A DNA stretch of 64,000 bases from Tubulanus polymorphus (lineage: Eukaryota; Animalia; Nemertea): the NCBI RefSeq assembly GCF_964204645.1, contig NC_134036.1, forward strand, positions 8,887,477 to 8,951,476. The letters are read 5' to 3'. Position numbers and translations under genes: made by a program. Below the pieces are notes generated by a model. The model searched no databases and was not told the DNA's origin. It worked only from the letters and a program-made list of their open reading frames with translations. Below, one piece after another: positions 1 to 64,000 of this stretch (the first letter of the stretch is position 1; every line of letters begins with the position of its first letter).

Positions 1-307
1 ATCCTTCCATTCATTGCAAAATGGATATAATACGATAGTCTACTTAGATTGTACGGATTCACCAGTCGAATCAAAACCGCATTGAGGGACGTGTTCAAAA
101 GTCAAAGAGAAATATCCCCACTAGATCGAGGGATTTCAGACTTAGATTAGTAAATCTGCCGGTGTTGGCCTAAGCGGCAAAATCATTTATCAATTGCGCC
201 CCGTGATGAGTATAGGATTGTCGCGTATCGATTCTGTTTAACAAAACATCGATATAGGCTCCGATCAATATCAAGCTGTGCAATCATTCCAATTTATGTA
301 TGAAACG

Positions 308-412
308 TATAAAATAAAACTAGTTTTATCCATTCGTCGACAGTTTCTGGTTCGAGAAAACGAGATATTTTCATTTCGAAAGTTGAAAAAAACGTCCCCA
401 AAAGCCACCAAG
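308..412 (+). promoter_or_regulatory. TATA box and predicted non-coding first exon of knottin gene A
   Basis: TATAAAA at 308-314, Inr-like CAGTTT ~33 nt downstream, donor AG|GTAAGC at 412/413; the block is conserved at 15154-15260 upstream of paralog B. Confidence 0.55.
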
Positions 413-1789
413 GTAAGCTCAGTGACGATTTCATTCAGATCCATATCATTCATTTTGAACGTCGATTGTTGAAACATCTATTATTGCGTGACATCGATTT
501 TTCGGGATATTCCTCTTAAACGTTTGGACACATACCTCAATATGTCTAAATGGGACCGGTAAAATCGTCGTTTTCATATCCATTCTATACTGATACATAG
601 GTTTGCTAAGTGTCCTTAACTCATTTTAATTAGGGAAAATAGACTCCGTCTCATGAACTAAATCAATTTCAAGAAGGTATTTCCACGCATATTATTTGAA
701 ATTATTTTCAAATCATAAAAATCGTGCTTCGTAGGCACGAAAAACACGGGAAACACAGTGTTCTAATTTCACAAAAAATTGCTTATCTTTTTTCATTTTA
801 ACACAAAAACTGAAGACTTTATGGCAATGCATCAGTATGGTGTAACATGGATGTAAAAACAATGATTTATCTAGACTGCACAGTTTCACTGGTCGTATTG
901 AAACTAATTTGAGTTATGTGTTCAAAAACTAAGCGAAATGTCCATTAAGATGAGTGTTGCACGAAAGAAAATAAACGTTAGTATACATAGTCCATAGAAT
1001 TAAAATAGTTCATGTAATGGATTTCATCATGTTAAGTGATATTTGAGTGAACGCTTGTTTTTGCCATTACAATTTCGCCAGTGTTTAGCCTTAGGTTAAG
1101 GTAGGGTGTAAACAAGAGGGAATTACCCTTCCAATTGATTCTATAACTTATTTGAAAATATTCGCCTCATTCTATGTGTTGCACCATTATTTTTTAGTTT
1201 TTGACTTTGATCCCCAATTATTGTATGTTTAAACAAGAAAAACGTGAAATCGTTTTTTTTTCAAATCGAGCAACGGAGGTTCCAGCCACGTTTAAGTTAT
1301 CGGATTGTTTTTGTTAATTTCAAATTTACTCCGCACTGTATATTCAACACATACATCAGTAATTTCAGTCACCAAAATCCAAGCTGCAAAACGTGACTAG
1401 ATATTTTTCTGCTGGAATTCATGTAATGGCCAGGCGTTCAACGACGTGTCACTGATCGTACCCTCTAGCATGGCAATATTTTCTATATATTTCTGGATTT
1501 TAACCGTTGGAGATTTTTATTTGATCTGCATAGAATTGATAACCAAGATTTTTTTGCGTAACTAATTTCAATTAACCAGCAGAAACCCCGTTATCGTTGT
1601 TTGAAACTAAGTCTATCAGCGGTTGTTTTTTTTCTGGTATATTTTCGAACCTGGTACATTATCTGAAAAATGGTTTATTCATTGAGAGCCTATTGAAACT
1701 ATCGAATAACAATGATTTGGGATTTACCAAATTGCTAATATTCGTAACAATGATGCTGATATATTCAATTCCAATTTAAGATAGTGAAA

Positions 1790-2416
1790 ATGCTGGCTCA
1801 TTTAGTAACTCGCGTTTGTGCGGTGGTTGTGATTGTGGCCAGTGCCGCGTCAATTGCAGAAGGTAAGTAACGGTAGTGACAACGATAAACCTGTCTAACT
1901 GTGTAGTATTGGCCTGCCAATGAGGTAAAAGACCTCTAGAAAAAATATTACGGCATTTTTGTTAATGGTTGGCAACATACATCAATCGATAGATTAGATC
2001 TGATAGTTCATGAAAATGCCTATTGCCACACTGTAGTATATGCTATATATAGTGATGGAATTAATCTGATTAATAGCATTTCAGAGATGATATTAGATAT
2101 TTCTATTCTGACCAAAAATATTGCGTGCTAAATATTGTTCTTATACACACGTGTTTCCGGCGTATAATTCTGTCGGAATGACAGACATGAATGAGGAGTA
2201 TCGATCATCCTCATCGTCGGGAGCATCGCCGGTCTCACAACTTGGCGCAAGGGTTCCATTATTTTCACAATTAGATTAAAAAACAAGTTTTTCCTGCTAA
2301 AGTTTTTAATTTCATGTTCTTTTTTTCATATAGGACTTTGCAATCCCAACGGCTTTGTGTGTTCCGCTGATCAAGTTTGTTGCAACCACCACTGTAAAAA
2401 CGAATTTTGTAGCTAA
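1790..2416 (+). CDS. Secreted ICK/knottin toxin-like peptide A; coding exons 1790-1862 and 2334-2416; MLAHLVTRVCAVVVIVASAASIAEG-LCNPNGFVCSADQVCCNHHCKNEFCS
   Basis: Acceptor tttaag at 1780 then AAAATG; hydrophobic signal exon ends G|GTAAGT (phase 1); pyrimidine tract plus TAG acceptor at 2333 gives in-frame C-x6-C-x5-CC-x3-C-x4-C and TAA; AATAAA at 2576; same structure in paralog B. Confidence 0.85.
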
Positions 2417-2609
2417 TCGTTGGTATTATATGTTCATAATGGGATATACTTGTGGTGGTTTGGGAAATACCCGATTATGAAACTGAATCACAGTCAGGTT
2501 ACTGACATATTATGAAAAAGCTCTTGAATCTATAATTGTAACTCAGTCGTCGAATCTCGTGTTTTAATTAGATTCAATAAAACTGCGAGTAAAAAAATCA
2601 ATGATCAGG

Positions 2610-2905
2610 TTGTTAGCTGTTTATGATTCGTCGGGGACGATTTTCAAACTGATCAATAGAATGGCCCGTTCTATTCACGGCGACGAGCAGCAACTCTTGA
2701 CTTCGACTTTTTAAATTCCCTCCACCCACTGAGCGCCGGGCACCAATATAAGTGAATTCGATGTTTCTTTTGTTCCCAATGGGGGAGAGACCAGAGAAGA
2801 ATCTTCGACCAAGAAGCTCTGTCGCTATTAAGGTTTGAACCCGTAAACCCTCGGTCGACGACTCCAGTGACCGGGGCTTAAACCACTTGGCCACTGCGCC
2901 TCTTG
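2610..2905 (-). mobile_element. tRNA-derived SINE-like element
   Basis: Minus-strand A box TGGCCAAGTGG (2883-2893) and B box GGTTCAAACC (2832-2841), no convincing cloverleaf, followed by an unrelated body. Confidence 0.55.
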
Positions 2906-3398
2906 ACTAGGACTATTCACAAGCAAAAGATCAAAACCTCCGCTTCAATCATTCCAGTTACACGTTTAACATATATCCATGTGAGAACATTCTTAACACT
3001 GAAATAACGGTTTTTCGGCTTTATCGTTTTTTTCTACTCTAGAGTTGCATGAATTGATGCCAAATGGCATGGTACGACGTGTGGATACATGGGACTATGC
3101 GGCAATTTCTTGATATCATTGAAATAAGCCGCAACATTAAAATTATCGTTAGTCGTAGGTCGACGAAACTGATAGTAAGCAATTCAATAAATAGATTCTG
3201 AATTGAGTCGAAATGGTCCGGCCGACGGGAACCGGTCGACACCAGCTTTTACCGGATAGTACCAATCCCAGCTAAGGGCTTCAAAGTGTTCGCTTGAACC
3301 CACGTAACAATCTATCATCAATCATGTCATCGTGTAAATTACAACCAACCCCGCGCGTGCGCGAAGGGCCAGTCTATTCTAAAAGATGCTTCGATTGC

Positions 3399-3728
3399 AC
3401 GTGCTCCCTCAGCAGGGATTCGAACCTGATGGTATCGCTATACGCAGCCACGGCACAAAACCCTGCCACTTCAAACCAATGCGCAGCTTTGCCGCACGAA
3501 AACTTGCGGCACCAATCAGATTGCTCGTTTTATAATCGCTGAGAAAAATTTGAAGGAAGAAGTATAAACGGGGAAACCCGTGCTGAAATAAAACGGGATT
3601 TCTTATTGGCTAATAATGACATCATCTAAGCAGCGCGTGTAGCTGCACACTCGGTCTAGTGTGGCAGGGTTTCGTACCGTGGCAATCTCGATGCCCTCAG
3701 GTTCGAATCCCTGCCGGGGGAGGATGTG
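3399..3728. repeat. Divergent inverted pair of tRNA-like (pol III B-box) heads
   Basis: 3399-3488 is the diverged reverse complement of 3641-3728; B box GGTTCGAATCC at 3700-3710 (+) and 3416-3426 (-). Confidence 0.6.
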
Positions 3729-3962
3729 ATTTTAATGTTGAACAGATAATTGCTGTGACGTAGCCTACAGTAGGGAATTAAACATCGATCCGTTCCAATT
3801 ATATTTTATTACGTATTATATTGACATACGCCTAAGTTTCTGAATGTACGTCGTCTTCGAGATAAGAAATTAGCGAGGGTTCTAATTGAAACATTTCTAG
3901 TGGTAATATTTGCAACTGTAATAGGGATAATAGGGGTTCATACCAAAGGTCGAAGGGTCAAC

Positions 3963-4103
<141 letters not shown>

Positions 4104-4152
4104 AATATGAATAACTTCTAAAATCAATTTTAATAAAAAATTTGATATTCAA

Positions 4153-4871
4153 ATGGAAGCAAATAAGAAGTACTACTGTCCGACATGTAAAATTAATATC
4201 GATAAATCTCAAAAAGCAAGGCACAATAAAACTAAAACACATTTGGGAAATAAATTGAAATTAGAATATAAGGATGATATATTAGAAACTAAATTAGATG
4301 AATTAAAGAATGAAAAAGAAATATATAAAATTGATTTTAATTTTGTGTAATCAATCATTCAGTAACAAAAGATATAATAATGAACATTTAAAAGTCATAT
4401 TAGAAATATGATTAATGATATTTTAGGAGAAGATTATTTTGATAATGATAATGATAAGAAACAGAAGACGATTAAATGAATTAAAAATAAATTAAACAAT
4501 AAAAGACCATACATGGAAGATGTTAGAAATTATATTAATTCATTAGATAATAAAAAAGAAATAGAAATAACGGAAGCATTTAAAAGTGATATTGGACCAG
4601 CTGCTACTGAATTTAAATTTCATAAAGGAAAAACATTAGAAGAAAATAAAAAACATTTAGAAAATATGAAAAATATTATAAAAATAATTACTGATGTTGA
4701 ATACCCTAAAATTAGCATATCTTCTAAAGTTGAATTTATTAAATCTGAGGATAAACCAATATATAATATTAATTCTCATTCACAACATATTATTCCAAAA
4801 CAGCAAATAGATAAAAAATAAGATAAATGTTATAATGAAGTAAAAACTAAAATAGAAGAGGAATATTTTGA
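4153..4871 (+). pseudogene. N-terminal zinc-finger region of Polinton pPolB, frameshifted; paralog of 55154-56250
   Basis: MEANKKYYCPTC...HNKTKTH and MEDVRNYINSLDNKKEIEITEAFKSDIGPAA are near-identical to the ORF at 55154-56149. Confidence 0.8.
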
Positions 4872-5710
4872 AATTTCTGAAAGTTAAGACTCAATCTAGT
4901 GGGTGGCCATCGGGCGATATGTCCGACGATGAAAAGAGAAAACTATATAGCGGAATACGCGGCCGGGAAGGTATCCAATTAGATGGGGATAAGATAGAAA
5001 ACATTCCGCGTCTGCGAATAGTCGCAAAATTATGTCTGAACAGTAATGGGGGAAATTTGGACAAAATAGTAACAAAACTTCGGCGAAATACATTTCGGAC
5101 CTGGGGGAATTTTACGATTTGATTCTCGATTCGACGGTTGAAATTTCAGACATTATCATCTGTAATGATGAAGTACTCCGCCTACATTACAAAACAAAGT
5201 CTGAGTTTGTCAAACCAAACAGTCGAACGAACGTTGCCATAGCGGCTTTTACAACTGCTCACGCTCGACTTATACTGACATACATACATGGAGAAGCTAA
5301 GGGATCGAACCCTTTACACGGAAACTGATTCAATCATGTATTCCGTAAAGCCTGGTGGAATGGGAACCAGAAACTGGCAAATTCTAAGCCGACATGACAG
5401 ACGAGCTCGGTCGTATTTGCTACATAACTGAATTTGTTTCGGGGGCCTAAAAATACAGCCATAAAGCGCTTGATACGGAGACGAACCGTTATTCGTATGA
5501 ATGCATAGTCGTCAATTTCAAATCTATGCTTAAATTAATCACTGGCGATACCCGTGAGAAGCTTTTAGTAAATAATCCGGGTACAATTAAACGAGATATA
5601 AGGAGGGGGTAATTTATAACAAGGATGAGACCAAAACCTACCGCGCCGTGTACACAAAAAGGGCATTCGATCTGGATAAAAGATATAACACATTACCGTT
5701 TGGTTACTAG
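4872..5710 (+). pseudogene. C-terminal polymerase domain of protein-primed DNA polymerase B (different Polinton lineage)
   Basis: KTQSSGWP, KLCLNS..GKFGQ, TNVAIAAFTTAHARL, LYTETDSIMY (YxDTDS-like) and terminal TLPFGY* across several frameshifts. Confidence 0.85.
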
Positions 5711-5949
5711 TTTCTGATGTTGCGACAGTAAACTCAGTTTCATTGCCGCGATAAGCTGGAAAGTTACCTCCGTTTTGGCTCTTGGACAGTAAACTCAGTC
5801 TATTTGCGCACAGTGGTAGCTGGAAATTTGCCTCGTAACATAGGGTAAATCATATTATATAGGCGACCGATAATTTACCGTTTATTACGTTTCTAATAGC
5901 ATCATACAATTTAGGGACATGAGTTTTATCTAGTCAATTTTGTAGTTAC

Positions 5950-6310
5950 TTTTTTCGTAAATATTTTTGTTTACCTCAATAAAGTACTGAAATTTTAGTA
6001 TTGCGTTTTGATTTCAGATATTACATTGATATTTGTTTGTATCATTATCTGTTTTAGACACAATAAAGAACTGATATATTAGTATTGCATTTTTATTTCA
6101 GATATTATTGTAATGTATCTACTTTGTAGTTATCTTTCAATGTAATAAAGAACTGAAATATTAGTATTACATTTCATATATTAATCTAATGTGTTGACTC
6201 TGTAATTAACTTTTTTGATGCGATAAAGAACTGAAATATTAGTATCATATTTTATTTCATATATTAATCTAATCCATTGAGTTTGTAATTATCATTATTA
6301 GACATATCAT
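5950..6310. repeat. AT-rich degenerate tandem repeat (~75-80-bp units) between converging Polinton genes
   Basis: Recurring AATAAAGAACTGAAATATTAGTAT...TTTCA(G/T)ATATT, about 4-5 copies. Confidence 0.7.
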
Positions 6311-6539
6311 TTTCATATTTCTAGGAAGAAAATTTGTTGCTTCCGTTGTTACTTTGCTATCTCCAATGCTATGCCATGTGAATGTTGTTATGACTTTGTG
6401 TAAATATTTGCATAAGAACTTTTATAACAATAAAACGTAAACTTATATGATATTTCAACCCTGAAAATAATTTGTTTTTTTCTCGTTGCCGCCTTCGATC
6501 CTTTTGAGCACTCCTCCAATGAGTAAAAGAAAAAAAAAT

Positions 6540-6930
6540 ATTTAAAATTAGTAACTCAGATATCAGAAGGATTGTTGACTTCGGGACATTCACGTATCTT
6601 CTTGAAAACACTAATGTCTCTAGTAGCGCAGAAACAGCATAAGTCTTCCCGATTAAAGTGAGTGAATATACATGGTCTGGCAGTTTTGAGTTAACGTAAT
6701 TATCCCTCCCTAAACTGGATACGCTAGAGTCGTAGTCTCCAGCTATAGCGCGATCGATTTCGTTGTCGATTTCCATTTTGCAGAAGTTTAAATGTACCCA
6801 CTCTTGAATGTATAGAGATTTTCCATTTTTGGTCGGATATGCCCATCTTTTTGCGCTACAATCGTAATGTCGAAAGTCAATTCTTTTCGTATCGTTCCAC
6901 GTAGTAGGACTGACATAAACCAGCATTTCT
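6540..6930 (-). pseudogene. PC4/p15-like ssDNA-binding domain protein (Polinton accessory gene, probably multi-exon)
   Basis: VYVSPTTWNDTKRIDFRHY...YPTKNGKSLYIQEWVHL matches the PC4 pattern V...IDIR.Y...PTKKGISL...W..L. Confidence 0.65.
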
Positions 6931-7373
6931 AGATGGAACTGCGTATCCGATTTCCTAGTGTTATCATTCAGAGAATTCGGTGTTGCTGTATCTCCTGAAA
7001 TGATAAGATTTAGGATAGAATACTAACCCGAATTGATATTGTAAAAAAATACTTTGAAAATTCTGAGAGAGTTAAATACATACCCATATCAAGATTCTTT
7101 TTACTTTTGTTTCTTCTTTGGTACTGATGTATCCTTTTTTGTTGCTGATAACGTCGTTTTACAGGTGCATAAGTTACATGAAGAAGTTTTCGTTAGGTGA
7201 CGATGAGATAACCGGTGAGTACATGTTGCTCGTTGTGTGTCTCGTCTCTAAATGAAATGACCTGTCTATTGTCGATTGATTGTAGGTGGTGATGCTGTTT
7301 CTATTGTTACAAAAATCTTGCCCAGACTCGTATCCGAAATAGCTTTGCTCGCCCAATGTATTTTTTAGATATC

Positions 7374-7515
7374 CCCGCCATCTTGGATCCGCCCACTTGG
7401 ATTACTCACTCCTGGTCACCATCTTGGATTACATCACTTCCGGCCGCCATCTTGGATTTCGTCACATCCAGTTAACCACAACCACACCCGCCTATACCGG
7501 GACAGTATAACTACT
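7374..7515. repeat. Polinton-like terminal region with YY1-type motif cluster
   Basis: Three (G/A)CCATCTTGGAT copies, then TTAACCACAACCACA, then ACTACT; same arrangement at 57100-57215. Confidence 0.6.
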
Positions 7516-7628
7516 GTTCCAATCTAATTTCACACCAAAGGCATGAATAAGAAACCGATGAACCCTGGTTGCCCATACATGTACACAGATGAGCTAAATC
7601 GCCGATCAGAAAAAAAAAATCTTATAGC

Positions 7629-8640
7629 TTAAGTCCCTCTACTACATTCGACATATCTAATTTGTGGCAGTTGGTCAAAGATTTTGTCAAAAATGATCTT
7701 GATATTGCTGTAAGTATCGACAGCTTCGAAATATGAAATCAACTCGGTGTGATCGGTACTGTTTACTTGTGTACTATTTAGTACAGACAGTACTAGCTTC
7801 GAAGAGCCACCGCCTTTATCCACTCAGATCTTTACCCATCTTTCATCATGAAAATGCTCATCTGTCACCAATTTCCCGGTGACTATAGGGGACAAGTTTT
7901 TCTTCAAGCGTTCGAGCATTGATCAAGAAATTTTATTTCGCCAGGGAATATATATTCTGATTGTTGTGATTACTGCGTATTTTTAGTTCTGCTCGAATCT
8001 TATCTGATGAGGGAAACACCTTTAGATTTGAGTTTTCAAGTTACGGTCTAATTCTAGCATTTTGGTCATTGTAGAGGCAAATTCTGTTTCAAGTCAACTG
8101 ACTGTTCAGGAGTGAGCTTAGTTCCTGTCATTTCTGGAAGTTCATTGATTACAAGATATTTCAGATTCTCATCTTTCTTCAACATATGTGCAATTAATTT
8201 AGCAGTGATACTTTGGTCTTTGGATGAAATAAATTGTAGTATTGATTTTGCTTTGGAAGCTCTCTTTTCAACGGTCTGTCGACTTGACTCTGAAATGGAT
8301 GTGTTTGGTTTTTCCAGTTTACAAAAATGATGTTCATTTGTTCGAGAACCTGATGCAATACTAGCTTTGAATATATCATCTAGAGAACCTTCAGAGAAAG
8401 TAAAAACATTATTATCCGTCATTATGTTTTCTAAGCGACTAGTAATGATTTTTAGATTGCCATTTTTCTTTTCGACATTTTTCAGATGTTCTTTTAATAA
8501 ATTCAGTTGTTTCAGATAATCTTCAGATAAGTCTGTCTGTGTCGTTTGTTCTTGTACTCTTCCTGGTGTTGTGGCATTTTCACTCGCAAGACGGTTTTCT
8601 GTGTCGTGTACTCTATATTCACATATTTCAATTCATGGGA
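7629..8640 (-). pseudogene. Degenerate DDE transposase relic, RAG1/Transib/Chapaev-like (tentative)
   Basis: DKGGGSSKLVLSVLN...NSTDHT...FEAVDTYSN resembles a family of invertebrate RAG1-like transposases (recalled); stops and frameshifts; CAC-type terminus upstream at 9032. Confidence 0.4.
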
Positions 8641-8812
8641 TTTTTATAATAAAAAGGTTTATATGATATTAATTTTACGCGATTCTTATCATCAGTTTTT
8701 TTATCCACAAGAGGATTAAGGGACCAGTCAAACATAACAGAGGATGGACAAATCATGAACGGCTTGAGCAGTCAAAAAATGAATGAGGAACCCAAAAAAT
8801 AAATTGCCTTAA

Positions 8813-9032
8813 AATGGTTCTCCCAAAAACCGTGTCAAGAACCATTTGATAATATTGAAAGGGGTTCTTTAAAGAACCCTTTATACGAAATGGTTCTTTA
8901 AAGAACCTTTACCAGGGGTTCTTCAAGGAATCCTACAAAAAGGTTCTTTGAAGAACCTTTAGGGGTTCTTCCTGGGAGGCAAGCCCAAGAACCCCTGAAG
9001 GTTCTAGGATAGAACCCTTTGTTCTAAGAGTG
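8813..9032 (-). mobile_element. CACTA/CMC-like terminus with GGTTCT...AGAACC palindromic subterminal repeats
   Basis: Minus strand starts CACTCTTAGAACAAAGGGTTC; about 7 short GGTTCT-N4-AGAACC hairpins. Confidence 0.55.
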
Positions 9033-9066
9033 TGGACCCCCTAAACCTGTCTATTATTTCAGTATA

Positions 9067-9320
9067 TACAGCGTGTCCCACAAAAAAAATTCCTCCGATG
9101 TTTATATAGATTAATAAGTGAATTTTTGTGATGGATTAGTAATCAGTAGGGTGTCTTCTTTACACGGATTATGGAGCATGTAGACCACACGTGGGTCGCT
9201 TCATATTCAGTTTTTGTAAACCAGCTGGGTGTGGTCTACTTGATCCATACTCCATAGCATGTAAAGAAGACATATCACTGGTTACTAATCCATCACAAAA
9301 TGCAATTATCAATTTATATT
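9067..9320. mobile_element. MITE-like imperfect palindrome with Tc1/mariner-like left end
   Basis: TACAGCGTGTCCCA start; 9125-9190 is the diverged reverse complement of 9228-9300. Confidence 0.5.
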
Positions 9321-9909
9321 AACTTATAAATATTATATTGAACAAGCAGAATGTAATAATATTACATCAAATGTGACACGTCACCGGGGTTCCCTATGGG
9401 TAGTAGTGGTCGTCGGGATATTTGCCACTAGAAATCAGAACTGTTAGCAGATACAACTATACTATACACAGAAACATAGAACGGAACTAACGGATGACGA
9501 TGATATGGGTCGGATTGACTGGCTGAAACTTATAAAATTTCGTTTTATATTTTAGGACAAATTGACATTATCTAACAAGTAATTAGTAGATGGCGTTTTC
9601 AGACCAGAGTACGAGAGTACGAGACACCACTCATCACAGCTAGGCCGAGAACGGTCAACAGCGTTGTGACACACGTATACAGTGAGTGCGCGTAACAACA
9701 GATGCGCGTGGATAGATCGATACAGTGAGTCGCTACTGAGAACGGTTATTAACGCGTGTGCTATTACTGTAGTACAGTGATTGCGTGTCAGCTGTGCTCG
9801 GATAAATAGATGCTGTGAGGCTTGGGTGAGAACGGTTAATAGCGCGCTTGTTATATACAAGGGGAAGTAATCCCCACTCATCACCACTCATAATTTTTTT
9901 TCCTTATAA

Positions 9910-10234
9910 ATGGGAGATAGAAAAGCATTTTTAGCAACAATAAATAACAGAATAAATCCAGCAAAATCAATTTGAAATAAAAAAGTAAGTTGATGTTAAA
10001 AAAGAAATTGAACATAAAATATTGAAATTAGAAAAGATAAAAACTAAATATGGAGAGAAAGTATCAGCTAATTTAAGCTACTGCAATGTTAGTACATCGC
10101 GAGAATTTAAAGTATTTTTACCTGATAAATGGGTTTCATTGAGTACAGAGGAATCAAAAGATTTAGAAGGATTTAAAATAATCTATCATGGAAAAAATGA
10201 AGATGGCCATCATGATTTAGAAATTGTTGATTAA
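9910..10234 (+). pseudogene. Small Polinton protein with KYG and FLPD motifs (possible OB-fold/SSB-like), disrupted
   Basis: TKYGEKV...VFLPDKW.SLSTEE...YHGKNEDGHHDLEI aligns with 56285-56624 (NKYGDKL...YLPDRF.RLSSED...GKNEKEHHEIDFE). Confidence 0.6.
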
Positions 10235-10415
10235 ATTAAAAAAACAAAATAAATTAATAAAAATAATGAATATCTAGAATCCGAAATGACTTATCTGGAC
10301 AATTTAATTGCTCCACATAGATAGACAAAAGTAGTGAGATGGTGCCGTATGGCACCCACTTGGTGATATTCAGTTAATTAAAGAAAATTATTTTTTTTGC
10401 TCTTTTTCTAAAATA

Positions 10416-10754
10416 TTAATCCATTTTTTTGGTTAATTTTGGAATTTCGGAAGTATTTTCATTTTTGATAGCAGTTGTTTCAGAATTATTAATATCATGC
10501 ATTTTATTTGATTTCTTATACCAATTACGCCCAATCAAAATGAATACAATTACAAATCCAACTGTAAAATATAGACATTTATCAAATATTCTATTATTAG
10601 AAGGAGTAGAAATAACAATATTTTCACCATTTTTATTACTTATTTTTTCTTTTACAGCTTTTTTATATTCTTGTGATTTAATTCCTAATTGCCGAGACCA
10701 TTCAATTTGTTTCGGACTTCTCGGGTTTTTCTTCACTTCTTCCACCTTTTTCAT
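10416..10754 (-). CDS. Polinton small protein with basic N-terminus and one transmembrane helix
   Basis: 112-aa ORF beginning at TAAATG; hydrophobic CLYFTVGFVIVFILIG. Confidence 0.6.
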   Translation of the reverse strand: MKKVEEVKKNPRSPKQIEWSRQLGIKSQEYKKAVKEKISNKNGENIVISTPSNNRIFDKCLYFTVGFVIVFILIGRNWYKKSNKMHDINNSETTAIKNENTSEIPKLTKKMD

Positions 10755-10817
10755 TTATTATAGAAATATTTTTACTTTCAATATTTGAAAATGTTATAAC
10801 CCCAGTTGATAATAATG

Positions 10818-11243
10818 TCATAAATCCACTAAATAATCATTTTTTAAATCGGAATATAATCTATTTTCATCTTCAATTGGTAGTATATAATTACATAATT
10901 CACTATAACCTTTTACTACATTTTCTGATATCGCATCATTAATTCTAGCTGTTCTCGCGGTTTCATAAATCTTAAATAATCTAATAATTTCATCTGATTT
11001 CATTGTATCTAATTCATTATAAGTTAAATTTTTACCGATAAAATTTTTACATTTTCCAGATGCTATTAATATTTCTAATTGATGTTTACAATAAAGATAA
11101 TATTCATAATTATTATTTGTTGTAACATTATTTAAAGCACCATCATCTGGAGTTAAGTTTGTATCTCTTATTCCTAAATCATCTAAAGTTTTTTCAATTG
11201 GAACATCACCATTTTTAGATTTTATTTTCTTTTCACCTCCCAT
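10818..11243 (-). CDS. Polinton hypothetical protein (3' end possibly frameshifted)
   Basis: 141-aa ORF beginning at TATATAAATG, within the Polinton gene array. Confidence 0.6.
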   Translation of the reverse strand: MGGEKKIKSKNGDVPIEKTLDDLGIRDTNLTPDDGALNNVTTNNNYEYYLYCKHQLEILIASGKCKNFIGKNLTYNELDTMKSDEIIRLFKIYETARTARINDAISENVVKGYSELCNYILPIEDENRLYSDLKNDYLVDL

Positions 11244-11274
11244 TTATATAACAAACAAATTAGTTGTGTTGTTC

Positions 11275-11550
11275 CAACTAGAATTCAACTAGAATGTAAC
11301 TAGAATTCAACTAGATTAACAAGCTAGTTGAAATATTGTTGTTTTTATCTATATCTTGTTAAATCTAGTTGATTTTTGTTCCAACTACCAATAACTAGAA
11401 TTCAACTAGAATGTAACTAAAAATATACTAGATTAACAAGCTAGTTAAAATATTGTTTAATTTTATTTGATTTTTGTTTCAAATGCCAATAACTAGAATT
11501 CAACTAGAATGTAACTAAATATGTAATAGATTAACAAGCCAGTTGAATTT
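11275..11550. repeat. Three ~100-110-bp intergenic tandem repeats built on AACTAGAAT
   Basis: AACTAGAATTCAACTAGAATGTAACTA...GATTAACAAGC(T/C)AGTT recurs at ~11276, 11393 and 11491. Confidence 0.8.
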
Positions 11551-12147
11551 TAATAAATTTATATTTGAATGGGTGTTGTAATCTAAATAGTAATTTTGAT
11601 CTTTTATTATTTTTCAATTTATCCATATATTCATTACGTAAATCATGTGGAATTATATCATTTTCCTCAAGTGCCATTTTTCATCTTTATTGTAGAATAA
11701 TACTACAAATCTTATATTATCCCTAAAGTCTTTAACAATTGAATTATATTTTTGATTTAAAACCCAAGTTGTTATCCCAAAATGTCTACCAGAAAAAGCT
11801 AAATAACATAACTCACTCTCTCTAATTTTTGTATCATGTAAATTTGCACAATCATCTACAATGAATAATGTATTTGATCCTTTATGAATATCAATTGCTA
11901 TTTTTATACAATTATCTAAATTTTCTATTACTGTTTTAGGATCTAATATAATAAATTTATTATTTCTAGTAATATTTCTATCATAAGTTTGATTAAATTC
12001 ATATGTTGGACAAAATAATACTATATTATCAAAATAGTTTTTATAAACAGTTTCTAATAAATTTAATATAAAATAAGTTTTTCCACAATTTGTTACGCCA
12101 GAAATTAACATTTTATGAGGTTCAAATATAAATAATTCCTTATTCAT
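11530..12147 (-). pseudogene. A32/FtsK-like genome-packaging ATPase, 3' frameshift
   Basis: Walker A GVTNCGKT, Walker B LFIVDD, GRH and Q motifs; continues in another frame past 11653. Confidence 0.9.
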
Positions 12148-13247
12148 TTATATATTTTTAATTTTACTTGATAATATCCATTCATTGAATTCATCTGGCC
12201 ATCCAACCCATTTTACTAAAGAATATTTTTTTCTTTTAACAGTTTTTGTTTTTAATACTTCTTCAATTTTATATTCTTGTTCTAGATTTTCAGTAGTTAA
12301 ACTCAATTCTTCTTCATAAAAATACCCATCAACTTCTTCACCATTTAAATGTTCTAATTTATAGACATATGGTTTTATTGTTATAACATTTTTTATTTTA
12401 TATATTTCCCTAGTAAAATTTCGATCGTATCCTTTATCAAATATCTTTTTATACTTAGAAATTCTAACATTTTGACCAACTTTAAATTTAGGTTTACCAA
12501 AATCATCTACAAGAAATGCCACATATAAATTATTCAAAACTATTTCAGCATTTTCAGGTTTTCTAGCATCAATAGGTTTCATTCCAATAGAAGAATGATA
12601 AGAATTATTATATCCTTCTATCAATTTTGGTAAAACATCAATCCATATATAAGTATTATTTGCTGTGAAATATTTCCACATTCTTGTTCATAATGTTCTA
12701 TTAAATCGTTCAACAACTGCTGCTTTTTTATCTGATTTTGTAGAAAAATAGTTAATATTATGATTATCTAAGAGTTCATGAACAAGTGAATTATCAAATT
12801 CTTTTCCATCATCAAATTGTATTTTTTCTGGCTTTAATTTATCATCCGAAAGAAATTTTCTTAAAACATTTGATGTTTGTGCAGCATCTTTTCTATAAAG
12901 TGTGAAGCTCCATACATAGCGACTAAAGATATCATTTATATTCAATATCCACCAATAATCATCATTATCTTTCTTAACATTTTTCATATCAATTAAATCT
13001 CCTTGCCACTGTTGATCTACATAACTTACCATAGTTTTACGAGATTTATATTTTCTAACAATTTTTTTATGTGTTGTATATGTTGGTTGTTCTAACATAA
13101 ATTCATTTATATCTTTATATTTAACTTAATTTTTTTTTACTTGGCGCCATATTTTTTTACAGAAGAATAAGCAACCGAACTCCTAGGGTTGTAATATAAA
13201 TTTCTTAAATATTGTTCTTTAGTATTAGGAGTTTTTTTACCAACCAT
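12148..13247 (-). pseudogene. Retroviral-like (rve) integrase with C-terminal chromodomain
   Basis: LYYNP, WQGDLIDM, DIFSRY, QFDDGKEF, AAVVERFNRTL, YNNSYHSSIGMKP, chromodomain LVKWVGWPDEFNEW; in-frame stop at 12688 and a 5' frameshift. Confidence 0.92.
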
Positions 13248-13277
13248 TTATATATCGTTAATTTTAACTTAATATTT

Positions 13278-14527
13278 CTAATATTGAATACTTTCTAATT
13301 GAGAATTCATAATATTTAATTGCGCGTCAGATATAATATAAATGTGCATTTTGAAATTTAAGCATCCTTTTTTCTTTTTCATGAATAATTGGATCCCATT
13401 TGGATCTTTTGTGTTCTGTAATTTCTTCCCAGATCCATGAAATAGATTATCTTCAGTTGTTCTAAAATCTAACCATAATGCGTATTTATTACCGGTATAA
13501 TAATCAATTTGATGAATATTACAATTTTCAGATGATTTATTTTTTTCATTCATAAAATGTTTTCTAATTTATGGCCATTGATCTATCATTCTCATTCCTT
13601 GGCAAAATATTTTATTTGCTATACCTTCAATAGTTATTTCTACTTTTGTTATTTCAGTATTATAATAATTGTCAACATTTATTGCGCCATTAGAATATGT
13701 AGCAATGGTAAAAAATATTAATATACCTTTAATAGATCTTCTTGGGAAGTTAATATTCTCATTAATTATTTCATCATTTGCATTAAAAGTTACAGTTTCA
13801 AATTTATCAATATAATCATATAATAATGGAAATCCCTGATTGTATTGAGTTTGAATTATGCTAGCAATATTTTCATCAGTTACTGTATCATATTCTAAAC
13901 ATATATTCGATAATTTATAAACCATATCTTTAACAACGCTAGATAATACAATTTCATTAACAGGAGCAAATGTTATTTCGAATATAATATCTTCTTGAAT
14001 TGCGTATTTATATAAAGGCGCATTATATTTATCAATTCCAAATCTAATGGAATTTCATATTTCCTTCCATAAATCTTTTTTATTAAATTATCTATACCAT
14101 TAGTTACTACTGCGTTATTAGCTTCTGATCTTAACTTATTTTGGTTTTCTGATTGGATGCCCTGGAATATCATATTATTTCTATTTTCTTTTGTTAACCA
14201 TAAATCTTTATAATGCGTAAATAAATTATAATCATCCAATGAGAAAACTGTTTCTGGTCCAATCTTTATAGTTAATTTTTTAATCAAATATCTTCCAACA
14301 TTATTAACAACATAATTATTATTATTGCCAGTTACTTTTATATCAGCTGATAAATAAATACTATTTGGAACATAAAAAGTATTTTGATTTAATCTCGGGA
14401 TTCTAACATATAAAGTTTCATCAGGATTAATATTAGAACGATTATGGGTAATTATATGATGAGATCTTTCTGCTTTAATAGCATGAGATATTCTTGAATT
14501 CTTAGAAGGATAAGAACTCCCACTCAT
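13278..14527 (-). pseudogene. Major capsid protein (double jelly-roll) of Polinton type, two disruptions
   Basis: About 415 codons in three pieces; VVNNVGR.LIKKL, YKLSNICLEYDTV, INFPRRSIKGILI, LWLDFRT...HGSG, HIYIISDAQLNI; typical position beside integrase and ATPase. Confidence 0.75.
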
Positions 14528-14548
14528 TTATTTGATAAAAAAAATTAA

Positions 14549-15090
14549 TTATTTATTTTTCATCATATTTACTAACCCAAAAATAATAGCACTAACAATT
14601 GTAATTAAAAGTAAAATAATATGTTCAGCAGCAAAGTTAAGAATATTCCCTGCAGATTTCAATATAAAACCAACAATTGATGCAATAATTCCGGGCAATG
14701 CTGCAGCAGATTTTTTAGATAGTTCCCATAGATATTTTGCTAATTTTTTTAAACCATCCTTAACTTTATCTTGTATAGAATTATTACTCGGGGGTTTATC
14801 GGTTTATTAGGAGTAGGTGTAGATTTCCGTGAATTTGATATTGCTAAGCCTTTTGTTGTAAATACCATAGTTACAGCTGTTAGAATTGAAAGAATTGTGA
14901 TACCTTCTAATTTAAATAATAATTTTATTCTATCTTTTAATGATATTTCAGAATTTGGTTTTATCAGCAAATCTTTAAAAATAACTTTTAATCTATTAAT
15001 ATTATAATCATATGATTTTAATAATAATTTAATTTCTTCTTTCTGTAATTCTTTGTTATATTCTAAATCATCGTTTTCTTTTTCTAAATA
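14549..15090 (-). pseudogene. 3' part of a Polinton membrane-associated protein, frameshifted and 5'-truncated
   Basis: EGITILSILTAVTMVF...; second frame KKSAAALPGIIASIVGFILK...IILLLITIVSAIIFGLV. Confidence 0.55.
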
Positions 15091-15153
15091 CATCAACGCA
15101 AATTTCAATCAATATCAAGCTGTGCAATCATTGGTATAATTTTAGTTGTATTG

Positions 15154-15255
15154 TATAAACGCACGCAATATATATTATCATTCATCGACAGGTTCTGACT
15201 CGAGATAACGAGATATTTTTTTCGAGAGCCGAATACGTTGAAACGAGCGACCAAA
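15154..15255 (+). promoter_or_regulatory. TATA box and predicted non-coding first exon of knottin gene B
   Basis: TATAAA at 15154, donor GTAAGC at 15256; homologous to 308-418. Confidence 0.5.
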
Positions 15256-15943
15256 GTAAGCGCAGTGATGAAATATTCTAATATATATTTTTCATTATCT
15301 AACGTTTTTAAAAGAAATAGCATTATACAAAATGTATAAGTAAAATAGATTAATTGTCATTGTTTTGTCAATTTCGCTAGGGTGGTGTTTGGTTTATGGC
15401 GAAAACAAGGGTGGGGTATAAGTAGTGACAGTGTTACCCTTCTAGTCAATCCTATCCCTTATTTGATAATCTATCGTTTCTTTGTTATATCTATTTTACT
15501 TTTCGTTTGAATTTTGTGACTATGATTTACGTTGTTTTTATGTAAAGAACGGTTACGAATATCAGCCTGTTGTTTAACTTTTATTTCACTGTCTGCCCCT
15601 TAAGTTTCGGGCTCCAATATAATATATTATGCCATTTCGTCGATTTCATATTAGTCTAAATTTGCCAAAAAATTATTCCCTGAATTAACCTTAACTGTGC
15701 TGTTACTGATGAGACTAATTTTGACGAAACTCGTAACGCTTTAGAAATGCAGAAAACCCGTTAACACTGATTTGTGATATCAAATACATTTTTTTCTGAT
15801 GCAGCAATAGTTTAATCCTGGTACCATTATCAGAAAAAAAATATTCGCTGAGAGCCTGTTGATAACTGTTAAATAATCAGATTTTGGGAATTTCCAGATG
15901 TCATTGCTAACCAACAAATCTAATTCAAATTCTAGGCGCTAAA

Positions 15944-16891
15944 ATGCTTGCTTATCTAATGACTCGCGTATTATCTAATGACTCCTGTGATTTTGGTCAG
16001 CGCCATGGCATTTGTGGATGCACGTAAGTAACTGGCTAAATAATGCATAATTTCCTAGAACTGTATTGACGATATCAATTTTAAGTCGCAATTATTAGTA
16101 AACATATACATTAGACTATAAAAAATTTATAACCTGTTTCTCCGCTCTGCTGAGCTAAAAAGTTGGCCCGGTCGGCCCCCTATCTACCCTATACATTACT
16201 TTTTGAAAATTGTGATCAATTTTACCATAACAGACCCGCTATAGAAATGAACTGTTTACAAATTGTATCATATTTTACAAAAACATATTTTTTTGTTTAG
16301 CCTTAGACAATGCCTCCACGCGTACAGTTTCATTTTTCGACCGAATTAAGCGGCCAACAACCAAATTGCCCTGATTTGAATTCCGCAACAGTTTCTATCG
16401 CCATATTTTGCTATTGAAAATCAGTAGCAAACGCAAATCTTATTTTCATTTTACCTAATCAAATGGATTACCGGATATCGGTATCGGTTTATGCAGGGTT
16501 TATTGCAATATTTGGTTATCGATTGAACGTATTGATTTGAAGAATTAAATTTTATACCGAATATTTACGTATATTCTGACAAAATTCATCAATTTATTCG
16601 ACGTTAAAATTCGGTTCTGAATACATATAACTCCTGTTCTTTTGTTGATCGACAATGACGAGGTGCATCTATCATCATCATCATTGTCGTCGTCGTCCGG
16701 ATCATCACCAGTCCTACATCCGTTGGGGGTTTCAACCATCAACGGGGTTTTTTCTCCTAATTTCAAGTTAAAAAATGTTTCTCTTCAAAATGCCATTTTC
16801 AGGAGATCCGAATTGCAAGAATGAAAACGACTATTGTCCCCATAGTTCTGACTGTTGCCAGAACAATTGTAAAGCCGGATTGTGCAAATAA
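15944..16891 (+). CDS. Secreted ICK/knottin toxin-like peptide B; signal exon to 16023 (frameshifted from ATG 15944, in frame from ATG 15978), mature exon 16803-16891 RDPNCKNENDYCPHSSDCCQNNCKAGLCK; possibly a pseudogene
   Basis: Acceptor ttctag at 15935, donor C|GTAAGT at 16023/24 (phase 1), acceptor ttttcag at 16802, same Cys spacing as gene A, homologous 3' UTR, AATAAA at 17051. Confidence 0.75.
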
Positions 16892-19154
16892 TCGTCGGTG
16901 ATAAGGGTTTGTAAATGGATATATTTGTGGTTGTTTTGGAAATATCCGTTTATGAAACTGAACCACAACCGACTGACTGATTCGGTTAAAGCTCGAATTC
17001 ATATTTGTATCTCAGTCGTCAAATCCCGTGTTACCGGCATAATAAGATTCAATAAAAATGCAGCCCAGTGAAGTTCGTTACTTTTTCCTTATTCCGTTAC
17101 TTATTGAGAATTCATCTCCAAATAAGGAACGAGGGACCATCACTTGTTCCTTATTCAGATTTTCTCGTTACCGATTCAACTCTTGTTACCGGTTCAACTT
17201 GTTAATGTTTTTTTGTGTCTCTATTATCACTTAAACACCATAAATCGAATCGGCGTTATGGTCTTAGAATCGGCCCATCCTCCGGTATCGATTATCCCCT
17301 AAAAAACCGACAGGCAACCTCTTACGACCTCCCCAGAGGGTTGTTACCTATTCAGAATTGTCTGATTCGGTTTTCTTTCTTATATCCGCCAGGTGGCGCG
17401 CAGATATACGCTAGTCCGCAGTCCAAACATGTTTACGTAACCAGGTCTCGTCTGCTGATTAACAACTTCGACCTCGACCTGGATCGAGCCAATCCAGACG
17501 TCTGCCCACTGCGAGCGGTTACCCGAGCTCAGTCGCTGTACCTACGTCACTTAGTTGCGTTTATTAATATCTAGGTTTCAGAATGTATTGCTCGGTCGTT
17601 TTTCCCGATATATAGACTTTCATAATGGCCGTGTATGAGATGTGCAATGAAATGGTGGTAACGATTTAAAATTCATTTTATCGACAGCGCCACGGCGCTG
17701 GAGCATATTAAGTTGATCGAACCACCTGGTGTCTTCCAATACCACCACCTAGTGGGCTCAAATTCAAGTTCAAATATACTTTATTGATACTCATCAAATA
17801 TACTTAATTGTTACTTTATTCAATACTTTATTGTTCCCAGTACTGCAAATACATCGGATTTCCGCAATTAAGTAGACAGAACACAAATAAAATTAAGAAT
17901 TTTTTAGTATTCAGAAAACAACGTACCTGTAATTTTTCAACTTTAATTAGCAATGAGATAATTTTTTGCGACACTCACGGATGATGTGCATTCCTTTTCT
18001 GGAAGGCTGATCGGCTCTTCCCTGAAAAATTAATTTCTGAATCGACGTCCCGTAATGATGAATGCTATTTTTAGATCCCCTGATTTCAAAATTCAAAAAT
18101 ATAGATTTATATGAACCTTAGGTCTACCCTTGTAATTAACAAATTATTCGAAAGCAAAGATCTTGCATTCCAGTTTATTCATTTTAAGCAGTTTCTTTAT
18201 TTCAAGCCGCCGAATTGATTCTCTAAATCTCTTTGCTCTTCTCGTGACTTGTATTCAATTACATTTTCTATTCTCATTCTACAATTTGTACGTGAATACT
18301 ATCAACGGTAGCATTTGTTTATTTTCATTTCGTTTTTCATAATGATTTTGTAATATTTAAATCTTCATTTTATCGCGCGGGTGCTTCCGCTTTTAAACTG
18401 TTCGTTTGTTACTTCCGATTTTGTAATCTTCATTAATTTATTCATTCTTTATGACTTCTCTGTCTCCAAAATCGGAATAATTGTATCCTCAGATACAATA
18501 GGATCTTGATTTTTAATGACTTTGCAAAACCACCTGTCGCAGTATATTTCCTTTTAGAAATATACCTTGTACATTCATCACCTAATCGAGAGGAAGTGCG
18601 GTCAGTCACGCATGCTCTCTCCTAGCGACGGTTTGGTCCGTTATATCGTGAATAACCGGTTTATCTACCTTTATTGCGCATCTATTTGTTCAACGGGGAA
18701 TTTGCATTCGGAAAGAAACAACAATTTTTGCTAAAGTTGTTTTTGTTTTCATTCATGAGCGATAGTTTACTCGGCATACACTTGCGTAAACGCAGACGCT
18801 CGGAAACGTTTCTATGACGGCATCGCCTATCCATTAGCTTGATTTGATGGTGAAACAATGATTTAACAGCTAAAAAACTTAACAAATGGATGTTATACAA
18901 ACGTTCTGGTAACGTTTTATTCAATCGTTACAATGTTGTAATTAAACATTCATTTAACGTTTATTTGCTACCTGATGATTTCGCTGAAATCGCTGAAGTT
19001 TCATCAACGATCGTTGTCCAATAGCGAATGAATATTGGTTTAAGTCCAGTATAGCGTGGAATAGTTCCCGACTCAAGGATACATTTATAGAAAAGGAGTA
19101 AATCGGTTCCCGATTGTCGACCGATTCTACTCGTCGACAATGTCTACAACCCCG

Positions 19155-20700
19155 ATTGCAGCAAAATCAACTGATGATCAATGAGGTGAAGTTTTCATTT
19201 ATCTTCGGATATTTGTCTACCCCCTGATGATACAAGCTTTTTGGCTACACCTTTTGAAACATCAACGCTTTATTTATACCCACCAATTAGTCAGCCACAG
19301 ACGATTTTCATGCCATCTGACCTCTTTCCACCTGTAATTAAGCAATGAAATGTAATAATAACTCGGTTATATAATATCATAGAGGAGTGAAAGAAAGTAT
19401 AATAACTGATTACTTATCCAAATATTGTAAACATGGCAACTGAAAAAAATAACAATTACATAAAACGTCAAGTACTTACAGCATCTGAGACAGTTGCGCT
19501 TAAGTTACGACGATGACGAAAAAGTTTGATTTGGAACGTACCCTTGTACACTGTGGTTTAAATTTATTTCCACCGGCTGCAAGAATCGGCAAAGGAATTG
19601 AAGACCGTAGTGACCAGTTCATTCCATGATTAATAGCTGGAAAGAAAGTAATCGAAATTAATAGTCGTACACATAAGTGTAAACCAGCCCCTTACTATCA
19701 ACATAGGCTTTCCACTGTCTCTATTCACTACATTTAGGGCCTATTCTAGGTGTAACCACCAAAAAAGCTAGGCAATGTAGCTAGCCAACAATGATCATTG
19801 CTTCACCGAGTACTCATTTGCTACCATACGTACTAATATTAAAAAGAAATCATGTAAAACATTCCCTGGTTAACGGATTCTCACCTTAAATTACGTAAAA
19901 ACTACTGTCGTTGTCGTCGATCTGAGTCGTCGAGTGAACGCGGAAGTAAAATTCGGTATGAAAATTTCTACAATTTCTGTCCATATTACGTTGAATCGAG
20001 CCAGAAATCTCCAGGAAATGTAGCCAACGTAAATTGATTTACGAATAGAATTAACCAATTGACTCACTTTAAGGATCATGGTTTCGTGAAATTCATTAAG
20101 GTCCTAAAACTCACGATAAATTTAATTAAGCCGAAAATGATTTCAACCATCCGCCATGTTTCATTCATAAGACACTTATTACGCACCGGCTGTAGTTATC
20201 GTTCGTGGGAAATGACGGATCCGGACTAATTGTACGTCCGATTCCGTGATTTACGGTTGACTTTGAAGGTCGTGCAGTAAATTTTAGGCTTGCAGGGGTG
20301 CACTGTTAACAATGGATGACGATTCGTTGCGTTATTCTTCTCGCTGTTTAGACCCGGTAATTATGCGGGATTAATTCATAATAGATTACTATACGCAAAT
20401 TCGAAATCGTCAGGCGCTGAGTTATATTTCTGACAGAATTTAAAATTACGTTTATAAGCTGTTGGTAGTCGAATCTGGGAGGAGTTACATTTTAAGAAAA
20501 AATTTTGGCTGGAAAGTGGACCATTTATAATAATGATAATAATAATCAACAGAAATACAAGAGGGTTTCTGCGAAAGCAGCAGAAACCCTAATAATAAAA
20601 ATAATAACAATAATAATACTAACAATGACAATAATAAAGACAACAATAACAGTCGTTGTAAATGTGTTGTTCTATACCAGAAGACGAAAGGTCGAGTGAA
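19155..20700. repeat. Left arm of a large diverged inverted repeat
   Basis: Reverse complement aligns with ~24060-24993 plus 32527-33305 (e.g. GCCAACAATGATCATTGCTT vs AAGCAATGATCATTGTTGGC). Confidence 0.85.
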
Positions 20701-21188
20701 TAAAAAAACAAACATAAAAAGTAATTTTAATTCCAAACTTATCCTGGTCCCGATTTTAAGAAGTACCAAATCTATAAAAAAAAGATGGACCATGCTTTGA
20801 GTGTTTCTACAATTTAACACAATTTGTGTTCTCTTGACTAGTACTTGCAGAACCTGGTTTACATCGTACGATCGAGCTTAAATCCACGTTTTATAACAAA
20901 CAAAGCCTCTAGCCGAATTTGATACCGGCGTTTATGATAGCACGGGGAAGGGGGTGTGGGCATCTTCACCCGTCAAGGAATTCGAACTCACTACGCGGAG
21001 TTGTTACTATGTGGTCACAAATTATTTTTTTTTCAAACAAACAACGATTTGATTTTTGATTTCGAAAAGCGCATGCTAATCATCGCTTCGACTACCATTA
21101 TTGTTATTTGTTGCTCTTAGGTACCGGTACTCTCTGTTTATTTTACTTTGATATAGTTTTACTCATCAATTTATTTGTAATTACTTTT

Positions 21189-21528
21189 CAGCGGCGGATC
21201 CAGGGGGTGCACAGGGGGCACGTGCACCCCCTTAACGTCCTCCACATTTTTATCGACAGACCGTTCCGTAAGAACGAAGGCAAGCATGTGAAAAATGCCT
21301 GACAATGCGTAATCTGATGTCGTCGTTTACAATTACCAGCGCTCTCTACGGCAGTCCGACATCGTTCATAATAGTTGTGAAAATCACTATTCAAATTACG
21401 AGGTAAATCGTACTCTGATCGTGCCCTTAACGCGTTTCTGCACGTCTAATTTTAGAAAATTTTCCAGACCCCCTATTTGGGATTTGTGCACCCCCTCTGC
21501 ACCCCATGCTATCCTGGATCAGCCGCTG
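21189..21528. mobile_element. hAT-like MITE
   Basis: TIRs CAGCGGCGGATCCAG / CTGGATCAGCCGCTG with GGGGTGCA/TGCACCCC subterminal motifs; no clean TSD. Confidence 0.6.
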
Positions 21529-21701
21529 CTTCAATCAGTTCTCTCTAATTTGCGTCAGTCTGTCTATAAAAACTGTTGTTTTTCCATTAACTAAACTCAT
21601 TCACCTGATGGAGCTTCTATAAATTAGTAGGGAAAGCACGTGCATCAAATATATAGTTAACCTATACAGTCCTACTTGTCTCGTAAATTAGTGTGTTCCA
21701 C

Positions 21702-22844
21702 CTATGTATTCAAAACGTATTCACCACAATTCCGTTTAAACGAAAAAAAAAACGCTTTCAGTTGATTCCGAAAGCGACGCCTCGAAGCGCAATAGATGAA
21801 GAAATTATTAGATGCTATGATCATTCTTATGATATATTGAATTTGGTTCATTATCGTTGTTAAAGAGCGTCTACCAATTATCCCGTTAATAGTTGAAATA
21901 AGGTTCGTTATAGCTGCATCGACCATAAATGCTTTCTTTAGTAAATAGAAACATGAAATGAGAACTAACGTCAAAGTTAAACTACGGTCATTGTTGCTAC
22001 TGCAGCTGCCTTTTAAAGTTTGTTTATTTGAAGTGATGATTTTTCTCGCTGCTCCTGCGCGTTTCAACGTAAAAACCAATCGTATAGTTATTAGGACCAC
22101 AATCACTGTCGGGATTATAGTAAATATAGGAGCGCGGACAAAAGAATTAAAGTATCTTAAATATCTATTTTTACCAAATGGCGTCAATTTCTGGGTCCAT
22201 CTCTCGTGTCCAGTGCACGGATTAATGGAACGACGAGTATAATACACGAAATACGCATTAACCCAACCACATAGCGATATTACTACAACTAGAACTATGC
22301 TAATATAACTTCTCTTTATGTTTATGATTCTTATTGCTTTCAGGGGCCAACAAACAACGATATATCTGTCTATAGCGATTAACAATGTTATTAGATCGCT
22401 GACATTGGAAAACGACTGTGCAATGCGTTGCGTGTATGAATAAATGCGCTTCATAGCGTGGTTCATTTCAACATTCATGTCTAGTAACAGTGTGTGACTG
22501 TAGAGCCGATAGTGAAAGTCGAATACGATATAAGACGAACAATGCAGCATGTCAATAACAGCCAAGCATCTCAAATAGAATATACTGGTGTTTTTTGAAC
22601 GTTCAAAACTGAGAATGACAAAAGACAGTAAATTTGAGCCGAAACCGAAGATAGCAACACAGAAAATGACGTAAGTTGTGATCTGTAGATACAGATTCAC
22701 GTGAAACGGTTTGTAATCAGCGTGATGGATGTATTTACACCGTGGATGGGGTTTAAATCCTGCATTCTCAGTAGTGGTTGTCAGATCTGATCCGTTCAGG
22801 TCGAGAATCTGAGCGCTCACCGATACATTCTCTAGAGCCATCAT
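21702..22844 (-). CDS. Single-exon rhodopsin-family GPCR, FMRFamide/peptide-receptor-like
   Basis: First ATG at 22844 (MMALENVS); N-glycosylation sites, seven hydrophobic segments, LAVID, IDRYIVVCWP, NNFFIY..SRRRFR. Confidence 0.9.
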   Translation of the reverse strand: MMALENVSVSAQILDLNGSDLTTTTENAGFKPHPRCKYIHHADYKPFHVNLYLQITTYVIFCVAIFGFGSNLLSFVILSFERSKNTSIFYLRCLAVIDMLHCSSYIVFDFHYRLYSHTLLLDMNVEMNHAMKRIYSYTQRIAQSFSNVSDLITLLIAIDRYIVVCWPLKAIRIINIKRSYISIVLVVVISLCGWVNAYFVYYTRRSINPCTGHERWTQKLTPFGKNRYLRYFNSFVRAPIFTIIPTVIVVLITIRLVFTLKRAGAARKIITSNKQTLKGSCSSNNDRSLTLTLVLISCFYLLKKAFMVDAAITNLISTINGIIGRRSLTTIMNQIQYIIRMIIASNNFFIYCASRRRFRNQLKAFFFSFKRNCGEYVLNT

Positions 22845-24993
22845 TATTTCAGCACTCAGACGCTGATAGGGAAACAATTAATTTGAATCCTGAATCTGTT
22901 ACCGATTTGACGTTAAGATTAGTTACTGTCTATCTTCATCGAATACTGACATGACTATCGTCAGGCATCAGGCTACCAAACTGCACGAAGTCAAGTACGA
23001 TTAAAAATTGAAATAACCGCGGTAGTAGAATTCTGACGCCCTACAGCGCACGTTTCAAACAGTATCAGATTTCAACCTAGCTGGAATTACTAATTACCCC
23101 GTGAACCATACCCATTAACGCGAGTAATAGTTGATAATTTGTTATATGAAATCCCTGAGCCGACATTGCTAGTTGCTAGTTCCAATTGCCAGTTGCCAAT
23201 TGCTATTTGTCAGTTTCGAACTGTCGTTTAAGTTGCGAGTTGTTATTTAGCGGTTGCAAGTTTGCGTGTTGCTAGTTACTTATAAACAGCTGCTGCTGCC
23301 TCCTCTCTCGGGGTCGTTGATTCGCTCACAACACGTGTGTCCCGACAGCCTTCTCGAATTTGCATTCAACGATGGTTCTACTTACCGTCATCAACGGCGC
23401 TGAATCGGAACACCAAGTCTTGACCAAAGCCGAAACAATTACGGGTCTAAATTCAAAAGGTTTCTCTTACAAAATTATCTTCAGATTACTCCTAATTAAT
23501 CAAAATACATACCATACTATTGAGAACAATAACAAATAAAAAATGATTTCAAAAAAGTATTTTTTTAACTTATTCTACTACTTCTTATTTCAGCTACATC
23601 GAAATTGAAATTCTCATCGAAAAGGTTCGTTCTCTTCAGTGATGGTGCTATATTGGAAGACGACGATGTTCTCGAGGAATTAGAAAATTAATTTTGATAT
23701 TTATTTGACGCCTGCGAAAAAATGTAGAATTTTGTGGATAAGCTAACGTGGGATTGCAAATTTGAAATCGAAGTTTTATGAAATTTGCGGAATTATAAGA
23801 TTTGGCGATTGGGTAGGTTATACAGGTCTTCGACGGTAAATAGTGGTTTAATATTTTTGATTGAAAATTGTCAATAACTTGCGACCGACTTCATTCACTT
23901 TTGCCTCTAAGATGGTCCTCAACTGCCCCCATGGTCGAGGAAAGAGCTCTTTTGATGTCGGCAACGTCATGACTTTGGAGCATATCGTGTGGCCTAGCAG
24001 AGTCGGTCTGGCTGCCACTCGATATCCTCTTGAGTCTGGGTTGAACACTAGACGTCATTTTAAATAACTTGTTTATGTTATTCTGTATGAATTACGCATG
24101 TGTTTTGTATGTTGTATTTTCTTATTTTTATGGTGTCTGCTGCTTTCGCAGAAACCCTCTTGTAATCTATGTTGATTATTATTTTTATTATAAATTTTCC
24201 ACTTTCCAGCCGAAATTTGTTAATAAAATGTAACTCCTCTTGAATTCGACCACTTACAGCTTATAAACGTAATTTTCATTTCTCAGTGCCTGACTCAGTG
24301 CCTGACCATTTCGAATTTGCGTATAGTCATTTATTATGAATTAATCCCGTGTAATAACCGGGTCTAAACAGCGACAAGAATAACGCAAAGCATTGTCATC
24401 CATTGATAAAAGTACATCCCGAAAAGCCTACAAATTACCAGACGACCTCGGCGTCAAACTCAACCGTAAATCCAAATTCACACTTACAATTAGTCCGGAT
24501 CCGCCATTACTGCGGACAATTTGCAGCCAACATGGCGGATGGTTGAAATCATTTTCAGCTGAAATTTATCGTAAATTTATGGCGAGTTTTAGGACTTTAA
24601 TGAACTATGATCCAAGATAAAATGAGTCAATTGATAACTTCTATTAGTAAATCAAATTACGTTGGCTACTTTTCCAGAAGATTTCTGGCTGAAATCAACG
24701 TAATATGGAATGGGAGGGATTTTCCTATGGAATTTTACTTCCGCGTTCACTTGACGACTCGGATATATGACAACGACAACAGAGTTCATGCAATTTAAGG
24801 TGACAATCCACTAACCGGGGAATGTTAGACAATATTTCTTGGTCTAACTGCAGTTAAGTTTACCTTTCCACTAGGTGGAGCTATGATATGAGTACATATG
24901 ATAGCATATGAGTACTCAGCAAAGCAATGATCATTGTTGGCTACCTACTAGCCTAATGCCTAGCTTTTTTGGGGATATGCCTAGAATAGATTT

Positions 24994-25572
24994 TGTTGGA
25001 AACTGGTGTATTTCATATAGATATATATGTTGATTTATTATATTTCTTTAGAGCTATTTCTATAATGTATTCAACATTCAGTAGTGTGATTGTACTGTGT
25101 TTGAAGCGTATTAAATCCTGCAATTCATCATTTTGTTACGCGAACTTAAACATTTTTCGCGCTTATGACCAGCACGGTATTTAAACCTGTGAATTCTTGG
25201 CTAGGCGTCAGTCTGGTTCTATATATCCCTTGTACGGCACAGTTATTGTAAGTATTTATATCAATTTAGATTTGCTGGATTTCAAACTAAAGTTTGGCCT
25301 TTTGAATGTTATTTGTCTAAATCTTGTATTTTTGTACCTTTGTAGTAAACCTCACTCACTCACTCACTCACTCACTCACTCACTCACTCACTCACTCACT
25401 CACTCACTCACTCACTCACTCACTCACTCACTCACTCACTCACTCACTCACTCACTCACTCACTCACTCACTCACTCACTCGCTTAGTCGTTCTGTCATT
25501 GTAAATCAATGAGCGTATTGGAACTGTGAATTTTTGTCGTCGTTTGTTGAGGATTTAGGACCAGGCTGAACA
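24994..25572 (+). repeat. 5' LTR containing (CACT)n microsatellite
   Basis: TGTTGGAAAC...GGCTGAACA; differs from the 3' LTR at about 6 sites outside the microsatellite. Confidence 0.95.
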
Positions 25573-25606
25573 TAGTTTGAATAACTATTACGACCGACGA
25601 TTCGCC

Positions 25607-28600
25607 ATGAGTGTTTCAAAGGATGAGAAAACGAAACAAAAAGATACTCGTACAAGTTTGGCTGGATGGCTTACCAGAGCAATTAAAGCTGTTGACGACG
25701 TTAGGATTCAAGCCGCAGTGGAGCCAGCGAAACAGAGAATCACGTCACAGTTAGGTTCGCTTATATGACGGCCAGCTCGAGATATGTGGACAGTCTAGAA
25801 AGCGACGAAGAAATCGAAAAAGCAGGATTGTGGCTAGACACGTATTATAATCGAGCGATGGAGGCGCTAGAGAAGTTGGATTCTTTCTCTTACTCGCAAT
25901 CAGAGAAAGGCCAGCAGGCAAGTTTGAATCCAAATGCGCATGAATTTCGAGTGAACCAGCCCATGGACGATGGAGAGAATTTTGTACCGGTATCATCAGC
26001 AACGCCGGAACCCAATAATCAAGATGCACCAATAAGTGGACAACCAGTTTCGTTCGTGAACATCGACAGTTGGATCGACAACTTAATCGATGAGGTCGAG
26101 ACCATCACGACCGCTGACACCGCGTCACAACCGTCTCTTGAAGATGCGTTCCTTAGAATGGAGCTCGGCAGGGACCTACCGAAAGTGGAACTCCCCATGT
26201 TCGATGGGTCGGCATTAGTTTTGCCGCGGTTCATCGAACAATTCTACCTACAAGTACATTGTCGACCGGGAATTTTAGACGCCAGAAGAATGGATCTGTT
26301 GCAGAATCATGTAAAAGGTGAGGCGAAAAAACTCATATACGGACTTGGTTATAGTGGTAGAAACTATTCTAGGGCTCTCAAAGAACTGAAATTTGTATTT
26401 GGACATCGTGTTCATGTAGCTAGAACGTATATTGATTCAATTTCTACGGGTTCTGTTGTAAATTCATACGATTCCATCTCGTTGCGTAGCTTTTATGTAT
26501 CTGTTAGAGATTACCTTATTACATTGAAACAAATGAATTATATGTCAGAAATTGGGAGCAGTGATTTGTAATTTAAAGTTACTAGGCGTATCCCAGTTGA
26601 TATACGTTCTAAATGGAATGATTTTGTACGTCGAATTTCTAGAACTCGTGATCCCACTCTATTTGATTTAGAAAACTGGCTTCGAGATTGTGTCGAGGCA
26701 GATTTTGGACCATTCTCGTTGCAAAACAAACCTAGGAAATCTAGTAATCATGTGAATGTCGCTAATGGTCCACAGAGACCACATGTATTTAATTCCAGGG
26801 TGCATGAGCCTATAAAATGTATCGTTTGTTCGGATAGCCATTCTTTGAATAGATGCAAGGCTTTTCAAGATAAGTCTGTCACTGATCGATTCACAATTGT
26901 GAAAAAATATCGTTTATGTATCAATTGTTTGAAAACAGGTCATTTTCTTGCTTCCTGCACTTCTGCTGTGCGGTGCAGAGAGGCAGGTTGCGGGAAAATG
27001 CACCATACGATGTTACATCTTCCGTCGCAGAATAGTCAGATTCCAGATAGATCTATGTTGAATATTCCGTCGTCTAATATTTCGCGTCAAAATGAGTCCT
27101 TAGAACGTGGTGATTCTGCAATTAACCAAAATGCAATTTCTACTGAAACTGATTCTAACAATGTGTTTTTCCAGGTGTTGCCGGTTACAGTTCAGGGAAA
27201 CAATGGACGTCGTATTGCCACACATGCTTTGTTAGACTCCGGTAGCGATGTTACCTTAATTCATGAAGATTTGGCTGATGAGCTTGGGTTACCGGGTGAG
27301 AAACAATTATTAACAATAAGTACCCTCAATTCTCGTGTTGCGCGTCAATCTAGGTGTGTTACTTTTACCGTTCGTGGCAATGATCCAGATTCGAAGGTTG
27401 TTAATATTTCACGAGCCTGGACTACTCATAACAATATCAATTGTCCGCCTCAGACGTTTTCTGAGGTTTCTCTCAATAAATTATCACATTTGAATGGTTT
27501 GTCGTTTACGGACTATTCGCCTTGTCAGGTTAAAATTCTCATTCGTATTTAATTCCAGGGTGCATGAGCCTATAAAATGTATCGTTTGTTCGGATAGCCA
27601 TTCTTTGAATAGATGCAAGGCTTTTCAAGATAAGTCTGTCACTGATCGATTCACAATTGTGAAAAAATATCGTTTATGTATCAATTGTTTGAAAACAGGT
27701 CATTTTCTTGCTTCCTGCACTTCTGCTGTGCGGTGCAGAGAGGCAGGTTGCGGGAAAATGCACCATACGATGTTACATCTTCCGTCGCAGAATAGTCAGA
27801 TTCCAGATAGATCTATGTTGAATATTCCGTCGTCTAATATTTCGCGTCAAAATGAGTCCTTAGAACGTGGTGATTCTGCAATTAACCAAAATGCAATTTC
27901 TACTGAAACTGATTCTAACAATGTGTTTTTCCAGGTGTTGCCGGTTACAGTTCAGGGAAACAATGGACGTCGTATTGCCACACATGCTTTGTTAGACTCC
28001 GGTAGCGATGTTACCTTAATTCATGAAGATTTGGCTGATGAGCTTGGGTTACCGGGTGAGAAACAATTATTAACAATAAGTACCCTCAATTCTCGTGTTG
28101 CGCGTCAATCTAGGTGTGTTACTTTTACCGTTCGTGGCAATGATCCAGATTCGAAGGTTGTTAATATTTCACGAGCCTGGACTACTCATAACAATATCAA
28201 TTGTCCGCCTCAGACGTTTTCTGAGGTTTCTCTCAATAAATTATCACATTTGAATGGTTTGTCGTTTACGGACTATTCGCCTTGTCAGGTTAAAATTCTC
28301 ATTGGTGCAAATGTGCCTCAAGTGCACGTGCAATTAGAGGTTAGGGAAGGCAGCTCCCAGCAGCCTGCAGCTATAAAAACCAGACTCGGGTGGTGTTTGT
28401 TTGGTAATATGTCGTATGTAAACTCCTCCGTAGCTAATGTTAATACGATAGTTTCTGACCCTCAACTTATTGGTCATTCGCTTACAAAACAGCTTGATCG
28501 TTTTTGGTCGACTGAATCTTTCGGGGTTGCTTATCCTGATCGTGTTGGTTCCGTTGAAGATCAACGGGCTTCAAAAATCCTGTCGAATACGACTCGCCTA

Positions 28601-31600
28601 GTAGATGGACATTATGAGGTCGGAATGTTGTGGCGAGACAATGAGAGTGTTTTGCCTGATAATTATTCGTTAGCTCGCAAAAGATATGATTTGTTGGTAA
28701 ATCGGTTGGCTTTTGATCAGATCATGAAAGAAGGCTATTGTAACACTCTTAATGGTTATATCACTGATGGATATGCGCGTTTATTATCTCCGTCGGAAAC
28801 TATGTTAAGAACCTCAAGAACTTGGTATATTCCCCATCACTGCGTATTTAATTCGAACAAACCCGGAAAATTCAGAGTAGTTTTTGATGCTGCTTCAAAG
28901 TCTCAGGGCTTATCACTGAACGATTTGTTAATGACAGGTCCTGATTTGCTCAATAGCTTATTTGGAGTTTTGCAGAGATTTAGATTATATGAAACAGCGC
29001 TTGTCGCTGATGTACGAGCTATGTTTCATCAAGTCAAAACATCCGAATTAGACTCCGATTCATTAAGGTTTCTGTGGCGACCAGACGCATCTACTGGCCC
29101 ACCTAGTACATATAAGATGATAGTACATATATTTGGTGCTAAAGACTCGCCTAGCTGCGCAAATTATGCTCTGAAGCGCTCGGCTTTAGATAATGCACTG
29201 GAGTTTAGTGACTTGGCAGTAAATTCTGTTATTCGGGATTTTTATGTTGACGATTTTTTGAAATCGGTTCCAGGTGATGAGGCCGCTGTGCAACTGGCAA
29301 GTGAGGTTACAGAGGTTCTTCTTAGGGGAGGGTTCCATCTGACAAAATGGATGGCCTCAAGTAAAAATGTTTTGATGCAAATCCCCCAAGCGGAGCGTGC
29401 TAATCCGTCGTTAGACTTAGATTTTAGCGAGTTACCTATTGAACGTACTTTAGGAATAAAGTGGAATGCTCAGATTGATTGTTTCGTTTTTAGACCGGTA
29501 ATTAAACCTGTCGCACCTACCAAGCGAGGGATTCTAAGCGCTGTATCTTCTGTGTTTGATCCTTTGGGATTTTTATCTCCATTTACGCTAAAGGCTAAAT
29601 GTTTGATTCAGGATATGTGGCATTGTGGTTTAGGTTGGGATGAAAAGATATCCGGTGATCTTTTTGAAACTTGGTGTGCGTGGCAAGACGAGTTGCTCTT
29701 ATTACACGATTTGAGAATCCCTCGACATCATTTGTTCTTGTCACCTTCTGCCGAAATGTGGCAGCTTAACTTGTTCTGTGATGCATCGGAACGAGCATTC
29801 GGCTGTGTTGGTTATTTGCGTTATAACACGGGTAAGTTTTTTACCTGTTCATTTCTTGCTTCTAAAACGCATCTTGCTCCCGTTAAACATCCTTTAACTA
29901 TACCGAAGTTAGAACTTCAGGGTGCTGTTATGTCAATTCGACTGGGTGAAACTTTGAAATCAGAAATTTCTGAGATCCGTGATGTTGTTTATTGGACCGA
30001 TTCTCAGACGGTTTTACGGTATATACACAATGAAAAGAAGCGTTTTAAGACATTTGTTGCGAATCGGGTGAGCGAAATTCGTGAAAGTTCATCACCTAAT
30101 CAGTGGAAGTATGTTCCTTCAAATTCAAATCCCGCTGACGATTGTACCCGCGGACTTTCTGCGGTTGCCTTATTAACATCGTCTCATAGATGGTTTAATG
30201 GCCCAGAATTTCTGCAACAAGCTGAAACTAGTTGGCCACCTCAACCTAATGTTGGTTCTATATCTGATCTAGATGAAAATATAAAGGCTGCAACAACTGT
30301 GAATCGAATTTAGGGTCTTTTGACTGTGAGGCCGCAATTAATCTCAACAATCTCGTAAATCCTGAGCGATACTCGCGTTGGTATCCCTTATTGCGAGAAA
30401 CCGCATGGGTTATAAGAGCTATCAAGAATTTCGCCTCAGTGATACCTCGTCTCAGATTTAAAAAGGTAACGACCCTTTGTTTGCAGCTCGATGAGTTGAA
30501 ATTTGCTGAGGTCTGCTTAGTGGCAGGAGCTCAACGAGAATGCTTTCCCGATGCATACCTTTCTCTTCAAGAAAGTAAGCTGAAACTTCAGCATCCTCTG
30601 AAATGCTTAGATCCGTTTTTTGACGGCGCGTGTATTCGTATTGGAGGTAGAATACACGGTGCTCGTTACGTCCCGTTAGAAGCGCGGCATCAATTGCTTT
30701 TACCTTATAATCATCATATAACAGAGCTACTAATGCGCAAAGAACATCTTCTAAATTACCACGCTGGGCCTGAGCACGTGATTGCTTCTACGCGTCAGAA
30801 ATACTGGCCAATTAAAGCTCGAGTTGTTGCTAAACGAGTAATTTCTAGTTGTTTTGGGTGCCGACGTCGTTCGGTCGTCCCTAGGATTCAATTCATGTCA
30901 GATTTACCTGCATATCGAATCATGAGTCATTGTCGACCATTTCAGCATTGCGGGGTGGATTATTTTGGTCCCATGTACATAAAAAGAGGAACGTCTAATT
31001 TGAAAGTGTGGGTTTGTTTGTTTACTTGTCTGGTAACTCGGGCAATTCATTTGGAATTAGCGGAATCTTTGGAAACTGATTCATTTCTGCTGGTTCTCCA
31101 TAATTTTATTGGTCGACGAGGTCGACCGGATGAAATGTTTAGTGACAACGGCTCGAATTTTATCGGAGCCGAAAAAGAGCTCAAAGAATTCTGAATTTTT
31201 AAGTGAAAAGGGTACAAGGTGGCATTTCAATCCACCTAGTTCTCCCCATTTTGGTGGAGCTTGGGAACGTCTTGTAAGAACGGTAAAGGTCGCTCTTAAA
31301 TCTGTCTTAAGGGGCAGATCGTTTTTTGAAAATGTTTTGCGCACAACACTGATTGAAGTAGAGGCAGTGGTGAATAGTCGGCCACTCACTTATAATAGCT
31401 CAAAACCTCAAGATTATACCCGACTTACGCCTAATCATTTTCTCCACGGAGGTGCTACATCTATTACACCCCAAGGTGTTTTTCATGAACGTGAAATTAG
31501 TAGTCGTAAGCGTTGGCGGCAGAGTCAGGTATTGGCAGACCATGTGTGGCAACGATGGTTAAGTGAGTATTTACCTTCCCTGACTGTGCGTGGTAAGTGG

Positions 31601-31807
31601 TTCACAGAGAACCGTAATGTTAGAAAGGGAGATTTAGTATTACTAGTAGAAAAAGATGTCCCAAGAGGTTATTGGCCTTTAGGTCGGATTGTCGATGTGT
31701 ATTCAGGCGCAGATAGTCGCGTGCGTACTGTTAAAGTTAAAACCGCTACGTCGGAATATATTAGACCTGTTGCAAAGATTTGTGTTTTAGAGGAGAATAT
31801 TGAATAA
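25607..31807 (+). pseudogene. BEL/Pao gag-pol polyprotein with stops, frameshifts and a 760-bp internal duplication
   Basis: Gag LPMFDG, Cys/His knuckles (CIVC..H.LNRC, CINC..GH..SC, CREAGC..HH..LH), protease LLDSGS, RT YIPHH/RVVFDA/FYVDD, RH FCDAS, integrase GVDYFGP/SDNGSNF/GGAWERL. Confidence 0.95.
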
Positions 31808-31950
31808 TTACTGGGACTGTAATAGGCTAGAATGAAATTAAATGTTGTTTGAGGTTTAGTTTCATTAGTACTGAGGTACTTTTATATTAATATATATTTG
31901 ATTATTGACCTTTTTTATTGACACCGTTTACGGATGTCAAGGAGGTGCCG

Positions 31951-32526
31951 TGTTGGAAACTGGTGTATTTCATATAGATATATATGTTGATTTATTATAT
32001 TTCTTTAGAGCTATTTCTATAATGTATTCAACATTCAGTAGTGTGATTGTACTGTGTTTGAAGCGTATTAAATCCTGCAATTCATCATTTTGTTACGCGA
32101 ACTTAAACATTTTTCGCGCTTATGACCAGCACGGTATTTAAACCTGTGAATTCTTGGCTAGGCGTCAGTCTGGTTCTATATACCCCTTGTACGGCACAGT
32201 TATTGTAAGTATTTATATCAATTTAGATTTGCTGGATTTCAAACTTAAGTTTGGCCTTTTGAATGTTATTTGTCTAAATCTTGTATTTTTGTACCTTTGT
32301 AGCAAAACCTCACTCACTCACTCACTCACTCACTCACTCACTCACTCACTCACTCACTCACTCACTCACTCACTCACTCACTCACTCACTCACTCACTCA
32401 CTCACTCACTCACTCACTCACTCACTCACTCACTCGCTTAGTCGTTCTGTCATTATAAATAAATGAGCGTATTGGAACTGTGAATTTTTGTCGTCGTTTG
32501 TTGAGGATTTAGGACCAGGCTGAACA
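31951..32526 (+). repeat. 3' LTR
   Basis: Preceded by purine-rich AAGGAGG, followed by TSD GATTT. Confidence 0.95.
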
Positions 32527-33690
32527 GATTTAGGCCTTTAATGTAGTGTGTAGAGCAATTGGAAAGCCTTAGTAGTTAGTAAGGGACTGGTTTACAATTA
32601 TGTATACGACTATTTATTTCGATTACTTTCTTTCCAGCTATTAGTGGTGGAATGAACTGGTCACTTAGGTCCTCAATTCCTTTGCCGATTCTTGCAGCTG
32701 GTGGGAATATATTTAAACCACAGTGAGCAAGTGTACCTCTCAAATTTAGCGTATCAGATGTTGTAAGTACTTGACGTTTTGTGTAAATGTTTTTTTTGTC
32801 ATGTTTAAAATATGTGGATCAGTAATCAGTCGTGCTAGTGTACATGCAGAATTGGATTCATTGTTATTATGGGATGATAATTCACGAGCATCAAGATTCC
32901 TACGATATACCCTTGATATGAAACTTTTATGAGACTTGTTTTGGAGTAAATCGAATAGCCCTTAAAATACCAATTCTACATGGCTCAACGGTCGGTGTCA
33001 ATGCTCTGCGAGACAGTGGTAATAGATGTTTCACGACAAACGCACAATTTGAATATTTATTATACTTTCTTTCACTCCTCTGTTATATCACATAACTGAG
33101 TAATTCTTACATTAGATTGCTTAATTACAGGTGGAAAGAGGTCAGATGGCATGAAAATCGACTGTGGCTGACTAATTGACGCGCGCAGATAAAGCGTTAA
33201 GGTTTCAAAAGATGTCGCCAAAATGCTTGTATCATCAAGGGTAGACAATTATCGGAAGATAAATGAAAACTCCACCTTGTTGATCGTCAGTTGATTTAGC
33301 TGTAATTATTTCGTCTGAATCAATCGACACATAATTCATAAAATCTGTGTTCTGTAGAATTTCTTTCAATAAAATAAGAATCTTTTTGACTAATTTTTTA
33401 CTTATGTATCCAGGAGTGAATTTTAATTGATCTCAAAACCAGAGAAAGCATTCTTCAAAAATTTAGAAAGTCCTAGACTCATAATCTTATTCTGTGAAGT
33501 CATTTACGGTTTTTGCTCGAATCAAGCCAAGGGCTCAGGTGGCTAAAATCCAATTCCTCACTGTCCTGTAATGCCGAGTACGACGGAGTTTACACACTGA
33601 AAAACGTTGCGCTGTGTAAGTGTAATTTGGATAAGTCAGCAATATAATGACGGCCCTGCCCTGCGCGCTCCATCTAAGACATAAACAAGT

Positions 33691-34835
33691 CGGTGTTGTC
33701 ATATCGCGGAAAGACGGAATCGCGGAATTTTCCAAAAACGCGGAATTTCTTCATTTTTACTATAAATAGTAAACGGGTTTTCCCACGGGGATACCCACTG
33801 TCGGACAGGGCACCGGACCCAGGTTTTCAACACCGGGAATAGTATTTGATAATTTATTATATCGCCAGTCAACAACTTAACGATACTGTTCCAAATAATG
33901 GAGAACCTAGGCAATACGTGCTTTGCGAATTCAGTGATACAGAGTATCGCTGCATTAACTGAAGGAATACAAATCGATGGTACGTAAACGTAGGATTTGT
34001 GATGACACCATGGGTCATTCTCCAGGACTCAGTTCCGAGTTAAGATTTGACTCTGGTCTCTGTATTTAAAACATTGGAAATGAATTGATACTAAGTAACT
34101 CAGAGTTAACTCACAACTGTGGAACTGGATCGATGTCAGACGAAAATAAATAGACATTATGTATATTTCATTCTGGCTTAGGATTGTTCATGCGTGTTGT
34201 GTGTCTACATTGTGGTTATAAGCGAATGTGGTTTATCTTTTAGAATTAAATGAAATGAAATATTATAAAATGGTTTCGTTTTTTTTATGTTTACTTTGTG
34301 ACTGCTATAACATATATGTTCCTATGCTGATTATTTGGATCAAAAGAATCTTATTGTTACCGGTACTGGACGGCCGTAAAATTATAATAATTTTCAAAGG
34401 AATTTGAACCGGTACTTGTTTGGTCGTAGGATTTCATGTTTGTAACCATCTACAACTACTGTCCGACACCGCGAACGTGCTCAATATTCATCTGATAATA
34501 TTCGTTTCTGAAGTTCTCAAAAAGTCGATGAACTTCGATAACCGAAGTTTGCCTAGTAGAAATAGACATTGTTCCTGGTCTCTTTCACCCCACTTGATTC
34601 TGACTTCTTCTACAGGTGGCAGCCAGTCAACGGTATCGTAATATAATAATTCCATATAAAATTGCCTGCAAATAATGGGATTCGAACCTATCTCGTTGCA
34701 TCGATCGGTCCCGTGCCCTGTCCGACAGTGGGTATCCCCGTGGGGAAACCCGTTTGCTATTTAAAGTAAAAATGAAGAAATTCCGCGTTTTTGGAAAATT
34801 CCGCGATTCCGTCTTTCCGCGATAAGACAACACCG
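33691..34835. mobile_element. Non-autonomous MULE/Mutator-like element with ~130-bp TIRs
   Basis: CGGTGTTGTC.TATCGCGGAAAGACGG... and its reverse complement at 34707-34835; 9-bp TSD TAAACAAGT (33682-33690, 34836-34844). Confidence 0.9.
33898..33979 (+). pseudogene. Isolated exon encoding a ubiquitin-specific protease (C19) Cys box
   Basis: MENLGNTCFANSVIQSIAAL... then donor G|GTACGT; matches the USP signature NLGNTC(F/Y)xNSxxQ. Confidence 0.75.
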
Positions 34836-35196
34836 TAAACAAGTTGGACTGTATTGCTTCGATGCTTTGACAAATGGATTCCTAATATCCACATATCCAG
34901 CATAATGTTGACCCAGGTTGCGCTTCTTGGCAATAGTCATTTGTTATGGGCTAGAATTATTTCGATGAAATATGGAGAAATATAGAAAATTTGAATTTGC
35001 CTCACACGCGCGATTGACTTAAGGAGCCTTCGGCGCTCGCTGTGCGCTTACTTATGTAAACACTTTGACGAAAATAAACTTTATCATAATCATGATCTAT
35101 ATTTCATATTCTTTTCACGTTTAAATGTATTTATGTAATGACTATTTGTCCTCTGAGACCGTTTGTCTGTGTCGAAATGTGTTAATTGTTGTTTGT

Positions 35197-37260
35197 CTCT
35201 TAAAATGGCGTTAATTGTTGTTCGTCCCTTAAAATGGCGGCCGCCCTGCAGGTGCAATGTCGATCTCTCCACTAATAGAAATAGTCGCATATCTCTGAAC
35301 ATGACTCAATTTAACAAACGCAACATTTAAAACATTAAAAACGACACATTTTGTTTTCTATTCCGCAAAACTGAAAACGCAACATTTAAAACGATACATT
35401 TTATCTTCTATTTCGCAACACTGAACACGCAACATTTAAAACGATACATTTTATCTTCTATTCCGCAACACTGAAAACGCATTAAAACGATACATTTTAC
35501 ATTTAGGTCACGATTTAGGGATAGCAATACCAACTACGAGGTGTATGTTGCGTAGAAGACGCGAATGCAACACAGTATTTTCTACTTTTTGAAATTAAAT
35601 AAAATCAATGTAACGTTAGAAGAAAAGGTGTATCCAAATTCTCTTAAAATGGCGTTAATTGTTGTTCGTCCCTTAAAATGGCGGCCGCCCTGCAGGTGCA
35701 ATGTCGATCTCTCCACTAATAGAAATAGTCGCATATCTCTGAACATGACTCAATTTAACAAACGCAACATTTAAAACATTAAAAACGACACATTTTGTTT
35801 TCTATTCCGCAAAACTGAAAACGCAACATTTAAAACGATACATTTTATCTTCTATTCCGCAACACTGAAAACGCATTAAAACGATACATTTTACATTTAG
35901 GTCACGATTTAGGGATAGCAATACCAACTACGAGGTGTATGTTGCGTAGAAGACGCGAATGCAACACAGTATTTTCTACTTTTTGAAATTAAATAAAATC
36001 AATGTAACGTTAGAAGAAAAGGTGTATCCAAATTCTCTTAAAATGGCGTTAATTGTTGTTCGTCCCTTAAAATGGCGGCCGCCCTGCAGGTGCAATGTCG
36101 ATCTCTCCACTAATAGAAATAGTCGCATATCTCTGAACATGACTCAATCGGTTTTTTTAAGAACATGACTAAAATTTGTGAATAACACTTAAAGACGAGA
36201 GATAGAGAACTGATGTAAACCATGGATGTCAAATTGATTCGAGAATAGTTTGACGATTGATGTTCCCTAATGGAACGGAGCATTACCAGTACTCGCATAC
36301 ATGTTGCGAAAAGTTCTTTGCGGTTGTATTGGTTTCGAATCCTAAAATTTATTTACTCAATAACGCAAAAAGCAACATGTTTTCTATGTTCATATTTTCA
36401 ACATTTGAAAAGACACATAAAACGATAACGAAACACTGAAAACGCAACATTTAAAACGATTCATTTTATCTTCTATTCCGCAACACTGAAAACGCAACAT
36501 TTAAAACATTTTAAAACGACACATTTTATCTTTTATTTCGCAACACTGAAAACGCAACATTTAAAACATTAAAAACGACACATTTTGTTTTCTATTCCGC
36601 AACACTGAAAACGCAACATTTAAAATGATACATTTTATCTTCCATTCCGCAACAATTAGAACGATACATTTTATCTTCTATTTCGCAACACTGAAAACGC
36701 AACATTTAAAACCATATATTTTATCTTCTATTTCGCAACACTGAAAACGCAACATTTAAAACATTAAAAACGACACATTTTGTTTTCTATTCCGCAAAAC
36801 TGAAAACGCAACATTTAAAACGATACATTTTATCTTCTATTCCGCAACACTGAAAACGCATTAAAACGATACATTTTACATTTAGATCACGATTTAGGGA
36901 TAGCAATACCAACTACGAGGTGTATGTTGCGTAGAAGACGCGAATGCAACACAGTATTTTCTACTTTTTGAAATTAAATAAAATCAATGTAACGTTAGAA
37001 GAAAAGGTGTATCCAAATTTTTCAAGCTGGAATATCACATGAAATTAGATCGCAACCGTATACGAGATATTAATTCCGCAACCGTTTACGAGATATTTAT
37101 TCCGCAACATTTATAAACGCAACACATTTACGCAACATTTATCATTCTGTACAGCCGCTTCGTAACAAATTAACGTAACATTTTCCACAAATTTACGTAA
37201 CATTTTCCGTACAGCCGCTGCGAAACATGATAGCCGTTTCGCAACATATTTACGCAACAT
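35197..37260. repeat. Compound tandem repeat: ~400-440-bp higher-order units containing ~43-bp CGCAACA subunits
   Basis: Block CTCTTAAAATGGCG...GCGGCCGCCCTGCAGG at ~35197, 35641 and 36035; many CGCAACACTGAAAACGCAACATTTAAAACGATACATTTTATCTTCTATT copies. Confidence 0.9.
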
Positions 37261-37619
37261 TCAGTTTTGGCGGTTTGTTTCAAATAGCCATTTCGCTCAT
37301 ATCGCACGAGAATTCTATTTGAACTGAATCTACACAATGTCTCTTGACACTAGCCGAAAAGCTTAACGTCATCAATGGTGAAAATGAGAACTTCAAATCG
37401 TCTAAATTTTGTGCATATACGTAATAAATGAATGATCCCTAAAATCTACAAATATTATAGGCAACTAAAATAGAAGGTAGCCTTTTGACGTTGTAGCCTT
37501 TGTTCGTTCCTCCTCGTTTTTTTTGTCTGGTATTCGAGACCAGGCAGAATACAAGTAATAAATCAGGGTTCTTTTTCACTTCTTCATAACAATTTATGTT
37601 TTATGTTTTCTGTCTTTGC

Positions 37620-39792
37620 AGGTATGCTATCACTACCAGCAACTTCATGATCATGATATAGGCTCAGTAAACAACAAAAGCGAGATGATGAAGTGCCACA
37701 TCATTATCAAATATGGGCATGATGTGGTCACTAGATCTATTCTACGCCATAATGTAATACCTTTTTTGGTTTTCGGAGACAATTAGAAAATAAATTCTAC
37801 AGATGAACAGAGAACAACTTATTCCCTATGAAATGTGGAAGAATATCTTTCATGATTATCATGATCAAAAGTAAAGTGATTTAGCTGTCCTTGACCTCCA
37901 GTTGGTGTGTGTAACAATTTTCTTGTACTCAAATTTGTATTGCTCCAGCACATGTTGAATCTGTAATATTTTTTTTTTGTACATAGGAAAGTGTTTTGAG
38001 TGTAATTGCACACTGCAACTGCACAACAAAGCGATTGATATTCTCTTTGTTACTCATGGAAAAGTCATTTCTAAAAAGAAGGTATGTTGTCCTCAAGTGG
38101 TAGGCCCTAAAACATGAAAAATGTAGATTTTATTTCATTAATTCAGATATCTTTATTCCAGATCAATTTACGCTGTAAGAATTGTCAGATTAATTACGGC
38201 TTTGATAAATATGGCTCCACTGAAAAAGGATATTCATTTTATCACGAAATGAGAGACTCGATTGTTGCAACTGATGGGATAATTATTGACCACAGTCTTT
38301 ACAATTTCTAGAGATTGTTATCGTAAGTCAACTTAAATTTGAACAAAAAAATTCATGGCTTGAACTAGGTGATATATGTTATTAGATTTGTAATCTTTCA
38401 TCATTTTAGCCTCCATTCTTGGGTTTCGTTTCAAGGTTTTGCCGAAAGCTTTATTGATGCTTATATTTTAGAGAAAGGTGAGTTTTAGAGGTTTTGAATT
38501 CGTGAAATACTCACTCAGTTTATCTGTAATTATTTTTGATGCTTTAGATATTGATCGGCGTGTGTGGGCTGAAGCTTTTTGGTGGGCGGAACTTGAAACA
38601 GAATTGCGCGAACTCGACCTACACACTAAATTCAAGTTCACCAAAGATGCAGACTGTGAAGATTGTATGGTCATGATAGATAATCTTCGAAAGTGGACAA
38701 CATACGCTCGCCCACCAAGCGACTGTACAAGTGCCTGCAAAATGCCAGGTACAGTAATTCCAGTAATTGATGTACACACACTTTTGTATCTTATTTGGTA
38801 GTATCTTTTTTTTCCAAAATAATTGTTTCAAGCTGTGGAAAACTTTGAGTAACAGATGGAATTGAAAACGCAATTTTCTCATTGCATGTTTTCAGTTAAA
38901 GTAAGGGTATTGCAAATACCGGTAGATTATTTCTGTAGAAAAGGGAATTCGGTGTGACTTTAACTGTTTTTCGTGTTTTTCAGAACCTAGTTTCTGGCAT
39001 ACCATTGGTCAATTTACCGGATGTCTGCACAAATCAGCCTCTTCACAGAAAGGCATTTTGTGCAGCACATTGTAACTTTTGTGAGCAACAGAATCCACCT
39101 ATTCCGACTGGTCGTCGAGAGTTTGTCAAATATTCTGGTAAGCATTAATTTTTTAGTCACATAGGTTCAATAATTGGTTTGTTTTCAATCTCTAACTTGT
39201 TATTTTTTCAGGAGGTGGAAAGGCTGAGGAAGAATGCGAAGATGAATTGAATAATACCCATATCAATATGGACCATACCCATGCAAGATCATTTGTTGAT
39301 GGCATATGTATGTATTTGGGTGGAGTGTTCTGCTTAATGTACTCTTATTAAATGGTTGTTTGTATAACCTTTCATTTCACTTTTAAGCTGTGGGGAAAGA
39401 TCTCCTTCAACATGGTGATGCTGTAGCAAATATTATGGAAAATTGTAAAGAACTCCCCAAGTCAGGTTGTTCTAAAGATCTTGGAGAAAAAGAAACTCTT
39501 CGGAAAATGTCTCGAGGACACCAATTTATCGTTCGTGCTGGAGGCCACATATATTCCTGGTCTCCATTGTATAAGTAAGTAGAATGGTCATAGGCTTCAT
39601 TACTCGCTCTTTTATCATATTCATCTCAAACGTTCCTTCTTCCATAGGTCTGAATCGACAGGACAAGTCTTCCTAATTTTATTGTCATGGCTTTATGTCA
39701 TTTTGAAAGATCGACCGATTAAAGAGTGGTCTGATGTTTGGTTGGCGTATGACAACATGTGTCAATTAGATAAAATGAATGCGGCAAAGCTT
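37620..39792 (+). pseudogene. 5' part of an intron-containing CxC/KDZ (Kyakuja-Dileera-Zisupton-like) transposase
   Basis: Cys clusters (CKNC...Y; CTNQP...FCAAHC), GHIYSWSPLYK|SESTGQV, WLAYDNMC; GT-AG introns. Confidence 0.7.
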
Positions 39793-39891
39793 CATCACGA
39801 TAGGTAAAACACAATATCCGTGTTGACGCGATGAGGAGAGAATCCCACAATGATAATAAAAAGTCCGAAAATGAAACTTTGAGATAGTAGT

Positions 39892-39937
39892 TTATTCAAC
39901 GTTTCGACTATATCCTAATAGTCATCTTCAGGAATAA
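39892..39937 (-). ncRNA. Minimal type I hammerhead ribozyme, copy 1
   Basis: Reverse complement of TTATTC-CTGAAGA-T-GACTAT(loop)ATAGTC-GAAAC-GTT-GAATAA. Confidence 0.85.
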
Positions 39938-40245
39938 TGAGATACTACAGAAATTATGAGATATATATACAATCCAGAGACAAAGAGACTAATTCAAGTA
40001 ATCAGAGATGATACAAACTAAAGGAAAATTAACGTAGAAACAGTTACACGCTAAAATAGATTAAAGGGAAGCAAACTAAGGGGTGATTATAAACAACAAT
40101 AGTGAGTATAAATATAAATGAAACTTAAAGTCAGTAGTAAAAAGAAGACAAACTAAGGGGCACTTAAATTAAAACAAAGGTGAATACAAGTTAAGTCAGA
40201 GACGAAATTGATGAGAGAACAAATAACAAATAATCAAAGGGGAAA

Positions 40246-42654
40246 TCAAGTGTTGAGTTTAACCAGTTTACAGAGGAATTTTGATATAAGTTTATTATGG
40301 GGTGAAAAACCATTATTAAGGTTTACAACGTTGTTCGAATTTTCAATAATTAATGCAGATTCCAAAATATGTCTTCTAGTTTTATCGCTGCAAGGGTAAA
40401 CTAATTCAGCATTAGCAAAATCAAAATTGTGTGAAGTCTGAAAAACATGACTAGCAACTCCGCTTTCAGGTTTAAAGTTTTTTACATCTAATTTATGCTC
40501 TTTTATGCGTTGATTAAGATTCCGACCTGTTTCTCCTATATATACTTTGTCGCAAACTTTACAAGGTATTTTATAAATTCCACAGTTTAGGGATTCGGTT
40601 TTCGGTTTGTTGTTAATCAATATGTTACTAAGTTTATTATTGTATTTAAAGATGAGTTGTTTATTTAGTGACCGAAGAGAAACTTTAGAATTCTCGAGGA
40701 AAGGTACATACGGTACAATGATAGGCTGTTTATCGGTAGCCAACGTAGGAGTTCTAAGGTTGTTATTTCTAAAATGCGTAGTACGAGCTTTAAGTAGAGC
40801 TTTTTTCAATAGGAAATCGGGGTAGGCAAGTTTTTTGAGAGATTGGTTAATATGGTGAATTTCATCGGGTAGAAATGAGGGGTCGCAAATTCTCAAAGCG
40901 CGAAGAAATAATCCTTGAGCTAAACCGAGTTTAATATCCGGAGAAGTAAAAGAGAAGTAATGGAGGTAGGATTCAGCGTTGGTAGGTTTCCTATAAACCG
41001 CGAATTTCAAAAAGGATCCACAGTTAAAAATCAAAACATCCAGAAAAGGTATTTTACTATTAGATTCCCATTCATACGTAAAAGCCAGAGACGGGTAAAG
41101 GGAGTTTAAATATATAAGAAAGTTATCAACATTGAAGTCAAAGGGAACCAAAGCCAGAACATCGTCAACATATCTGAGCCAGATTTTAGGGTGAATATCA
41201 GTGTAAAGAGGCAATATTTCAGATTCAACATGTTCTAGGAATAAATTAGCTAGAATAGGACTTAGAGGATTTCCCATAGCGATACCGAATGTCTGTTCGT
41301 AAAAACAATTGTTGAATTCAAAAAAGGAGTCCGTCGTACAAATAGAGATAAGGTCGATGATACAATCCGTAGGAATGCCGAAGTTAATGTTAAGTGATGG
41401 TAATCTGCGTTTTAAGAAATCAAGAGTAGGTCCAAGAGGAACATTGGTAAAAAGGGAAGTAACATCAAATGATATAAATTTGTCGTTGCCAGGGATAATA
41501 TTCTTAATACGTTCAAGTAAGTGTTGATTATGGCGAAGGTGCGACGGAGAGAACGAACCGAGCACCGGAGATAACTGTTTCGCGAGAAATTTAGATAACC
41601 GGTATGTAGGAGAATTACAATTGGAGACTATAGGGCGCAGTGGAACATTATCTTTATGAATTTTAGGCAATCCATAGATATATGGTAAAGAGGGAAGACG
41701 TGAATGGAACTTATTCAGAGTTTCTTTAGCGGAGGGGAAACGTTTAATAATATCCGAAAGACTTCTGTTGAAATTAGCTTGCATACGAGGAAGAGGATTC
41801 GATTTAAGTTTCTTATAAACACCAGGATTATCCAAGAGAGATTGCATTTTAACATTATAATTATCCAGATCTAAAATCACAATCTTGCCACCTTTATCAG
41901 CCTTAGATATTTTAATAGTCTTTAACTTCCGTAGTTCTTGGAGGGCGAGCCGAAATCGACGGGGTAGATATTCAAAGAGGTTCCTGTTGAGTTGATCGCA
42001 AACAGCCTGTAGATTCATGAATATAAAGTTATAGTCCAAACTGTTCGGAGATGATTTGCGATATTCCAATTGGGTGACAAAGTCTAAAACATGTTTATCT
42101 TGATGAGGAAGAGAAAAATTCAAACCGTAGCCGAGAAGTTGACACTGAGTAGAAGATAACGTGGTTGAAGACAAATTTACTATGTTTTCGGTGTTGCTAA
42201 ATCTAGTCCAAGGGCTGGAATCAATGAGTTTATTCAGTTGGTTGGTAAGATCCACGGACTTTCTGTGCTGATGATATTTTCCAGAGCCTTGAACAATAGT
42301 GGAGAGCGATTTCCAGAGGAATAGGTCCGGTACGTGTGACTTCAAATAATTTTGAGATTGACGGAATTTGTAGAACTGATAGTTACAGTCTTCCTTAGCA
42401 CGATCTATAGCGAATTTGAGTTGCTTGTTAGCTTCGGGTGGAAACGCAGAGCTGGAGTCGTATTTCCAAATCCAAGAACGTGATCGCGGAACCACTTTTT
42501 CGGCATAACACTCCTGAAGGAACTTGACTTTACTTTTAGCAGTCCTGGATTTGATATAGCATTTCTCATAATTTCGGAAGCTAGCGACGAGGTACGGGAA
42601 CGTGAAGAAGAAGAATTTTAATACGATATTTCGATCCGTGGGTAGCATGATCAC
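40246..42654 (-). CDS. Penelope/Poseidon-type reverse transcriptase plus GIY-YIG endonuclease, intact
   Basis: KADKG, YGLPKIHK..PLRPIVS, SFDVTSLFTNVP, GIAMGNPLSP, RYVDD, GIYKIPCKVCDKVYIGETGR...EH. Confidence 0.97.
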   Translation of the reverse strand: MIMLPTDRNIVLKFFFFTFPYLVASFRNYEKCYIKSRTAKSKVKFLQECYAEKVVPRSRSWIWKYDSSSAFPPEANKQLKFAIDRAKEDCNYQFYKFRQSQNYLKSHVPDLFLWKSLSTIVQGSGKYHQHRKSVDLTNQLNKLIDSSPWTRFSNTENIVNLSSTTLSSTQCQLLGYGLNFSLPHQDKHVLDFVTQLEYRKSSPNSLDYNFIFMNLQAVCDQLNRNLFEYLPRRFRLALQELRKLKTIKISKADKGGKIVILDLDNYNVKMQSLLDNPGVYKKLKSNPLPRMQANFNRSLSDIIKRFPSAKETLNKFHSRLPSLPYIYGLPKIHKDNVPLRPIVSNCNSPTYRLSKFLAKQLSPVLGSFSPSHLRHNQHLLERIKNIIPGNDKFISFDVTSLFTNVPLGPTLDFLKRRLPSLNINFGIPTDCIIDLISICTTDSFFEFNNCFYEQTFGIAMGNPLSPILANLFLEHVESEILPLYTDIHPKIWLRYVDDVLALVPFDFNVDNFLIYLNSLYPSLAFTYEWESNSKIPFLDVLIFNCGSFLKFAVYRKPTNAESYLHYFSFTSPDIKLGLAQGLFLRALRICDPSFLPDEIHHINQSLKKLAYPDFLLKKALLKARTTHFRNNNLRTPTLATDKQPIIVPYVPFLENSKVSLRSLNKQLIFKYNNKLSNILINNKPKTESLNCGIYKIPCKVCDKVYIGETGRNLNQRIKEHKLDVKNFKPESGVASHVFQTSHNFDFANAELVYPCSDKTRRHILESALIIENSNNVVNLNNGFSPHNKLISKFLCKLVKLNT

Positions 42655-42747
42655 GATAGGTAAAACACAATATCCGTGTTGACGCGATGAGGAGAGAATC
42701 CCACAATGATAATAAAAAGTCCGAAAATGAAACTTTGAGATAGTAGT

Positions 42748-42793
42748 TTATTCAACGTTTCGACTATATCCTAATAGTCATCTTCAGGAATAA
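42748..42793 (-). ncRNA. Minimal hammerhead ribozyme, copy 2
   Basis: Identical to copy 1. Confidence 0.85.
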
Positions 42794-43101
42794 TGAGATA
42801 CTACAGAAATTATGAGATATATATACAATCCAGAGACAAAGAGACTAATTCAAGTAATCAGAGATGATACAAACTAAAGGAAAATTAACGTAGAAACAGT
42901 TACACGCTAAAATAGATTAAAGGGAAGCAAACTAAGGGGTGATTATAAACAACAATAGTGAGTATAAATATAAATGAAACTTAAAGTCAGTAGTAAAAAG
43001 AAGACAAACTAAGGGGCACTTAAATTAAAACAAAGGTGAATACAAGTTAAGTCAGAGACGAAATTGATGAGAGAACAAATAACAAATAATCAAAGGGGAA
43101 A

Positions 43102-45510
43102 TCAAGTGTTGAGTTTAACCAGTTTACAGAGGAATTTTGATATAAGTTTATTATGGGGTGAAAAACCATTATTAAGGTTTACAACGTTGTTCGAATTTTC
43201 AATAATTAATGCAGATTCCAAAATATGTCTTCTAGTTTTATCGCTGCAAGGGTAAACTAATTCAGCATTAGCAAAATCAAAATTGTGTGAAGTCTGAAAA
43301 ACATGACTAGCAACTCCGCTTTCAGGTTTAAAGTTTTTTACATCTAATTTATGCTCTTTTATGCGTTGATTAAGATTCCGACCTGTTTCTCCTATATATA
43401 CTTTGTCGCAAACTTTACAAGGTATTTTATAAATTCCACAGTTTAGGGATTCGGTTTTCGGTTTGTTGTTAATCAATATGTTACTAAGTTTATTATTGTA
43501 TTTAAAGATGAGTTGTTTATTTAGTGACCGAAGAGAAACTTTAGAATTCTCGAGGAAAGGTACATACGGTACAATGATAGGCTGTTTATCGGTAGCCAAC
43601 GTAGGAGTTCTAAGGTTGTTATTTCTAAAATGCGTAGTACGAGCTTTAAGTAGAGCTTTTTTCAATAGGAAATCGGGGTAGGCAAGTTTTTTGAGAGATT
43701 GGTTAATATGGTGAATTTCATCGGGTAGAAATGAGGGGTCGCAAATTCTCAAAGCGCGAAGAAATAATCCTTGAGCTAAACCGAGTTTAATATCCGGAGA
43801 AGTAAAAGAGAAGTAATGGAGGTAGGATTCAGCGTTGGTAGGTTTCCTATAAACCGCGAATTTCAAAAAGGATCCACAGTTAAAAATCAAAACATCCAGA
43901 AAAGGTATTTTACTATTAGATTCCCATTCATACGTAAAAGCCAGAGACGGGTAAAGGGAGTTTAAATATATAAGAAAGTTATCAACATTGAAGTCAAAGG
44001 GAACCAAAGCCAGAACATCGTCAACATATCTGAGCCAGATTTTAGGGTGAATATCAGTGTAAAGAGGCAATATTTCAGATTCAACATGTTCTAGGAATAA
44101 ATTAGCTAGAATAGGACTTAGAGGATTTCCCATAGCGATACCGAATGTCTGTTCGTAAAAACAATTGTTGAATTCAAAAAAGGAGTCCGTCGTACAAATA
44201 GAGATAAGGTCGATGATACAATCCGTAGGAATGCCGAAGTTAATGTTAAGTGATGGTAATCTGCGTTTTAAGAAATCAAGAGTAGGTCCAAGAGGAACAT
44301 TGGTAAAAAGGGAAGTAACATCAAATGATATAAATTTGTCGTTGCCAGGGATAATATTCTTAATACGTTCAAGTAAGTGTTGATTATGGCGAAGGTGCGA
44401 CGGAGAGAACGAACCGAGCACCGGAGATAACTGTTTCGCGAGAAATTTAGATAACCGGTATGTAGGAGAATTACAATGGGAGACTATAGGGCGCAGTGGA
44501 ACATTATCTTTATGAATTTTAGGCAATCCATAGATATATGGTAAAGAGGGAAGACGTGAATGGAACTTATTCAGAGTTTCTTTAGCGGAGGGGAAACGTT
44601 TAATAATATCCGAAAGACTTCTGTTGAAATTAGCTTGCATACGAGGAAGAGGATTCGATTTAAGTTTCTTATAAACACCAGGATTATCCAAGAGAGATTG
44701 CATTTTAACATTATAATTATCCAGATCTAAAATCACAATCTTGCCACCTTTATCAGCCTTAGATATTTTAATAGTCTTTAACTTCCGTAGTTCTTGGAGG
44801 GCGAGCCGAAATCGACGGGGTAGATATTCAAAGAGGTTCCTGTTGAGTTGATCGCAAACAGCCTGTAGATTCATGAATATAAAGTTATAGTCCAAACTGT
44901 TCGGAGATGATTTGCGATATTCCAATTGGGTGACAAAGTCTAAAACATGTTTATCTTGATGAGGAAGAGAAAAATTCAAACCGTAGCCGAGAAGTTGACA
45001 CTGAGTAGAAGATAACGTGGTTGAAGACAAATTTACTATGTTTTCGGTGTTGCTAAATCTAGTCCAAGGGCTGGAATCAATGAGTTTATTCAGTTGGTTG
45101 GTAAGATCCACGGACTTTCTGTGCTGATGATATTTTCCAGAGCCTTGAACAATAGTGGAGAGCGATTTCCAGAGGAATAGGTCCGGTACGTGTGACTTCA
45201 AATAATTTTGAGATTGACGGAATTTGTAGAACTGATAGTTACAGTCTTCCTTAGCACGATCTATAGCGAATTTGAGTTGCTTGTTAGCTTCGGGTGGAAA
45301 CGCAGAGCTGGAGTCGTATTTTCAAATCCAAGAACGTGATCGCGGAACCACTTTTTCGGCATAACACTCCTGAAGGAACTTGACTTTACTTTTAGCAGTC
45401 CTGGATTTGATATAGCATTTCTCATAATTTCGGAAGCTAGCGACGAGGTACGGGAACGTGAAGAAGAAGAATTTTAATACGATATTTCGATCCGTGGGTA
45501 GCATGATCAC
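43102..45510 (-). pseudogene. Penelope ORF copy 2 with a TGG>TGA nonsense change
   Basis: Stop at 45322-45324 and one N>H change relative to copy 1. Confidence 0.9.
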
Positions 45511-45603
45511 GATAGGTAAAACACAATATCCGTGTTGACGCGATGAGGAGAGAATCCCACAATGATAATAAAAAGTCCGAAAATGAAACTTTGAGATAGT
45601 AGT

Positions 45604-45649
45604 TTATTCAACGTTTCGACTATATCCTAATAGTCATCTTCAGGAATAA
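45604..45649 (-). ncRNA. Minimal hammerhead ribozyme, copy 3
   Basis: Identical motif in the third pLTR. Confidence 0.85.
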
Positions 45650-46568
45650 TGAGATACTACAGAAATTATGAGATATATATACAATCCAGAGACAAAGAGA
45701 CTAATTCAAGTAATCAGAGATGATACAAACTAAAGGAAAATTAACGTAGAAACAGTTACACGCTAAAATAGATTAAAGGGAAGCAAACTAAGGGGTGATT
45801 ATAAACAACAATAGTGAGTATAAATATAAATGAAACTTAAAGTCAGTAGTAAAAAGAAGACAAACTAAGGGGCACTTAAATTAAAACAAAGGTGAATACA
45901 AGTTAAGTCAGAGACGAAATTGATGAGAGAACAAATAACAAATAATCAAAGGGGAAATCAAGTGTTGAGTTTAACCAGTTTACAGAGGAATTTTGATATA
46001 AGTTTATTATGGGGTGAAAAACCATTATTAAGGTTTACAACGTTGTTCCAATTTTCAATAATTAATGCAGATTCCAAAATATGTCTTCTAGTTTTATCGC
46101 TGCAAGAGTAAACTAATTCAGCATTAGCAAAATCAAAATTGTGTGAAGTCTGAAAAACATGACTAGCAACTCCGCTTTCAGGTTTAAAGTTTTTTACATC
46201 TAATTTATGCTCTTTTATGCGTTGATTAAGATTCCGACCTGTTTCTCCTATATATACTTTGTCGCAAACTGATTATTTGTTATTTGTTCTCTCCTCAATT
46301 TCGTCTCTGACTTAACTTGTATTCACCTTTGTTTTAATTTAAGTGCCCCTTAGTTTGTCTTTTTTTTACTACTGACTTTAAGTTTCATTTATATTTATAC
46401 TCACTATTGTTGTTTATAATCACCCCTTAGTTTGCTTCCCTTTAATCTATTTTAGCGTGTAACTGTTTCTACGTTAATTTTCCTTTAGTTTGTATCATCT
46501 CTGATTACTTGAATTAGTCTCTTTGTCTCTGGATTGTATATATATCTCATAATTTCTGTAGTATCTCA

Positions 46569-46614
46569 TTATTCCTGAAGATGACTATTAGGATATAGTC
46601 GAAACGTTGAATAA
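46569..46614 (+). ncRNA. Minimal hammerhead ribozyme, copy 4
   Basis: Stem I TTATTC/GAATAA, core CTGAAGA and GAAA, stem II GACTAT/ATAGTC, palindromic AACGTT at stem III, GUU triplet. Confidence 0.85.
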
Positions 46615-46707
46615 ACTACTATCTCAAAGTTTCATTTTCGGACTTTTTATTATCATTGTGGGATTCTCTCCTCATCGCGTCAACACGGATATTGTGTTTT
46701 ACCTATC

Positions 46708-49116
46708 GTGATCATGCTACCCACGGATCGAAATATCGTATTAAAATTCTTCTTCTTCACGTTCCCGTACCTCGTCGCTAGCTTCCGAAATTATGAGAAA
46801 TGCTATATCAAATCCAGGACTGCTAAAAGTAAAGTCAAGTTCCTTCAGGAGTGTTATGCCGAAAAAGTGGTTCCGCGATCACGTTCTTGGATTTGGAAAT
46901 ACGACTCCAGCTCTGCGTTTCCACCCGAAGCTAACAAGCAACTCAAATTCGCTATAGATCGTGCTAAGGAAGACTGTAACTATCAGTTCTACAAATTCCG
47001 TCAATCTCAAAATTATTTGAAGTCACACGTACCGGACCTATTCCTCTGGAAATCGCTCTCCACTATTGTTCAAGGCTCTGGAAAATATCATCAGCACAGA
47101 AAGTCCGTGGATCTTACCAACCAACTGAATAAACTCATTGATTCCAGCCCTTGGACTAGATTTAGCAACACCGAAAACATAGTAAATTTGTCTTCAACCA
47201 CGTTATCTTCTACTCAGTGTCAACTTCTCGGCTACGGTTTGAATTTTTCTCTTCCTCATCAAGATAAACATGTTTTAGACTTTGTCACCCAATTGGAATA
47301 TCGCAAATCATCTCCGAACAGTTTGGACTATAACTTTATATTCATGAATCTACAGGCTGTTTGCGATCAACTCAACAGGAACCTCTTTGAATATCTACCC
47401 CGTCGATTTCGGCTCGCCCTCCAAGAACTACGGAAGTTAAAGACTATTAAAATATCTAAGGCTGATAAAGGTGGCAAGATTGTGATTTTAGATCTGGATA
47501 ATTATAATGTTAAAATGCAATCTCTCTTGGATAATCCTGGTGTTTATAAGAAACTTAAATCGAATCCTCTTCCTCGTATGCAAGCTAATTTCAACAGAAG
47601 TCTTTCGGATATTATTAAACGTTTCCCCTCCGCTAAAGAAACTCTGAATAAGTTCCATTCACGTCTTCCCTCTTTACCATATATCTATGGATTGCCTAAA
47701 ATTCATAAAGATAATGTTCCACTGCGCCCTATAGTCTCCAATTGTAATTCTCCTACATACCGGTTATCTAAATTTCTCGCGAAACAGTTATCTCCGGTGC
47801 TCGGTTCGTTCTCTCCGTCGCACCTTCGCCATAATCAACACTTACTTGAACGTATTAAGAATATTATCCCTGGCAACGACAAATTTATATCATTTGATGT
47901 TACTTCCCTTTTTACCAATGTTCCTCTTGGACCTACTCTTGATTTCTTAAAACGCAGATTACCATCACTTAACATTAACTTCGGCATTCCTACGGATTGT
48001 ATCATCGACCTTATCTCTATTTGTACGACGGACTCCTTTTTTGAATTCAACAATTGTTTTTACGAACAGACATTCGGTATCGCTATGGGAAATCCTCTAA
48101 GTCCTATTCTAGCTAATTTATTCCTAGAACATGTTGAATCTGAAATATTGCCTCTTTACACTGATATTCACCCTAAAATCTGGCTCAGATATGTTGACGA
48201 TGTTCTGGCTTTGGTTCCCTTTGACTTCAATGTTGATAACTTTCTTATATATTTAAACTCCCTTTACCCGTCTCTGGCTTTTACGTATGAATGGGAATCT
48301 AATAGTAAAATACCTTTTCTGGATGTTTTGATTTTTAACTGTGGATCCTTTTTGAAATTCGCGGTTTATAGGAAACCTACCAACGCTGAATCCTACCTCC
48401 ATTACTTCTCTTTTACTTCTCCGGATATTAAACTCGGTTTAGCTCAAGGATTATTTCTTCGCGCTTTGAGAATTTGCGACCCCTCATTTCTACCCGATGA
48501 AATTCACCATATTAACCAATCTCTCAAAAAACTTGCCTACCCCGATTTCCTATTGAAAAAAGCTCTACTTAAAGCTCGTACTACGCATTTTAGAAATAAC
48601 AACCTTAGAACTCCTACGTTGGCTACCGATAAACAGCCTATCATTGTACCGTATGTACCTTTCCTCGAGAATTCTAAAGTTTCTCTTCGGTCACTAAATA
48701 AACAACTCATCTTTAAATACAATAATAAACTTAGTAACATATTGATTAACAACAAACCGAAAACCGAATCCCTAAACTGTGGAATTTATAAAATACCTTG
48801 TAAAGTTTGCGACAAAGTATATATAGGAGAAACAGGTCGGAATCTTAATCAACGCATAAAAGAGCATAAATTAGATGTAAAAAACTTTAAACCTGAAAGC
48901 GGAGTTGCTAGTCATGTTTTTCAGACTTCACACAATTTTGATTTTGCTAATGCTGAATTAGTTTACCCTTGCAGCGATAAAACTAGAAGACATATTTTGG
49001 AATCTGCATTAATTATTGAAAATTCGAACAACGTTGTAAACCTTAATAATGGTTTTTCACCCCATAATAAACTTATATCAAAATTCCTCTGTAAACTGGT
49101 TAAACTCAACACTTGA
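46708..49116 (+). CDS. Penelope RT plus GIY-YIG endonuclease, inverted intact copy
   Basis: 802-aa translation identical to 40246-42654; first ATG at 46714. Confidence 0.97.
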   Translation: MIMLPTDRNIVLKFFFFTFPYLVASFRNYEKCYIKSRTAKSKVKFLQECYAEKVVPRSRSWIWKYDSSSAFPPEANKQLKFAIDRAKEDCNYQFYKFRQSQNYLKSHVPDLFLWKSLSTIVQGSGKYHQHRKSVDLTNQLNKLIDSSPWTRFSNTENIVNLSSTTLSSTQCQLLGYGLNFSLPHQDKHVLDFVTQLEYRKSSPNSLDYNFIFMNLQAVCDQLNRNLFEYLPRRFRLALQELRKLKTIKISKADKGGKIVILDLDNYNVKMQSLLDNPGVYKKLKSNPLPRMQANFNRSLSDIIKRFPSAKETLNKFHSRLPSLPYIYGLPKIHKDNVPLRPIVSNCNSPTYRLSKFLAKQLSPVLGSFSPSHLRHNQHLLERIKNIIPGNDKFISFDVTSLFTNVPLGPTLDFLKRRLPSLNINFGIPTDCIIDLISICTTDSFFEFNNCFYEQTFGIAMGNPLSPILANLFLEHVESEILPLYTDIHPKIWLRYVDDVLALVPFDFNVDNFLIYLNSLYPSLAFTYEWESNSKIPFLDVLIFNCGSFLKFAVYRKPTNAESYLHYFSFTSPDIKLGLAQGLFLRALRICDPSFLPDEIHHINQSLKKLAYPDFLLKKALLKARTTHFRNNNLRTPTLATDKQPIIVPYVPFLENSKVSLRSLNKQLIFKYNNKLSNILINNKPKTESLNCGIYKIPCKVCDKVYIGETGRNLNQRIKEHKLDVKNFKPESGVASHVFQTSHNFDFANAELVYPCSDKTRRHILESALIIENSNNVVNLNNGFSPHNKLISKFLCKLVKLNT

Positions 49117-49416
49117 TTTCCCCTTTGATTATTTGTTATTTGTTCTCTCATCAATTTCGTCTCTGACTTAACTTGTATTCACCTTTGTTTTAATTTAAGT
49201 GCCCCTTAGTTTTTTACTACTGACTTTAAGTTTCATTTATATTTATACTCACTATTGTTGTTTATAATCACCCCTTAGTTTGCTTCCCTTTAATCTATTT
49301 TAGCGTGTAACTGTTTCTACGTTAATTTTCCTTTAGTTTGTATCATCTCTGATTACTTGAATTAGTCTCTTTGTCTCTGGATTGTATATATATCTCATAA
49401 TTTCTGTAGTATCTCA

Positions 49417-49462
49417 TTATTCCTGAAGATGACTATTAGGATATAGTCGAAACGTTGAATAA
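49417..49462 (+). ncRNA. Minimal hammerhead ribozyme, copy 5
   Basis: Identical motif in the terminal pLTR. Confidence 0.85.
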
Positions 49463-49521
49463 ACTACTATCTCAAAGTTTCATTTTCGGACTTTTTATTA
49501 TCATTGTGGGATTCTCTCCTC

Positions 49522-49860
49522 GCGGCAAAGCTTGATTTGCTTCTGAGCCCACCATACAACAAAATGTGGAAAAAAAATAATAAAAGAATTGATAAATTCC
49601 ACATTCCCAATCATAAAAATCTGCCACACAGACTACCATCCAGACAACTTTTCCGAGCAATATCTTGATATTGAAAAGAATACACAAGTAGCAGATCAAA
49701 CCTTCGTTTAGCTAGGCACATTTAAAAAGATTGTTGTGTCGAGGCCTAAGGTTCATCATTTGTATTTTATACACCGTATCGCCAAGCTGCGTAGTAACTA
49801 TAATGTCTGCTGCTATAAGTCTGCAAAGAAACCACTTCTTCCAAGTTTGCGAAATAACAA
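49522..49860 (+). pseudogene. 3' part of the KDZ-like transposase
   Basis: Resumes AAKLDLLLSPPYNKMW after the TSD; then IDKFHIPNH, YHPD, NTQVADQTF..LGTFKK with frameshifts and a stop. Confidence 0.7.
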
Positions 49861-50179
49861 ATCAACATAATCGTAAACTGAATAGTGTTGGCATCTTTTT
49901 ATTGAACTGCAACTTCATATAAAAAACAATAGAATGAATGATTTTTTTCTTGTATTTACAATGAATGTTCATATAGTATTATCTAATATCTGAAGCTAAT
50001 GATATGATTTAGGTAGTACACGTACATACACAATTTAGACTTGTACGATTTTTTGGAATAAATGATATTTCCTTAGTATTTACAATGAATGTTCATCTAG
50101 TAATATCTAATGTTATATATATCATCTGTGAATGTAGTATGATTCAGGTAGTACACAATTGACATTTGTACGATTTTCC

Positions 50180-52320
50180 CGATCTGTAGATTTTTAATTG
50201 GGCGCTTTTGATTCCTACGCATTCACAATGGAACCATCGGCAGCAAGAATCGCACTGAATCAAGTTAGTTGTTTTTTTTTTTTGTTCTCAACGTGGTAAG
50301 ATCCACGGACCACGCATACATCTTCTTTCTTATTTTTCGTTCCTTTTCGTCTTACCGACTTGCTCCAATGTTCTTGCGAGGTCTTCTGCAATTGTTTTAA
50401 GAAATGTATTATGATGTACGTGTAACTATTTGATACAACCCTAGTAAACTATGTGCATGTACATTATTACGTTTAAATCTCATTGTCTTACCCATTGAAA
50501 TACTCGATGAACGGCCTTGCAGCGATTCTTGTATGTCATCTACGTGTACATTGCAAATTGATTCTGGAAATGACAGTTCTTTCATCACGCATTATTTTTA
50601 CCAAAGAAACTACTCGTATTGTTATCGGATTAATTAGGTACCCGATCTCTGCTCATTTGGTCTTGCCGACATAACCCGACGTGCCCGAAGCCGTGGTCCA
50701 AAGTTTACGGTGACTTCCATCGTGTCTGAAATGATAGCTATACAACCATATATACTCGTTCTTAAATTTTCAAAAGTCATTTTCAATATGAATCTTATGT
50801 TTTCTCTTACCGGCATTCGGCTCTACAATTGATTCTGCAATTACTTTCTTGGTAGACTCTGAAATGAAAAACTATTCGATATGATTCTCAGTTTTTGATT
50901 TCTTTATATTTAATCAACTTGATGGTTATTTCTTTTTTATTGAATTGTTAAGGTATTTTACCTGCGCTCGGTGCTTCAAATGACATTTGTTCAGGAGACT
51001 CTGAAATAATAATTATTCAATATAATTCTCTGTTTTTTTTGTTCGTTACATTAACAAATATTTTATATATTTATATATTTTGATAGTTCGGCATTTTCTA
51101 ACCTGCTCTCTGTCTAGCCAATTCCATCGATTCCATCGTCTTCTTTGACGATCTTGGACGTCCCGAAGTCGTGGCTCAGAATTTTCTGGAAAAAAATATT
51201 TCTTCGTTTACGATTGAACGGTGATAGAATTTCCGCTCATTTCGAACAACATACATACCAGCGAATAATCCGTCGACTAGTTCGGTTGGTATTTGAGAAA
51301 GCGGTATTACTGCCGACGATACATTACTTCCCCCCATTCTCGAATGTCGCCCACAACGTCCCCCATCTCCAAAACCCCATCCTTCAGTTTTTTCTCGCTT
51401 ATCGTTATAGTCGATTGCCTTGCCCGTATTTCGGCGCTCAGTGCTCTTATTCCAACGGCAAGACAGCGCTCTTGTTTGCCGTTTAGTGACTGATGAGTGA
51501 TAGCTATGATTCTATGAAGCTGAAAACGTCCGAAAGAATATACAATATGTGATGAATATACTGTGTTTTGAGTAATGTTGTCATTAGATTTAGACATAAA
51601 TACACACAAGTTTACCTCTTGTTTGCTGAAATGTGCTGGGGCATCCGCTAAGGTGCTGAGTAAGGTGTTTTCATACCTAATGTCGACCCCAAACACCTGA
51701 TGGGCTTGATAACCTCTTGGCACGACAGACTCACATAGGAAAGATTCCAACCCTTCAGAGCAACACAAATCCGTAAGATTTAATTGTGTAAGAAACTAAA
51801 AAAAATGTGACAAGCTTTTAAAGGTCATTCTGCTCACACATACAGATGCTTACGATTAGTTAAGAAGGCATAACTTACCAACTCTGTTAGGGCGAACAAG
51901 CAACCATAATTTTTTTGCAATTCTGGGGTCTTCGATGCCCGTAGCTTCGGCCCAGCGGCTGCACGTGCGTCTAATGTCACTGATATCAATTGACGATAGG
52001 CTCGGAATATTTTTTCCCGCATTTGACATGGCTGAATCTATGTCCACTGACGGGGTTTTCAACGAACCATTAGTCAACGGTAATACAGTCAACCTGCTTA
52101 TTTCGCGGAGACTAGAATATAAAAGAAAATATAGCTGCAAAGCAGCGATAACGGGTTTCTGCCTTGCCGGGTTAGATACCGTACCAGGAAGGTTGCAAAA
52201 GATTTCACTGAAATCAGTTCATTACGTACCACTATCTGTGAAGAAGCGCCACCTAGGGGTTATCCTGTATCATGGGTCAGCCCATATCATGGATATGTTG
52301 ACCCATGGCTCTTAAGTGCA
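50180..52320 (-). pseudogene. Unidentified degenerate multi-exon gene, convergent on the KDZ gene
   Basis: Short open segments bounded by minus-strand ttttcatttcag-type acceptors and GT donors; no family recognised. Confidence 0.35.
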
Positions 52321-53345
52321 AAGTAATGATGTACCAAGTTTAGGGAAAATAACTTGGTGATACAGTGTTCTACCATTCCCTCGTAGCAAAGTACCTGTGT
52401 ATCAATTTTCATAGAAATTCCTCCATCCGATAAGTAGATATTAATGAAAATGCATTTCCAACAATTTGTAGGTGGCGCTACTGGAGCACCATATGAGTTA
52501 CCTACTTAAACCATACACCAGTACAAGTGTCTTGTAAAGGGCTACTAACCACACATTTCAACCTCGATTCTATGACCAACGGTTTAGGAGCAAAGATCGT
52601 TGTTTTCACAGTCCCCTGGTGGCAGTTGTATGAACTAATCATGCAGGTTGGCATATTACACACGTGTCTTTGTACATATACTAAGTTTTGTGATTTCCAT
52701 AATAAACAGACCACATTACATACGAAAAAAATGGATGCCGAAATCGATTTTTCAAAATGTACGCCCCCTAGTGGTTAAAATAGGAACTAATCATGCGGGA
52801 GGTTCGTTGCATTTAGTAACCAGGTACATGTGTATCAATTCTTATAGAAATCCATTGATACCCTTAGTCGATATAGATGAAAATGTGTTTTCCAGCCTCT
52901 TATAGGTGGCGCTACTGGAGAACCATATGAGTTACATAGTTATACCATACATCAATACAAGCGTCTTGTCAAGGGCTACTGATCACTCGTTGCAACCACA
53001 ATTCTATCTCCACCGGTTAAGGAGCTAGGAGCAAAAATCGCTTTGAAAAATTAGGTGTCCCATTTTCGAGCCCGTAGAGCCCAAACGGTTAATCGCAGAT
53101 AGGGCGTGCCATTGACTTTTTTAGCCTCCAGGCTGTCATGAACAACTTTCGTGCCCGGCCGAAGCTGAAAACTCAAAGACAAAAAATTTTCTCACACAGT
53201 AACTTTTCCATGTCAGAATTTTCAAAAGTAAAACGCCCCTGGTGGGTGAACGGGGTCCCCAATCAAAAAGCCATTAGACTTACCTCAAGGTACCTGTGTT
53301 CCGTACATCTCACGTAAGTTTCAAGTAAAACCGTTGAGCAATATT
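52317..53345. repeat. Unclassified transposon-like repeat with ~435-bp internal duplication
   Basis: TAGGTGGCGCTACTGGAG.ACCATATGAGTTAC at ~52469 and ~52903; CGCCCC(C)T(A/G)GTGG motifs. Confidence 0.55.
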
Positions 53346-53833
53346 CTTGTTACCAGCCGAATTCGAAGTATCAAAGCCTATGATGCTCACTACTAGTGTT
53401 GCCAGCTCTCTAACTTGTATACGGCACAAACACAAACAAGGCTATTAAGAATTCCTCAGTTGCGTTCAGTCGAGCAATGTCCTAATTCAACGATCGATTT
53501 GTAGAAGTAAGAGATAAAAATATCACTACTGCTTACGTGTTTACTACAGATCCAGAACAACACAGCTCTATCGATATAAGGACACAGACACAAACACACG
53601 TATTTAGGACGTGCTGTGGGAATGACACGTAGGCAATACACATACGTATATGGATACTGTTTGAATCGGGCTTAAATTTCGATGTTTAGAGGCTCACAGT
53701 GCAATTCTAATTAATATCATATACAGTATTTGTCAATGCAGCGTAGTACTTGTGATACAGAATGGTTTCACCGACAGTGAAAGTAAATTGCAGTTGTTTA
53801 TATCCTTTCAGTACGATCCAGTGTGAAAAAGAA

Positions 53834-53882
<49 letters not shown>

Positions 53883-54031
53883 GTAACGGTAACGGTAACG
53901 GTAACGGTAACGGTAACGATAACGATAACGATAACGATAACGATAACGATAACGATAACGATAACGATAACGATAACGATAACGATAACGATAAAGATAA
54001 CGATAACGATAATGATGATAATAATAATAAT
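53834..54031. repeat. Compound microsatellite (AAT)n-(GGTAAC)n-(GATAAC)n-(AAT)n
   Basis: Read directly. Confidence 0.98.
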
Positions 54032-54391
54032 AAGGTCGTAATCAACATGTGACATTACTCAATATGTTTTCACAATAATTAGCTATAGTCAGTGCTCATC
54101 GATAATCAATTAATGTCTCTCAAACGTGTCACTAGGTGTTTGTTTGTGAGTCCTGATGTCTACAACTTGTCTGACACCTAGTTCTCACATTATACTCATG
54201 ATTCTGTATATAAAGACTATGTAAAGCTATGATAATAATTCTCATTCCGGGATGCAATAAAGATTGTACATAAGGTTTAACTGCCTTGTTGTTCCTGATG
54301 GATGAAATCCTGTACCGCTGGTGTAAATGCTAGTTCCCCAGCCAGCCTGCCGATACAACAACCAGCCGGTTACACTTGTAAGTTACAATTC

Positions 54392-56250
54392 TCATGCGCT
54401 GAACTTTCCATTCAAATGATCATGGTCTCTTACTTTTTTATCTTTTAGATTAAATAGTTTTTCGCAATAATAACATTTATCTGCAAACTCAAATTCTTCT
54501 TTATCTTCTTCTGTCATTATATTTTCTATATTTGTATCTATTAGTTTACTAAACTTCATTTCATATTCAATTAATAAGTCACAAAAATGATTGATAACAT
54601 TTTCATTCCTATAATTATAAAATTCACTTTTGATTAGTTCTGGATAATCAGATATAATATATAATCCAAAAGCTGCAGCTGATTGATGAATCTTTTTGAT
54701 ATTATTTGTTATTAGAGGATCTGAATAATCAATTACATCATTTTCATTACAATTTAATTTCTTTCTTTTATAATATATTTCTTTTCTATCTTCATTAGTT
54801 AATTCTTTATTTAATGATTCAAAATCTCCATATATTACAAATGGTACCTTATTCTTGTAATCATATTTTTTGAATTCTAATACTTTATCTTTTTCATTTG
54901 GTAAAACCATTGTCCAATAATCATGATTTTCACATAATTGTTTATGATTTAATAATGCACTTTCAGTTTTGAATTTAGTTTTAATTTTCTACATAGATAT
55001 ATTTTATAATCAAAATCATCTTCTGATTTAAAAAATAAATCAATTCTTTTAATCCACATATAATGATTTTCATAATATAATATATCTATAACACCATTTA
55101 AATCATAATCTTTTGATAAATAGAAAGGCTCTAATGTAAAATGTTTTATATTGTTACCTTATGTTTTTGGTAATTTTATCTCTTTCTATTTTTGGGATAT
55201 TTTTAATTCTTACAGGATAGTTATCTATCTTATAATTATTTTCAAATGGTTTATAATGTGTCAATCTAAAACTATGTTGTTTATAATCTTCAACTGGGTG
55301 TAAGCAACTAATTATTGACCATAGAAAACATTTATCATCTTCATTTTGTACATTTATAACAGCATTAGTTTTAAATTGTATTTTGATATAACTTGATCCA
55401 TTTATATTATCATCTTTATAATATGATAAATTATTTTCATCAATTGGTTTTGATTTAGTTAACTTATTATATTTTGTGTTATAAACATGTAAAGCCATAA
55501 ATATTATTTCTTCAAATATAAAACCTGATCCTTCAAAATATTTCTCTTCTATTTTACTTTTTATTTCATTATAACATTTATTTAATCTATCAGCTCTATG
55601 TTGTTTAGATATTATATGTTGTGAATGGGAATTTATATTACATATTGGTTTATCTTCACATTTTATGAATTTAACTTTACAAGATATACTAATTTTAGGA
55701 TATTCTACATCTGTAATTATCCTTATCATATTTTTCATATTTTCTAAATGTTTTTTATTTTCTTCTAATGTTTTACCTTTATGAAATTTAAACTCAATAG
55801 CTGCTGGACCAATATCACTTTTAAATGCTTCAGTTATATCTATTTCTTTTTTATTATCTAATGAATTAACATAATTTCTAACATCTTCCATGTATGATCT
55901 TTTATTGTTTAATTTATTTTTTATTCTTTTAATTGTCTTCTGTTTCTTATCATTATCTTTATCAAAATAATCTTCACCTAAAATATCATTATTCATATTT
56001 CTAATATGACTTTTAGATTTTAAATGTTCTTTATAATATCTTTTGTTACTGAGTGATTGATTACATGTATCACATTTATATATTTCTTTTTCATTCTTTA
56101 ATTCTTCTAATTTAGTTTCTAATGTATCATCTTTATATTCTAATTTCAATTTATTCTCTAAATTCGTTTTAGTTTTATTCTGTCTTGCTTTTTGGGATTT
56201 ATCTATATTGATTTTACATGTTGGACAATGGTATTTCTTATTGCTTCCAT
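54392..56250 (-). pseudogene. Polinton pPolB 5' half: zinc fingers, N-terminal domain, Exo I and endonuclease-VII-like Zn motif; truncated
   Basis: CDTC...HLKSKSH, GSSYI...VINVQNEDDKCFLWSI, VPFVIYGDFES, CYYCEK...KVRDHDHLNGKF; ATG at 56250. Confidence 0.85.
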
Positions 56251-56284
56251 TTTAATACTAATTTTTTTATTAAAATTGATTTTA

Positions 56285-56624
56285 TATTATTCGAAATCTA
56301 TTTCATGGTGCTCTTTTTCATTCTTACCCTAATATATGAAATAGAAATCACCATAATTCTTCTAAATCTTCACTAGATAACCTAGAAAATCTATCTGGTA
56401 AATAAGTTCTGTATTTATATTTATTTCCTTTTAATCTATCATATTCTAGAGTGAATTATTAATTTATCTCCATATTTATTAGAAACTGTATCAATGTTGG
56501 TAATTATATATTTCTTATGAATTGTTAATTCTGTTAACTTCTTAAAGTTATAATCTACAGATTTGACATTTGTAGTATCTTTGATTCTATCTAAGAATTC
56601 ACTGTGTATTTGTTTACTCTCCAT
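56285..56624 (-). pseudogene. Small KYG/LPD protein, homolog of 9910-10234, frameshifted
   Basis: FKKLTEL...KYG...; second frame YRTYLPDRFSRLSSEDLEEL...GKNEKEHHEIDFE. Confidence 0.6.
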
Positions 56625-56684
56625 TTTAATAACATATTTTTATTAAAATTGATTTTAGAAGTTATTATATGAAAATTATAAGAA

Positions 56685-56802
56685 TAATAGGGAATAAGTT
56701 GTTTCAAGTTAAAGGTTGAAGGGTCGAAAAATAAATTCGAGTGTGCGAGAAATTATTTTTCGACCCTTCGACCTTTGGCTTGACACAATATATTCCCTAT
56801 TA
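56685..56802. repeat. Imperfect palindrome with ~50-bp arms
   Basis: AATAGGGAATA...AAAGGTTGAAGGGTCGAAAAATAA vs TTATTTTTCGACCCTTCGACCTTT...ATTCCCTATT; one arm also occurs at ~3920-3960. Confidence 0.75.
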
Positions 56803-58147
56803 CTTATATTCTATCGCGATCGGATCGTAGTCGTGATGATGTTTACCCCCTGGTAACTAAATGATAACTTTTCAACCTATGATGTATATCAATTGCGTAA
56901 ATATTCTTGCCCGCACTGGTTTTGTGACGTAAAAGCGATTGTGATGTGTGGTTCGAAATAAAAAGCATTATTTGAAATATATAACAGTCGTTAATCAACA
57001 TTGTATAATGTTCTATTCGAACGCGCGTTATCGCATCAGTAATCGTGTAACAGCTGTTGGGAGCATCCATCGCAATTTTTGAATCATACGGGGGTCACGC
57101 GACCGCCGCCATCTTGGAACGGGGCGCCACCTTGGATCACATGACAGCCGCCATTTTGGATTTAACCACAACCACAATTTTAACCACTCGTGTATAGTAA
57201 TCCCCTATCACTACTAACGAGGTAAAGGAACGAAACTTCCGCCGTTACTAAAATCACGTGACAAGCACAACGCGGTCATAGGTAAAATACAATTCCAATT
57301 CATGATTTCCACAGTTAAGTTATGCGAATCAGTTTTCAAATTAATTTGAGATCATTAGGGCTAAATACTTTACCAAAAACTGTCATGGCAGCTAGGTCGC
57401 TGCTTCTTGCCAAAAGTTGAGTGGGAGAATCTGATTTTAAAGAATGCCGCTTCTTTCTACAAAAGGGGTCTGCAGTCTCGGGGGAGCAAAGTTCTATTCC
57501 AGATCTCGATTTTCATGCATAACAAGTTAGTGTTATTTTGTAGTAAATAGTCAAGGTTTTCATATGATGTAAGATTTGATGAGGCGGGCCACCAAAATCA
57601 TGTCCTTTTCGCCCCCGAAATTAATCCCAACTTACTTGGATTCGAAGTGAGCGCCCAGATGTATCATGTTCAAATTTGAAATACTCGAGAAACTGAAGTA
57701 GGAGGATGTTGATTTCTGTACGGTATTTCAAGGACTTAGGTGTGTAGTTTATCATAAGCTATTGGGCTCGAATCCTACTATAACCGTTTTCGTGCAGCAT
57801 ACGAAAAAAGTACCGGGCGGATTCGGGTGGTTTGAGTAGTATAAGTCTGGGCGGATAGGGACAGCTTGAGTGCCAATGGGGTGATAAATTTTTACTGAAT
57901 CTGAGTAAATTGAGTCAGATTTCTGAAAATTTGTTTTTCATTTGATGCGAACAATAAATTGCTTGCGTAAATGAATATACGTCATGGCTTGCACGTAGCT
58001 TCAGTCTATTGATACAATCAGTCCACATACCGCTGACACTTAATCGAATCATGAATTCAGCTCAGATGCAGTTTAACAGTTACATTGCTATAATGCGTGT
58101 AGTGAACAGGTCTGGAGCATACCGAACTGAGTTAATTCTCGTGAATC

Positions 58148-59095
58148 ATGAATTCAACTAAGATTCGAATTGGTCGAACGTATAGCAGTTACATCATTCT
58201 AATGTCGGTAGGAAACAGGTCTGGAACTTACCGTACTGTGTCGTTGGTCATTCTGCCTATCGTGTTTCTGTTTGGAGTCTTTGGAAATTCAGCTACTTTT
58301 CTTATAATGACAAGTCGCAAATTCCGCAGTTTATCTTACGCTAACTATCTTGTCATTTTGTCAGTCTGTGATTTCTTGTACTGCATAAATTTTACACTGA
58401 TGCCTGTTTTACAGTTTATTCTATTGAATCTAAATACTAGTCTTGTATATATCATGAATTCACTGATCAGTTGTAAGATATATGAAATATTGATGGCAGT
58501 TGCCAATTCTAGCAGTTCCTGGTTATTGGTAGCTATATCTCTAGAACGTGCGGCAGTTGTTCTCTTTCCATTCACTTCTCGTTTGATATGTACACCTAGA
58601 TTCGCAAGATTTACTATATTGATAATTACTACAGTGACTGTACTGGTTCAACTTCCCGCTACTTTGTCGATACATTTTTCCGACCAGTTTTTCGGATGTT
58701 ACTATGAATTAATTGTCCAAATGAAATTTCTTACTCCACTTGGTGTCTACGCTTTTGTTTTGCCTTTATCGTCGATTCTGATATCAAATTCTATCATAAT
58801 TATTCAGTTATTCAGAGGTTCAAAAATGCTTTCGTCTGATAAGAAAACTACAAAATCGAAACGTACAACAATGATGCTTGTAACAGTTTCACTCGCATTT
58901 GCAATATTCACACTTCCAACCACTATTGCTGCATTTTTACCAATCCTTACGGAACAGAAAGAATTTCTATATGACATTTTCACACAATTCGTAATGTGTA
59001 ACTATGTGGTAAATTTCTACATATATCTTTTAATGGGACGAGAAATTCGTGAATATTTCTGTATGAAAATCTGCTGTAGAAATTCAATCCAATAA
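58148..59095 (+). CDS. Single-exon rhodopsin-family GPCR, peptide-receptor-like
   Basis: GVFGN, LSVCD, SLERAAVVLFP, FAIFTLP, NFYIY; seven hydrophobic segments. Confidence 0.9.
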   Translation: MNSTKIRIGRTYSSYIILMSVGNRSGTYRTVSLVILPIVFLFGVFGNSATFLIMTSRKFRSLSYANYLVILSVCDFLYCINFTLMPVLQFILLNLNTSLVYIMNSLISCKIYEILMAVANSSSSWLLVAISLERAAVVLFPFTSRLICTPRFARFTILIITTVTVLVQLPATLSIHFSDQFFGCYYELIVQMKFLTPLGVYAFVLPLSSILISNSIIIIQLFRGSKMLSSDKKTTKSKRTTMMLVTVSLAFAIFTLPTTIAAFLPILTEQKEFLYDIFTQFVMCNYVVNFYIYLLMGREIREYFCMKICCRNSIQ

Positions 59096-60765
59096 CCACT
59101 GATTTAAAGTTTTATTCACATCGATTCACAGTAGGACATTTTTGTTTGAAAATTGGAAATTAATCAAGAAATGACTGCCCTTGAAAATCGTGTCAATGGA
59201 CCTATTAGTGTAAAATGGTTAATATGAACCGCAGCCTTTTAATCATTGAATATAAATATAGTCCCCTGCCCCCTTATCCCCCACCCCACGTAGTTATACA
59301 ACTTGAAACCGTATTTACTGTGGCCTGGTAACAGTGTGATATTCAGGTAGTGAAATTCGATTGTTATACAGCTGCAAATATATAATAAAACAGTTTGGAA
59401 AATCTAAATGTTCTTTTTACAAATTGTTGAATCTTTTCATTTTCGTTGGTCATTTTGTATACAACACACAAATACAAACAGTAGTTTATCAAAACTTTAT
59501 TGTAGCTGGACGAGAAATATTTCTGTATGAAAATCCGCTGTATAAATGAAGTCATGTAATCATTTATTAATCATTGATTCATAGTTTGATTGACTTCATA
59601 AAACTTAAATCCGCATCATCCGGTAACACTTCAGTAAAATACAATTACCGTTAATGTGTATAACACTCCAGAACTAAAAGACCTTGGAGCCATAGTTTGA
59701 TCTTGCGCCTTGCCTTCTTCACTTGTGGATGCGTGTCACGACCGGTAGGGTAGGTTTGTGTCCTCCACTCTGCCGATATCTTTCATATTCTATGAACCGT
59801 TACAATAACGGGTATTTTAACGACAAAACTCTTCGGCGTAGTTGTCGCTAGGGGAACTAGCTCCTATAAAACGATGATGAAAATCCGATAAAATATAATC
59901 ATAAATATCCATATAATATATAATGTTTTTCTTTTAATGTTCGTCTCAGAGAGATCCAAAATCCAGAATCTAATCATTGTATTACAGTACAATAATAAAG
60001 TGATAAAGTTTCGATATGAAAAAGAACATAACTCATAAGGCCTATGTATATATACGGTACAGCCTAGATAAAACTTCCCACAAAACGCGTTTAAACCGCG
60101 GTTAAAACAAGATTATTTTACACGCAGTTGCAACTTTGTTGCGCGCTTGTTCCAGGCGCGATTAAACGCGAGTGCGTATAAGACGCGCCTAAATCGCGTG
60201 TTAAAAGTCGCGACTATTTTGCCCTCTCGCGTTTAATCGCGATGAACAAATTATCAATTAAATTTTATTCAGTATCATCATACGTAAGTGCCACCTGCGG
60301 CAAGTGTAGTCGTCAATAATGTTCAATTCAATTCAAGGTCGTCGTTAAATCTTGTGGATCCGGAAATAAAATTTACAATCAAAGGTGGTATGATGGCAGA
60401 AATACGTAATATATGATATGAATTCATAGTGTTGTAGGAAACATATGTTAACCCTGACTATTTGTTACAACAACGGCTAATAAAAGCGGATCTGCAGTTT
60501 TACCAGCAGGTATCTACAGGTAAGGTAACTTTCACGTGTTGATGTTTTAGGACTGTTGCTTTTTTATGACATGTTGCGTTGGTTTCCTCATGATGTCGAT
60601 CGGATACTTTCACACACATCCGATTATAATATAAGGTTACCACCAAAATACCATGATGAGGTAACTAACTACGAAACAGGCTGCCTACACATTTATTTTT
60701 GTTTGTGATCAATACCATTTTAATATTTGATAGGGCCTCCTCGCTTGCCAGGGTTCGATGCCAAC

Positions 60766-62162
60766 TGTAACGGATTCCGTGGACACGGTAACCAAAATAG
60801 CTTCTCAGTAATATTTGGATTTCGCGGGGGACAAGCAACTCCTGCGCAGCTGTGCTTGTCCCGCCTCCACCCAACTTAGGCCTCACACACGGCCCGTATC
60901 CTCTCGGGGCGCCCCCTATCTCTTCGTGCCTCTTCACCGTTGGTGGGTACGTCCGGGTCCGCTCGTCCTCCTCTTGGAGGCGAGTAATTCAGCTGGAATC
61001 CTCTGCCGGACAAAATGTCGGTAGCGTGACTCCGGCCTCTCCTCAGCTGACCGGATTCCTCGTGTTCTACAAGTTAGACTACTTGCCTCTGACTCTCTTC
61101 CTCACTCCGATCAAGTCCACGATAACTCAAAGAAACGGCCCGATGCTAATTTTGAATTACTAACTAATATATATTTATTTGCAGCTATAAACGCCCGAAA
61201 TCCGATGCAAGCCTCGATTTAATTTCCAAACACTATTTACAATTACACAGTCGGTCATTCCGAACACGGTTACTATATACAAAAGGGCTCCCGCCCGGAC
61301 AACGCGGAGTCCGGGACAAACACGGCGTCAGGGGGAACAACCATGTCCGCCGGGGACAACGCGGCGTCCGCCGGGGACAACGCCGACCCTGAACATCAAT
61401 AACGGCAAATACTATTTACAACTAATTAGAGCGGTCCGGGTGCCCGCATGTGGACACGGGGACACGGACGGGCAGGTTCTTACATTATATATAATTACTG
61501 GTATGTGCAGTCAATACAAGAATTACGTAACGTTTTCTGCGGCGCTTGCAAGCTTTAAGTTGCACGGACAGTCCGAGTGAACGGTTTGTTATTGAATCTC
61601 GCGCTCCGCGTGCCTTTTATAGCCCGCGATTGTCCCCGCCGCGCTCTCATTGGCTGGAACAAAAGCCCGGACACGCGTGATTGGTTACGCGTGCCACGTG
61701 ACTTCGAGGTTGGCTGAGTTCCAGCGACAATGAGAGCGGAGCCGGGCAACCGCACGCCAGCTGCAAAAGGTCACGGCGGACACGAGAGATACAAAGAATA
61801 GTTTAAAATATCATCACAAAGGTAATATTATAATATACATGAGCGATAAATGTTCTTAAAGTAATAAATGAGTTTGAAAGGGTTCGAACCCCGCACTCGG
61901 AAGATATAAGTAATAATTACAAATCCAATTCAACCAGAAGGGTTAAAATGAATAAACGCAGACCCGGAACAACCGGTCGCGAAACATCGACCCAATTACA
62001 AAACACGGACATTTATAAAATGATACAACACGGTCTCGCCGAATAAATACAGTTAAAAGACAGGATAATATATTATAAGATAGGAGCAGAGCGGTGAAAT
62101 CCGGGAGAAGGTGATTTTAAATTTAGCGCCAATGTACGGCGAAATCCGCTAGTTTCGCTACA
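60766..62162 (-). repeat. ~1.4-kb LTR of a Gypsy-like element
   Basis: Termini TGTAACG...CGCTACA; minus-strand PPT GGGAGGGGGTGA directly before the LTR; minus-strand CCAAT boxes, TATAAAA (~61615-61621) and AATAAA (~61154). Confidence 0.75.
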
Positions 62163-62199
62163 TCACCCCCTCCCAGCTTTCACGCGCCCCGCGTGAAAA

Positions 62200-62420
62200 A
62201 TCGAATTTCTCGCGGACGGACAATCGTTCGACGTTTCGGCGATGACTGACGCTCATCGTAATATTCTAAATAGACGGACATTCGAATTACTCGCGGACGG
62301 ACAATCATTCGACGTTTTGACGATGACTGACGCTCATCGTTATTCTAAATAGACGGACATTCGAATTACTCGCGGACGGACAATCATTCGACGTTTTGAC
62401 GATGACTGACGCTCATCGTT
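62200..62420. repeat. Three ~80-bp tandem repeats in the element's 3' region
   Basis: TCGAATT.CTCGCGGACGGACAATC.TTCGACGTTT.G.CGATGACTGACGCTCATCGT x3. Confidence 0.9.
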
Positions 62421-63832
62421 CTTCCAGTACACACGCTATGCAGTCGATCGGCGCATCGTCGAACCCGAAAATAATCATGTCCCCTGTCTCGAGTGGATGG
62501 ACGTGAACTTCCGAAAACGGCTGCAATGAACTTCGTGCTGGTGGCGTCCAGGAAATCCCCGAAGCACGGGCCATCTTTTGGCAAAACGGGCATCGAACGG
62601 GCACTCCAGGAACTTCCCGGAAAGTAGCCGGGCGGCCATGGACGGTCGGGTGTACATGCGCGAGCACCCTTCTCGATTCTGGGTTGCATCTGTTCTCTTT
62701 CACCGGCCGCGGCTCGTCCGAACTGAGTATCGCCGGCTGTATAGGGCCGGGATATCGGCCTTCGGTATCGGCTTTTCGATCGTGGTCGGCACGTATGTTG
62801 GGGTCTGGTTCCCCCACCAATCCTGAAATTTCGAGCCGAGTATCTCTGGCGAATACGCGGGTACGTTTTCCGGCTCTCTCGGTCCTTTCTCCAAACGCTG
62901 TACTTCTTCTCTCCGTTTCTCTTCCAGCCTCTTTCTCTCTGTCTCTCTCTTCTCCCTTGCCTCCTCTTCCACCCTCCTCCGCTGTTCTACTGCCGCCTTG
63001 CGCGCCTCTTCCGATCTCTTCTTCTTTTCCAACTCATCTCTTTCCCTCGCGCGCCGACTAAGTTCCAGGCTCCTTTTTATCATAAGTTTTCTCCTTCTTC
63101 CATAACTTATTCTTTCGGCCAAACTTCTTCCGGGTTTTGCAGACGCGATATCTCCTGGTTTGCCGACGTTCGAGCTGCCGTCAGGGGTGATTTCAACGGT
63201 TGTAGTGTCTGCCGCGGTCAAATCGTCTTCTATTCTCTTGGTCCATTCTGTTCCATCTCCGGCTCCTCTCTCTTCGTTCGCTACGCTTTCCTCCTTCTCT
63301 TTGCTTTCAGTCTCTCCTTCTTTTTCTCTCTCTTCTATCTTCTTATTCTGTGTCGTCGCACCTTCACCCTTCCTCTTCTCTTTCTGCTTAATCTCGGTCG
63401 TTACACCTTCTTCCTTCCTCTCTTCTTTCTTCTTAATCTCTGCTGTTACACCTTCTTCCTTCCTCTCTTCTTTCTTCTTAATCTCTGCTGTTACACCTTC
63501 TTCCTTCCTCTCTACCTTTTTCTTCCTTCTCTTCTCTTCACGCACCGCACCTGTCAACTCCACCTTTCTCTTGTCCCCTGCGCACTCAATGCTGATCTCA
63601 GGCGGCTGGTCCCACCCCTCCTCCGCGATCTTTATTACGCACTGAGAAGTGCCATGGTGACGTCTGGCGTGGCGTCGTAGTGTGTCGCCCCGGTCACTGA
63701 TTCTGCCGCACTTCTTACATTCGTATTTTACGCCCTCGTGCGTCACCGCTTCGCATTTAGTTTCATGGCGCTTCAGGTTCTCCACTGAACGGAAATGGTC
63801 CCGACAACCACGACATATGAAATTTGACGACC
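62413..63832 (-). CDS. Extra ORF of the LTR element: C2HC/C2H2 zinc fingers, Glu/Lys repeats and a frameshifted Cys-rich C-terminus
   Basis: Acceptor tttttag at ~63833; CRGC...HETKC, CKKC...HARRH; KKKEERKEEGVTAEI repeats; frame 62413-62820 has CPFC...CIAC. Confidence 0.65.
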
Positions 63833-64000
63833 TAAAAATAAAAGAACAAAGAGCGATTGATTACTTTGCTGTTTTAAACAGTAGACAACGCCTACAAGTA
63901 GATATATTCTGGGCGTTAGCGTTTCGGGCAGGTACGGCCGCTGGTTTTGCGTCTACTCTCTGTATCTTCTGTCATCGTCAGTTTGTCTGTTACGGGCTCG

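Follow-up and report, generated by a model that had tools for sequence, protein, structure and literature searches.

What reads the genes of an animal Polinton? We met this question in the nemertean Tubulanus polymorphus, in a 64,000-nt stretch of contig NC_134036.1 (hereafter the window), where a decayed Polinton-type element within 9402-15090 has every surviving gene start embedded in the same short word, ATAAATG. The element is multi-copy in this genome and retains the Polinton hallmarks of an rve integrase, a double-jelly-roll (DJR) capsid and an A32-like packaging ATPase. The copy in the window is a dead member of a multi-copy Polinton-type virus family. The literature is described as undecided on whether animal Polintons live as autonomous viruses of the nucleus, as transposons or as virophages, and no virions have been seen for them (10.64898/2026.06.19.733378).

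A candidate left terminus is the word AGTAGT (9402-9407, plus strand), the usual Polinton end; no partner arm was found in the window, and many reads of other copies diverge left of ~9580-9600. A putative late-type promoter follows (9892-9912, plus strand), composed of a T-run, a spacer and TATAAATG. It leads into gene 1 (9910-10234, plus strand), which encodes a small protein with 70% identity to L001:125-466 (L numbers denote metagenome loci, introduced below) and is broken by a frame change near 9965 and one stop. The other genes lie on the minus strand. A small protein with a hydrophobic stretch (10416-10754, 51% to L001:9951-10340), for which Pfam gave no family above the cut-off, starts at ATAAATG (10752-10757). 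The neighboring conserved protein (10705-11243, 57% to L001:9410-10027, start TATAAATG at 11241-11246) is broken near 10820 and has homologues in L003, L004, L013, and L019. Three imperfect copies of an AT-rich repeat of ~98 nt (family D11, 11242-11554) lie between the end of the ATPase gene and the next promoter. The A32-type ATPase itself (11549-12147, Pfam Pox_A32 E 2e-12, 80% to the L001 ATPase) starts at TATAAATG (12145-12150) and has a frameshift near 11680. The rve integrase with its C-terminal chromodomain (12148-13247, Pfam rve E 4e-9, Chromo E 1e-4) starts at TATAAATG (13245-13250) and is broken by a frameshift near 13155 and a stop at 12688, and the DJR major capsid gene (13278-14527, 70-72% to the L001 capsid, start ATAAATG at 14525-14530) by a frameshift near 14025 and a stop at 13569. 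The element breaks off in a gene of ~480 aa (14558-15090), of which only the 3' part remains, with a hydrophobic C-terminal stretch and 71-74% identity to residues 307-484 of L001:4328-5782; its start and 5' end are lost, as is the right end of the element, and read depth has fallen off by position 15188. Matches to relatives are colinear and interrupted only by small frameshifts and stops, in agreement with the first-pass annotation, which had seen no introns.

For the capsid, the model of an intact relative (P0002, pLDDT 55.5) gave 72 viral Foldseek matches at E<=0.001, mostly to major capsids (best E 5e-12), and those to virophage capsids were no better than those to other DJR capsids. The Capsid_N domain was found in 15 of 75 members of the capsid family. 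The broken copy holds no protein-primed PolB (pPolB); the capsid-linked locus L010 contains the 3' end of a PolB whose homologues bear PF03175/PF02945. Two further remnants occur in the window. One, at 54395-56624 (minus strand), joins a gene-1 homologue (start 56624) to the 5' half of a pPolB (start 56250), which aligns with P0213 and P0219 from residue 1 onward at 63-64% identity. The other (4150-4880, plus strand), associated with the inverted-repeat pairs I4 and I10, is a more decayed 5' piece of the same PolB.

The starts of the main element, at 9910 (plus strand) and at 10754, 11243, 12147, 13247, and 14527 (minus strand), are each preceded by ATAA, and four of them (9910, 11243, 12147, and 13247) read TATAAATG, so that our re-count reproduced the pattern first reported from the letters alone. 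Homology to intact relatives places five starts firmly and that at 9910 nearly so: residue 1 aligns at 14527, 12147, and 11243, residue 4 at 10754, and the N-terminal part of the integrase from 13241-13217, while the 9910 gene aligns only from 9971 (residue 28) and its start rests on position and on N-terminal likeness by eye. Since the seventh gene lacks its 5' end, it is fair to speak of six of six surviving starts. The GC content of ~25% raises the possibility of chance in AT-rich DNA. Yet TAAATG occurs at only 8 of 199 other ATGs in 9850-15130 (4.0%) and at 8 of 139 first ATGs after an in-frame stop (5.8%), giving probabilities of 4e-9 and 3.6e-8, respectively, for six of six; the earlier statement that this is unlikely by chance therefore holds at about 4e-8 against a 4-6% background. 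Across the whole window, 93 of 2167 ATGs are TAAATG. A comparison with host genes, also proposed in the first-pass annotation, went the expected way, with TAAATG at 0 of 4 distinct host-side and retroelement ORF starts in the window, although this is a very small control.

We therefore turned to family copies, namely 17 metagenome loci (L001-L017) carrying the same capsid family, in which starts were called blind from closed ORFs of >=100 aa. TAAATG was found at 52 of 66 called starts. Elsewhere it is rare, at 91 of the 2541 remaining ATGs (Fisher p 5e-57) and, among first ATGs in non-gene frames, at 91 of 1634. It persists at 12 of 15 starts in the loci of 36-44% GC (L006, L010, L011, L015, and L016). 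These comparisons refute chance in AT-rich DNA, to which we assign a practically negligible probability. The TAAATG start is family-wide and positionally conserved across diverged relatives. The loci are not independent, as L002/L003, L007/L008, and L015/L016 are close pairs, and no locus is complete. Locus L017 and the broken, 55% GC locus L019 were uninformative. With the comparison drawn within this one capsid family, the motif might be common among Polintons generally.

Some relatives use other words. In the sister lineage L012/L013, TAAATG was found at 0 of 7 starts, and TATA stands a few bases before most ATGs. Starts in L018 use TAAAATG, as do both starts of the second remnant in the window. 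A quick capsid tree did not separate the branching of L012, L015/L016, and the main clade, and so sets no order for gain or loss of the motif.

The layout around the motif distinguishes starts from other occurrences of the same word. We compared 53 start and 73 non-start TAAATG in 13 loci. A T at position -12, the ninth base upstream of TAAAT, was present at 47 of 53 starts and at 22 of 73 non-starts (p 2e-11); positions -18 to -12 were free of G/C at 42 of 53 versus 17 of 73, and G followed at +4 in 39 of 53 versus 16 of 73. The T peak lies at the ninth base (88%, against 73% at the tenth), and four of the window's own six starts have T at -12. This arrangement resembles vaccinia late promoters, in which TAAAT followed by G overlaps the start codon and a conserved T lies ten bases upstream (PMC11980589), with a T-rich block at about that distance and a less constrained spacer in both; the element's peak is one base nearer TAAAT than the wording of that review. 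The earlier reading of TAAATG as poxvirus-late-promoter-like is hence borne out by the layout. Genes of salmon gill poxvirus are also described as marked with TAAATG (PMC4542343), and the TAAAATG of relatives resembles the intermediate-class TAAA. The element has the motif at nearly all of its genes, with the integrase and a putative 5' part of PolB among them, whereas the late and intermediate classes of vaccinia number 38 and 53 genes, respectively (PMC5595341).

The same word could instead act in translation on long polycistronic RNAs, through stop-start coupling or as an in-frame stop insulating each start. The TAA of the ATPase start motif (12148-12150) is indeed the stop of the integrase frame 12148-12681, as the first-pass annotation had stated; a comparable overlap exists in L001, and many tandem gaps are short. 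However, the TAA is the stop of the upstream ORF in just 1 of 56 TAAATG starts, and stop-start coupling is therefore not the explanation. The motif is also found at first genes and on both genes of divergent pairs, 19, 28, 28, and 30 bases apart (L003, L007, L008, and L009), and the equally serviceable TAG-ATG and TGA-ATG go unused. The seven non-TAAATG starts in the 13 loci point the same way: in three of them TAAAT ends 0-1 base short of the ATG (L005, L010, and L016), and the rest comprise TAAAAT (L004), broken-gene pieces (L001 and L014), and a motif-less start (L006), a pattern more readily explained by an initiator than by a stop-plus-start. A translational role would leave the upstream A/T block unexplained, and T at -3 is a poor context for translation initiation in animals. 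We consider such a role very improbable. ATGs upstream of the starts are about as common as expected (42 versus 44.8 +/- 6.1), one lying within 60 bases in 27 of 52 genes, and long 5' UTRs are therefore unlikely.

The explanation that we favor, and consider likely on the strength of the motif and its layout, is that TAAATG and the T-rich block ~10 bases upstream act together as a late-type promoter, and that the RNA polymerase which uses it belongs to a co-infecting helper virus of poxvirus-like kind. Each gene would carry its own promoter of ~25 bases; transcription would begin inside the AAA, and polymerase slippage would add a 5' poly(A) leader. The message would then read A...AAAUGG, and the genomic T at -3 would never meet a ribosome. 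The polymerase would come from a large DNA virus of poxvirus type that lives in the cytoplasm; inside the factory of that virus, the element would copy itself with its own pPolB and package itself with its own capsid and ATPase, and the rve integrase would store copies in host chromosomes between helper infections. Mavirus, which has a pPolB and integrates with an rve integrase, stores integrated copies in Cafeteria between helper infections and borrows the late promoter of its giant-virus helper. In post-replicative vaccinia mRNAs, slippage produces a poly(A) leader, which in most cases makes up the entire 5' UTR (PMC5595341), and virophages (Mavirus/CroV, Sputnik, and Gezel-14T) are described as carrying their helper's promoter motif (10.1101/2022.07.28.501842). 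The element is likewise a small capsid-coding virus with a putatively helper-type promoter motif; unlike Mavirus, it has an animal host, a Polinton-type capsid and a poxvirus-type motif. Of the earlier proposal of a virophage-like satellite read by a large DNA virus, what stands is a family-wide, conserved, vaccinia-late-like signal that is no artefact of AT content or stop-start coupling; any such transcription would concern the family and not the dead copy in the window.

Helper-based transcription competes with a nuclear alternative, in which host RNA polymerase II, probably guided by TBP or by a factor that the element encodes, reads a compact promoter and yields nearly leaderless mRNAs, making a helper unnecessary. 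The family is chromosomal and multi-copy, its integrase has a chromodomain, and the roughly one hundred or more chromosomal copies would fit autonomous germline spread at least as easily as helper-driven spread. Many starts contain TATAAA, and L016 has a zinc-ribbon ORF. One ORF of that locus (L016:4144-4746), which has some likeness to a VLTF3-type late factor, does not count as evidence: Pfam gave nothing at E<=10, there were only two homologues, no PDB sequence match was meaningful, and the poor model (pLDDT 39.5) had no fold match at E<=0.001; tenth among its matches, at E 1.4, was an entomopoxvirus protein named 'putative late transcription factor'. VLTF3 homologues are reported in coral polintoviruses (PMC11131425). 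Against polymerase II, the TATA boxes that this enzyme uses lie ~24 bases ahead of the point where transcription begins (PMC7163114), and the transcription start would therefore fall inside the ORF. Among the 46 ORFs of these incomplete loci, Pfam found no TBP/TFIIB match and no RNA polymerase or transcription factor above the cut-off, a Pox_Rap94 match on L013 (E 0.019) being taken as noise; because no locus is complete, an element-encoded factor may yet exist. A weaker point is that coding strands show no shortage of AATAAA (151 seen versus 157.6 expected, 3.2 per kb), but host-side ORFs show none either. We regard transcription by polymerase II as unlikely. The poxvirus early terminator TTTTTNT is scarce in coding strands (19 seen versus 41 expected), but we rejected this as specific evidence since T/A runs are depleted in general, with ratios to expectation of 0.66 for TTTTTN[ACG], 0.59 for T5, and 0.41 for A7.

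A helper polymerase need not be that of a poxvirus. It could belong to another nucleocytovirus with an AAA initiator, or to a linear element of the cytoplasm such as the pGKL plasmids of yeast. pGKL1/2 have their own poxvirus-like RNA polymerase and, unlike our element, no capsid and no integration. They are, similarly to our element, AT-rich linear pPolB elements, and such yeast virus-like elements are described as having a TAAAN initiator and slippage-made leaders (PMC6211774). The TATA before ATGs in L012/L013 resembles the late initiator TATA of ASFV (PMC7163114), and helpers may therefore differ by lineage. Nevertheless, the fused TAAATG and the T block ahead of it are a match specific to the late class of vaccinia promoters, and the pGKL upstream conserved sequence, described as related to poxvirus early promoters, was not seen in the position table of the loci. 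A non-poxvirus helper is, in our estimate, quite improbable.

Returning to the poxvirus-like helper, known elements offer partial parallels. The capsid of Polinton-3_NV/N1A_NV is presumably of the kind found in our element. The capsids of AHEV_PLV2 and Ca_PLV1 branch beside that animal clade, and Polinton-like viruses travel in entomopoxvirus occlusion bodies as proposed poxvirus hyperparasites (Barth et al. 2024, PMC11296320). AHEV_PLV1/2, CBEV_PLV1, and Ca_PLV1 are Polinton-like elements with a proposed poxvirus association; they are described there as encoding a cysteine protease and as lacking the rve integrase that our element has. The main text of that paper had 0 matches for promoter, motif or TAAAT, and its supplement had two incidental TAAATG and none of four capsid-family peptide words. 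Mavericks/Polintons (Polintoviricetes; adintoviruses, PMC8502044) share the rve-chromo integrase, A32 ATPase, DJR capsid, the pPolB of relatives and multiple copies in an animal genome, but Pfam found no adenain-type cysteine protease in the 46 ORFs of our incomplete loci, including all 16 of the 11.5-kb L001. The element may be one of the animal elements said to fall outside both main Maverick groups (10.64898/2026.06.19.733378). Scanning a viral contig collection with the capsid piece, three capsid alignments, ATPase, integrase, and L016 ORF gave no relative, nor did a phage collection, and an Atlas search with the conserved 206-aa gene reached scores of only 0.81. A literature search, with most subscription papers and bioRxiv supplements outside its scope, gave no report of the TAAATG start motif in Polintons; no entry was found for a matching helper virus.

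If the late-signature reading holds, the integrating-virophage life style of protists would extend to animals, and these elements would indicate hosts in which to seek poxvirus-like viruses; a family-wide signature makes the helper idea cheaply and directly testable. More tentatively, a widely distributed lineage of animal Polintons, counting 1178 capsid clusters at E<=1e-10, could be integrating virophages of poxvirus-like viruses whose start signals record the helper of each lineage: TAAATG for late-type, TAAAATG for intermediate-type, and TATA for asfarvirus-type. Were this so, such Polintons would be genomic footprints of undiscovered invertebrate poxviruses, and might also give animals a heritable defence against viruses.

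Reads from further copies in this species bear on the motif from both sides. In its favor, ~517 reads of such copies show no variant of >=2% at 14525-14532, the capsid start motif included, with variable positions at 14533, 14534, and 14536-14538. One presumed RNA read run gave a single 171-base piece. Against it, 341 reads have loose ends at 13220, which suggests that the integrase 5' region differs in many host copies, with a start that does not resemble TAAATG.

The element at window ~9400–15,100 (GC ~25%) encodes a capsid, an rve integrase with a chromodomain, and an A32 ATPase, and four further genes have no assigned function; the predicted structure of P0002, an intact relative of the capsid, matches viral double-jelly-roll capsids with modest confidence (pLDDT 55.5). 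The first-pass annotation had reported six gene starts, at 9910 (+), 10754, 11243, 12147, 13247, and 14527 (−), each embedded in an extended TAAATG. Indeed, ATAA precedes the ATG at all six and TATAA at four, and the reading frames bear out that the integrase terminates in the TAA preceding the 12147 ATG. The arrangement is as improbable by chance as had been claimed, with a computed probability of 4 × 10−9 to 4 × 10−8; between 9850 and 15,130, TAAATG occurs at 8 of the 199 remaining ATGs and at 8 of 139 other first ATGs following a stop. Homology comparison placed residue 1 of intact relatives at 14527, 12147, and 11243, and residue 4 at 10754, while the N-terminal part of the integrase aligned at 13241–13217 and the alignment of the 9910 gene to its relative began only at 9971.

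Since stops or frameshifts break five genes (capsid, integrase, ATPase, the small-protein gene starting at 9910, and the 11243 gene) and the right end is missing, this copy is dead. The host nevertheless carries others: in a DNA run labelled as the same species, the element stretch recruited 28,679 reads, 14,051 at 90–95% identity and 366 at 99% or higher, a ratio from which we infer, as a rough figure, ~100 or more copies. Among ~517 reads from these other copies, no variant reached 2% in the TAAATG region 14525–14532 and five nearby upstream positions varied, although most of these reads are clipped at 14515, so that positions near the clip end are under-reported. Immediately behind the 9910 start (window 9914), 369 reads of other copies diverge into unlike sequence, and 250 skip window 9627–9873; these breaks may reflect gene cassettes exchanged at a common start signal. 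Three imperfect repeats of ~98 nt lie upstream of the 11243 promoter (11242–11554), where the corresponding gap in L001, the longest related metagenome locus, spans 325 bases.

The TAAATG signature is real and strong across the capsid family. In 17 loci from a metagenome scan, with starts called blindly as the first ATG of each ORF that was closed, not a shadow, and at least 100 aa long, it was present at 52 of 66 starts versus 91 of 2541 other ATGs; these loci contain near-duplicates, yet cover several well-supported subclades with 34–100% capsid identity. In L001 it marks 14 of 15 starts, the single miss being the downstream fragment of an integrase that is split, and in loci of 36–44% GC it marks 12 of 15. 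There are counter-examples: the sister lineage L012/L013 lacks the motif, and L018, from the wider capsid clade, has TAAAATG at all three long ORFs. Some relatives also encode a deoxynucleoside kinase (L001:10343–10981, starting at TAAATG; L006:2898–3377; Pfam dNK, E 1e-31), which in the PolB-bearing relative P0208 is fused to PolB.

Judged by base composition, the start signal is a promoter-shaped element extending beyond these six letters. Across the 52 starts, a block nearly free of G/C (−18 to −12) with a T maximum at −12 (88%) is followed by a less constrained spacer (−11 to −8) and then W-W-A-TAAATG; higher-GC loci keep the sharp −12 maximum (83%). We compared starts with non-start TAAATG in 13 loci; L002, L012, L013, L017, L018, and L019 were set aside because they were duplicates, lacked the motif, or fell outside the clade. 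Starts were enriched for T at −12 (47/53 versus 22/73), a pure A/T block (42/53 versus 17/73), A at −4 (46/53 versus 28/73), and G at +4 (39/53 versus 16/73), where the A/T contrast may partly be one between intergenic and coding DNA. In 1 of 56 cases the TAA doubles as the stop of an upstream gene, divergent genes 19–30 bases apart each have their own motif, a search of the loci for avoidance of ATGs upstream of starts found none, and several exceptional starts retain TAAAT with a displaced ATG; together these suggest transcription from the motif. Animal ribosomes favour a purine at −3, and G at +4 alongside T at −3 would be sensible if the T were absent from the message. That the motif is a translation signal is very improbable.

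In vaccinia, late promoters have TAAAT and then G, overlapping the start codon, and a conserved T ten bases upstream amid other Ts (PMC11980589), and the poly(A) leader made by slippage is usually the entire 5′ UTR (PMC5595341). The family differs in that its T maximum falls on the ninth base upstream rather than the tenth. We consider it probable that the family would be transcribed late in infection inside the factory of a putative poxvirus-like helper, multiply with its own pPolB, ATPase, and capsid, and persist through its integrase. If so, it would be a variant of the virophage kind not known before. PolB is absent from the copy at ~9400–15,100; a PolB 3′ end is present on the capsid-linked locus L010. 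Pfam detected no RNA polymerase or transcription factor among 46 ORFs of the loci. L001 plus PolB would occupy ~16 kb, near the size of a 16.9-kb contig that carries a cluster-mate of the L001 capsid and presumably PolB (linked by equal size only), which would leave little space for a multi-subunit polymerase. A 201-aa ORF, L016:4144–4746 (−), opens with a four-cysteine ribbon at its N terminus and is helical in its second half, a layout we take to resemble the VLTF3/A2 late transcription factors; Pfam and fold comparison gave no confirmation.

Host polymerase II might instead read this compact promoter, which we regard as unlikely. Less likely still is a non-pox helper polymerase reading the motif. 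In this respect, the sister lineage L012/L013 has TAAATG at 0 of 7 starts and TATA a few bases ahead of most ATGs, the TATA(G/A/C) there being similar to the ASFV late initiator; a switch of helper type is possible.

Sharing of helper promoters is described for protist virophages in 10.1101/2022.07.28.501842, and Polinton-like viruses associated with entomopoxviruses in PMC11296320, where searching the complete article and its supplement by term found no promoter analysis. The word “promoter” is likewise absent from the available portions of studies on a coral polintovirus (PMC11131425), a 2026 PLV framework (10.64898/2026.06.19.733378), and egoviruses (10.1101/2024.03.23.586382). Literature searches returned no report of TAAATG in Polintons, so the signature is apparently unpublished there, a remark in supplements or subscription papers being conceivable.

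At E ≤ 0.001 the capsid family comprises 2518 clusters, of which 1178 remain at E ≤ 1e-10, with members on contigs of up to 1 Mb. The L018 and L019 contigs sit in two prokaryote genome bins, probably as contamination. Within the window, homology revealed two further remnants, from a related Polinton: one at 54395–56624 (−), with a homologue of the 9910 gene and a zinc-finger/endonuclease-VII-type PolB (54395–56250), and a PolB remnant at 4150–4880 (+). Both starts of the former (56624 and 56250) are TAAAATG, and the stretch upstream of them is closely like that of the second L001 gene. The window is animal DNA, as seen from two GPCRs of the rhodopsin type, a Penelope-like ORF (RT/GIY-YIG), and a Pao element. 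The Penelope-like elements (39788–49521; 800 aa) form a tandem array with a 2856-base period plus an inverted copy and, being 99–100% alike, were inserted very recently. The Pao/BEL LTR element (24994–32547) has ends 99% identical and 6957 bases apart, and contains an internal exact duplication at 760-base spacing.
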